64,000 bases of DNA from Octopus sinensis (GCF_006345805.1 NC_043000.1:32240001-32304000); one strand, 5' to 3'; positions 1-64,000 are shown, counted from the stretch's first letter. Translations and numbers: made by a program. Notes: generated by a model from the letters alone, not told the origin.

Positions 1-288
1 AACGGGATGACACTGCATAGTGCCAAAGATCCCAGCAATGCCATCACGCTTCAGGACCAGCTTCTGCAACAGCCTGGGTTTCAAGGGCCCACAGCTTTTT
101 AATATTCTCCCAAAGAGTCTGAGGAACTTGCACAAAGTAGATGTAGCGGTTTTTAAATCAAAGCTGGACATCTTCCTGTCAAGAGTCCCAGATGAACCTA
201 TCTCACGGCAAGAGGTGCAAATGAGAGTAGCTGTATCAAACTCCATTCTTCACCAAGTGCCACATATTAGACGAGGTTCGTCGTAATA
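1..288 (+). mobile_element. 3' end of a CR1/L2-group LINE ORF2 (fragment)
   Basis: Translation GPQLFNILPKSLRNL...FKSKLDIFL..VPDEP has the FN.LP...FK.KLD pattern of CR1/L2-group ORF2 C-termini. Runs off the window edge. Confidence 0.65.
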
Positions 289-391
289 ACAGTGCAGCAC
301 AAAACGGCGGTGCATCAGCATGGCCACAGCTATGAGCTGAAACTAGAAAAAAAAAAATATATATGTATCTATGTATATATCCATATATATA

Positions 392-1177
392 TCTCTCTAT
401 ATATAAACGGCAGTTTGTCTGTCTGTGTGTCTGTCAGGTTGTACCCTCACCCTGACCATGGCTTTCAACCGATTCTGGTGAAACTTGACACAATGTCATA
501 ATTCAAAACTAACACAGCGAAAATTTTGAAAAGTTCCCCCAGTTCTGAAAAAAAATCGATAAATTCGACATGGGTCGAGAATCTAAGCTTTTTATATGCA
601 ACACATTTTCTACAGACTGTCTAGGGGACGCAACTCGACCTTTTTAACTCTCGGAACACGTGGGGTAAGTATCCCAAAATGTATAATAATGTACAAAAAC
701 GGCAAAAAAGCGGGCAGCAATGTGAGTGACAACAACGAAAAAGTCAAAAGTGACCAAACTGAACAAACGAATGGAAAAAGTTTTTTGATGCACACGACAA
801 AAGCGGTTTATAATAAACCAAGAGTTTGCAAGTAGCGTCCGAGGACCCTTAGGGTACATCAAAAATTTAAGGTAAACGTTTGGAGTGGTAGTTATAAAGA
901 AAGTGTAAACAAAAAAAGTATTCGAATAACTTGCGGCTGCAGCAGCTATTAGCAGAAGTGGCGGTGTTGGGGGTAAAGTCCCGAATGTAATTTCTTCCTG
1001 GTAGGAATTGGTTGGGTTGAATTATCGATAGCTGTTTGATAGTTATTTGGGAGTGAAGAGAAGACATTGCAACCTACACATGTGCCTTCGTTCCCTAGAG
1101 GGAAAGGACTAGATTGGGATTAGTCGTTGCCTACTAGGGGCTCTTACATACCCGGGCAACGCCAGGCTATGCTGCTA

Positions 1178-1178
<1 letters not shown>
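392..1178 (+). mobile_element. Non-autonomous Helitron-like element
   Basis: A|TC...CTATATATAAA start followed by a (TGTC)-type microsatellite. The 3' end has a GC-rich hairpin CCCGGGCAACGCCAGG (1151-1166) about 8 nt before CTAG|T (1175-1179). No TSD; inserted between A and T in TA repeats. Confidence 0.65.
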
Positions 1179-1224
<46 letters not shown>

Positions 1225-1227
1225 CAT

Positions 1228-1570
1228 ATCATCATCATCATCATCGTTTAACGTTCGCTTTCCATGCTAGCATGGGTTGGACAGTTCAACTGGGGTCTGG
1301 GAAGCCCGAAGGCTGCAGCAGGCCAGTCAGATCTGGCAGTGTTTCTACAGCTGGATGCCCTTCCTAACGCCAACCACTCCGTGAGTGTAGTGGGTGCTTT
1401 TTATGTGCCACCGACACAGGTGCCAGACGAGGCTGGCACGGCCACGATTGGATGGTGTTTGTTATGTGCCACCAGCATGGAGGCCAGTTGATGCGGTACT
1501 GGCTACGGCCACGTTCGGATGGTTTTCTTATGTGCCACCGGCACTGGTACCACAAAGCTACAAATTCCAT
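1228..1570 (-). mobile_element. RTE 3'-UTR-derived dispersed repeat ending in (GAT)n; representative of more than 20 copies
   Basis: Body ...GGCACGTAAAAAGCACC...CCAACCCATGCTAGCATGGAAAACGGACGTTAAAC(GAT)n. Approximate positions of other copies: 9018-9212(-), 9925-10420(+), 10498-10830(-), 12872-13200(+), 18280-18667(+), 22527-22766(+), 24245-24500(-), 29198-29322(+), 44383-44630(-), 45598-45910(+), 49270-50020(-), 51818-52060(-), 53043-53580(-), 54570-55045(-), 56330-56630(-), 57518-57752(-), 58024-59080(-, interleaved with the duplication), 62130-62330(-). At 18878-19630 it is directly contiguous with an RTE ORF2 C-terminus. Confidence 0.8.
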
Positions 1571-1932
1571 TGAATATATACCTATATATATAACTATATA
1601 TATATATATATATACCTATATATATAACTATATACATATAGATACATATCATCATCATACATATGTATCTATATATACACACACACATATGTACGTATGC
1701 ATAAATGTATATGTATGAATAAATATATATATACATAAATATGTATATATAATACGTGTGTGTATGTATATGTGTCTACATATATATATATGTGTATCTG
1801 TGTTTATGTAATTATGTATATATATACATATATATACACATTGACGTGTGTGTATGTGTTTATACATATGTATGTATGTGTGCGTATGTGTATATATATA
1901 TATATATATGTATGTATGTGTATGTGTATATA

Positions 1933-1967
<35 letters not shown>

Positions 1968-2473
1968 GTGTGTGTGTGTGTGTGTTCCTTTCCTTCTTCA
2001 ATGCTATTTCACATATCAGTGTGTTATCAATGTTAAGAAACAGAGTTAAATGTCATCTCGTACAGTTTGTGACACAAAGCACCTTTGCTGGAGAGAAAGT
2101 GCTCACATTTTAATCTGAAAGTTGATATCAGGAAGAGAATAAAACAGACAAGAAACTCTACAGCCTTCAGATATACAAGAGGAACTCTTACACGAACAGA
2201 GAGAGAGTTGATTAAAAAGAAACTAAAGCAAACAACAACAACAACAACTGTGCATAGTAACGATTTGAATGTCACATTTTTTAATGTAAACCTAACAACT
2301 GGGAGCAGTCTTATCGGACAAGCGTGGTGTTTGGTTGTCTTTATCAAAAGCTACAACCATAAAATCAAAGGACCACAAGGAAACTTGCTCTTAATTCATG
2401 CATGAAATGTTGCAAAGAGAAAATAAAAGTTCATTTCACATATTTTTCCAGCTTGTTTCTTCATATTATAGAC

Positions 2474-3153
2474 AAGGCCGCAAGAGATGTCCTATATAAG
2501 GTCGCAAGAGATGTCCTATATAAGGTCGCAAGAGATGTCCTATATAATGTCGCAAGAGATGTCCGATATAAGATAACAAGAGATGTCCTATATAAAGTCG
2601 CAAGAGATGTCCTATATAAGGTCGCAAGAGATGTCCTATATAAGGTCGCAAGAGATGTCCTATATAAGGTCGCAAGAGATGTCCTATATAAGGTCGCAAG
2701 AGATGTCCTAAATAAAGTCAGAAGAGATGTCCTATATAAGGTCGCAAGATATGTCCTATATAAGGTCGCAAGAGATGTCCTAAATAAAGTCAGAAGAGAT
2801 GTCCTATATAAAGTCACTACAGATGTCCTGTATAAGGTCACAAGAGATGTCCTATATAAGGTCACTAGAGATGTCCTATATAAAGTCAATAGAGATGTCC
2901 TATATAAAGTCACTAGAGATGTCCTATATAAGGTCGCAAGAGATTTCCTATATAAGGTCGCAAGAGATGGCCTATATAAGGTTGCAAGAGATATCCTATA
3001 TAGGGCCACAAGAGATGTCCTATATAAGGTCACAAGAGATGTCATATATATAATTTCAAACAATGTCATAAGATGTCCTATATAAGGTCACAAGAGATGC
3101 CCTATATAAGGTCGCAAGAGATGTCCTATATAAGGTCGCAAGAGATGTCCTAT
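2474..3153. repeat. 21-bp minisatellite (TATAAGGTCGCAAGAGATGTC-type), about 32 units
   Basis: Direct tandem units without spacers; degenerate echo at about 3720-3850. Confidence 0.95.
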
Positions 3154-4109
3154 ATTTTTCTACTCAAAATTACCCAAAGTAAGACTTATCAGCCACTTCC
3201 TGGAAATGGGTAAGACAAAAGGAGAAAGCGGCCTTATTGTTCCTAAAACAATGTACATGCATTTTTAAGGAAGCAAATAAAAGATATAATACTTGACAAA
3301 AGATTTAAAAGGAAATACAGTGAGAAGACAATAAAAAAAACCTGATGACTATAAAATATATTATATGACATGACAGTAAAGTGGCTAATAAAACAAGGTG
3401 ATAATAAAAGAATGATAAAGAAACTGAAGGCAATAGAATCTGTTGAGATGCTAATAAAATGATATAAAGAACTAATAAAAATATTAAAAGGAAAGAAAAT
3501 GGCAAAGATTAAGCGAGGTACTTTGCTAATCCAGAATTTAAAGAGATTAATATTATATTCTACAGGAAAATAATGGAGAGAAAAAGAGTGAGAGAGTTAT
3601 TTCACAATTCAGCTCTTCTGAGAGAGGAAATGGTTTTGGCATGAAACTTGCAGTGTGTCTATGAGATATCAAAGAAGCACAGACGTGATTTGTTGAATTT
3701 GGTAAACCAAATTTAGATGAGAAAACTGTCATATATAAGATCACAAGAAATGTCATATAAAAGAGACATCATATGTCACAAAAGATCTCAAGAGGAGTCA
3801 TATACATCACAAGGAGATGTCATATCTACATAGGTCATAAGAGAGGGTCATATGTAAACAGTCCACTCATTATATTAGCATGCAGGTGATTGAGTATTCC
3901 ACAGACATGAGTATTCTTAATGTAATACTTTGGCAGAATTAGCATGACACAGTATGTGACAAGGTTGCAGTTGGAGTCCTTCCAAAGAGCTTTTACAGTT
4001 TCATTTACACCTCTCTGAATAACCACAATCAGTTTCTTAATGAAATGTAGAACAACATCTGACAGTGTCTTGAGTTTTCTAATCACAACTTGGAACAGGA
4101 AACATTCCG

Positions 4110-4710
4110 ATCCACAACTGACCATCCCTGGAAACTTCACTTATCCTATCAGGTACAAGGCTTCAAAGCTTCCACCGTCTATGTTGGCACAATGAAAGAT
4201 AGGACCAGTGAGATGGCAGAGACAATGAAGGTGGAGGTGAGTAGATGTATGCTTTATAGAAGAGTTAAGATATGGGAAACTTCAGCCAGACTTTGCATGG
4301 GTAAAGAACAAAGATAGAATTTTGCTGGGAGACACAGCATGTGCAAGGAAATCGGGTAGAATAAACAATTATGGTCATCAAGATAAGAGGATAATTAGAT
4401 TTAGACTTGTTACAGGCAACACAACAGTAGCAATGATCTCTACATATGTACCACAGCCAGGAATGACAGATGAGCAAAAGGACTTTATAGGAGGCCCAAG
4501 ATGATCTTATGGACTGTCTTGATAACAGAGAACAGTGGCCTCTTTATCACAGTGGGAGACATTAATAGAGATATTGGGTAGCAACATAACAACTCCACTA
4601 AAGAAGGCATGATAAGTGGAAAGAAAAGAGAGATCAAGGCTTTTGGAGTTCTGTGACACAGCTAACCTTACCATTTGAAACTCTAACTAGGCAGCCACCT
4701 GGTCGCATAA
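4110..4710 (+). mobile_element. Degraded RTE LINE, AP-endonuclease region
   Basis: Peptides STVYVGTMKDRTSEM and RIIRFRLVTG...MISTYVPQPG resemble RTE APE motifs (NVGTM.GRS.E; ISAYAPQ.G). Multiple frameshifts. Confidence 0.65.
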
Positions 4711-4721
4711 ACATACAAGCC

Positions 4722-5135
4722 ATCATCATCATCCTTTAATGTGTGTTTTACATGCTCACATGGAATGGATAGTTTGACCAGAACTGGCATGGTTGGGACA
4801 GTTTGACCAGAGCTGGCAAGCTAGAGAGCTTCACTAGGATCCAGTCTGATTTCACTTGGTTTCTACAGCTGGATCTCTTTCCTAATGCCAACCACTTTAT
4901 AGTGTGTGCTGAGTACTTTTAACATGCCTACAGCTTTCCTACAAATTGTGTAGGGCCATCTACCTGACGTGGGTAGGGTCCTGCCTGCTTTCTTGCTTAC
5001 TAAAACCTTAGTCTTTGCTAAGTTAACTTTAAGGCCGCTAGATTCCAGGTTTTGCTTCCACACTTGGAATTTCTTTTCTAGCTCTGATATGGAATCTGCT
5101 ATGAAGGTAAGATCATCAAGATATAGTAGTTCTTG
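4722..5135 (-). mobile_element. Internally deleted RTE copy (RT fragment plus 3' UTR tail)
   Basis: ELLYLDDL (degenerate YADD) followed by WKQNLESSGLKVNLAKTKVL, then the (GAT)n-tailed 3' UTR at 4722-4930. Confidence 0.7.
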
Positions 5136-5169
5136 GCAAAAAACAAACCACTATTCCCAGCATCAGTCA

Positions 5170-6200
5170 ATCTGGAGAAAGCTTTGACAGATGTATTCTG
5201 TTGTCTTGTGGTTTCTAAGAAAACTAAATGTAGTTGAATGGTTTGTGGGATCGATGCCAGCTGTGAATGGAGATGCAAGGAGCTCTGAGAGGAATGTTTA
5301 ATGTACAAGTTGGTATAATTTAAGGTTCAGTTCTCAACCCTGTTTATTATAGTTCTCCAAACCATAATAAAAGAGTTTAAGACTGGCTGTCCGTGGGAAC
5401 TCCTGTATACCAACGAGCGAGTTCCTATAGCTAAAAGTCATCAAAGATTTACAGAAGATTTCCAAGTTTGGAATCAAAGATTAAAATCAAAGTAAAGCAA
5501 ACAAACATACAAGTTTTAGTCAGCAGCAAAGACTCTGTAACCATCTTGGCAGTAACCATCCTTGAGATGTAGCAGAAAATAAGGAAGATAGAAGGAATTA
5601 CCATGAAGGTCATACAAGAAATAAATTCCTTTAAGTGCTCAGAAGGTTGAATAAAAGTATCTGGTAGTTTTGGTTCTCTAGCTGACATACTTGACAGTTG
5701 TGATGTGTGTCCCAAAAGTATAAAATGACCAAACAAAGAACAAGGTGGATACAGCTCAATTAATTATCTCTGCTATTTAGAAAGGACTTTTGTTTTTCTG
5801 TGATTGTAAGGTAGATTGTATATAGAGTGTGATGGTGCATCGTAGATAGTATATGTGCATTGAATGAGGAGGATATGAGAAGATTAGAAAGAGATGAGAT
5901 GAAATGAGCTTACTCCATCAGACGTATATTGTATGAACAACAAAGTACAAATGAGCTGAGAAAAAACAAACTAAAAATATTTTTTTAAAAAGTCAGATGT
6001 AGCATACAAGACAGGAGATTATGGACATAAGATACATGTAAAGAATTACAGTTTGGATAAAGAATTGGCGAGCAATTCATGTAAAAGGAGCCTGCAGAAA
6101 AGAAGATTGTGAAAGACATAAATGTTAAAGACTGATCTCAAGAAGCCAAACAATACAAAAGAAATGTCTGCAACAGATTAGCAAGACTGTGAGCATAAGT
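5170..6200 (+). mobile_element. Degraded RTE RT and C-terminal region
   Basis: Around 5320-5420 it reads GSVLNP.FIIVLQTIIKEFKTGCPWELLY (QGSVLSP..ELLYADD region). Heavily decayed; boundaries approximate. Confidence 0.55.
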
Positions 6201-6710
6201 AAAGCTAGGTCATGCAAGTTTTCGGAAAATGGATGCAACAATGATGAAGACAACAATAATGAGAACAATGAGGACATCTTTGAAAGTTGAATGAAAATCT
6301 AAAGAGGAAACCAAACAAACAAACAAACAAAGCTAAGTTTCTGAAATGCCAAATCCATAATTTTGTTCATTTATCTGATGACCAGTTAACCATTCTTACA
6401 AACCAGTTGTTCTTCAATTTAACAATTTGTTAAAGAAGAGGCAGTCAGTAAAAAGAGAATCAGACAAGTGGACATCTTTGTAAACCATCAAACGCTATTG
6501 ACAGAGACACACAGCACTTGTAATGACAGGCAAAACAATATCAGTCTTTCATCTGATACTCAACTATCTGATCAAGTCTACTAACTGTCACTCAGAGTTA
6601 ATTAAATAACAGTCACTTTATTAATTAATACTCCTCTTTGATTGTTTAGAAGTTTAATTTATTTGAATTAATAAATAAAATTAAAATTGCTTTTTGTTTA
6701 AGTTGCAACA

Positions 6711-7117
6711 GGCGCAGGAGTGGCTGTGTGGTAAGTAGCTTGCTTACCAACCACATGGTTCAGGGTTCAGTCCCACTGTGTGGCATCTTGGGCAAGTGTC
6801 TTCTGCTATAGCCTCGGTCCGACCAATGCCTTGTGAGTGGATTTGGTAGACGGAAACTGAAAGAAGCCTGTCGTATATATGTATATATATATGTATTTGT
6901 GTGTATGTTTGCGTGTCTGTGTTTGTCCCCCTAGCATTGCTTGACAACCGATGCTGGTGTGTTTACGTCCCCGTCACTTAGCAGTTCGGCAAAAGAGACC
7001 GATAGAATAAGTACTGGTCTTACAAAGAATAAGTCCCGGGGTCGATTTGCTCGGCTGAAGGCGGTGCTCCAGCATGGCCACAGTCAAATGATTGAAACAA
7101 ATAAAAGAGTAAAGAGT
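6711..7117 (+). mobile_element. tRNA-headed SINE, family 2 (full length)
   Basis: A-box-like TGGCTGTGTGG (6721-6731), B-box-like GGTTCAGTCCC (6764-6774), CORE-like CCTTGGGCAAGTG segment, internal (TA/TG)n, tail ...CAGCATGGCCACAGTCAAATGA..GAAACAA(AAGAGT)n. Other copies: 12442-12838(+), 46459-46872(-), 47158-47630(+), partial 20468-20800(-). Confidence 0.85.
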
Positions 7118-7458
7118 TTGTACTTATAGTAATTGATAAACTGTTTCATTTAGTTACTTAATACGTTAAAAAAAATATATTTAAAATTAAAACTCAGAAT
7201 TTTCTAACTTTAATCTTCATTATTCATGCTAAATAACCCATCATATATTTTCATTCAAAATTAAATTATTTTAATAACAAAACATCTTAAAAATTAAAAT
7301 ATACAAAATAATTTTACTGTATTATTATTTCTAAGTGATAATGAAAATGAATTACATTCATCAGTTTTGTAAAGTAGTTTTGTGATAGCTTTGTAAACCA
7401 CAGTTAGTATAGCAATAAATGAAATGTCTTTTTATCTTGATAATGTATCAGACCTTAC

Positions 7459-7499
7459 CTCTTTCAGCAGTTTCATTGGAACAGACTTGACGATTTTCC
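7459..7499 (-). CDS. SNX14: SNX14 exon N: KIVKSVPMKLLKE
   Basis: 41 nt, TTGCTTGCAG|GG...GAG|GTAAGG, phase 1->0. Matches SNX14 GKI.KSVP.KL.KE. The next exon (expected KGQHLEPF-like) was not found in 1..7458. Confidence 0.88.
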
Positions 7500-8342
7500 C
7501 TGCAAGCAAGAAAATAGGAAATCAGGAAACAAGGGAGTTAATCAAACAACAACAAATGGCTTCTTTGTGGCTTTTTTTTTCTCCCAGCAAAAGCTTCTTT
7601 CATAACAAATAAAGCTGGATATTCAACTTAACATCTAATTAACTGTATATTTTTGTCTGCACAGGTAAATAACATCCCCATTATTGCCAATCAGGTGTTG
7701 CATTTATCTCTGTAGCCAACGCTAGTGTTCTAAGAGTTGGACTATTTTCCCAAATGATAAATGCTGCTGATCGTTTCTCAGACATAGAATGTTTAGTTTT
7801 GAACAACAATAAACCCTAAAAGTGTTTCTAACCAACAAATAACAGGTTTTATACAGAAAATAACCAGCTGACAAACGAGACGTAATGTTCCTTTTTGTTA
7901 AAAGACAACAAATTTGAGATAATAAAATTAAATTTTCAAATAGAAATAAATTAAATTTTCCAATGGGAATATGTTCAAATATTTCAAACTGATGTCTATT
8001 GAAAAGCTTCTCCCTTAACTTACTGCCATTCACTTCATACAATACACAACTTCCTTATGATGTTGGATTTCAATATTAACTTCATGGAAGACTAGATTTT
8101 CTTGAATTGTTGGTGATTTTAACAACGGATCAACGGAAAAAACCATCAACATTTTGCTTTCATTCACATTGAACTTGGGACAAATCAAACTTCCATCTCT
8201 GAGCTATATCTATTGTATGATTTGAGCTCCAGACATCAAGTAATGTCACTATATATATATTGTTAATCCAAACATGTAGACACAAAGAGAAAACAAGTAT
8301 AGTGTTATTGGATGCTCAGGAAAGGAAAGAAAGAAGGAGGAT

Positions 8343-8369
<27 letters not shown>

Positions 8370-8373
<4 letters not shown>

Positions 8374-8614
8374 TAGAAAAAGCCACGTTTTATCAATTCA
8401 AAATGAAAAATTAAATTACACCATCTAGAAAATTACATATAATAGAAATATTAAATATAAGATAAAAAATAATATACCGATGATTAAGTAATGTGCAAAA
8501 TAAAGTATATTATTTTTTATCTTATATTTAATATTTCTATTATATGTAATTTTCTAGATAGTGTAATTTAATTTTTCAATTTGAATTGATAAAAGGTGTT
8601 TTTTTTTCTAATTT
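8370..8614. repeat. AT-rich foldback element (about 108-bp arms, 27-nt loop) between (TA)n tracts
   Basis: 8370-8477 is the near-perfect reverse complement of 8505-8614. Confidence 0.85.
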
Positions 8615-8728
8615 ATATATATATATTATATTTTATGAAATTTGATTTAGTATTTCTAAATTGAATTTTTCCCAGTAAGTTTGGAATAATATTCCCTCAA
8701 ATTAGACGCTAAATGATGATGATGATGA

Positions 8729-8789
<61 letters not shown>

Positions 8790-8958
8790 TATGTATATAA
8801 CCGGTAATCTCTACACATTTTTTTCCTCTCTCCATTTTTTCTCTCATGCCGTTCTGTTGAAGAGTGTAGGCTCAAAACATCAAAAACTTTTCCATCCTTC
8901 TTGAGCATCAAACTAATACACCTCCTTGTTGTTCCTTCACTTGTTTTCTGTAAATTTG

Positions 8959-9011
<53 letters not shown>

Positions 9012-9233
9012 ATATATCACCATCATCATCATCATTTAACATCCACTTTCCATGTTGGCAAGGGTTGGGCGGTTTGACTGAGGACTGGCAAGCCAGGTGG
9101 CTGCACTGGGCTCCAATCTGATTTGGCAAGGTTTCTACAGCTGGATGCCCAACCACTCCGAAAGTGTAGTAGGTGCTTTTTATGTGCCACCAGTACAGGA
9201 GCCAGTCTTGCAGCACACACACACACACACACA

Positions 9234-9267
<34 letters not shown>

Positions 9268-11539
9268 TGCGTGTGTGCGTGCGTGTGTGCATGTGTGTGT
9301 GCATGTGTGTGTGTGTAGGACTCCTAGTGACGTCAGTGTACTGTATTTATATATGGTCATCCTTTACAGATAACTGGACTGCACCATTGGAGATGACTCA
9401 GTAGCATCAGCCATTCACAACTATGGTAACACATGCAATGTTGAACTCAACAGACAGCACATTATCACCTTACTCAATGGGGATCTTTCTTGATAGCAAC
9501 TGACATGAACACAAAATATTTCTACTGAAGTTTTGAAAAAGATGTTATCATTATCAGTTTCCATTTGCTTGACATAAATTACTAAAATCTTCAAACTCCA
9601 ACTCCATTTCTTTCACAAACTCATGTTCATACAAGTCATATCAGTTTGGTTTCTATGACCGAATGCCCTTTCTACTGCCAACTACTTTAGAATGCACTAG
9701 ATGTATTTTTCTTATGGCACCAGCACTAGAGGGGCCAACATGATTTCAAGAAGACAAAACTAAAGTGACCTCTCAGCCTTTTGTTTTTTTTCTTCTGCTT
9801 ATTTGCCAACTACTTTCAAGTGAGTACTGGGTGCATTTTAAAATTACCAGCACAAGACATGTTATCAAGTCCGTCCTTTATGATACAACACTAAAGACAC
9901 CTAACAAAGCAATTTGTTTCTATGTTATTGGCTGATGCCAGCGCTGCCTTGGCTGATGCCAGCACTGCCTTAGCTGATGCCAGCACTGCCTTGATTGGCT
10001 TCTGTGCCAGTGGCACATGACCTGCTGTGCTTGAGGTGACCTATTGAGTCAAGTACATCAACATCAAATAAATATCAAATGGAAATTGTAGCTGTGATAC
10101 TCATGCCAGTGGCACGTAAAAAGCACCATCCGAACGTGGCCAATGCCAGCGCTGCCTTGACTGGCTTCTGTGCCGGTGGCACATAAAAAGCACCAACCGA
10201 TCATGGCCACTGACAGCCTCCTCTGGCACCTGTGCTGGTGGCACGTAAAAAGCACCCACTACACTCACGGAGTGGTTGGCGTCAGGAAGGGCATCCGGCT
10301 GTAGAAATACTGCCAGATCAGACTGGAGCCTGGTGCAGCCTCCTGGCTTCCCAGAAGCCGGTCGAACTGTCCAACCCATGCTAGCATGGAAAACGGACGT
10401 TAAACGATGATGATGATGATGTTACTATATTCAATGCCACTGTACAACACCTTGGACAAGTGACTTCCACAAAAGCTTTCATTGACAAATGCCTAGTATC
10501 ATCATCATCGTTTAATGTTCGTTTTCCATGCTAGTATGGGTTGGACGGTTCGACCAGGGTCTGGGAAGCCAGGAGGCTGCAAGTCTGATCTGGCAGCGTT
10601 TCTACAGCTGGATGCCCTTCTTAACGCCAACCACTCTGTAAGTGTAGTGGTTGCTTTTTACGTGCCACCAGCACAGGTACAGGGGAGGCTGGTACATGCC
10701 AATGGCACAGAAGCCAGTCAAGGCAGTGCTGGCATCGGCCACGTTCGGATGGTGCTTTTTACATGCCACCGGCACAGGTATCTTATCTACAATTTCCATT
10801 TGATATTTATTTTGATGTTGATGCACTTGGTAAATCTTTTAACCTCACAATATTTGATCTACACTGAGCTACAAATACTGCCTTGTCATTCTCACCATGA
10901 GAAATTCATTTAACCAGGGATCAAAACATCAGAAACTTGTGAACAAATAGTGATGTAGAATAAAACTGAATAAAAAGATAAATGATGGTGAAAGTATGTC
11001 TGTGGTAATTCCGTCTCAAATGAACAAAACTGAGACACCATTAAATGTCTGTTGGAAGATAAAACTTCTCCAAACTATCAAATGAAAACTAATAAACAAG
11101 AAAATATTATTAGCTGGGGGAAAAAAAAAACAGAGCAGAATGTACCAGAATATCACCAATTTAGACAGCACAAAGTAACGTATTTTTTTTAGTATTCCAT
11201 ATTGATTTTCTGGTTTCTAAAGAAAATTTAGTGAAGTAGGAAACATCAGACAAACAGAATAAAGTGGAGGTCATGGATTTCCCCCTCACATTGTTGTTTG
11301 TGTTAGTGTTACTGGTTGGCTGCAACCAGTGTTTGTCAATCAGACATTTTCCCCTCAGTGTCTGCTAGACATGGCTGTAAATGCAGAATATTCTGTTAAA
11401 GATATCAGAACATGCAACAATCCAAACCAAAGGGAAATCAAATACAATAGTTCATTATTTCCAAAGACATTTGCAGTACACACACACACTCATACATATA
11501 CACATACCTACACACAGACATATACACACATACATACAT

Positions 11540-11587
<48 letters not shown>

Positions 11588-12595
11588 GAATAATAAAAAG
11601 AAAGTTCTTGGTATAGCATCACATATTTGAGTAGAGATGGTTTTTTTGAGATAATTTGTATTTTAATAATGTTGTATTAATACAAGTGACCTGATCTGAG
11701 ATCTTGTGCTGGAATGAAAACAATTGCAACATGGAAGGTGTTTATAAACCATTTAAAAACACACAAAAAACTGTTAGATTCACTTCAGAATTTAAATTTA
11801 ATTTGCCCATGCTTCATCTGTGAGTATGTATAAAAATATCAATTTAATAATAATAATAATAATGTTGTTATAAATATTCTCAAAATACTCTCTGTCTTCA
11901 AAGTATGGACTGAAAATGAACATTTTCATAAGACCAAGGAAGACTACTTTATTCGAAAATACCAACCAAAACTGAACAAGAAAATAATACCAAAACTATT
12001 GGAACTACCATTCCAGCAATCCACAGAAGGACGCCAACCAAACACTGCCTGAATAAGCAACACGACAGAAGTTTATACGCTTTTATGTACTATTCTTAAG
12101 CACCCAAAATGTTATATGTGGATGTATTTTTCTCCCTTTCCTCTCTGTATCATCATCATCATCGTTTAGTGTCTGTTTTCCATGCTGGAATGGGTTGAAC
12201 AGCTTGACTGAGGCTATCACTTGCCCAAGGTGTCACACAGTGGGACTGAACCCCAAAACCATGTAGTTTCAAAGTGACCTGTTTAACAACACAGCCATGT
12301 TCAGCAGCAGCAGAATCATGCAATAGATAGGATAGTGATGGAGGGTTAGAGGTTGCACGAGGTGGCGGAGAGGGCAAGATGGATCCCAATAAGAGAATTA
12401 GGTTTACTAGTGGTATCAGAGTGAGAGGAAGAATAAAAAACGTGGTAAGTAGCTTGCTTATGAACTACATGGTTCCGGATTCAGTCCCACTGCGTGGCAT
12501 CTTGGGCAAATGTCTTCTACTATAGCCTCAGGCCGACCAAAGCCTTGTGAGTAGATTTGGTAGACGGAAACTGAAAGAAGCCAGTCGTATGTATG

Positions 12596-12640
<45 letters not shown>

Positions 12641-13689
12641 TTGTGTTTGTCCCCCTAGCATTGCTTGACAACCGATGCTGGTGTGTTTACGTCCCCGTTA
12701 CTTAGCGGTTCAGCAAAAAGAGACCGATAGAATAAGTACTGGGCTTACAAAGAATAAGTTCCGGGGTTGATTTGCTCGACTAAAGGCGGTGCTCCAGCAT
12801 GGCCACAGTCAAATGACCGAAACAAGTAAAAGTAAGTATATATATATATATATATATATATGCATATATATATGGCCATTGCCAGCCTCCCCTGGTACCT
12901 GTGCCAGTGGCATGTAAAAAGCACCATCCGTACATGGTCGATGCCAGTGCCACCTTGACTGGCTTCCGTGCCGGTGGCATGTAAAAAGCACCAACCGATC
13001 ATGGCCATTGCCAGCCTCCCCTGGCACGTAAAAAGCACCCACTACACTCACGGAGTGGTTGGCGTTAGGAAGGGCATCCAGCTGTAGAAACACTGCCAGA
13101 TCAGACGAGAATCTGGTGCAGCCTCCTGGCTTCCCAGACCCCGGTCAAACCGTCCAACCCATGCTAGCATGGAAAACGGACATTAAATGATGATGATGAT
13201 ATACTCACACAAAAGCAGGCATACTGTAAATATGACAAAAAAAGACAACAGAGGAGAAGGCAATTTTCCTGAATATACTAAATTGTTTAGTGTTTAATGA
13301 AAAGAGAAAGTGTCTTGACGTTTTGAGCATTAGTCATTCATCAGAGGAGAGAAGAAAAAGAGGAGTGACAAAGACAGACAAGCAGTGCAAAGAAAAAAAA
13401 CAGAAAGCAAGTGAGAATACAATTGTATGAGAGGAAGTTAAAAGAAAGGAAAGGTGTGGTGTTAGGGGCTGGTCTCAGAACTTTGAACCATATGGAAGAA
13501 ATGACCAGCAATATGATGAGCAATATGTGGTACTCAAGAAGAACTACCAATCAAGCTCTCCATGCAAACACCAACCACTTTGCAGAGGGTATACTGGTGG
13601 GCGGAGTGTTGACATGTCATTGTCACAAGTGAGGTTGCTGTGAAACTTGCAAAACATCAAAGAAGAGAAGAAGAGGGAAGTAGAAAAGC

Positions 13690-14392
13690 TCCCACTACTA
13701 AAGGGGGAATCAGCTGGGAGGAGAAGGTGGAGAAGAGTGGCTGTTGAAGGACAAGCACAGGTTTCTGGCTATGGAGGAGATATTGGGAGAGGGGACATGG
13801 GGAGGGGGAGAGGGGGGAATGGAGAGGAAGAGGGGAAAGAAGGGGGGGAAAGAAGGGGGAATAGAGAGGAAAGGAGAGGGGAAGGGAAGAGGGAGAGGGA
13901 GAAAGAGTGGAGGGGAAGAGGAAGGGAGCGAGAGGAAGGGAAGAGAGGAGAGAGGAAGGGAAGAGAGGGAGAGAGAGGGATGGAGAGGAAGAGAGAGGGA
14001 TGGAGAGAGGAAGGGAGCAGTGGCTGAAAGCAAAGAAAGAGAGTATGATTGTTTGAAATAATGTGGACAAGGATGATAAGGAATATGGGAGGAGGAAGGG
14101 GAGGGGAAAAGAATTGGAGGAGGAGGAAAGGGAAAAAAGAGAAAGAGGAGAAAGAAGAGGAGAAAAAGAGGAGAAAAAAGAAGGGAAAGGGGAGAAAGAG
14201 AGGAGGAATAGAGAATGAGGAAGGGAGGAGAAAAGGAGGAGGAGGAGGAAGAAAGGGAGGAGGGGAGGAGAAGGGAGGAGGAAGAGAGGGAAGAATAGGA
14301 GAAAAAGATGAGGAAGAGGCAGACAAGAAGGAAGAGAAGGAAGAGAAGGAGGAAGTGCAGAGGAGGAGGAGGAATGAGAGGAAGAGGAAGTA
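13690..14392. repeat. About 700-bp G/A-only low-complexity tract
   Basis: Almost exclusively purines on the plus strand (GGA/GAG/GAA runs). Confidence 0.9.
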
Positions 14393-15691
14393 GATGATTA
14401 GGATATATTATAAGCTTCCATAGATTTTCTTTTTAGGAAATTCCACTCCCAAAGCATTGGTCAGCCTTTGATTAAAAGAAAAGATACTTGCCCAAGGTAG
14501 CATTGCAATTGCATTGAACCAAAAACCCAAGTTCAGAACCTCATCACAGATATTACATCATAGAGTATGACTAGAGAGTGGGGGTGGAGTGGGAGAGAGT
14601 GGAAGAGAGAGAAGGGAGAGGAGGAGAGAGAGGGGAGAGAGAGAGGTTGTTGTGGAATGTTAGAAAGAAATGAGAGTTGGTGAGTTTTTGAAATAAGAGA
14701 AATTCTTTAATGAGGAAGTGAATACTGCAATGGTGTTGGTTCTTGTTTCCCCTACCCTCATCACTTTCCAGCTGATTTGCAAGGGTCGTCAGATGGGGTG
14801 CACTCAGGGAGGCAGATTCCCTACAGATGAATGCCCTCCCTGTTGCCAAGCCTCACCTGTTTCCAAGGAAGGTAACATCTTGCCCGATATGGCCAGATAT
14901 GTTTTCATGGAAGAAGATTGGGAAGGAAAGACACTGCTTGTATGACAGGGACACTCATTTACAACTGTTACATGATGTGAAGACAAAGAAACATACACAA
15001 TGGGCTTCTTTTGGGCAAGCCAAGCACAGGCAAAGCCAAGAAAACCAATGCCATCAAATTCCACCATCATTTTGTCTCCACACTGCAAGAGAATATTCTG
15101 AGGGGAGGCAGTTTGGTCGAATCACTCACCAATGCACCCACAGTACTCCACCCCCACCATGATGACTATATGGTCCTCATCACTCCAACAGATGAACACT
15201 AAATCCAAACACGACCAAATTTGGTCAGCCTGGACTTGTAATACAAGATTCTTGCCCAAGATACTATGCTGTGGAACTGAACTCGGAACCATGTGACTGG
15301 AAAGCAAACGTCTTACCACACAGCCATACCTGCACTGAAATCCCTTTTTTTTTTATTTTATTTTCATTGTTAATTAAAATATTTTTTCTACTATAGACAC
15401 AAGGCCCGAAACTTTTGGGGAGTAAGGGCCAGTCGATTAGAATGACCCCAGTATGCAACTGGTACTTAATTTATTGTCTCCGAAAGGATGAAAGGCAAAG
15501 TCGACCTTGGCAGAATTTGAACTCAGAAAGTAAAAACAGACAAAATACTGCTAAGCATTTCGCTCGGTGTGCTAATGTTTCTGCCATCTTGCTGCCTTTT
15601 TGTTAATTAAAATATTACCTGAAAAATGTCTCAGGGTGAATCATTTTATAATTAAATAAACTGAGTGAAAATAAAACAAAGTTATACTTAC

Positions 15692-15794
15692 CAATATTTA
15701 TGTCTGGTAGAAAACTTGAGGTTAGCTCATCTTTTGAGGTCAAAAAGTTGTAAAGTAACTCACTTCCTCGCAATTGGGGGATGGCAACGAGTTT
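15692..15794 (-). CDS. SNX14: SNX14 exon M (PX end): KLVAIPQLRGSELLYNFLTSKDELTSSFLPDINI(G)
   Basis: 103 nt, AATGCAG|AAA...G|GTAAGT, phase 0->1. Matches KL...P.L..S.LL..FL......LPD.N.G. Confidence 0.92.
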
Positions 15795-16704
15795 CTGCAT
15801 TAAAAAGAAAATAGAAACATTTGCAATAAAAAAGATCACAAGGAAATCGAGTAGATTGGAATAAAAGAAATAAGATTTGGAAGGAAAAGAAACATTGTAA
15901 GGGAAAGAATTCAGTTATTGATATTTCAGTGGGAATTTCTCATCTTGTAATCACTTCAATGGAACTAAATTCATTCGGTGGGAGGGTGGGGGTCTTAAGG
16001 GTCCCTTTATGGAACTCTCTGACATAATATATTCCAGCAACCACTTTAGTTCTATGGTTCTGGATCAGCTCTGACTGGAGAGACATATAATCAAAGACAT
16101 TCCATCTACGATTGTCCCTTTTCTCAACCATTATCTTTCTAGGACTACATTTTTCAATGTATTCCACACTTTTCCAAGAAGCTAAGCTATAATATGCAGC
16201 AGATTTTTCTCATAACAACTCATGTTTTATTATACGGAATATACATCTTATCTTAGAAATTGCATTCCACAAAGAAAGGCAACAAAGCATTATTGGCACA
16301 AGTGTCCCCTGGTGTTCATGAATTCAAACTAAGTTCAGGATACTTTTATCTGATTGGTTCAGTTGTCTTAACTTCTCAACTAAAAGAGAATGGCTCTACC
16401 ACATCACAGCTGAGAGGCTGACAATAGCAATGGTATTTTGCTAGAATTTCATACATATATATCAACATTTACAGAGCTATCACACCCATAGAGTAGAGGC
16501 TAATATGTAGTGTTTGCCAGCCAGTTTAACAGCAACACTGACCCCTAACAGAGTCTACTTTGTTGTAAACATTTGAAATGGGGTCTGTCATCTGTGAATA
16601 GCTCCCACCCCTCTTCCTATCAAGATCCTCCCTGAGTGAGTGGGGTTGCAAGTAGAGACAGTAGAGAGGAAGGTAGTTTTATGGTAAGGGATGGAGGGAA
16701 TTAA

Positions 16705-16924
16705 CCCTTTCATTACCAGCCCACCTGAAACTGGCTCTGGCTCTAAGTACAAATGTCTTGTTTTCATAAGTTTTGAATTAAAATCTTCCAGCAAACCTTG
16801 GTCACAATTTATGTTCCAAACACTAGCTGAATAATTGCTTAGTTATTTTACTAAATTCTTTGTTATATTTAAAGTAATTGAAAGAAACACAGAACATCTC
16901 AAAATAAATACAGTAATGAAAGGG
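16705..16924. mobile_element. piggyBac-like MITE (220 bp)
   Basis: TTAA TSDs at 16701-16704 and 16925-16928; perfect 12-bp TIR CCCTTTCATTAC / GTAATGAAAGGG. Confidence 0.85.
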
Positions 16925-17309
16925 TTAAAGGATGAGAAAAGAGGGGTTAGAACAGAACATAATACGTTGTCTCTAGCCATCACTCACAAACGAGTATGAC
17001 CTGGGAGCTTGTACTATCCTCTTGTTAATTGGTTTAGATGCTTGTCACAAACAATCACAAATATTCTCTCAGCTCTTCATCTGTTTGATCCAACAGAACA
17101 TCCACGACGAGCGCCGAGAGGGTGTTAATGTCTGTTTGCAACTACACAAAAGGCACCTTAAACAACTAGCAAAAGCATGATACCTGCTAGCAGATGATAA
17201 TCACTTACAAGTGATGGCTGAGCAAGCTTTATGCAGCGTGTGTGTGTGTGTGTGTGTGTGAAACAGAAGCTTTAGCACCAAATACGCACACACATCATCT
17301 GTTACTTAC

Positions 17310-17410
17310 TTGTAGATACTGTTCAAATTGTTCCTTTTTACTCTCCATGAAATCTTGGTTTTTTGTACCAAAAGATTTCTTTGGCGGTAACTGACATGCA
17401 GAGAAGCCAC
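17310..17410 (-). CDS. SNX14: SNX14 exon L (PX): GFSACQLPPKKSFGTKNQDFMESKKEQFEQYLQ
   Basis: 101 nt, ATCTGCAG|GT...CAA|GTAAGT, phase 1->0. Contains the PX LP.K motif and F..YLQ. Confidence 0.93.
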
Positions 17411-18877
17411 CTGCAGATTTAGAAAACGGATATAAATATCAACATCACAATAAATAAGATCATCATCACCACTATCATCACCATTTTATGTCAGCTTTCC
17501 CTGCTGTTAAGAGTTACGCAGGTCATCACAGTCTGAGCAAATTCTTATTTCAGAATTGCTGCCTTTCTCAAGGAATTTGGGAAACAAAATCTCATTCAGA
17601 CATTCTTTTCTTATGTGATTTCTATGACTGGATGCCGTTCCTAATACCAACAACTTTACAAAAGTGCACTGGATTATACCTTTGTGGCACCAGCACATGT
17701 GAGGCTGCCATGTCCCCAGCAGGACAAGACAAAAGGGTTTTCTCATTGAGTATAAAGAGCAGTTTATTATGGCACCAACACTGCTGACAAAAGGGGCTCA
17801 CTGTTCTATATTGCACATTCATTTACACTAAGATGACCAACAGAATGAGTAAAAGAGAAAGCAATTGTGATAGCAGTGAAGAGAGAGAGAGAGAGAGAAG
17901 CACCTATGGCAATTACATTTTGGCTGGTAAGAAAGTGAGAAGAAAGAATAACGTGGATGTGGGCTGAAGATGAACATACACACATCCACACACACACAAT
18001 GAAGATTAACTATTTTCGTCTCCCTTTCTAGCTAAATCACTCTTCTTTTTTAATTGTTCTGAGATTGTTTCCACATAAACCTATTTCTAGAACCCTTCTG
18101 CTCTTTCAAAGTCTCACATTCTTGCTCCGCTGTTTGTTGATTTTATCATTACCACATGAAATGCCCAGCTAAGTTTAAGAAAATTCCTCTAGCTTTTAAT
18201 CACTCACCATTCTCTTCTCTAACTTGTAATACTAACATACTTACATGTGACGCTAATGTGTATTTTGAGCTAAAATAACTTTGTGGCTTATGTGCCGGTG
18301 GCACGTAAAAAGTACCAACCAATCGTGGCCATTGCCAGCCTACCCTGGCACATAAAAAGCACCATCCATATGTGGCTGATGCCAGCGCCGCCTTGACTGG
18401 CTTCCGTGTTGGTGGGACGTAAAAACCACCAACCGATCGTGGCCGTTTCCAGCCTCCCCTGGCACCTGTGTCGGTGGCACGTAAAAAGCACCCACTACAC
18501 TCACGGAGTGACTGGCCATAGGAAGGGCATCCAGCTGTAGAAACACTGCCAGATCAGACTGGAGCCTGGTGTAGCCTCCTGGCTTCCCATACCCCGGTCG
18601 AACTGTCCAGCCCATGCTAGCATGGAAAACAGATGTTAAGCGATGATGATCATCATGATGATGATGAATTCTTAAAATTTTTCAATTTGACCACTTCCAT
18701 ACTTTGCTATGATCCTCGCCTCACTAAAAGCCTCAAGTCCCTTACCGGTATCTCTCTATCTCTTTCTATCTCTTGTGTGTGGCCATTGCTTGTTTGAGAT
18801 GCATCCACCTATTCCCACCCCCACCACCAATATCAGAAACGCTGACACAGCTCTGCCTCACTTCTGTACCAGAAGAC

Positions 18878-19630
18878 TTGCTACATGGTAGTGAAACATG
18901 GGTTGCGACAGCCAAGGACATGCGTAGGCCTGAAAGAAATGAAACCAGTATGCTCCGCAGGATGGGTAATGTCAGTCTTCATATATGACAGATTGTAAAT
19001 GTCTTAGAAAAATTAGGTATAAGAGGCATCAGATGTAGTGTGCAAGAGAGACGACAGTGCTGGTATGGTCATGTGATACGTATGGATGAGGACAGCTGTG
19101 TGAAGAAGTGCTGATCTCTGTGGAGGGGAACCTGTGGTAGAGGTAGACCCAGAAAGACATGGGATGGAGTAGTGAAGCATGATCTTCAAACTTTGAGCCT
19201 CACAGAGGCAATGACTGGTGACCGAGACCTTTGGCAATGTGCTGTGCTTGAGAGGACCCGTCAAGCCAAATGCACTCAAGCTGGTCGCATGTAATGAACA
19301 CCTTTCAAGCATTGAGCCTCATGGAGGCAAAGTGGCTGAGTTCCTTTCGAGTGTTAGACCTTACAGAGGAATTGACCAAGACCTTTGGCATTATGTCATG
19401 CTTGAGAAGAAGACCCATCAAGCCAAGCAAAATCGCAATCATGGCAGACACAGGTGTCATGCTGGTTACACATAAAAGCACCCATTACACTCTCAGAGTT
19501 GTTGGCATTAGGAAGGGCATCTAGCCATAGAAAAGCGTACCAAATCAGACTGAAGTCTGGTGCAGTCTTCCAGCATGCCATCCCAGTCAAACCATCCAAC
19601 CCATGCCAGCATGGACAATGGACATTAAAT
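18878..19630 (+). mobile_element. RTE LINE 3' end (ORF2 C-terminus plus 3' UTR)
   Basis: LLHGSETW...ERNETSMLR...WYGHVIRMDEDSCVKKC...RGRPRKTW: typical RTE-clade C-terminus, with stops and frameshifts. Confidence 0.85.
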
Positions 19631-19729
19631 GATATAATCCTAAACCCCTCAGAAAATTTGAACTCAAAACCTTTACACACAAGACTTTCACAATATTTAC
19701 AAGGACAAAGTCTATATTCAATGACTTAC

Positions 19730-19779
19730 CATGGAACTCAGTCAGTCTTTGTTCTAGAACATAAAACTCTTGATAGCGC
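19730..19779 (-). CDS. SNX14: SNX14 exon K (PX core): RYQEFYVLEQRLTEFH(G)
   Basis: 50 nt, TTTTGCAG|G...G|GTAAGT, phase 2->1. Near-identical to SNX14 RRY.EFYVLE..LTEFHG. Confidence 0.95.
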
Positions 19780-20374
19780 CTGCAAAAGAGTTGCAAGAGA
19801 TAAAAGAGAACGAAACAACAAAGACAGCCTTTAAATTGGTTCTTCCAGAACACAGTTTCAGAAATGCTGCTTAAACATAAAACACACAGCAACAGCCATT
19901 TTTAAAAGAAATGAAGAAAATTAGAATTGACTAAAATAAGTTGATAAACTTTGTGAAATTTAATTCTATTCTTTTAAAATTCTATTATTTCACACAAATC
20001 TTAGATATTTCAAGGCTAAGTATTTCAAATCTTTGCAAAAATATTAAAAAAAAAGTTTATTTAAATGAGTGGTTGATAATAATTGTTCTTAACCAGAAAA
20101 CAGAGTTAAGGGAAAATAAAATGGAAATTCATAATTTCAATCCATTTTAGAAAAGTTTTCAAGGAATAAGTGAAACTTCCACAACCTCATTTTCTAAGAA
20201 CTTGCTGCAGCATTTCGTGTTCCATATAAAAGTGATAAAGAATTAAGAAACAGCCAAACCAAATGCATGACCTGTTACTATCTCTGTTAAAATGCAAGTT
20301 TTTGTTTTAATAAACATTGTATTAACGAAGATTTACTTTTAATAAATGATTCTGAATATAATGAAAACACCTAC

Positions 20375-20408
20375 CTAGCAACAGTCCAACTTGCCTTTTG
20401 AGATTCAT
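20375..20408 (-). CDS. SNX14: SNX14 exon J: (D)ESQKASWTVA(R)
   Basis: 34 nt, ATTTGCAG|AT...AG|GTAGGT, phase 1->2. Supplies the W-x-V-x-R preceding the PX RRY motif and exactly bridges the phases of exons I and K. Confidence 0.85.
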
Positions 20409-21438
20409 CTGCAAATCAAAATAGCAATTTACTAATTACTTGTGGATTCAAAGTAGTTTTTTATTAATTATCTTTCACTTGCTTCAGTCATGAGACTGTG
20501 GCCATGCTGGGGCATCACCTTGAAGAATTTTAGTCAAATGAATCAACCCCAGAACTTTTTTTTTTCAATCGTGGTACTTATTTTATCAGTCTCTTTTGCT
20601 GAACCGCTAAGTTACAGGGACATAAACACACCAGCAACTGTTATCAAGCAGGGGTGGGGGACAAACACAGACATAAAGACACACACAGAAATATATATAT
20701 ACAACAGGCTTCTTTCAGTTTCCATCTACTAAATCCACTCATAAGGCTATAGTAGTAGACACTTGCACAAGGTATCATAGAGTGGGGTTGAACCCAGAAC
20801 CATGTATGCATTAAGTTCATATAGCATATTTACATTAGATTTTGTACAATACAGAAATTTCCTTTTCTAAGTATATTTCAGAGACACTAAAACACACAAG
20901 CACACATATAGAGATACATTTTAGAACCATTTAGATATTCCGTATGATACATGTGTTCCATATGATGTGTAAATATATGCGTGAGAAGACATTTTTGGTG
21001 AAATCTCACCAATGTTTAGATGTATCATTGATAGAGACTTCATGTCTTGGATAAGTGTGGTAGGCAGAGCCAGCTCAAGGTACCAGCAACTCGGACAGTT
21101 ACCCAGGAAGCCATGAACTAGGGGATGCACCAAGGAGGGCATGACAAAGACAAAGAAATTCCAACGAGCATCAGCTTGTACATGCCAAAGTTCAGCTTAC
21201 CTGGGGTGCCAGCAAACCTGGTGGGGCAAGGATGGCATGAGGTTAGTATCAAAAACACAAACCTCAGTGGACAATTGCAAATCCCTGTTTGCACATACAC
21301 ACCTTTTATTGTAAATGTATTCTTTTATTAAATAATATTCAAATATAAATGGCGGTGCCCCAGCATGGCCACAGCTCATGAGCTGAAACTAGATAAAATA
21401 AAAATAAATAAATAAAAATATTTTGTCTCAGTTGTTAG

Positions 21439-21672
21439 GAAGGTGGCAAGCTGGCAGAAACGTTAGCGCGCCAGGCGAAATGCTTAGCAGTATTTCGTCT
21501 GCCGTTACGTTCTGAGTTCAAATTCCACCGAGGTTGACTTTGCCTTCATCCTTTCGGGGTCGATAAATAAAGTACCAGTTTCACACTGGGGTCGATGTAA
21601 TCGACTTAATCCCTTTGTCTGTCCTTGTTTGTCCCCTCTATGTTTAGCCCCTTGTGGGCAGTAAAGACATAT
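21439..21672 (+). mobile_element. tRNA-headed SINE, family 3, with 21-bp TSD
   Basis: Head AAGGYGGCRAGCTGGCAGAA...GAGTTCAAATTCC. TSD ATATTTTGTCTCAGTTGTTAG at 21418-21438 and 21673-21693. Related copies at about 15375-15600(-), 34125-34260(+), 52205-52400(+), 57120-57520(-), 59090-59290(-). Confidence 0.88.
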
Positions 21673-22251
21673 ATATTTTGTCTCAGTTGTTAGAGTAAAT
21701 GTTTTTAAGATATCCAAACATTACTTGAGATATTCAGAAGACTTCTAGAGACGTCTCCTGAATATCTCAAAATAACACTTTAATATAAATAACTGAGATT
21801 CAGATGAATTAGGTACTTAAGTTGAAGCACCAAGTCAGTATGGTATTATCAGTATACTTTCAAAATAAGGTGAATAAAATCAAAATAAGCAACAGGATAT
21901 CCAGAGGTGATGCAGTACAACCGTTTCAAGCAGCTCCATTTAATTAAACAATGCAATCATTACATCAATTTAAATGCAGAGCAATCCTCAGCTGCATAAA
22001 TAAGCAGAACTTTTTTAATCAGTTGGATACATTTGTATAATTTTATTTAAATCCTCTAATAGGGTAGGAAGATAGACAAAGTCCATGCTGTTGTCGGTGA
22101 CAACAGCATGGGCTTTGTCTGTTTTCTTATTCTAGGATTTTTTTAATCAGTCGGACATATTTGTCACCTGTGGCTTTAATGTAAATATTTAAAAACATTT
22201 TAACTATTTATTTCCAATTTCATTAAAATTAATTTGCAAAAGCAAACTGAC

Positions 22252-22450
22252 CTTCTGATGAAACATCAACTCTATGAACATCAATGATGAAGACAAAAAA
22301 CAGTTTCTTTATGTTGTCAGGGTCTGGCCGTCCTCCAATGCGTGGAATGGTAATTCTCCATGTACTCAAGTCATGGAGAGGACATTCCCAATTTGATGAC
22401 CAATCATAAAAGTTTTCATATGAAATTTCATCTTCAAGAGAACTACAAGA
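22252..22450 (-). CDS. SNX14: SNX14 exon I (PX start): SCSSLEDEISYENFYDWSSNWECPLHDLSTWRITIPRIGGRPDPDNIKKLFFVFIIDVHRVDVSSE
   Basis: 199 nt open frame, TTTTTCTCAG|TCT...G|GTCAGT, phase 0->1. L..W.I.IP and VF.IDV.R.D match the start of the SNX14 PX domain. Confidence 0.9.
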
Positions 22451-23477
22451 CTGAGAAAAATATGATCATTAGTACCATTTCAGACTTTTGGCTTATATAT
22501 TTTAAACACATCTATTATAAACAATCCATGCTGGTGGCACGTAAAAAGCACCAACCAATCGTGGCCGTTGCCAGCCTCGCCTGGCACGTAAAAGACACCC
22601 ACTACACTCACGGAGTGGTTGGCATCAGGAAAGGCATCCAGCTGTAAAAACACTGCCAGATCAGACTGGGCCTGGTGCAGCCTCCTGGCTTCCCAGACCC
22701 CGGTCGAACCGTCCAACCCATGCTAGCATGGAAAGTGGACGTTAAACGATGATGATGATGATGATGAATCACATGTTTTATTTGTATCATCACTCTGCCA
22801 CATCAGCTGCTCCTAAAACGGTCTCTGCCCCATTGATTTTGTGAACTCTACAATAACCCTAGAGCAATCCAACGTGCCACCTCCTCCTGTCTCCATCCAC
22901 CCCACCATCCCATGTCTCACCACTGACACCTACCTACCTCCCTCAACCTCAAATTACCAACACCGATCAATCTTCTTTCCAACAACCACAAACAACAATC
23001 ATATTAAACGACTAATTAGAGATGATTAACATTTTAAAATATCAGTGATATTTCTAGAAGCACTAATTTTATATGTAACTCCAGAAACAATGGAAATGTG
23101 TTAATTAGCATTCAAAGCTAATCAAATAAAACAGTTAATGAAACAATACACTGAGACAACCACTTGAACCCATGGTTTTATTTAGGTAATATTTAGAAAC
23201 CTGTCTTATTCACATTAATACTCTTCTTATTCTCATTTACATTGATTTTCCCCTGAAAAACATGGGGATTAGTGAAGAAATAATTTCCAACCAGAACGTT
23301 GTATTTGCCAAGGTTAATACACAGTAAAACCATTATTTTGTCATTGAAACAATCAGTGTTTTTTTGCCAGAATCTCATCTCTCACTTTCCTATCACACAT
23401 TAATAAATATAAAACAAATGAGAAGAGAAATAATTTATGAATGGAGTGACAGGGAGAGGTGGGCTAACAAGGAATTA

Positions 23478-23999
23478 CTGTAAATCTTCGAGTATAGTCC
23501 GCCCTTGAGTATAATACACAGGGGATTCTTAGAGAGCTTTACTTCTGAAAAACCTAAACCTTGTGTATAATATGCACCCCTTCTCTAACTTGAGTCATGC
23601 GTAATTAAGCCAGCAGCACCTAGTTGAACAAACACTTCCGCGCATGTGTAATACAATAATGGTGATATTCTTAACTGTTATATGGGAATGTAAATATGTT
23701 TGCAAATTGTTTTTGTTACATACTATTTTGTGATCTGAATACTTTTATTTTAATAAATGTTGCTAACTGCAAGTTATGGGTGATTCTTTTATGACTTCAT
23801 TGCTTTCAGGCTTAGCTTAAAGTATTTTCACACACAACATCACAAAATGCGTCTGAATAAACATTGCCGGACAGCAAATAGAGACTCGGACATTGCTTAT
23901 AAAATATTTTTCATTTTTAACCTCGTATATAGTACGCACTAGGGATTTTGACCTATAAATTTTGGGGAAAAAGTGCAGATTATACTCGAGGATTTATGG
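23478..23999. mobile_element. TA-flanked Tc1/mariner-pogo-like MITE (522 bp)
   Basis: TA at 23476-77 and 24000-01; imperfect TIRs CTGTAAATCTTCGAGTATAGTCCGC versus reverse complement CCATAAATCCTCGAGTATAATCTGC. No ORF. Confidence 0.75.
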
Positions 24000-24971
24000 T
24001 ACTAATCAAAATATAAAAGATTCAAAATTTCAAAACACTTAGAAGATTGTAAACTGCTCTGTGTTAACCGAAAATATTAAAGCGTTTTGTGGTAGTAGAA
24101 GATATTAAATAGTTTTGTGTTTACAGAAGTTGAACAACTCTATGTTAGAAGACATTAAACAGTTTTGTGTTAACAGGACATATCAAACTGTCAACAGAAG
24201 GTATTAAACTGATGTGTTAACAGGAGATATTAAACAGCATTAAGATCATCATCAACGTTTAATGTCTGTCTTCCATGCATGCATGGGTAAGACGGTTGAT
24301 GGAGCCAGCCAGGTAAAATACTACCCCATGCTATTGTGTCTGATTTGGCAGGATTTTTATGGCTGGATGCCCTTCTTAACACCAACCACTCTGCAGAATG
24401 GACTCAATGCATTTTACATGGCCTTCCAAATGCCAACCATGTTAGTGTGGACTGGATGCTTTTTATGTGACCCCAGCACTGGCAGGGTCACCAAGTAACC
24501 CACAAGATAAGGAATTATGAGAGGCAGGAACATTTGAGGAAGGGAACTTGTGTCAGAGGATGAAAGTTTAGAGTGTGACAGAGAGACAGAAACAGGTGTC
24601 TTGCTATAACAGGTGTCTTGCTATAACAGGTGGGAGGGGGCATTGGCGGAGGTGAACCATTATCAAATGATGAAAGGTTAGAGTGTAACAGAGAAAAAGA
24701 GAGGCAGAAACAGAGGAGGTATATGGTTACCCAGCAAAAGAGAGAGAGAAAGGGGGAAGGAAACAGAGAGGGAGAGAGAGGGAAGGAAACGAAGAGAGAG
24801 GGAGGGAGAGAGAGAGAAAGGAACAAGAAAGAGGACAGAAATAAATATTAAACTATTTTCCCTTAACAGGAGATATTAAATTGTTTTTGTTTCGTTATTT
24901 TTTTCTCCTCTTTTTTTTTTTGAGATTTTAAACTGTTTTGTGTTTACAGAAGATGTGAAACTTTTACATAC

Positions 24972-25030
24972 GGCAATGGTAACTGTGTCAGCATCGTCCG
25001 TGTTTTCAACTTCAGGAAGTTTGCCTTCAA
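24972..25030 (-). CDS. SNX14: SNX14 exon H: EGKLPEVENTDDADTVTIA
   Basis: 59 nt, CTCTTACAG|TT...GCC|GTATGT, phase 1->0. EG.LP and acidic stretch as in the SNX14 RGS-PX linker. Confidence 0.8.
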
Positions 25031-25186
25031 CTGTAAGAGAAAATATCAGAAACATAGGATGTAATATTTTTATATCCAAAATAACAATGTAATCGAAGAT
25101 ATGCAAAACCCAAGAGAAAGTATGGATATGTCTGCTCAGATAGAGAAAAGCTAGGTAAAACATTTGAAGAAAGAGAACCGGAGGTA

Positions 25187-25815
25187 CAGGGTGCAATGGG
25201 TAGATTGTTGCCATTTTATATTTTTAATTTCATGCATGTGCATTGTTTGTTTTTGATTTTGTTCACTACACAGTATAGTAGGGTCAGCTGGGCACCATCT
25301 GTGAGAAAAATAGCACCATGACACAATTCACTCAGCCAGAAATTTGGAAATGACATGGTGCACCTCCAATACAAATATTTCAGAATGTTTGGGTGTCAAT
25401 CTGAGGACAGTACAGAGGATTTGGAAAGAGTTGGATGAGTCTAATGGTGTTTATGAAGGTATGGCAGCTCGGAAAACTCACTCTGATCATTCTGATAAGA
25501 ACAGAACTCCTGAATTTGTTGGTGAGATCCAGGCCATGATTGACAGTGATCCTTCCAAGTCAGTCAGATCCATTTCCAGAGACATGGAAGTGTCCAAGTT
25601 TCTTATCAGGTAGGTAGTACATGAAGACATTTGGTACTCCTCATACAAGATGAGAAGGGGCCAATTTTTACCCCAAGCCATCAAGGACAAGAGGAAAGAC
25701 CACACTATGATGCTTTTGAACAAACTAAAGAATCCTTTTCAACTGAACATGCTTTGGTTTTTTTCAGACGAGAAAAATTTCTGCCAGGATCAGATGGTAA
25801 ACACACAGAACAACT
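25187..25815 (+). mobile_element. 5' half of a Tc1/mariner (maT-like) transposon
   Basis: TA|CAGGGTG start. HTH-like NTNISECLGVNLRTVQRIWKEL and the first catalytic motif WFFSDEKNF are present; truncated afterwards. A second fragment of the same family lies at 27945-28112. Confidence 0.75.
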
Positions 25816-26412
25816 ATAATTTAGATGAAAATTTATTCACTGCACTCTTCTATTTATAAGCTTTCATTGAAAGCAATCAAGGACTCATAAGATATACACA
25901 TTTAATTAACTTAGGATAGCCTTTAAAACACAACCTCCTAATTAATACTGAGTCAACGTACTACCTTTTATGGTTGCACAACTGAACAATCTACTAACTA
26001 TGTCTCTGACTGGTCAAGTGTGACTGACTTTTATGAACATGCACATTCTGTTGAAGCCGTAATCTCTAACCATCATTGGCCTCATTTGGGAATCAAACCA
26101 GATCAATAACTAATGGTTGACAGGACCCCCTCTGGTAGGTGTGTCAGTGGACTCTGCCACCACAATCCTCACAGGAATATAAACTGTATAATAATGTTGG
26201 GTGGATTGTTTCCTTCGACTGTTATCTACCCAGGTAGATATCCCTTTCAAACAGAGATAATTACCAAAACATACACTCAAGTGTGTCTAAAGCAATTTTC
26301 CATCAATTGGCACTAAATTCTTCTGTTGAGATAAAATGGTGTCAACAAATATACAAAGATCTGGCACCAAAGAGGTTTCAAACTAACATGATCAGCAATA
26401 TAACTAACTTAC

Positions 26413-26486
26413 TTGAAGAACTTTTAAATACTTCTTTGATTTTATTACCAAAGTTAGAGAAACCAAATTCTTTCTTTTTCTGGGGC
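26413..26486 (-). CDS. SNX14: SNX14 exon G: PQKKKEFGFSNFGNKIKEVFKSSS(I)
   Basis: 74 nt, long pyrimidine tract then AAAG|G...A|GTAAGT, phase 2->1. Matches SNX14 FG.S..G.KIK.VFKS. Confidence 0.88.
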
Positions 26487-28584
26487 CTTTTGAAAGAAAA
26501 AAAAAGGAAAAAAATTAATAAATTAAAATCAAATTAAAGATACAATATTCCATTGCTGTTTACAAAATATGATACATTTTTGAACAATTTTCTTTTTTTT
26601 TTTAACTTTAATTATGGTTTCTCATAAATATAAAATCTGAGATTTTTTAAAAAAAGAAAGAAAATGAAAATTGAGAGTTGTTTCTCAAGAAAACTCACAT
26701 TTGTGATGCATGTGAAAGTGGAAAGGCTCTTATTAGGAATTAAAACTGAGTTGTGGACTCAGTCCCCTAAAGCTCTTAAATAAAAGGCTATGCTAATATG
26801 TGATACACAGTTAATTTAAATTAAATTAAAAACCATTCTGACCCAAATCATTAGTAATACTATGTGCCATTAATACTTATAATTTGGGTAAATAGTTTTT
26901 TAATTAATTCAATTATGTATCATAATTAAATAATTATAATTTAATCACATTTATCCTGATGAAACAACTGTAGAACACAAAGTATGAATTATATGTGAAA
27001 TTCATGCTTTTCTGCTTTTAAAAATATTTCATAATGCCTTGAGATGACATAAGGTCACTGTGGAAGAATAGTAAACTTCCACAAGTGTTCAAACCATTTT
27101 ACTCAAGTTATTTTCACTGCTCTGAGCTTCTCCCATAGTTCATTACTGGTATCCATATTTCCAGACTGAAACCTTCTAAACCAACACTAAACCAATTCCC
27201 ATTGTTGTGGTCTTCCCTTCAGACACTGTGTCAAGGCTTACAGCAGTATTTATGCTCAAATTTACTTTCCTGCTTGGAAATTAGTCTCAGTTCTTTGGTA
27301 GGTACCATCACTGCTAGCAGATCAAGAACTTATAATAATAATAATTATAGCTTCATTTAAATTAAATCTGAATAATTAAGATACAAATACACAAGTAATC
27401 ATTCATAATTAGTAGCATTTGTCATGATATAAAAGAAAAACTGAATACCGATTATTTTAACATTATATAAATGTAACATCAAGTTGTTTAAGTGTGTGTG
27501 TGTGTGTATGAGGGAGGAGAGGGTATGAGAATCATTAATTTCATTTCAACAGCTTGAAACAAAATGGTATAATTAATGAAATCAATGAACTTGTCAACTT
27601 GATCAGTTCTAAAAAGCATGAAATGCCAAACAAACATTTAACAAAATTCCCTAAAATTGGTTTGGCACAATACTTTTTGACCAACTCTGGTCACATAACA
27701 ATATATAACAAACACAACAGTTGTAATATAAAGACAAACACAAATTAATTAATATTAAATGATTATCATTATTTCTTATAAACAGTTGCAAAAGAGCTAA
27801 AGGTTTATGCCTCAAAGGACTAAATTGTTGATCTAAGTTCAATTTCAGAATGAAAGCCACCATATCACTTACACTGTTAATAAGTTTCAGCAATAAGTGT
27901 CACACAACCTCTAATGCTTAATATCTTGTGTAAAGCCAGAAATCAATAGTGTGCTTTCTTGTAATGATTTGGAAACGGCATGGTGTATCTCCAATACAAA
28001 CATTTCAGAATGTTTGTGTGTCAATCTGAGAACAGTAAAGAGGATTTGGAAAGAGTTGGATGAGTCTAATGGTGATTATGAAGGTATGGCAGCTCGGAAA
28101 ACTCACTCTGTACAAATCATTACAAGAAAGCAAAATCAGGATTTCAACAACCTCAGAGGTTAAATAAACGATGAGCAATATTTCAAACACATATTGAAAC
28201 GTGTCATAGGATGATTTGCACGTAAACATATAGCTACACATATACACACACATAAGTGCATAGATGACTACAAATATTTCAACAACCAGTTACTCAAAAG
28301 AAATTTGGAATTAAAAAGTAAAACCATCTTATTGACATTTGTATGTGACAGAGAAATAATCTGATACTGACAAACATCTCCAGAATTCATTTTGTCAGGC
28401 ATGTTGTCATAAGAGGACAAATCTTAGAATTCTTTAATGTCACAGGGTATGAAAACAAAGTACTCTCATAGTACTAGCATCCCCACTGCACACCCTGAAG
28501 TGGCTGAGAGCACCCTTTAGACTTGTCAAGGAATTAACAATCTCTCTACTGCTGGGGCTATGAGGATATATATCCAGTGTATAT

Positions 28585-28818
28585 ATAAGGCGGCGGCGAG
28601 CTGGCAGAATCATTAGCAAGCCAGGTGAAATACTTAGCGGTATGTCGTCTGCCGTTACATTCTGAGTTCAAATTCCGCCGAGGTCTACTTTGCCTTTCAT
28701 CCTTTCGGGGTCGATAAATTAAGTACCAGTTATGCAATGAGGTCGATGTAATCGACTAAATCCGTTTGTCCTTGTTTCTCCCCTCTATGTTTAGCCCTTT
28801 GTGGGTAATAAAGAAACA
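28585..28818 (+). mobile_element. tRNA-headed SINE, family 3, with 20-bp TSD
   Basis: TSD GATATATATCCAGTGTATAT at 28565-28584 and 28819-28838. Confidence 0.88.
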
Positions 28819-29324
28819 GATATATATCCAGTGTATATTGTAATGTGGTTGGTGATAGGAAGGGTACCCAATCATAGAAACTGTGAAAACAAAACATACA
28901 AATGAGATGCAATCACTGTGTTTAAGAGTAGTAATTCCTAGTGGGAACCGATTCAGACAATCTGCCCAACCTATGCCGGATGGGAAGTAAATGGAAAGTG
29001 ATGAGGAGGAGGAGGATGACAAATGTTGTATTGTTAAATTAGTCATGTGACCAAGGCATCATACAAGATTCAGCAATTGCGCCAGCCATTTCTGACCCAA
29101 ACATTCTACCTATCCTGTGTTCAAGCTAGCCACATTCAACCACTCACATCTAATACATTTCTATATTTAAGAGATGAGGAATTATGTACATTATTTATCT
29201 AGAAACTCTGCCAGATCAGATTGGAGCCTGGTGCAGCCATCTGGTTTGCCAGACAGCAGTCAAATTGTCCAACCCATGCTAGCATGGAAAGCGGATGTTA
29301 AACGATGATGATGACGATGATTTA

Positions 29325-30597
29325 TCAGGTCATCCCATAAGTTCTGTCCGATTTTACCTTTTTTAAAATTGAATGAAATTTAATAGTATTGTAGAATGTC
29401 TAATGGAATTAAAAATTATTTTTATGCACTTGTGTACATTTAAACTAATTAAATATTATTTTACAGAATAATAGAATTAAAATTTCTTTGATTAAAACCC
29501 TTTCTAACATGGAAGTATCCAAAGAGCATTTAAGGCATATAATGCTTTATGAGTACAAAAAAGGAAACTCTGAAGCGACTCAAAACATACACTCAGTTTA
29601 TGGGAAAGAATGCTTGAATGAAAGAACTTGCAGAAGACGGTTTGCAAAATTCAGGAGTGGAGACTTCAGCCTTGAAGATGAAGATCAAACAGGACATCCA
29701 GTTGAGTTTGATGATAAGTTCCTTGAGGCATTACTTGAAGAAAATCCTGCATTATCAGGTGAAGAATTGGCAATAAAGTTTAGTTCAAACCATACAACTG
29801 TTCGTCATCTTCAACAACTTGGAAAGGTTCCTAAACTTGGAAAATATGTGCCTCATGAATTGTCCGAAAGCAACCACAAATCCCGAGTTGACATCTGCTC
29901 TTCTCTCCATTCTCGCAAACTCATTTCACCCTTTTTGGATAGACTCGTGACTGGTGACGAAAAATGGATCTTCTATTGAAATGTTAAACGTTGTAAACAG
30001 TAGCTTGGTAAAAGGGAAAAAGCCCAACCACAACTGAGAAGGGAACTTCATGGGAAAAAGGTTCTCTCTATCTAGTGGGATTGCAAAGGAGTAATTCACT
30101 TTGAATTGTTACCACCTAATGCAACAATCAATGCTCAAGTCTACTGTCAGCAATTAGAGCATTTGAACCAAGCTTTGAAGAAAAAAGACCCACTTTAGTG
30201 ATTCGAAAAGGAGTGATGTATCATCAGGACAATGCATGACCCCTCACTGCAAAGATCACATCACAGAAAATTGAAGAGCTTGGTTGGGAAAAAATTCCTC
30301 ATCCACCTTATTTTCCCGACCTTGCTCCTTCAGACTACCATTTGCTTCATTGTTTACAGAAGCATTTGGGGGACGTAACTTTCGCAAGCCAGGAGGAGGT
30401 CAAAACTGACATTTCAGAGTTCTACGCTTTGAAACCAAGAGTTTTACATTGATGGGATTAAAAAGCTTGTAAATAGATGGAAGGAAGTCATAGATAATCA
30501 GGGAAAGTACATTGATGATTAAATTTCAATCAAATAAAACATTTGATCACTTGTTTTCTTTATTCAAATTTCAGACAGAACTTATGGGATGACCTGA
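29325..30597 (+). mobile_element. Full-length (1273 bp) inactive mariner transposon, DD34D type
   Basis: TA TSDs (29323-24, 30598-99); 24-bp perfect TIR TCAGGTCATCCCATAAGTTCTGTC. Transposase 29509-30522 has the motifs TGDEKW, HQDNA and PDLAPSDY, with several stops (first at 29977-79) and frameshifts. Confidence 0.95.
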
Positions 30598-30600
30598 TAT

Positions 30601-31004
30601 ATTATTTACATTTGACGGATATTTGTCATCATCTTGTTTGTTGTTAACACAATGTTTCGGCTGATATACCCTCCAGCCTACATCAGGTGTCTTGGAGAAA
30701 TTTCAAACCTGGGTTCTCATTCCTAAGGTATTTTTTGATATTATTATTATTATTATTCAGGTCACTGCCTGGACATATGCCCATGGGCATGTGGTGTAAT
30801 GGTTAACAACAACAACAACAACAGCAGCAGCAGCAGCAGCAGCAGCAGTAGCAGCAGCAACAACAATGAAAAATACCTTAGGAATGAGAACCCAGGTTCG
30901 AAATTTCCCCAAGACACCTGATGAAGGCTGGAGGGTATATCAGCCGAAACATGTTAACAACAAAGAAGATGAGGACAAATTATCTGTCAAATGTAAATAA
31001 TGTA
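30601..31004. mobile_element. Palindromic element with a hammerhead-like motif in each arm (Penelope-like-associated, non-autonomous)
   Basis: About 135-bp inverted arms 30601-30736 / 30869-31004; central near-palindrome CATATGCCCATGGGCATGTG (30774-30793). The left arm continues at 29160-29197 beyond nested insertions. Confidence 0.7.
30913..30956 (+). ncRNA. Minimal type-I hammerhead ribozyme-like motif (stem I damaged)
   Basis: CTGATGA(30918-24)-A-GGCTG/CAGCC 5-bp stem II-GAAA(30946-49). The 3' strand of stem I is shortened by a 3-nt deletion relative to the mirror copy. Confidence 0.6.
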
Positions 31005-33479
31005 CTCTCACATTTAGCCTACAATGTCACTCTAAATATGCACAATCACATCTTCCAAATTTCAAAGCTACAAGATAATACAGGATTAATTCAAAACAAT
31101 GTGAATAAATAAGGATTACATTTTGACAAAGCAATCAGAATGCTAAAGGATTAAAAGTTTACTCAAAGACAAATTTGCACAAGAATTTTTAATTGAATTC
31201 AAAGACAGAGAATTCCAAAATGGATTTCCATTCTGGATGCATGGAATATGATAGCAATGTCATGGGAGCAAATCTAAGAGAGGAGTGTTCAAAACTGTAG
31301 CAAAAAAAGAAGAAAGCCAATTACAGAGAACTTTTGACAAACGACAATTCTTGAAACAAAAGCATTTGGAAATTGGTTGGCTATGAATAATAAAGGTGAA
31401 GCAGGAGATACAATGAGAGAAATATTTCAAGTTGGTTCTGATGGTGACACTAAATTAGAAGAAGAGAATTAACCAAAAACTTAAAGAAATGTCAGCTCTT
31501 CTAACCAAAATGCAGAAAGCAAGAACATCTCAAAGCATTTCGTTATATCATGCAACACAGAATGCTAGAATTTCAAAAGCAATATGTGTGTGAGTGACAT
31601 TATATATCCATAAATGAAATAAATGTAAAGAAGAGTGGATGAGATTTTAAGTAAATAATAATAAAAATAAGAATTTAGGGAATTTAATCCATAACACTAA
31701 CATGTTCTTCATATTCCCTCTCTCATCATCTCCCCCCCCTCTTACAACTTCTCCCCACCCAAATTCCCTCTTCACCTGTCCTTACTCAATTCTCTTCACC
31801 CTGTATCTTGACTCTCCACCCTCACAACCCACCCCCATCATTTTTATCTCTCCACTTCCACCCCAATCAACCCCATCATTTCTTCTATCATGTGAGTAAC
31901 CAAGTGGTACCTCTACAGCTACAAACATCTTCTGTTCTGACCCCACCCACCCCCTCTCTCACTCTCGTTTTACCCACTCATCTCTTAGCATAAAGCCACC
32001 TCCCTCCCTCTCCCCCATCAAAGGGGATTTTAGTCCTGCAGGCTGTATGGCAACCTCAACCAATGCAAATAACAACATGGTAGGCATTAAGAAGACTATC
32101 CATCCATAAAAACCATGCCAAACGAAGCAAACACTAGAACTTCACGCAATCTTTGAACACTTCAGATCTTGTCAAACTGTCCAGGCCATTCCAATATGGA
32201 AATGGACATTGAATGATATTTTCATTTCAATAATATAAATTGTATAATATTTTTGTAAGAATGATTTAAATAATTTATAAAATTTTTAAATAAATAACTT
32301 AACACATTTGAACTGTTTTACAGAATATACAACATGTTCATTTTCACAGTAGAATCCAGATAAATACTGTATATTGAAAATGCAGACTGACTCAGAGACA
32401 TCTATAGTAAAGGATTAGATTAACATAATAAAGTTTCTAAGTTTTCATTTGAGCATTAGCTAACAAGGCACTTGTTTATTTAAATGTGAATTTTTTAACA
32501 GTCCCCCCCACACACACACACACATTCCTCTAAATATTTTATTACAACTTTTCTTTAAAAAAAAAGTCATTTGATTTGTAGGTTTTAAACAACAGAAAGT
32601 CAAACTCTGTAATAAAATTCTTTTAAATAAAAGTTTGGAAAACCTTTCAGCACAAATATGAATTATTGAGGTTTTGTTTAGGGTTACTCAAAGATGAGAA
32701 GTCACCACATTCTAAGTTCCTATATTGTAGATTATTATACTTATAAAAACAATTATTCAATGAAATAAACTTAAGGATGGAGTGTCACCCTATTTTCAAA
32801 ATTACATAGTAAAATAACCAAGTATTGTATTACAGTATCCCATCCAACCAAGACCTCTACTAAATACTTAAGACAATCATATCTCTTCAGAGCTCCAAAG
32901 TTCCCACTGCAACCTTAGACATGGCAATAATTGAATCATAAGACCAATTGTATCAATATCTGTTATCCCCCACCACCATCCCTGCTACAAATTCTAGAAG
33001 CTGTTATGGCTTTGGTCACTCCCCCAGGGACCTATATAAACAATGACCGCAATGGCTGTGCAAATCAATCATGACCTACATATTGAATTCTTCATGAAAA
33101 GTGCATTTGAACTAACTCTCCTTCAGCAGGAAGCAACTGCATTTTGAAATTTGAAATTAGGAAGTTTTAAAGACACACACACACACACACGTGTGTGTGT
33201 GTGTGATATAGAAGCAGTGGAATCTCATGAAGCATTCAAATGAATGAAATTGAATTTCTTTCTAATCACTTTCGATATGACAGTCATGTATAGAGATTAA
33301 GAGTCTTGTAGAAAAGGAGTAGCAGAAGAAAGAAAGAAAATGGAATAAATAAAAATCAATAGACTCAATGGGAGATTTTCACCAGTGATTTATGAGGAGT
33401 TCTTTTATAGAATTTAAATTGGTCTAAACTGACTGGTTCTGGTCTTCAGACATTGTAATGCAGAATCTTTAAGACAGAG

Positions 33480-33850
33480 TCTAGCATAAAAGCAACATTG
33501 CAAGAGTAAAAATGTCATATTAACAGAAACAGAGTGAATCCTAGCAGAGCACCAAACTTGATAGCAACATGGCTTGAGTGACCGACAGTCTTGGAGTGGC
33601 AAATATTGTACAACATAAAACATGATGGCAACATGACTATACTGAAAGTACATCACACAAGATATAATAGCAACAGAAAGCATGATAGCAATATGGTTAT
33701 CGTAAATGTATTATAGAAAATATGATAGTAACTCAAGAGATGATAGCAACACAAAGCAAGATAGCAGCACAAAGCGGGATTGCAACATGGCTATAATAAA
33801 TGTAGAACACAGGCCATGATAGCAACATAAGGAATGGTGACAATAGAACT
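33480..33850. repeat. Degenerate short-period repeat built on GATAGCAACA
   Basis: Motif recurs about 10 times with variable spacing. Confidence 0.6.
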
Positions 33851-35012
33851 ACAGCAAATGTTGGATGGCAGAAAACAGTTCAGTCAAAACTTTCTCAATT
33901 TTCATTTTGCTCTTTCAGGTTTGGATGTATTTTACAGATCAACAAAGATCATCAGATATTTCCATTCCAGAAATTTGAAGAAATTCATCAAATCAATATC
34001 TTATTCTTGGATGCAAAAAGGGAAATGTTTTTACCCCACTCTTTGTCAAATCAATGATCTCTTTTGTATAATATTGGATTTCAAATAAACTTCCACAACA
34101 TGTAACCTCATTCTTCATCTTGTTAAGCTGGCAGAATGGGCAGCATGCCAGGCAAAAGGCTTAGCAGCATTTCTGCTGGCTCTTTACATTCTGAGTTCAA
34201 ATTCCACCAAGGTCAGCTTTGCCTTTAATCTTTTCAAGGTCAATGAAATAAGTAGCATTTGAGCATCACAATTCAGACAAATGACTTACCATTGCTGGCC
34301 TTCAGCCAAAATCATAAACAATTGTTATTACTATTATTATTATTATTATTATTATTATTATGATTATGATAATTATTATTATTAAATTTATCTATTTATA
34401 AACCAAGATTATTTCATGGCATGTGTCTCTTCAGTGTATCGGGTTTTCAACTATAAACAGGTTTAAATGCTGATTTTCTTGTGGGATGACCTGTATATAG
34501 TTAGCTAAGGTAAAAACGAATTCAAAGAATTTCTAATCGTGAAATGCTTATAAGTGACAGCAACACAACAATAGCAACCAAAAGAAATGTTTAACGTTGA
34601 CAAACAAATACTGAACACATTACTACAACATCGATAACACAACATCATTTAAAGATGAAAATATTACCGGTGATTATTAACAATTGGAGGCTTGGGAACA
34701 GCTATGACACTGCATGGAGAGATGACAGATTATTATTAATCAATTGGCTTGAATAACTGAAACAGCACAGCTTGTATTAGTTAACATTCAACAAAACACT
34801 TCACTGAAATATGCTTCAAAATAAATCAATAACTCAAAGGCAAATTTATTTTAATCATTTTTAAAATTAGTCTTTCCTCACTTCTCAATGAAGAGGTTTC
34901 ATGTTCAGTCCCAGCATAGGATACCCTTATCAAGTACCTTCTATAGTAGGCTTCAGCTAGCCAAAGCTTTGGGAATTAGTTTGATAAACAGAAACTTTGT
35001 GAAGGTATCCAT

Positions 35013-35050
<38 letters not shown>

Positions 35051-35079
35051 TGTGTGTGAGAGAATGAGAGAGAGAGAGA

Positions 35080-35126
<47 letters not shown>

Positions 35127-35647
35127 CTACAAACTGAATTTTTTTTTACACTTCCTGCTAAACAATGCTTCCGGTAACTCAGTGCTTTCAAAGAAGTGTG
35201 AAATATTTAAAAAATCCCTTATTTGTGTGTGTGTGTTGTTGTTGGTTTCTGGTCATCTCAACGTTTTGTGCCACTGCTTCCTCTGTAGCTTGATTGCACT
35301 GAAAAGTGGGTTCCACGCTGGCATGGGTAGGATGGTTTGACAGGTGCTGACCAGCCAGAGAGCTGTCTAGGCTCCAATTGTCTGATGAGGCATGGTTTCT
35401 ACAGCTGGAAGCCCATCCTAATAACACCAACCACCTTACGTAGTGTGCTGGGTGCTTTTTACATGCTGGTGACATGTAAAAACCAACCAGCATATATATA
35501 GATATATAGATTTGAATATATATATATCCCAACTTGCAGCTATACATGGTTTCAGGTCCCGTATGACAAGAGTGTGGCACCTTAGACAAGAGTCTCTTTC
35601 TTGGATTTGAAAGAAGGAAACGGCAAAAGCCTGTCATACATGTATGC

Positions 35648-35688
<41 letters not shown>

Positions 35689-36036
35689 CATATTATATAA
35701 GAGAGAGAGAGCATGTGAGTGATTTCCTATTTTCGTTGGTCACTGGTTCTAAACAATGACCTCACAGACGCTGTCATTTTCTTGCAGCTCACTTGTGAAA
35801 GCATGTCTGGGATTTTTTGACAGGCTGACTCTTTGCAAACAAAAAATGGCTTATTTTGATGTTGTTTACTTCCAATTCTCCATGTAATCACGTCTGGGCC
35901 ATTTGTTGTTCAATAGACTGAAAAATTATCACTTGGCTGGTGACAGGAATGGTATCTGGTTGTAGAAAATTCTGCTCTGACGTAACCTCTGACCCATGCA
36001 GGCACAGAAAATTAGATGTTAAAAGAATGATGATTT

Positions 36037-36069
<33 letters not shown>

Positions 36070-36514
36070 TGAATTTGATAAGAGGTTGTGTTAACCTCCT
36101 GAAGGGATGGTTTCATCCAAGGAAATACTGGTTCAATACCTAGAATTTTGGGAGAATTAATTTCCTTAAAATAAAAGGTATAAAAACATAGTTTATAAAA
36201 GAAGGAAAAGAAAATGGAGATTGGGAAGTTAATAATTATTTATTATTAACAGGAAATTAATCATCATCCCTTACAGCTGTTTCAATTAATACTCAGTAAA
36301 TATTAAATTTATATTCAGTCTGCTAAAATGAATCCATAAATACATATAAAACATCCAATGGTATATTTTTTCCCCTCTGAAGATATTATGTTCAGGTCAT
36401 GTAAATTTAATATTTACTGGGTGTTAATCAAAACAACAGTAAGGGATCATGATTAATTTGCTGTTAATAACAAACAATTAACTTCCCAATCTCTATTTTC
36501 TTAAATATATATAT

Positions 36515-38558
36515 ACGTGACAGCTAGCCGCTGTTGAGCGCTCTTTTCGTTTTCAGCAGCCTCAGAAGCAACACGTATTTGTTCGTCTCCCCGTGGCCTT
36601 TAGGCACAACTTCACAAGCCAGCCCCTACTCAAATCGTCCTGTCGAAAGACCCTTGTCCTACGTCCTGGTTTTTTTGTTGTTTATTTTTTATTTTTACCG
36701 TTATTGTTTTTACGTTTTTGTATTCTTATTGGTGTCACGTATTCTGTATTTTTGTTTGTGTACTTCGATCGTTTTCCGTCCTTTCGTTGTATACATTCGA
36801 AGCTTTCTTCCAGGGGATCTAATGCGCTTGGCTTAGATTTCCCTTGGCGGGCTGGCCATATCGGAGCAATCTCAAGATTAATCAGCCGAAATTGCTAAGA
36901 TGATCTGGTTCTTGACTGATGACTGAGGGCTTCGAATGTCCCGTCCTGTGGTTCTTGTGTCGTCTCTGTGGTGTTTCATGTTCTTGTCCATGTCTGTATT
37001 TAATTTTACTGTTTACCTATATAATCGGCGGCTACGTATCCACAATTGTCCTTATACGATAAGTATATTTTTTCTCAAGCTTTGATACGACTCTTAATCT
37101 GTCTCTTTTTCTCTCTCTCTCCCTCCTCCCTTATTCCACTTCCGTTCTTTCCCTCTCCATCCGTCCCCCCCCCATTCTACGTTTCTCTATCTCTCTCACC
37201 TCCGCCCCCTCGATCTGTCTCTTTCTTTCTCCCTCGTCCACCTTCTCTCCTTTTCATCTGTCCCTTTCTCCTGTCTTTTGTTCTCACGTGACAGCTAGCC
37301 GCTGTTGAGCGCTCTTTTCGTTTTCAGCAGCCTCAGAAGCAACACGTATTTGTTCGTCTCCCCGTGGCCTTTAGGCACAACTTCACAAGCCAGCCCCTAC
37401 TCAAATCGTCCTGTCGAAAGACCTTGTCCTACGTCCTGGTTTTGTTTTGTTGTTTATTTTTTATTTTTACGTTATTGTTTTTACGTTTTTGTATTCTTAT
37501 TGGTGTCACGTATTCTGTATTTTTGTTTGTGTACTTCGATCGTTTTCCGTCCTTTCGTTGTATACATTCGAAGCTTTCTTCCAGGGGATCTAATGCGCTT
37601 GGCTTAGATTTCCCTTGGCGGGCTGGCCATATCGGAGCAATCTCAAGATTAATCAGCCGAAATTGCTAAGATGATCTGGTTCTTGACTGATGACTGAGGG
37701 CTTCGAATGTCCCGTCCTGTGGTTCTTGTGTCGTCTCTGTGGTGTTTCATGTTCTTGTCCATGTCTGTATTTAATTTTACTGTTTACCTATATAATCGGC
37801 GGCTACTACGTATCAATTGTCCTTATACGATAAGTATATTTTTTCTCAAGCTTTGATACGACTCTTAATCTGTCTCTTTTTCTCTCTCTCTCCCTCCTCC
37901 CCCTTATTCCACTTCGTTCTTTCCCTCTCCATCCGTCCCCCCCCCATTCTACGTTTCTCTATCTCTCTCACCTCCAGCCCCCTCGATCTGTCTCTTTCTC
38001 TCTCCTCACTCGTCCACCTTCTCTCCCTTTTCATCTGTCCCTTTCTCCTGTCTTTTGTTCTCACGTGACAGCTAGCCGCTGTTGAGCGCTCTTTTCGTTT
38101 TCAGCAGCCTCAGAAGCAACACGTATTTGTTCGTCTCCCCGTGGCCTTTAGGCACAACTTCACAAGCCAGCCCCTACTCAAATCGTCCTGTCGAAAGACC
38201 CTTGTCCTACGTCCTGGTTTTGTTTTGTTGTTTTTTTTTTATTTTTACCGTTATTGTTTTTACGTTTTTGTATTCTTATTGGTGTCACGTATTCTGTATT
38301 TTTGTTGTGTACTTCGATCGTTTTCCGTCCTTTCGTTGTATACATTCGAAGCTTTCTTCCAGGGGATCTAATGCGCTTGGCTTAGATTTCCCTTGGGGGC
38401 TGGCCATATCGGAGCAATCTCAAGATTAATCAGCCGAAATTGCTAAGATGATCTGGTTCTTGACTGATGACTGAGGGCTTCGAATGTCCCGTCCTGTGGT
38501 TCTTGTGTCGTCTCTGTGGTGTTTCATGTTCTTGTCCATGTCTGTATTTAATTTTACT

Positions 38559-38563
<5 letters not shown>
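36515..38563 (+). repeat. A-B-A-B-A tandem array (unit 771/777 bp; A about 501 bp, B about 270 bp) flanked by (TA)n
   Basis: Unit starts at 36515, 37286 and 38063; the third unit stops at the end of A and runs into (TA)n. Copies differ mainly by small indels. Confidence 0.95.
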
Positions 38564-38615
<52 letters not shown>

Positions 38616-39917
38616 CATGTATTTTGGGTTTTAAAACAGGGAAAAGAGAATTCTGTGCATAAAAACAGAACATATTTTATTAACTGCAATTGCTTTGAGA
38701 GTGAGTCAAATATCTGGCTGGGTATATACATATATATGTTCATACTTTAGTAATTATACCAGTAAAATAAGTTGTAGAATTCCTGGATGCTTTAAGAGTT
38801 CACAAGCATCTATTGAGAATAAAATGCCCTAGATACAAATACAAAACTATAGAACAGATGAATTTGCAAAATGTACAAGATCCCATATACATACACGTAT
38901 GTAGAAGGGTACTAGACATGTATATATAAATGGTGAAGATATGATCACCATAAACCATTTGACCATCAAGTAGGAAATGCTGGACTCTGTTGTTTCAGCA
39001 AGACACAACTGTACAGTGTAGAAGTATGGGGAAATGACCATCACCCTGTGGCCACCTGTCTGCAGGATCAAAACTGAAGACTTCAAGTAGCTCCTTCAAC
39101 AAATTCTACTCACCTCTTCCCCTATTGCCACTGGACTTATGAAGAAACTGTGATGGAGTTTGCTGAACAACCTATGCAAGAAATATTATTGTAGTGCAGT
39201 GCCAGTCCTACTCTCTCGTCCTTCAAACTTGCAGTGGTCTCATACAGCATCAGGAACCACAAGCCCAGTAGATATCAACATGCAGGATTTCTATGGAGTG
39301 ACCTTCTCTTTGATGAGCAACTAAAGAGCTGAAGGGCCGCATCTGTCCTGGGGCCTGTTGAGGGAGTGGGCCTCTGAATGACCTTCTTCCAGAGCTAATT
39401 CTATGAGATGCTAATTAACCCATAGCTGAGATTCTGACAGGTGCTACTGCTCCAGGTCAGAGTAGACCTGGGAGCAATAGGGAGCTAAGGGGTGGTTCCT
39501 CACTCCCCAAAACCCTGGAACTTCAAAACCAGGGCCCCACAACTGGATGCAGTTTAAAGCCATACACAGGACATCAAGAGAGTCACTAAAAAAGAAAAGG
39601 TTTACACCTTATGTGTCTGAGCAAGGAGCAAACTGTATTCAGCAGAACAGTATTTCCATTTTAGTTATAAAATGCGGAAGACTGACATTTGATGTTGTCA
39701 ATAATTCCATGCAAAGCAGCAGAAGATAGGAATTCCCTAGCCATGAAACATACACTGCATTTAATCAGCACTGGCTTCTACTAACACCTGTGTGCTTACT
39801 TCCCTTCAGGTAATTCTCAGGTGTCTTTTAATAAACATGTACAAGAATTCTGTTTAATCACAGAGGGTGTGAGTGTGCGTGTAACATTGTGTGTTCATGC
39901 AGGCATGCATTCATGCA

Positions 39918-39956
<39 letters not shown>

Positions 39957-40557
39957 TGTGTGTGTGCATGTGTGTGTGTGTGTAAATGTGTGTATACAAG
40001 TGTGTGTGTGTATTTATGTGTGTGCAACATAATGAAAGTGCTGAAATTAATCCTGTAAGAATAATCATCTTTGCAAAGAGGAATCTATCCATAAAACAGA
40101 GATTTCTAATTGATTTAATAAAAATTTTCAAAAAAGGAAAAAAAGGTGCTTTGTTATTCTGAAACCATAAAAATAACTGAACCAGACGAAAGAAATTCAA
40201 CAAACAAAAAAAAACAATAAACAGAATAAATATTGAATTAATGAAAATGTATAAAATTATATTTATCGATGGGAGTTTTGTACCTTACAGGACTAAAGAA
40301 CAACAACAACAACAATAACCAGGCTTTTGGGACTGAACCAACATCTTTTGGGACCAAATGGCAACAAAAACAACTACATTTCATGAAACTGAACAACAAA
40401 ATCTACATCTTTTCGGATGAAACTAACAACTACAGCTTTGATGCTTAAACAACCACCATGCGTTATGAAACCAAACAACAACAACAACTATACTTTCTCT
40501 GGCTAAAGAGCATTTCTTCCTCTTCTGGTAATGGGAGGGGGAATAAATCATCATCCC

Positions 40558-41020
40558 AATAGAGTCCAGAAGCTGGCTACCCGCATGGTTCTTGGTCTCA
40601 AGCATTTGTCTTATGAAGAAAGGCTGAAGACGCTCGACCTTTATTCTCTGGAAAAACGACGACACTGTAGTGATCTCATTCTCGTTCACAACATCATAAG
40701 CGGAAAGTGTAACCACTCAAAAGAGCTGTTCTTCACTCCTGCTCCAGAGCGTGGGCTGCGGAGTCACTCTGAAAAGCTCTATCTACGACAATTTCATCTC
40801 AATCGAAGGAGAGAGGCTTTCTCTGACCGGGTTGCGGATCCGTGGAATAAGCTGCCGGACGAGATAGTGAAGATGCCGATGACCGCTCGGTTCAAAGTCT
40901 CTCTTGACCAGAAATGGTCTGAACTTTTTGTATGACCACCCTCCCTGTACATAACTCCCTGTCCCCCTACATGGCCTTGCTTTTGCTTTTTGAGCCAATT
41001 GAAATTGAATTGAATTGAAA
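40558..41020 (+). mobile_element. CR1-clade LINE 3' end
   Basis: RVQKLATRMV.GLKHLSYEERLKTLDLYSLEKRR...DPWNKLPDEIV...FKVSLD, stop at 40933-35, (ATTGA)n tail. Confidence 0.88.
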
Positions 41021-42237
41021 ATGACAAGAACAGCAACAACTTTTCTATAGGAAATTTCAAAAGAAGCTTCACAAAGCCATAAAATAGTTTAATAAATATT
41101 TAGTTTTATATCAGAGAGTGATGAAGTGGACCTCAAAGACCACGAAAATAAACCTAGAATTCAGCTTAGAAAAATAACCTACATGATAGAATAATTATCA
41201 TGGTTAAGTTTGTTTCCTAACCACAGTCTACATTGTTTTTTTTTTATGATAGCCTCAGGCCCATCAAAGGCTTGAGCATATAATTTGGCTGAGGGAAACT
41301 GAAAGAAGCCCTACATATATCATTAGCATTTAATATCTATGTCCCAAGCTGACATGGGTTGGACAGTTTGACATGATCTGATGAGCTACAGGACTGCATC
41401 AAGCTCCAATGTCTGCTTTGGCCATAGTTTCCATGGCTGGATGTAAAGAATGTGCTGGGTGCCTTTTATGTGGCACCAGAACTGGTGAGGTGACCAAGTA
41501 ATTCAGAAGACAAAGAAAGTGAATAGGAGAGGCGGCCTCATGCCAGGAGGTGAAAGGTCAAAGTATGATTGGCTAGAGAGGAGATACATGGTTACCCCAC
41601 AAACTCTCAAGAGACAAGGAGGTGAGTAAAAGAATATGGAGAGAGAACTAGGAGGAGTGGGAGGGGCATGTAATTTGATAAGAGGGTGGGAGGAAAGTAA
41701 CAAATAGTTAGCGATGAGTGTAAGGGTGAATGCAGTGATTACACACACACACACGCATATATCCATATATTGCTGTTTCTCCATCCTGACATCAAGTGGC
41801 AGTCGTAAATGAGTGTCATCATCTTACAAGAAGTGTCCTTTGCTTCTAATTTTACATGAAAACATGACTGGCCATGAAGGAAATAGTAAATCCCTTGGAA
41901 CTGAGTGGGTTAAGTAGCAGGAAGGATATCTGGCCAAAGAAAATCCACCCCAGGGAATTTCATTCAATCCATGTAAGCCTGGAAAAGTGGTCGTTAAGAT
42001 GATGACGATGGTGATGATATAATTGATTTGAAGCAAGAGCAAATTAGTTCACTGAAAGCATGTACAGACAGACCAATTAAAACGAACTTCCAAGCTAATT
42101 AATTCACCCCAGACTAATTAATAACAAAGTCCACCAGACAATTTACTTCACCCATCTTCTCCTTCCCAAAACATTATTTCCCACAGCCATTGACCTTCAC
42201 ACATTCAAGCAGAATGTCAATGACTTAAATTCCTCAA

Positions 42238-42885
42238 TGGTAAAGCAGGATATAGAACGGTAGATTGGTGGTAGAAGAAGATATGGAATGGTAAATCAAT
42301 GATAAAACAGGATATGAAATGATAGACTGATGGAAGAACAGGATATGGAATAGGAGATTGATGGTAGAAGAGGATATGGAATGGTAATCTATGGTAGAGC
42401 AGGAAACACAATAGTTGATCAATGATAGAATATGGAATGGGAGATCAGCGGGAGAGGATATGCAATGCTTAACTGATTGTATAGGAAGATATGGAATGGC
42501 AAGATGCTAGCAGAATGAGATACACAATGGTAGATCAGTCAATGGTAGAATAGGATATGGAATGGTAGAGGAAAATATGGAATGGTAGATCAGTGTTATA
42601 TCAAGATATAGAATGGTAGATTGATGGTAGAAGAGGATAGGCATCGGTAGGTTGATGGTAAAGGAAGATATAGAATGGTAATCAATGATAGAATGGGATA
42701 TGAAATGGATGATCAACAGTAGAACAGGATATGGTAGATTTATAATGGTAGATTGATGGTAGAAGAAAATATGGAATGGCTAGTCAATAATAGTGGTAAA
42801 TGTGGAATGGTAGATTGATGGTAGAACAGTATGCGAAACAATGCCAGACTGATTGTTGTTGCAGAATATGGAATGGTAAAGCAGT
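42238..42885. repeat. Degenerate ~30-bp minisatellite (GGATATGGAATGGTAGATTGATGGTAGAA.A), about 20 units
   Basis: Recurrent GATATGGAATGGTAGAT core at roughly 30-bp period. Confidence 0.85.
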
Positions 42886-45229
42886 GAAAATTAAATAATA
42901 CGCACTTCTGGGATTTGCATTCCTGCAAATTTTGAAAAAGCAGCTCACAGTTTCACCTTCACTAAAAGACACAACCCTTCCATCATAATCAGCAAATATT
43001 GAGAACCAAATACAAAGTGTTCATTCTGTAAGTTATGGTTCCACTTGAGTAACCAAATTCTTTAACAGAAACAGAAGCATTTCTATGGACAGGAATACTT
43101 TCAATATATTTTACATAAAGACTCCTTAGATTGTTTGTTCAATGATTCTATAAAAATGACTGATAATGGCTAATTACCAATATGGAGCCATTATTTGAAC
43201 TGACATCTCAATGCCAAGAAGAACGATATAGTAAATTGTTGTTGTTTTTTAATCATAAGTAAAATTAAGAATGGATAATTAAACCATAATTAACTGTGCT
43301 GACAAAAGAAAAACGTAAACAATATTAGTTGGCAAACAAATACAAAACTTTTCAGAGAACTACAGCCTTGCATGCTGGGATTCCCAAACTGGGTTTAACT
43401 CATGGAAAAGGATTTAGTGAAAATGCTAGATCTATCAACACAACTATGGAAACAAAATGGCATGGTGCTCAAATGCAAGACTAAGGTGCAGTTACCAAGT
43501 TGATCTGGAAATATCTTTTTGTAAAAGTGGCAAAAAGTTGACTTTCTGTTCCAATCTACAAAGATAAGGGTTGAAAAAATACAACATAAGTGAAACATTT
43601 CATAAATCTACAAGTTGATTATGGATATGGAGTTAATATTCTTGGAAATGAATTCAAATAAAAGTGAAAGTTTGGATTGTGAAGTATAATTGGATGTTTT
43701 GGATCAAAAGAAAAATGAATATTTAGGGATTGTCTTATTGATATGGTTTAAGGGGACTTTTATGAATAAAAGAATCATATTCTAAGTAGAGGGTATTTGC
43801 CCTCAATGACCAAAATACTGGATGGAAAACATTAACTGTAACCTGGAACTGAAAAGGTTTAACATTATAGTTGACTGTTACAAGACTGATAAGACTAAAA
43901 AAAAAAGCGGGGTGGGAATATACAACCATCTGAAAAGTGTCCACAGGAAACAGCAAACGTAAAGTTTTGCAATGGTCTGGCTCTTTGTCGGTTACGATGA
44001 ATGTTTCAATTGATTCAATCAGCAGAATTAGCCTGTTCATGAAATTAATGGGCAAGTGGCTGAGTACTCCACAGACATATGTACCGTTAACATAGTTCTC
44101 AAGGGGACTCAGCATGACACAGAGTGTGACAAGGCTGGCTCTTTTAAATTCAAAATTTTGTAATAGCAGTATTAATAAAATTGAACTAATGGAATCAATA
44201 AAATCTTGGATGACCAGTTAAGGGAATAATGGCTCACTGATTGTCTCTCTGCTGTCCCCTTGGAAATTAGATTCAACCCTCTGTGACTTAGTATAGCAGT
44301 ATCAACATGTGGTGAATGACAGTTGTCAGTTCAATTTTATATTTAAAAAAAAACATCAATTTTGAAATATACTCATCATCATCGTTTAACGTCCGTTTTC
44401 CATGCTAGCATGGGTTGGACGGTTCGACCGGGGTCTGGGAAGCTAGGAGGCTGCACCAGGCTCCAGTCTGCTCTGGCAGTGTTTCTACTGCTGGATGCCC
44501 TTCCTAATGCCAACCACTCCATGAATGTAGTGAATGCTTTTTACGTGCCAGGGGAGGCTGGCAACGGCCACGATCAGTTGGTGCTTTTTACGTGCCACCA
44601 GCATGGAAGCCAGTCAAGGTGGCGCTGATACTGTAAAATATATATCACCAGCATGCATTTAGAATTGGCGCTTGAGTAAAATTGGTTCTAATTGGCCAAA
44701 ACAATGCCCCTCAGACTATATTTTATGTTCTCAACCAAAGAAAAAGAATTTTATAATTCCATCAACTAAAACAGGTTCTATATTTCCCCTCCACCTTGTC
44801 TATAGACACTGAGCCAAATGGAAGTTCTTATTTTTTCTCTTTCAAATTTACGTTTCTCTGCTGAATGGATTGTAGAGATATTCTAGAGCTACACTGAAAG
44901 ATGGGGTGCAGCTGAAGAAATGCAAAATTTATTTCAAGCACTAGTCTTCTCAAGAACTGTATTCATTCATTTAGACAATTTCCATCTATGTTCTCACTCT
45001 AAGGGCTCTCATTTAATAAAACAGCATGTGTGTGTGTGTATAACTATTCGCCACATGGAATTTTTTTCTTGAAGCCTTTCACTATATATACAGAAGGACA
45101 GGTTTAGAAATGATTATCTCCCCCTGAGTAGCAACTCTCTTCAGCTCTCTATCCCATTATATACAACTTCTTGCAAGATAACCATATATATATATATATG
45201 TTTGTATATATATTATGTTTATGTATTCA

Positions 45230-45495
45230 TTATGCAAGATTCTTGATGTGAACTTGTGTGTTGAAACAGATATTGTTGTATTTGGGGATGGTCATGTTAG
45301 CCAACGAAAGCACACACACACTATTTATTCGGCGTTTGCTTGCTTCAGCTTTATTTTATATTAACGAAGGAACTCTTGCACAAATATAATTAATATGAAA
45401 CAAAGCTGAAGCAACCAAACACTGAATAAATAGTGCGTTTTTTTTTCCATTGGCTAAACTGGCATCATGGCCATCCCCAAATACAACAATATGTA
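45230..45495. repeat. Foldback element with centre deleted; same family as 50267-50688
   Basis: Inverted arms about 45270-45360 / 45395-45490, sharing GTATTT.GG.ATGGTCA...GCTTCAGC with the 50.3-kb copy. Confidence 0.7.
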
Positions 45496-46671
45496 TGTAT
45501 GTATATATATATAGATATATATATATAGTGAAAATACATTTCTTCAAAACGAGATTCTATCAGTTAATATAAGGATATACATATAAGATTCATTTACCTA
45601 AAAAGCACCATCCGTATGTGGCCGATGCCAGCGCTGCCTTGAATGGCTTCCGTGTTGGTGGTATGTAAAAACCACCAACCGATCGTGGCCATTTACAGCC
45701 TCCCCAGGCACCTGTGCCGGTGGCATGTAAAAAGCACCCACTACACTCACGGAGTGGTTGGCGTTAGGAAGGGCATCCAGCTGTAGAAACACTGCCAGAT
45801 CAGACTGGAGCCTGGTGCAGCCTCCTGGCTTCCTAGACCCCGGTCGAACCGTCCAACCTATGCTAGCATGGAAAATGGACGTTAAACGATGATGATGATG
45901 ATGATGATGAAAATCTCCTAACCCCACCCAGTTTTCCTTGGTCTTGAGTTATATTTACATTTTATAGTCTAGTTAGCTAATAACAATATGAAGAAAAAAA
46001 AACAAATGTTTTAAGTTCAATAAGTTCATTTCACTGTTTCAATCCCAGGTCAGCTTCTCTTTAAGAATGGAAGCTCAAGAAAAGGGGACACAATTCAAAG
46101 CTGTAAAAAAAAAATTTCACTTTTTCATTTTTTAACAGAAAATTTGTCATTAACAACATTCCTGCCAAATCAAATTTTAAAGATTTCTCAAGTGTAATGT
46201 TCACTGTCAAAACAAAAACAGCTTTTATTAAATAGTTGTTAAAAAATAAAAATAGTACATCAGACAAAGAACAATCATTGATAAAAACAAAAAACCTGGG
46301 GTTTTTAGGATTATATATATGTGTGTGTGTGTGTAATCCATACTAAGCCATACCAGCATGGAAAATGAATGTTAAATGATGATGATGGTGATGATGATGA
46401 TGATGATGATGGTGATGATGACACCAATTGCAATGAGATTACAAAGTAACTTATATATTCTTTTATTTGTTTCAGTCATTTGACTGTGGCCATGCTGGAG
46501 CACTGCCTTTAGTCGAGCATATCGACCCCCGGACTTATTCTTTGTAAGCCTAGTACTTATTCTATCGGTCTCTTTTGCCGAACCGCTAAGCTACGGAACG
46601 TAAACACACCAGCATCGGTTGTCAAGCAATGTTGGGGTGACAAACACAGACACACAAACATATACACACAC

Positions 46672-46704
<33 letters not shown>

Positions 46705-47372
46705 CATATATATGACGGCCTTCTTTCAGTTTCTGTCTACCAAATCCATTCACAAGGCATTGGTCGACTCGAGGCTATAGTCGAAGACACTTGCCCAAGG
46801 TGCCACGCAGTGGGACTGAACCCAGAACCATGTGGTTCGTAAGCAAGCTACTTACCACACAGCTACTCCTACTTTTCAAAAAGTATTACTATGCAGTCAC
46901 AATATTTAAAAGAAAGATTTTCTTTAAACTTTATTTTTAAAAAATCTTTTTACAAACAAAATGTCACAAATGTTTGAGGAAGAAATATTCCCATTGAGTG
47001 TATGAGGTGAGTAAGCAGTTTTGGTATTGAAAAAGTTGAATAACAGACACAATATAAACATTTCTTTCCAAAAGATTTCTGACATTCTGATTTTTAAACA
47101 ATTTTATTAAATAATAACTTTTAAGAAAATTTATATACATACATACAAATACACATAGGCGTAGGAGTGGCTGTGTGGTAAGTAGCTTGCTTACGAACCA
47201 CATGGTTCCGTGTTCAGTCCCACTGTGTGGCACCTTGGGTAAGTGTCTTCTACTATAGCCTCGGGCCAACCAAAGCCTTGTGAGTGGATTTGGTAGACGG
47301 AAACTGAAAGAAGCCCATCGTATGTATGTATGTATGTATATATATATATATATAATATATATATATATATAT

Positions 47373-47405
<33 letters not shown>

Positions 47406-49030
47406 GTACATGTGTGTGTATATGTTTGTGCGTCTGAGTTTGTCCCCCCCAACATCACTTGTCAATCGATGCTGGTGTGTTTACGTCTCCGTAATTTAGC
47501 GGTTCGGCAAAAAGAGAACCGATAGAATAAGTACTAGGCTTACAAAGAATAAGTCCTGGGGCCGATTTACTCGACTAAAGGCGGTGCTCCAGCATGACCA
47601 CAGTCAAATGACTGAAACAAGTAAAAGAGTATACACCACATCAATAAATTCCATCAAACCTATAAAGCATGGAGAAGGGAATTTTAAACAATGATGATGA
47701 TTATACACCATACACAGCCATACATATACATCATCATCATCATATACACTTGTATATATATATATATATACATATGGATAATCTTGATACATGTCAAGAG
47801 TCAGGCATGATTGTATGGAAGTGCAATCTGCTTCACAACTAAGTGGCTTTAAGTTCAGTGCCACTGTATGCCATTCTGTGCCACCTGAGATTAGCCCCTT
47901 GTGAGTGAATTTGGTAAAAGAAAACTATAGGAAGCCAATCATGTGTGTGTGTGCATACACACACATACACACACATGATCCACCTGATTATTTTCACTCT
48001 CTTTTCTAAATCTGAGTAGCCATGTAGCCCCTCCCAAAGAAGAAACCTGCTCTGCCCGCTTTTTACATACTGTGAGCCCTTTATCTCCTAGCATAAAGCC
48101 ATCACCATCCTGTCTTAGGGTTCATGGTCTTGCATACTACAAGGTGGCCTCACTAGTGCTGGTGCTACATAAAATGCACCCAGTCCACACTCTGTAAAGT
48201 GGTTGGCATTAGGAAAGGCATCCTGTCACAGAAACCATACCAAAGCCTCAGACACTAGAGAATGATGCAGTCTTTTGAACCATCCAACGCATGCCTGCAC
48301 GAAACATGGATATTTAATGGCACATGTGTGTGTGTATGTGCAAAAGTGCATGGATGTTGACATTCCTTGTTGATATCAGGACTGATCATTCTGTGCTCTT
48401 AAAGGCTTGTAGAATAAAAAAAAAATGTAAGTTCCCTTCCAACCCATACTAGCATGGAAAAATGGTTATTAAATAAACGAATGAATAAATATTATGTAGT
48501 TTGCTTCTAAACTACATGGTTCTGGGTTCAGTTCTACTTTGGCCAAAATGTCTTCTAGCCTAGTCTTGGGCTGACCAATGCATTCCGAGTGAAGCTAATA
48601 GACAGAAGCTGAAAGAAACCCATTGTATATCTGTGTGTGTTTGTGTGACCCCTTATCTTGACATTGCCTCACAGTTGTAAACAAACGTCCCTGTCATACA
48701 TGCAGTGTTGTTCATTTCCAGTTGTCAGTGGAAACATGTCCAGCCAAGGAAAAATAGTACTTGATATCTATTTACGAACAATATCGATGACGAGAAGGGT
48801 ACCCAGCCTTAGAAAGCCTGCTTCAGTGAATTGCCTTACTCATGGAAGTTACGAGGACGATGATACACACACACACAATATTTCTTGTGTTGTGATCATA
48901 TGAAAAATAAAGCCAAAGGTTGTCAAATCCGTAATCTCATTGACGCCATTACCATACCAAGATCTGCAGCATGGATGTGTTTTGTGTGGAAAACATTTTA
49001 TATCAAAGATGCAATTCAAAAGTTACTTAC

Positions 49031-49089
49031 TTAGTTCCAATTTTGACAGCTTGTGATACACATCGGTCTCCACATAACATTTTGTAATA
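49031..49089 (-). CDS. SNX14: SNX14 exon F: YYKMLCGDRCVSQAVKIGT(K)
   Basis: 59 nt, TTTGCAG|TAT...AA|GTAAGT, phase 0->2. Fits between exons E and G in frame; continues SDE-YY..LCG, similar to SNX14 SDEYF..LL.G. Confidence 0.82.
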
Positions 49090-50266
49090 CTGCAAATAAA
49101 AACACAAATAACCTGCTGTAAACATCAGGAATTACTGAGATAATCTCTTTTCTAACCAAATCTACATCCATCACACACAAGTGATTTAATAATAATGAAA
49201 TTATTGTATGTTTAAAAGCAGGAATATACAGACTATCATCCATAACCAAAACTATGCTCTCCTTCATCACATTCATCATTTAACGTCCGTTTTCCATGCT
49301 GGCATGGGCTGGATGGTTTGACAGATGCTGGCAAGGCCAGGAGCTGCACCATTGTCTGTTTTGGCATAGTTTCTACACCTGGATGCCCTTCCTAACACAA
49401 GCCACTTTACAGAGCGGACTGGCTGTTTTTTACATGCCACCAGCACCAGTGAAATACACTGGTGCTGATAAACCATTGAAAAGCTATTGAAATTTCAAGG
49501 AAGTGTTTAATAGCCATAGAATTTACTGGGTTTACCAAGACAATGTCTATCATCATCATCATCATCATCACCGTTTAACGTCCGCTTTCCATGCTAGCAT
49601 GGGTTGGATGATTTTGACTGAGGGCTGGTGAACCAGATGGCTGCACCAGGCCCCAATCTTGATCTGGCAGAGTTTCTACAGCTGGATGCCCTTCCTAACG
49701 TCAACCACTCCGAGAGTGTAGTGGGTGCTTTTTACGTGCCACCAGCACAGGTGCCAGTCAGGCGGTACTGGCAATGACCTCGTTCGAATCTTTTTACACA
49801 TGCCACCAGCACAGGTGCCAGTAAGGCGATGCTGGTAACGATCACGCTCAAATGGTGTCTTTTACGTGCCACTGGCACGGAGGCCAGATAGCCGCTCTGG
49901 TAACGATCACGCTCGGATGGTGCTCTTAATACCCTACTAGCACGGGGCTCAAGTGCCAGTAAGGCAACGTGCTCGAATGGTGCCTTTTAAGTGCCACTGG
50001 CACGGAAGCCGGACGGGCGCCAGTCATCAAATTTGATTTTGATTTTGCTTGCAATGTCTGTGTGACAAACTGTCATCACCTACAGCTCGGTGACAGTTAT
50101 GTCCCTTTGGAAAGTTCTACTCTACGGTGTGATTGTGTTAAGGCAAGATATCAACTCTCCTAACAATGTGTACTTCTGAATCGAAGTAACTGAGTAATCT
50201 TTTATATTATGATACAACACGAAGGAACATGGCTATCACTACACTTCATTGGATAAAACATGTGAC

Positions 50267-50688
50267 AACATAGCTATTGTTGTTGTATTTAGGAATGGTC
50301 ATTTTGCCAGTTTAGCCAATAAAAACACACACACTATATATTTGGTGTTAATTTGCTTCAGCGTTATATATTTTTTACATTAATCTTAATCTTATTTCGG
50401 CCAGAGTTCTTCCATCACACTTCTGCTTTCTTCTTTCTTATTTGTGTGTCTCTCCTTACTGATGAGGTCACAGAAGTGTGATGAAAGAACTCTGGCCGAA
50501 ATAAGATTAAGATTAAAAAATAAATAAAGCTGAAGCAAATTAACACCAAATATATAGTGCGTGTGTTTTTATTTGCTAAACTGTCAAAATGACCATTCCT
50601 AAATACAAAAACATCTGTTTCAACACATGATTTCACATCAAGAATCTTGCAAAACAAATATATAAACGTAACATAGCTATTGTTACAA
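50267..50688. mobile_element. Foldback element (about 145-bp arms) carrying an intact hammerhead core
   Basis: Arms 50280-50425 / 50471-50617; AACATAGCTATTGTT repeated at both ends (about 50268 and 50672). Confidence 0.75.
50455..50512 (+). ncRNA. Hammerhead ribozyme-like motif with canonical core
   Basis: CTGATGA(50459-65)-GGTC...GGCC(50494-97)-GAAA(50498-501), then T-AAG-A-T-T (possible 2-bp stem III and AUU triplet). Stem I has a mismatch at the first pair. Confidence 0.55.
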
Positions 50689-50740
50689 TTCATTTCTGTG
50701 AAACAGGAATAACTGAAATGTATCAGATGCTGAAACTTAC

Positions 50741-50807
50741 TTCATCACTTTGGTGGAATAAAGGCAGGAATGTACTCTCCAAGAGATTGTAAGCATGTTC
50801 ATAAGCT
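50741..50807 (-). CDS. SNX14: SNX14 exon E (RGS end): AYEHAYNLLESTFLPLFHQSDE
   Basis: 67 nt, TTTGTAG|A...GAA|GTAAGT, phase 2->0. Matches SNX14 AYEH...LLE..F.P.F..SDE. Confidence 0.92.
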
Positions 50808-52128
50808 CTACAAATATAAAACAATTGTTAAAGAACATGATTACATGAGAGGAAACTTCAATAAAATTAATTAACTCTATTATTAGAATAGAGTAAATTA
50901 TTCTAGAGTAATTTACTCTAATAATGACAAACACATCTTACTAAATTCTTCGTTATCTTCAAAAATAATTGAAAGGTAATGTTTCAAGAGAAATATAGCA
51001 AGGGATAAAATCTTTGACTTGTAAATTATTTCTTTAATTGAAGATTTTTATTGTTTAGCTTCTGGTAATTGAATAGAACTATGATCAAAAGGCATTCCAA
51101 CGGTGACCATCTCATGGAGTCTTTTTGGGAGTTTGAAGAACACAATGTCTTATGTATCCTTTCTTCATTTAAAATGGTGTGATTTGAGGGAAATTTTCTT
51201 GTTGCCTCTTTCATTGCCTCCCTTAATGGTTTTCAAATAATGTGACCTGTTTCATAAAATAACATGGGCCCTTAAACGAAGATTTTGAAATAGTGTGGGG
51301 CTGACATTCAGTATTTTCCCCAAGACCATAACTTCATGTTTGAAATAAACTGATGGAATGTTAAGTAGGCTCCTACATAGGATTGAACCCATGAGTTGAT
51401 AGTTGTTAGCAGCACCAGTAACAGTAATGAAATAAATAGTGAGGCAATGAGGGAGCCTCTAAATGGTTACCCAATCTGTGAGAAATAGCAGCAAAATTTT
51501 CCTCAAATTATACCCAATCAGAATGGAACTGGAAGCAAGACAAGATTGTCATGGCTGGAATGGCTTTGGTCAGACGCTAAACAACAGCTAAGTGCATTGC
51601 TATTTGAATTATAAACTGCAGAACTTTTCGATTTAAATGTTTCATGATTGATAAATAAAAGACAAGAATTCAAAATATTCTAAGGAGTTTATTTTTGATG
51701 AAATTTCAGGAGCTTTCCATTGCTTCAAATTTGACAATGTCAAGAGAACTAAACCTCACCAGACACGACCATCACCACCCCACAAATATCCAAATCACAT
51801 GAAAACATTTTTATATTTCATCATCAACATCATTTAACATCCATTTTCCATGCTGGAATGGATTGGATGGTTTCACTGGAGTGGGAAAGCTGGACCTAGT
51901 TCCAATCGGCTTTGGCTTGCTTTCTACAGCTGGATGCTCTTCCTAACACCCAACCACCTTACAGAATGTGTTGGGTGCCTTTTAAGGACCCAGAATGGAT
52001 GGGTTTTTTTTTACATGGCACTGGCATGGGTGCTTTTTGCAACCAGGTCAGTAACTACCAGTTGAATACTGGTCTCAGTCAGTTCAATGACAACATCCTG
52101 CCAAAAACACCAAGTATTATTATTATTA

Positions 52129-52159
<31 letters not shown>

Positions 52160-52901
52160 CATCATTATTATTTTTATTATTATTATTATTATATTATTAT
52201 TATTAAAGTAGCAAACTGGCCAAATCCTAAGCATGTGAAACAAAACTCTTGGCAGCATTTCATCCATCTTTACGTTCTGAGTCCAAGTTCCACAGAAGTC
52301 AACTTTGCCTTTTATCCTTTCAGAGTCGATGAAATAAGTACCAGTCATGTACTGGGGTCAATGTAATCAACTTCCCCCCACCCTCATAATTAGCTAGTCT
52401 TCTACCAAAATCTGAAGCCATTATTACGAAAGGCCAAATCATCAGCATGCAGGACGAAGTGCTTAGCAACCAAGCTTGGTTCTGCTTTTCGCTGTTTTGG
52501 GGGTCAATCAAAGGAGTATTGTTTAAGTACCAGACTCAATGTAAATCAACTCAACCTTCCCCCACATTTCAGGCCTTGTGCCGGTAACAGAAAGAGTTAT
52601 TATTATTCAATAATTAATTAATTAATTAAGATAGTGGATTAGGGAAAAAACAGAATACTGGTCAAAATACTTTGCAGTATTTGTTCCAGCTGTTCATGTT
52701 CTTAGTTCAAACTCTGCTACATTCCAGTTTGTCTTTCATCCCTCCAAGGTTGACAAAAGAAAATACAAGAACTGGGTCAACTTTATTGAGTAAGCCCCTC
52801 CCCTTGAATTTCTGGCCTGGTCTCTAATTTAAAAGCAATTATCACGATTAAATATTAAAACATTAAAAAATAAACAAAAAGAGAAATGATAAAAATCTTA
52901 C

Positions 52902-52959
52902 TTGAAAAGTGGAGGAGATGTTCTCAATTTAATCACATTTTGGTAAGGACCATCAACAA
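52902..52959 (-). CDS. SNX14: SNX14 exon D: (I)VDGPYQNVIKLRTSPPLF(K)
   Basis: 58 nt, CATTCTAG|TT...AA|GTAAGA, phase 1->2. Matches SNX14 I.EGPY..V.KL.T...LF. Confidence 0.9.
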
Positions 52960-53589
52960 CTAGAATGGAATAGAAAAAAGAAAACATATACACACACACA
53001 CACACATATATATAGTAAATCAAAAAAAAAAAGAGAACAAACATCATCATCATTTAACCTCCATTTTCCATGCTGGCATGGGTGGACAGTTTGACTGAGG
53101 TTTGGAGAGCCAGTGGCTGCACCAGGCTCCAATCTAATCTGGCAATGTTTCTACAACTGGATGCCCTTGCTAATGCCAACCACTACGCGAGTGTAGTGGA
53201 TGCTTTTTATGTGTCACCAGCACAGAAGCCAATCAAGGTAGGCCTGGCATCGATCACGTTCAGATCATGCTTTTTATATACTACCGGCACAGAGGCCAGT
53301 CAGGGGATGCTGGCATCGGCCACATCCAGATGGTGCTTTTTACATGCCATTGACACGGTAGCCAGTCAGGGGGTACTGGCATCGGCCATGTTTGGATGGT
53401 GCTTTTTACATGCCACCAGCATGGGAGCCAGTCAAGAGGTAGTGGCATCAGCCATGTTCGGATGGTGCTTTTTACATGCTACAAGCACAGGAGCCAGTCA
53501 TGGGGTACTGGCCACAGCTATGACATTGGTTTAACTTAACTCAACAGGTCTTCTCAAGCATATCATATCACCCAATGCATCAGAGGTAC

Positions 53590-53768
53590 TCTTAACTGGA
53601 CTGGACAAGAAAAGAAAACAACATGAGGACGTGGTACATGCAAAGTATTAGCAGATGTTCAGGGAAGGAGAGAAAGGTGGTTTCACATTTCGAGCAAAGC
53701 TCTTCAGAAACAGGAGACAGAGGAATGACCAAGAGAAAAGGAAGACAGAGGGGAAAAAACCGCCAACG

Positions 53769-53809
<41 letters not shown>

Positions 53810-53960
53810 AGGAGAATTCACAAAAAAAACAAAAGATGAAGACAGGTGGTGTAGACAACAAACAGCTGTATTAGTTTAACGCTCAGGAAGTGAAAAAGTC
53901 TTTAACATTTCAAGCCTACGCTCTTCCACAGAAAAGAACACAGAAAGAAACAAGGAGAGA
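53590..53960 (-). mobile_element. Two adjacent Penelope-like terminal fragments, each with a degenerate hammerhead motif
   Basis: Motifs at 53679-53712 (CUGAA-GAGC/GCUC-GAAA) and 53898-53936 (CUGUGGA-A-GAGC/GCUU-GAAA), separated by (CA)n(TA)n. The second matches the family seen at 8810-8960(+). Confidence 0.55.
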
Positions 53961-55267
53961 AAATAAAGAATATATATACAACGGATTTTCAGTTTCCATC
54001 TACCAAATCCACTCACAAGGCTTTGGTCAGCCCAAGGCTATAGCAGAAGACATTTGCCCAAGGTGCCATGCAGTGGGAGTGAACCCCGAACATGAGGTTA
54101 GAAAGCAAGCTTCTTACCACACAGCTACTCCTGCACCTATATATACACAGACAGACAGATACACATACACATATCATCATTGTTTTAACATCCACGTTTC
54201 CATCCAAAAGCCAAGCAGACTATGTTGAGGCAGATTTTATATAGCTAGAGATACCTTTCCAGTCACAAACACTCAACAATTTCCCAGTGAAGTGATATTT
54301 CCTCAAGGCTGACACGTTTTCACATAACAAATGACATGGCTTGTATAACAGTGACACTCAGTTATAACTATTTTATGATGTCAAGACAAAGAGACACACA
54401 TATACACAAGGATTCTTTCAGTTTCCATCTACCAAATCCAATCAAGGTTTTGATTAGCTCAGAGCTATTGTAGAAGACACTTGCTCAAGATGCCAGGCAG
54501 TGGGATTGAACCCAAAACCATGTGGTTGGGAAGCAACCTTCTTAACCATGTAGCCACACTTGCACTACTGTATTATCATCATCATTTAACACCCACTGTC
54601 CATGCTGGTATGGATGGGATAGTTTCACTGGGCTGGCATGCTGGAAGACTGCACCAGACTCCGGTTTGATTTGGCATGGTTTTCTATGGCTGGATGCCCT
54701 TCCTAACGCCAACCACTCTGGAAGTGTAATAGGTGCACTACATGCCACCAGCACAGGTGCCATTTGCATGACACCAGGGTGCATTTACATGTCACTGGCA
54801 CAGGTGCCAATCTGCATGACACCAGTATCTGCCAGGACTGCGATTTTGCTCAGCTTGATGGGTCTTCTTCTCCAGCAAGACATAATGCCAAAGGTCTTGC
54901 TTAACGCCTCCGTGAGGCCCAACACTCAAAAGGAACTCAGCCATTTTGCCTCCATGTGGCCCAACATTCAAAAGATGTTCTTTATGTTCCACTAGCACGG
55001 GTACACTTGGCTTGACGGGTCCTCTCAAGCACAGTACATTGCCAAAGGTCTCAGTCACCAGACACAAAAGTTTGATAGGATATTAAAGAGATAGGTAACC
55101 AGATTTAAGAAGACCAAAAGGGAAAAACTTAAATTTAAGCAGGTAAGAATGGGTCTTGGAACCAACCATTCCTAGTTTCTTCCTCTGACTGGGAGAGTTT
55201 CTGTTGAAACATCTTCAATATATAGACAGTTTGAATAAGAAATCTCTTACTTGAAAGTTATACTTAC

Positions 55268-55423
55268 TGCTCTTTAGTTCTGTTACAACATCGTCAGCAA
55301 ATAGGATTTTGTCCACTGCATAAGGGGCACAGTAACTTTGGTAAAGATCTTTGGCAGTGTTGTGCAGCTCCTTCAATTCTTCGTCCGTGAGATCTGGATT
55401 CAGAATATGACCACTGAAATCAG
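55268..55423 (-). CDS. SNX14: SNX14 exon C (RGS): (A)DFSGHILNPDLTDEELKELHNTAKDLYQSYCAPYAVDKILFADDVVTELKS
   Basis: 156 nt, ATTTCAG|CT...A|GTAAGT, phase 1->1. Aligns with SNX14 F..RIL.P.L..DE...LH......Y..YC....DKI.F....V.E. Confidence 0.92.
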
Positions 55424-56630
55424 CTGAAATCAATACAAAAGCATAAAGTTAGTCAATCAACAACATCAACAACTTCATCCTCATCATCCACTTTTCCCTG
55501 CAGGCATGTGTTGGACAGGTCACCACAGCCCAACACAGTTGTTATTCAGAGCCACTGCCCTTCTAAACATGTCAGAGCTCATGTCTTACTCATATATTTC
55601 TAGTTCCAGCATGGTTTCTATAGATGGAAGCCTTTTATAGAGTCTACTGAATGATTTTGGCATAGCACCAGCACTAGAGGGGTTGTTTTGTCTCTCAACA
55701 ATCCTAACCAACTTATATTATACCCATTCAATCAAAGTAACATAATCAAGAAAGGGTGTATAGAAGAAAGAGAACCAAGTTGAGAAAAGGATGAAAGATG
55801 GGTGGGGAGTGGGGAGGAGAAGAGGGTGGTAAGGTAGAGGGTAATGGAAGAAGGACAATGATATGATGAGGAGTAATAAAAGTGAGAGAAACAGGTTGAG
55901 AGAAGCAGATTGATAGGATGCAGAGTAATGGAAGAGAGGCAGCAATGGAATAGGAGAGAATGGAAGCGGCAGAGATGGGAAGGATAGGGTGTAATAGAAG
56001 AGGTTGCCATAGTCTTGTGAGTCACATGGCAACCAGTGGCATGAAAAACAGGACCCAGTACATGAATGTTAAGGTGATTGATGTTAGGAAGGACATCCAG
56101 CTGTAGAAATTATGCCTAACCGAAATACAATTCAGTTCTTGAACCAATCTGAGCCTGTCCAACCCTTCGACCCATGTCAGCATGGAACATGGATATTAAA
56201 TGAGGATAGATATTATCATCATCATTATTTACTGTCCATTTTCCATGGAGGCTCCAACTGTCTGTTTTGGCACAACTCTATGTGGAATATCCTTCCTAAT
56301 GCCTACCATTTTACATAATAAATATATATATATCATCATCATCATCATTGTTTAACATCCGTTTTCCATGCTAGCATGGGTTGGATGGTTCGACTGGAAT
56401 CTGGAAAGCTGGGAGGCTGCACCAGGCTCCAGTCTGATCTGGCAGTGTTTCTACAGCTGGATGCCTTTCCTAATGCCAACCACTCCATGAGTGTAGTGGG
56501 TGCTTTTTACATGCCACCGGCACAGGTGCGAGGGGAGGCTGGCAACGACCACGATCAGTTGATGCTGGCATCGACCACGTACGGATGGTGCTTTTTACGT
56601 ACCACCGGCACAGGTGCCAGGGGAGGGATG

Positions 56631-56696
<66 letters not shown>

Positions 56697-56737
56697 CACT
56701 CACTATGCCTCCTTCCTACATTTTCTGTCAACTTAGT

Positions 56738-57072
56738 GGAGGCACATGGCTCAGTGGTTAGAGCATCGAGCTTACGGTCGTGAGGTTGTGAGTTCGATTC
56801 CCAGATTAGGCTGTGTTGTGTTCTTGAGCAAGACACTTTATTTCACGTTGCTCTAGTTCACTCAGCTGTAGGAATGAGTTGCGACATCACTGGTGCCAAG
56901 CTGTATTGGCCCCTTTGCCTTTCCCTTGGATAACATCGGTGGCACGAGGAGGGAAGACTGGTATGCATGGGTGACTGCTGGCCTTCCATAAACAACCTTC
57001 CCCAGACTTGTGCCTGGGAGGGGAACTTTCTAGGTGCAATCCCATGGTCAGTCATGACCGAAGGGGATCTCC
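56738..57072 (+). mobile_element. tRNA-headed SINE, third family
   Basis: Textbook A box TGGCTCAGTGG (56747-57) and B box GTTCGATTCC (56792-801), followed by a CORE/V-like TTCTTGAGCAAGACACTT segment. Confidence 0.8.
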
Positions 57073-57824
57073 TCAATGCACTCACAATCCACATCTAAAA
57101 TAATAATAACAACAACAACAATAACCCTTTCTACTCTAGGCACAAGGCCTGAAATTTAGAGGAGGGGCCAGTTGATGAGATTAACCTCAGTATGCAACTG
57201 GTACTTAATTTGTCAACTCCGAAAGGATGGAAGGCAAAGTCACCCTCAGCAGAATTTGAACTCAGAATGTAGCAGCAAATGAAATACTGTTAAGTATTTC
57301 GTCCAGCATGCTAACGATTCTGCCAGCTCGTTGCTTTAACAATGAAAACAATAATGATTTCAAATTTTGGTACAAGGCTAGTAATTTCAGGGGGTGGGGA
57401 TAAATTGATTACACCAAACCCCAGTACTTAACTGGTACTTATTTTATCAACCCTGAAAGGATGAAAGGCAAAGTCGACCCCAGCAGAATTCGAACTCAGA
57501 ACATAGCGATAGGCAAAATCATCATCATCATTTAACATCTGTTTTCTACGCTAGCATGGGTTGGACGGTTCGATCGGAGTTTGGAAGCCATGGAGGCTGC
57601 ACCAGGCTCCAGTTTGATCTGGCAGTGTTTCTACAGCTGGATGCCCTTCCTAACGCCAACCACTCCAAGAGTGTAGTGGGTGTTTTTTACGTGTCACTGG
57701 CACAGGGGCCAGGGGAGGCTGGCAAACAGCCACGATCGGTTGGTGCTTTTATGTTTCATCCAGCATGCTAATGAGTCTGCCAACTCACTGCCTTAACAAT
57801 AATAAGAGAGAGAGAGATGCTTAC

Positions 57825-57939
57825 CACAAGCCAGGCAGAATTGCAAAACACTAACAGCAGCTTCAGACTTCATAAATTGCATAAAAGTATACAAGAGGTC
57901 AGTTTGAGACATGATGTCTGCGAGTTCAAGATGTAAACA
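57825..57939 (-). CDS. SNX14: SNX14 exon B, copy 2 (identical tandem duplicate)
   Basis: Base-for-base identical to 58345..58459 including both splice sites, offset by 520 bp. Only one copy can be used per in-frame mRNA. Confidence 0.8.
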
Positions 57940-58344
57940 CTGCAAAAGAGGAGAAAGAAATATGTGAAATGTCGTACAGGGTGTCCCAGAAAAATCTACC
58001 AATCAGATTTCTTTGTAATTAATCATTATCATCATCATCATCATCGTCGTTTAACGTCCGTTCTCCATGCTAGCATGGGTTGGACGGTTCGACCGGGGTT
58101 CTGGGAAGCCAGAAGGCTGCACCAGGCTCCAGTCTAATTTGGCAATGTTTCTACAGCTGGATGCCCTTCCTAACGCCAACCACTCCAAGAGTGTAGTGGG
58201 TGTTTTTTACGTGTCACTGGCACAGGGGCCAGGGGAGGCTGGCAAACAGCCACGATCGGTTGGTGCTTTTATGTTTCATCCAGCATGCTAATGAGTCTGC
58301 CAACTCACTGCCTTAACAATAATAAGAGAGAGAGAGATGCTTAC

Positions 58345-58459
58345 CACAAGCCAGGCAGAATTGCAAAACACTAACAGCAGCTTCAGACTTCATAAATTGC
58401 ATAAAAGTATACAAGAGGTCAGTTTGAGACATGATGTCTGCGAGTTCAAGATGTAAACA
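58345..58459 (-). CDS. SNX14: SNX14 exon B, copy 1 (RGS start): CLHLELADIMSQTDLLYTFMQFMKSEAAVSVLQFCLAC
   Basis: 115 nt, acceptor TTTTGCAG|TGT, donor TGTG|GTAAGC, phase 0->1. Matches the SNX14 RGS motif LEL..I..Q.DLL..FM.F.K.E.AV.VLQFCL. Confidence 0.9.
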
Positions 58460-59809
58460 CTGCAAAAGAGGAGAAAGAAATATGTGAAATGTCGTACAGG
58501 GTGTCCCAGAAAAATCTACCAATCAGATTTCTTTGTAATTAATCATTATCATCATCATCATCATCGTCGTTTAACGTCCGTTCTCCATGCTAGCATGGGT
58601 TGGACGGTTCGACCGGGGTTCTGGGAAGCCAGAAGGCTGCACCAGGCTCCAGTCTAATTTGGCAATGTTTCTACAGCTGGATGCCCTTCCTAACGCCAAC
58701 CACTCCGTGAGTGTAGTGGGTGCTTTTTACGTGCCACCTGCACAGGTGCCAGGCGGGGCTGGCAACGGCCACGGTCAGATTGGTGTATTTTATGTGCCAC
58801 CGGCACGGAAGCCAGTCGAGGCGGTGCTGGCATCGGCCACGAGTCGGATAGTGCTTTTTACGTACCACCAGACCAGGGATCCTGGCTGGTTCAATTCGAT
58901 TTCGATTTCGCTTGCCCCAACATGTCTTCACAAGCAAAGGGGGTTGGCAAGGGTGCCTGTCGTACGGTCGCATTGGAGTATTTTACGTGCCACGGCCACG
59001 AGTCGGATAGTGCTTTTTACGTACCACCAGACCAGGGATCCTGGCTGGTTCAATTCGATTTCGAATTATATTATATATATATATATATTTCTTTACTGCC
59101 CACAAGGGGCTAAACATAGAGGGGACAAACAAGGACAGACAAATGGATTAAGTCGATTATATCGACCCCAGTGCGTGACTGGTACTTATTTAATCGACCC
59201 CGAAAGGATGAAAGGTAAAGTCGACTTCGGAGGAATTTGAACTCAGAATGTAACGACAGACGAAATACTGCTAAACATTTCGCCCAGAAAACAATCAAAC
59301 TTCCTAAATTATACAAATTATGTTTTACCTATGTAATACAAGAATCAGATTTCAAAATGACCACCTCTTGCTTTGATCAGGGTCTGCAAACAAGTGGTTG
59401 CTGAACTGCAACAGCGCCACACAAGTAAGAAGAGCTTCTTTCAGATCCACTTGAGTATGAGATAGCTGAGACATCTCTCTTTAAGAGAGTCCAGGCAGAA
59501 AAATCCATTGGCTTGATGTCTGGGTTTGAGGGAAGCCAAAAATCATTGTCCCAAAAACTGCGAAAGTGCTCTCTGCACCATTTTTGTACATTTTACATTT
59601 GTGCAACTCTTACAAAGAATGCTGTGGGCATTGCATTGTACAAGTGCAGTACATTCCCATAAGCTTTTCTTTGCTAGAGAGCAATTGCATTTCTTTTTTT
59701 GCATATTATCCATTAATAGTTAAAACCCTTTTGCATAAATTTATTATCTTTTTGCATCCTTGCTATGCATATGTAAACATTTTCTAAATCTAAATGTTTA
59801 TTTTGCAGA

Positions 59810-60030
59810 ATGGGACAGAATAGTGAACTTTCTTTTGAAGTCTGTGCACAAATCATTGCTCTTCATAATGAAAAGATTATCATGCTGAGCCACAGCCTCT
59901 CAACAAAAATGTCACCATACAACAGCTGTTAGAACGATTAAAAGGCTGAACAAGAAAACTTTGAAAGCAGATCCAGAAGTGGAAGACCAAGGGAAGTCTC
60001 CCTTCGGGAGATTCAAATCTGCTTGATATG
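59810..60030 (+). mobile_element. Tc1-like transposase 5' fragment
   Basis: MGQNSELSFEV..QIIALHNE...NFESRSRSGRPRE resembles the Tc1/Sleeping Beauty-type N-terminus and GRPR linker; contains stops. Confidence 0.6.
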
Positions 60031-60108
60031 GCAGACACCTCACCCTGGTATCACACCTTATCTTACAAAAAAAAAAAAATTTACATTGACTAATGTAGTC
60101 CTTGATAC

Positions 60109-61127
60109 TGTTATGAACCTGCCGTCGCTCAAACTCTTCGGGAAAAACCTGGGACCCTACCAAGTCAAGCAACGACGATTGACCGGCTCAATCGATCGGG
60201 GAAAGTTCGCCACGGAAAGGAGAGAATTCGGTAGGGAAGAATGGCAGCAGCGAAACCAGCGACCGGAGATACCAAACAACAACAACAGTAGTAGGAAGAG
60301 ACACAAAGAGAGACGGCGGAAGGCAATTGGCTACATTTAACAACAGTTTATACAATTATACAGTTCATAGACAAATAAGTTCAGATCGAATCAAAACAAC
60401 GACACATCAGGTATACATTTAAAGAAAACAACAAATCAAAACATTTAAACAGTTCAAATAACGTACACATTAACGATACAGTTCAGAGTTCTTTTAAAGT
60501 CTTTCTCTTCTTTTTTCACTAATCTAAACATAAGTAAACACATCACGTATCAACACAATTCACAATTCACATTGTTCGTTATAATCCCTTTAGCACTGTT
60601 CTTTCTTTTACTTAATTCACAATGTCCTTTATGATCTCTTTTTCCAGCACATCAACTCTTTTACATTTCAACATCAATAAAACCAAAATACATCAATTCA
60701 ACAACACATACCGTTTCAATTCCTACTATAATAGCCGTGCCTTCTATCCACCTTCGCTCTCAGTCCTCTGTGTCTGTCTTTCTCAACGTTGTCACTGTCA
60801 CCCTCTCACCTGTCATCTCTCAGATTGTGTGTCTGTCTTTCTCAACTGACCGCTTCCTTCGTAATCCCATTTGCCTTGTTACCACCTCAATTTCTCCGGC
60901 TGAACTGACTCACAGCTCCTGCTTTTTTATAGGGTAGTTTCCTTGACCCTTCCCTGACCGGGAAAAGGGTAGGGGTCTTTCCAAATGCCATCACTCTTTC
61001 GTGAATCTGACAGAACAAAGGACAATAACTTTAGATTGTAGACTTCCAGACTACACCCTAAGCAAAGTAGGTCAAAACAGTTGTTCACGGATTGACCTAC
61101 TCGTATCAATACGAAAGACGGGGTACA
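60109..61127 (-). mobile_element. Solo-LTR-like element (about 1.02 kb)
   Basis: TG...CA termini (minus strand TGTACCCC...GTTCATAACA), CpG-rich relative to its flanks, internal TATA plus Inr-like motif. No TSD found, which lowers confidence. Confidence 0.45.
60903..60931 (-). promoter_or_regulatory. TATA plus Inr-like core promoter inside the LTR-like element
   Basis: TATAAAAAA at 60931-60923 and TCAGTT with its A at 60906 (25 nt downstream, slightly short of the usual spacing). Confidence 0.3.
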
Positions 61128-61332
61128 ACCAGAACCTTGTTGGTCGTAGGTGTACTTAATCAGAAACTTAATCTAAAGTGAAATGAGGTTTAATGATATT
61201 TTCTTACTTGAGATGAAAAGAAAAGTTCTTTCAGATTTGCTGCCATTCCATAGTCATTGTTGCAGTGAAACTTTGGGGAAAATGGTAGATGCTTAAGTTT
61301 TGAAAAAATATTGAAACCAAAACAATACTTAC

Positions 61333-61413
61333 TGATGTGTTCTTAACTTGAACATCAGCCAAGTCTGTTAAAAATGGGACCTCTTCTGTTGGAGGTTTTG
61401 TAACTATGGGAGG
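61333..61413 (-). CDS. SNX14: SNX14 exon A (linker before RGS): PPIVTKPPTEEVPFLTDLADVQVKNTS
   Basis: 81 nt, acceptor ATTTCAG|CCT, donor TCA|GTAAGT, phase 0->0. Resembles the vertebrate SNX14 segment (PP..T.P...VPFL..A...K.S) just before the RGS domain, as recalled from memory. Joins exon B in frame. Confidence 0.85.
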
Positions 61414-61451
61414 CTGAAATAATAAATCAAAAATATATTTCATTGTTTTAA

Positions 61452-61668
61452 CCCTTTCATTAATAGATTCTGTGGAAATACACTGCCTTTATTCCAAGAG
61501 ATTTTGAAAATAAGGAATTTGGTAAAATACTTATCAGTATTAAGATGGGGTTTGAAACCTAAAGTAACATGAAATGTTGATAGAAGCTTTTAATTTAGAT
61601 AACTTTAAAACAGGAAGCTTGTATCCTCAAAAGTAGGGGTGGTCCTGGGTAGGTTGCTATCAGAAGGG
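61452..61668. mobile_element. piggyBac-like MITE (217 bp)
   Basis: TTAA at 61448-51 and 61669-72; CCCTT/AAGGG termini, left end CCCTTTCATTA as in the 16.7-kb MITE. Ends 38 bp from the exon A acceptor. Confidence 0.65.
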
Positions 61669-62799
61669 TTAATAATGATGTATGTCACTTTTATATTTGA
61701 TAACATTCAATCAGTTAAAGTTAGAAAAACTATTAAAACCAATCAAATCATATCAACATTTCTTTCTTTCTCACAATTTAATAAAAGCCTTCTCCTCATA
61801 GTTTTGGATTTTAGGTGTGCACTCCCTAATTTTTGTAATAATTCCTGTTCCTAGACTTCAGCACTTGCTAATTTTGCTACATATACTTGATTAAAGAGCT
61901 GTGGAACTTGTAGCAGATTGTTTGATTGAGAAGGATACCTTTAGAGGGTAATTTAATTTCAATGATCCAACAGTTATGAGTTACAGAAGTCTTTTTAAAA
62001 AGGTTTTGGCCCTACCATAGCCTACTAGGGTCTGATATATAACCCAGTACAAATCATATACAATGTCTTCTTTGATTTATCAGCCCTCAAAGTTCTATCA
62101 ACTGGAAACTCATCAGTATTTAATCCATTGCCAGCTCCGGTCAAACTGTCCATTTTCCATACTAGCCTGGACTGGACAGTTTGACCAGAGCTGGCAATGT
62201 TGGCAGCTGTACCAGGCTCCATTGCCTGTTATGTCATCGTTACTACAGCTGGATGCTTTCCCTAATGCCAACCACTTTATAGTGTACAAAGGGTGCTTTT
62301 TATGCAGCACCAGTAGGGTCGTCAAAGTAAAAACCAGCTGAATTTTTTTTTTTCTTTTTTGTTTAAACTGTTTATATTACAAGACAAGCAATTCACTTCA
62401 TTATTTATTAAATTTGGAGTATAGGAAGAAAAACAGAGAAAATTAGTAGCCAAATTTTTTTATATTTAAATAAAATTTTAACATTTAGAAATTGTACATA
62501 AATTTCTCTTGACTTTTATTTGTTTACATAATGCAAGTTGATGAATTGTTTCTCCTCCAGTTTTATGTCCTGATGCAACTCGGCAGTGAACAGGAAGTGG
62601 TTCACATTGCCAGAGAGAGAGAGAGAGAAGCAAAACTAAAGAGAAGGGACATAACTCAATGGTTGTAAACAATTTTAAATCTTCATCACATTACGTAGGA
62701 ATGGCCACACACTTAACAAAAGATTAGATTATTTCTGTCCTGTCCTGATGCCATTTTCCCTTCTGCTTCTGTCCTCTCTTTTACCCATCATCTCTCTTC

Positions 62800-64000
62800 T
62801 TCTCCTTCATCTAGTGTTTTAAATCCAGATTTTGTCCCCATTAACGGGGATGGCTGGATCTACCACACTACCATAGCATTTGGGTGTCTTCCCTTCTCAA
62901 GCTAATCCTCCCAATCTCCCCTTCCACCTGTCCCCTTGGTCTACCTCGCTTTCGCACTCCATTTACCTCAAATGCAATCACCCTCCTCAGGACATGCTCT
63001 TCATCCCTTCTCAAAACATGCCCATACCACCACACTCCATTCACCCTTGCCAGCCATTCCACCAATTATTCCAACCCCAGCATCCCCATCAAATCTTCAG
63101 TCCTCCTCTTATCAAACAGCTTCACCCCACACATTTCTCTCATCTACCATGAATCCATTTCTCACATCTCGTACGCAACACTGCATTGCTCTCTCAGTCC
63201 TTCTCAAAATTACCATCTCTCTCTCTCTCTCCCTCAGACACCCTGTCTCACTCCCTCCCAAACAGCATTGAAGCTCTCACACAACTCCTATCGACCCTTC
63301 TTTTCATCTTCAATGAGAACCTTTTCCCATATAACAATGCTCCACATTTCCTGAACTTCACCCAGCCAAGTCTCACTCTTGCTGTCACAGCTGCTTCACA
63401 TCCACCACTTACATCCACCCCGCTCACCATCACTGTCTTCCCGAGGTTTATCTTCAAACCCTTGCTTTCAAATGCCTCCTTCTATTTCAAAAACTTCTCC
63501 CTCAATCCCTCCGTCTCATTCGTCAGAACAAGGCCATCCACATGCAGTATCTCCATTATCAATCCCTCTCTTGCACTCACCGTTACCGCATCAACCACTA
63601 TTGCAAACACCGGTGACAACACAGATCCCTGATGCACACCAACTTTCACCACAAACTCCTCCGCGAGCTCTGATCCAATCCTCACTCTTGTCTTTACCCC
63701 CTCATACAAACTCATCATTGCCCTCACTATTATCTCCAATACACCTCTCTTCCTCAATGCCCACCCAATCACCTTCCTTGGAACCCTATCAAATGCCTTC
63801 TCCAGATCAACTCCTTATCTCAGTACTCCTCTTGCAATCTCCTTACAATGGACACTGCATCTATTGTCCCCCTTCCTGGCATAAGACCAAATTGTATCAC
63901 GTCCACATCCACCTCTTTCCAAATTCTCCTCTCCAACTCCCTTTCCACTATCTTCATTGCATGCTCCAATAACTTCACTCCCCTATACACCCCACAACTC
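62800..64000 (-). mobile_element. Degraded RTE LINE (RT domain to 3' end)
   Basis: WALRKRGV...VGVHQGSVLSP..., AAVTARVRLGWVKFR...YGKRFSLKMK, WYGHVLRRDEEHVLRR...RKRGRPR. Frameshifted; runs off the window. Confidence 0.9.

What the first reader, a model, noticed from the sequence alone, without database searches (positions are those of the whole stretch)
57626..58706. Repeat-mediated perfect duplication of a frameshifting SNX14 RGS exon
Seen: two different RTE-tail copies flank exon B. The middle copy is a chimera with its left part from the right-hand repeat and its right part from the left-hand repeat. The switch lies within a 41-bp identical tract (58146-58186), and the 520-bp units are identical. 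The 115-nt exon is phase 0->1; B+B' reads ...FCLAC-V-F-T-S-stop. The 405-nt gap between copies is long enough to splice, so there is no steric mutual exclusion. Known: unequal crossover between repeats duplicates exons, seeds mutually exclusive splicing, and premature stops trigger NMD; human SNX14 loss causes cerebellar ataxia (SCAR20). Inference: either a very recent, possibly hypomorphic allele caught at the birth of an exon pair, or an assembly artefact, since a repeat-confused assembler would give the same pattern.
Basis: partly seen in the sequence, partly recalled or inferred. Interest (0 to 1): 0.75.

Follow-up and report, generated by a model that had tools for sequence, protein, structure and literature searches.

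The report
Perfect tandem duplication of SNX14 exon
A 520-base piece of a sorting-nexin-14 gene, carrying one coding exon, is present twice in a row with no differences; the join lies inside an abundant short repeat. It is either a very young gene-breaking variant or an assembly error, and only raw reads can decide.

Summary
Window 57626-58186 equals 58146-58706 (561 nt, 0 mismatches), which is two 520-bp units plus a shared 41-bp tract. The units are bounded by two old copies (85.9% identical) of an abundant ~320-bp SINE-like repeat. The middle copy is a clean chimera of the two, and it switches inside their longest exact shared block (41 bp).

Each unit carries a 115-nt minus-strand exon with identical AG/GT splice sites (58345-58459 and 57825-57939), 405 nt apart. 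The gene is an SNX14 orthologue. This exon plus the next one gives a Pfam RGS match. A downstream exon matches only human SNX14 among solved PX structures. The best homologues are SNX14-like proteins with PXA-RGS-PX-Nexin_C. Splicing both copies gives ...FCLAC-VFTS-stop.

The structure is what unequal exchange or template switching between direct repeats produces. Sequence alone cannot separate a real young allele (about 0.55) from an assembly expansion (about 0.4). The contig runs without gaps through many repeats that share 41-79-bp exact tracts, which argues against a small-k graph loop. Indel-rich differences in a nearby 771-bp array suggest a noisy long-read assembly, where expansion errors occur.

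Side finding: in other unidentified animals, the homologous SNX14 exon is amplified in place into arrays of 6 to more than 95 copies.

The parts
57518..57754 (-). Repeat copy L. It is a SINE-like element. The minus orientation is inferred from the simple-repeat tail, (ATC)n on the + strand, at its left end.
57626..58145 (.). Duplication unit 1 (520 bp)
   Evidence: 561-nt perfect match at offset 520
58146..58665 (.). Duplication unit 2 (520 bp), identical to unit 1
58666..58706 (.). Third occurrence of the 41-bp tract, in copy R. The perfect identity ends here.
58037..58274 (-). Middle repeat copy M. It is a chimera: its left part is identical to R and its right part is identical to L.
58146..58186 (.). 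41-bp switch tract inside M. It is the longest exact block shared by L and R.
58141..58191 (.). M-specific diagnostic 51-mer. L differs from it by 1 base and R by 2 bases.
58553..58868 (-). Repeat copy R, 85.9% identical to L
58345..58459 (-). Exon copy B, the upstream copy in the transcript. It is 115 nt, phase 0 to 1, and encodes the start of the RGS domain.
57940..58344 (-). 405-nt intron between the two exon copies, with GT...AG ends
57825..57939 (-). Exon copy B', the downstream copy, identical to B
57926..57928 (-). TGA stop codon that comes into frame if B is spliced to B'
55268..55423 (-). Next SNX14 exon (ADFSGHILNPDL...VVTELKS), with a phase-1 acceptor. Joined to B it gives a Pfam RGS match.
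52901..52960 (-). SNX14 exon, RGS part (VVDGPYQNVIKLRTSPPLFK). Limits are approximate, from tblastn.
50744..50809 (-). SNX14 exon, RGS end (RAYEHAYNLLESTFLPLFHQSD), 91% identical to the chiton SNX14-like protein
22253..22450 (-). SNX14 exon, start of the PX domain. Limits are approximate.
19728..19790 (-). SNX14 PX exon (RRYQEFYVLEQRLTEFHG). Among solved structures it matches only human SNX14.
17310..17414 (-). SNX14 PX exon. Limits are approximate.

Best explanation
This is a genuine, very young tandem duplication in the sequenced haplotype. It arose by unequal exchange, or by replication template switching, between two directly oriented and diverged copies (L and R) of an abundant SINE-like repeat. 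The copies lie 520 bp apart and flank the first RGS-domain exon of an SNX14 orthologue. The exchange happened inside their only long identical block (41 bp). The product is L - exon - [R-left/L-right chimera] - exon - R.

Shown: the structure, the identity of the gene and exon, and the reading-frame consequence.

Inferred: both copies carry the same strong acceptor, the same donor and at least 199-247 nt of identical flanking intron, and the 405-nt spacer is a competent intron. The default outcome is therefore inclusion of both copies, a +115-nt frameshift, a stop after four codons (VFTS*) and probably nonsense-mediated decay. That would make this a loss-of-function or hypomorphic allele, most likely heterozygous and rare. 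A functional message needs exactly one of the two copies to be included.
For: - The 561-nt perfect match at offset 520 is the longest exact repeat in the window.
- M is a clean R-left/L-right chimera, and the switch lies in the longest exact L/R block. This is the expected product of homology-mediated unequal exchange. It is not expected from a random contig-end overlap.
- L and R are old, independent insertions: 85.9% identical with 5 gaps.
- The window has no N. It runs through at least 25 copies of the same family, and other same-orientation pairs share 41-79-bp exact tracts without any duplication. The assembler was therefore not limited to k of 41 or less, and a graph loop at this tract is not a natural error for it.
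- There is no gap between the copies, whereas gaps are the commonest mark of false duplications (PMC9516828).
- The exon is real coding sequence: Pfam RGS E 3.5e-8, SNX14-specific PX exon, exon map against the chiton SNX14-like protein.
Against: - No read-level data are available, so copy number in the animal is unverified.
- A frameshifting duplication in a conserved gene is what selection removes and what errors do not avoid.
- The three copies of the nearby 771-bp array differ by 14 gap openings against 4 mismatches. Old repeat pairs in the window show 17:1 and 9:0 mismatches to gaps. This suggests a noisy long-read assembly with residual consensus errors. Such assemblies contain 'expansion' errors, and short-read polishing can add structural errors (PMC8590762).
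- After short-read polishing, an artefactual expansion would end up as exactly this perfect chimera.
- No independent copy of the locus could be found in any collection.
Confidence: 0.55

Rival explanations
1. This is an assembly artefact. The animal has a single L-exon-R copy. A 520-bp 'expansion' was introduced during long-read layout, consensus or polishing, for example by pairing the R copy in some reads with the 86%-identical L copy in others. Short-read polishing then made both units identical and turned the middle repeat into an R-left/L-right chimera.
For: - Perfect identity and the chimera are equally predicted by this route.
- The indel-dominated differences among the 771-bp array copies point to a noisy long-read assembly.
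- Structural expansion errors occur in such assemblies, 84.8% of structural errors are shorter than 500 bp, and Racon or Pilon short-read polishing increased structural errors in most assemblies tested (PMC8590762).
- False exon duplications are documented in published assemblies (PMC9516828).
- The result would break a conserved gene.
Against: - There is no gap or N between the copies.
- Other repeat pairs with equal or longer exact tracts (41-79 bp) in the same window were assembled without duplication.
- Overlap-based long-read assemblers do not accept a 240-bp overlap at 86% identity, and reads of several kb span the whole 1.1-kb structure.
- The false duplications described in PMC9516828 typically sit at gaps or at heterozygous regions.
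Confidence: 0.4
2. The duplication is real and is tolerated because splicing uses only one copy. It would be an incipient alternative or mutually exclusive exon pair, kept in check by decay of the two-copy and zero-copy messages.
For: - Including both copies shifts the frame, and so does including neither, so only one-copy messages would survive surveillance.
- In other animals the same exon exists in many tandem copies inside an otherwise intact SNX14 gene.
Against: - The copies are identical, so they would give no isoform difference.
- The 405-nt spacing gives no steric exclusion.
- Both copies have complete and identical splice signals.
- In the tolerated arrays of the other animals (L002), only the first unit keeps the native 3' splice site, which is not the case here.
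- No transcript data are available.
Confidence: 0.04

Closest known systems
Alu-Alu (SINE-SINE) mediated intragenic tandem exon duplication in human disease genes. An example from my own knowledge, not checked here, is the Alu-mediated 6-kb duplication of BRCA1 exon 13.
   Same: Two diverged, directly oriented SINEs flank an exon. The junction is a chimeric SINE with the crossover in a short identical tract. The duplicated exon is out of frame and predicts a premature stop.
   Different: This unit is much smaller (520 bp against several kb). The repeat is an invertebrate SINE-like family, not Alu. No pedigree, read or transcript evidence exists, so the event itself is unverified.
False duplications in genome assemblies (Ko et al. 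2022, PMC9516828) and 'expansion' structural errors in long-read assemblies (Inspector, PMC8590762)
   Same: A duplicated exon in a reference assembly with identical copies. The apparent consequence is a gene gain or a frameshift.
   Different: There is no assembly gap between the copies. The copies carry no heterozygous differences, so this is not a heterotype duplication. The defining tests, read depth and read-pair concordance, could not be run.
Mutually exclusive exon pairs derived from tandem exon duplication
   Same: Two adjacent homologous exons of equal length and phase. Inclusion of both, or of neither, shifts the frame.
   Different: The copies have zero divergence. The 405-nt intron gives no steric block. 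There is no selector or docking asymmetry and no transcript evidence.
In-situ tandem arrays of the homologous SNX14 exon in other animals, found here (L002, L001, L003)
   Same: The same exon of the same gene, the first RGS exon, is multiplied head to tail inside the gene.
   Different: Those units are 132/131 bp or 78 bp, made of the exon (or its 3' part) plus only 8-11 nt of intron. There are 6 to more than 95 copies at 96-98% identity, with no flanking SINE. Only the first unit keeps a 3' splice site, so a normal message is still possible. The window has two complete exon-plus-intron units.

Membership tests
Repeat-mediated unequal exchange (NAHR or template switching) tandem duplication | Two homologous repeats in direct orientation bound the duplicated segment | tested here: met
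   L 57518-57754 and R 58553-58868 have the same orientation and are 85.9% identical
Repeat-mediated unequal exchange (NAHR or template switching) tandem duplication | The junction copy is a chimera (distal-repeat left part, proximal-repeat right part) that switches in a tract identical in both | tested here: met
   M equals R up to 58145 and equals L from 58187. The 41-bp tract is the longest exact L/R block.
Repeat-mediated unequal exchange (NAHR or template switching) tandem duplication | The unit length equals the spacing of the two repeats in register | tested here: met
   The offset is 520 throughout, and the tract recurs at 57626, 58146 and 58666
Repeat-mediated unequal exchange (NAHR or template switching) tandem duplication | The duplication exists in the organism's DNA (spanning reads, PCR, or a single-copy allele elsewhere) | not testable with these tools
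   No reads are available. No related locus was found in any collection.
SNX14 (PXA-RGS-PX-Nexin_C sorting nexin) | RGS domain encoded by the duplicated exon plus the following exons | tested here: met
   B plus the next exon: Pfam RGS E 3.5e-8, 34.3 bits against a cut-off of 23.9
SNX14 (PXA-RGS-PX-Nexin_C sorting nexin) | PX domain of SNX14 type downstream on the same strand | tested here: met
   RRYQEFYVLEQRLTEFHG matches only human SNX14 (4PQO, 4BGJ) among solved structures. PX exons were mapped by tblastn.
SNX14 (PXA-RGS-PX-Nexin_C sorting nexin) | The best homologues are SNX14 proteins with the four-domain architecture | tested here: met
   P0001 is 'sorting nexin-14-like' of Liolophura sinensis and has PXA, RGS, PX and Nexin_C
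SNX14 (PXA-RGS-PX-Nexin_C sorting nexin) | PXA and Nexin_C exons present in the same gene | not testable with these tools
   tblastn finds only residues of about 318-703 in the window. The 5' and 3' ends of the gene lie outside it.
Mutually exclusive exon pair | Two adjacent homologous exons of the same length and phase | tested here: met
   Two identical 115-nt exons
Mutually exclusive exon pair | The copies differ, so they give distinct isoforms | tested here: not met
   0 differences
Mutually exclusive exon pair | A mechanism that enforces exclusivity (a too-short intron, incompatible splice sites, or competing RNA pairings) | tested here: not met
   The intron is 405 nt with standard GT-AG ends. 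The flanks of both copies are identical, so no asymmetry exists. Only frameshift plus decay could act.
False duplication of an assembly (criteria of PMC9516828) | An assembly gap or a depth gap between the copies | tested here: not met
   There is no N in the window. A depth gap is not testable.
False duplication of an assembly (criteria of PMC9516828) | Half or lower read depth and discordant read pairs over the copies | not testable with these tools
   No reads are available
   A 72.8%-identical copy at 62148-62302 lies 3' of minus-strand reverse-transcriptase remnants. The joined remnants hit RVT_1 at only E 5.5e-4, 20 bits, below the cut-off, and separately they give no hit. The clade was not determinable.

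The most novel reading that the evidence does not exclude
The first RGS exon of SNX14 may be recurrently prone to in-place tandem multiplication in distant animals. The evidence is two identical copies here, about 30 to more than 95 copies of a 132-bp exon unit in two ENA samples, and 6 copies of a 78-bp unit in a JGI sample. On this reading the window's duplication is a real allele whose messages are rescued by single-copy splicing, which would be the zero-divergence stage of an alternative exon cluster.
Probability: 0.04. Interest if true: 0.6.

Novelty: new member of a known kind. Interest (0 to 1): 0.3.

Why it matters
If the duplication is real, the reference animal carries a fresh, probably inactivating, repeat-mediated exon duplication in a conserved endolysosomal and lipid-handling gene. 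Loss of that gene in humans causes a recessive cerebellar ataxia (my own knowledge). It would be a textbook-clean example, outside mammals, of dense SINEs driving exon-scale structural variation, with both parental repeats and the recombinant preserved and not a single later mutation.

If it is an artefact, it matters practically. Gene models of SNX14 built on this assembly will be frameshifted or will silently skip a copy. The locus would also be a useful test case for assembly quality control.

Either way the question is settled by one look at the raw reads.

Tried and rejected
1. I looked for independent copies of the locus and found none.
   - The search for homologous proteins with the spliced RGS piece found nothing.
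   - Exact-product look-ups found nothing for the exon-bearing ORFs or for the L-, M- and R-specific ORFs. An M-ORF hit would have shown the chimera in another assembly.
   - An exact 26-mer of the exon was absent from JGI metagenome contigs.
   - No paper mentions SNX14 together with octopus.
I replaced it with tblastn using the chiton SNX14-like protein.
3. I rejected chance. No other exact repeat in the window comes near 561 nt.
4. I rejected an old duplication kept identical by selection or gene conversion. The identity covers intron and SINE sequence as well as the exon.
5. I rejected a random contig-end overlap. The junction would then not fall in register inside the only long block shared by two repeats.
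6. I rejected a small-k de Bruijn loop as the likeliest artefact. The contig resolves many equal or longer shared tracts.
7. I tried to use the absence of indel differences between the two units, against the 771-bp array, as evidence for a copy-paste artefact, and judged it indecisive. A 2 x 520-bp duplication is within reach of paired reads anchored in the flanks and would polish clean. The inner copies of the 2-kb array would not.
8. The organisms carrying the exon arrays could not be named.

Full report
**1. The observation**

At an offset of 520 bases, the longest uninterrupted run of matches in the whole 64-kb window is 561 nt: 57626-58186 equals 58146-58706 with no mismatch. An independent search for exact repeats ranks this block first. 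The next longest is 337 nt, inside an unrelated 771-bp array. The finding's interval 57626-58706 is therefore two identical 520-bp units plus a 41-bp tract that occurs three times, at 57626, 58146 and 58666.

I aligned the three repeat copies in register.
- The middle copy M (58037-58274) is identical to the right copy R (58553-58868) everywhere left of 58146.
- M is identical to the left copy L (57518-57754) everywhere right of 58186.
- L and R themselves are only 85.9% identical, with 28 mismatches and 5 gap openings.
- The 41-bp tract is the longest exact block that L and R share. The next longest are 24 and 20 bp.

**2. The exon**

Each unit holds a 115-nt exon on the minus strand: 58345-58459 (B, upstream in the transcript) and 57825-57939 (B'). 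Both have the same acceptor (...tttctcctcttttgcag|) and the same donor (|gtaagc). The spacer 57940-58344 is 405 nt.

One copy reads CLHLELADIMSQTDLLYTFMQFMKSEAAVSVLQFCLAC plus one base. The next exon downstream (55268-55423, minus strand) opens with two bases that complete that codon. Joining B to B' gives ...FCLAC-V-F-T-S-stop, with the TGA at 57926-57928. Skipping both copies also shifts the frame, so a functional message needs exactly one copy.

**3. The gene**

- B plus the next exon matches Pfam RGS (E 3.5e-8, 34.3 bits, cut-off 23.9).
- A minus-strand exon at 19728-19790 (RRYQEFYVLEQRLTEFHG) matches only human sorting nexin-14 among all solved structures (4PQO, 4BGJ).
- A search of 1.84 billion representative proteins found 177 relatives. 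The best one, at 60% identity, has PXA, RGS, PX and Nexin_C domains. NCBI names it 'sorting nexin-14-like' from the chiton Liolophura sinensis. The next hits are SNX14 or SNX14-like proteins of a nemertean, a spider and a hemichordate.
- tblastn with the chiton protein places residues of about 318-703 on the minus strand, from 58.5 kb down to 7.5 kb, in ten exons without frameshifts.

The 5' (PXA) and 3' (Nexin_C) parts of the gene lie outside the window. 'SNX14 RGS exon' is therefore supported. A mollusc is plausible, but the species could not be checked.

**4. The repeat**

L, M and R belong to a family of roughly 320 bp with at least 25 copies in the window, in both orientations, 72-90% identical to R. 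On the plus strand each copy starts with (ATC)n, so the element proper, with its simple-repeat tail, lies on the minus strand, the same strand as the gene.

A 72.8%-identical copy at 62148-62302 lies 3' of degenerate minus-strand reverse-transcriptase fragments. Scanned separately those fragments give no Pfam hit, and joined they give only a sub-threshold RVT_1 match. A SINE or LINE-tail relationship is plausible. 'RTE' is not verified. SINEs make up 11.6% of the Octopus vulgaris genome according to PMC13282606, which fits the density seen here if the window is from an octopus.

**5. Mechanism**

The ancestral state is L - exon - R. Unequal exchange between sister chromatids or homologues, or a replication template switch from R back to L, inside the identical 41 bp, gives L - exon - (R-left/L-right) - exon - R. 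That is exactly what is seen. A duplication with random breakpoints, or a raw overlap of two contig ends, would not place its junction in register inside the only long block that two repeats share. Some homology-driven process made this structure.

Zero differences in 520 aligned positions give a 95% upper bound of about 0.6% pairwise divergence. With the calibration used for O. vulgaris repeats (Jukes-Cantor distance 0.065 for about 18 My; PMC13282606), that is under roughly one million years. This estimate assumes an octopus-like rate. L and R are old insertions, each about 7% from their common source.

**6. Real or artefact**

For a real allele:
- The window has no N.
- It passes through at least 25 copies of the family.
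- It contains other same-orientation pairs sharing 41-, 44-, 57- and 79-bp exact tracts with no duplication.

False duplications characterised in vertebrate assemblies are mostly separated by gaps and sit in heterozygous regions (PMC9516828). Neither applies here.

For an artefact:
- The three copies of the 771-bp array at 36515-38571 differ by 14 gap openings against 4 substitutions, mostly single-copy one-base deletions. Old repeat pairs in the window show 17:1 and 9:0 substitutions to gaps.
- That pattern is typical of residual consensus errors of noisy long reads where polishing cannot reach.
- A false 520-bp expansion would be polished into exactly this perfect chimera.
- A frameshift in a conserved gene is also what selection removes and what errors do not avoid.

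The lack of any indel between the two units looks suspicious next to the array. However, homopolymer content is similar in both, and a 2 x 520-bp structure is within reach of read pairs anchored in the flanks. I judge this point indecisive.

My estimate is 0.55 for a real allele and 0.40 for an artefact. The remainder goes to a real duplication that is tolerated through one-copy splicing.

**7. Consequence if real**

Both copies have identical, strong splice signals and at least 199-247 nt of identical intron on each side. The 405-nt spacer is a competent intron, so nothing enforces exclusivity. By analogy with out-of-frame single-exon duplications in human genes (my own knowledge), both copies would be included and the message would end at VFTS*. 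That would be a loss-of-function or hypomorphic allele, probably heterozygous. The 'birth of a mutually exclusive pair' idea fails two of its defining features: the copies do not differ, and no exclusivity mechanism exists.

**8. Side finding**

The homologue search returned short ORFs that contain the exon twice. Following them up gave three loci.

- **L002** (ENA ERZ25069865, a 3.35-Mb contig). The homologous exon sits between the last PXA exon (5588-5632) and the next RGS exon (15940-16089) of an otherwise intact SNX14 gene. There it is a tandem array of about 30 units of 132 or 131 bp (10048-13985, 97% matches). Each unit is the 121-nt exon plus about 11 nt of the downstream intron. Only the first unit keeps the native acceptor (cag|AGT), and every unit keeps GTGAGT.
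- **L001** (ENA ERZ25073814). At least 95 units are present at the end of a 139-kb contig.
- **L003** (JGI 3300022205). The 3' 70 nt of the exon plus 8 nt of intron is repeated 6.3 times, with a 78-bp unit.

The hosts are unidentified. The nearest named relative is a leech RGS protein at 44% identity.

Because ORF callers favour long open arrays, such cases are over-represented in the protein collections, so the coincidence with the window should not be over-read. It does show that multiplying this exon can be compatible with an intact gene when the extra copies lack a 3' splice site. That condition is not met in the window.

**9. Verdict**

The event is a new example of a well-known kind, SINE-mediated tandem exon duplication, or else an assembly expansion. 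Interest is modest. The raw reads of the specimen would settle the matter at once.

Noticed in passing
L002:10048-13985 (ENA ERZ25069865 ctg6028); L001:1-9751 and 14042-16817 (ENA ERZ25073814 ctg5567); L003:268-758 (JGI 3300022205): In other unidentified animals, the exon homologous to the window's duplicated SNX14 exon is amplified in place into tandem arrays. L002 has about 30 units of 132/131 bp inside an otherwise intact SNX14 gene, L001 has at least 95 units, and L003 has 6.3 units of 78 bp. Each unit is the exon (or its 3' part) plus 8-11 nt of intron with a conserved GTGAGT. In L002 only the first unit keeps the native 3' splice site.
   Followed up: partly
window 36515-38571: A tandem array of 2.7 copies of a 771-777-bp unit at about 98% identity. 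The copies differ mostly by single-copy one-base deletions (14 gap openings against 4 mismatches). This looks like residual long-read consensus error and hints at how the assembly was made.
   Followed up: partly
window 58834-58908 and 58993-59067: Just right of repeat copy R, a 75-nt stretch recurs 159 bp further on with one mismatch. This is a second, small, near-perfect local duplication at the end of the same repeat.
   Followed up: no
window 2402-3155: A minisatellite with a 24-bp period that keeps long open frames on both strands (...ARDVLYKV... repeated about 25 times).
   Followed up: no
window 29488-29979 (+), with related fragments at 25344-25613 and 27951-28163: An ORF that looks like the N-terminal part of a mariner/Tc1-type transposase (by eye, not tested) lies inside the 24-kb SNX14 intron. 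The two related fragments are about 94% identical to each other.
   Followed up: no
window 62868-63990 (-): Degenerate, frame-broken reverse-transcriptase remnants of a LINE (RVT_1 E 5.5e-4 when joined). They are followed on the same strand by a diverged copy of the SINE-like family at 62148-62302.
   Followed up: partly
window 26488-50744: A 24-kb intron separates the last RGS exon from the next SNX14 exon. The mapped part of the gene (residues of about 318-703) covers more than 51 kb.
   Followed up: no
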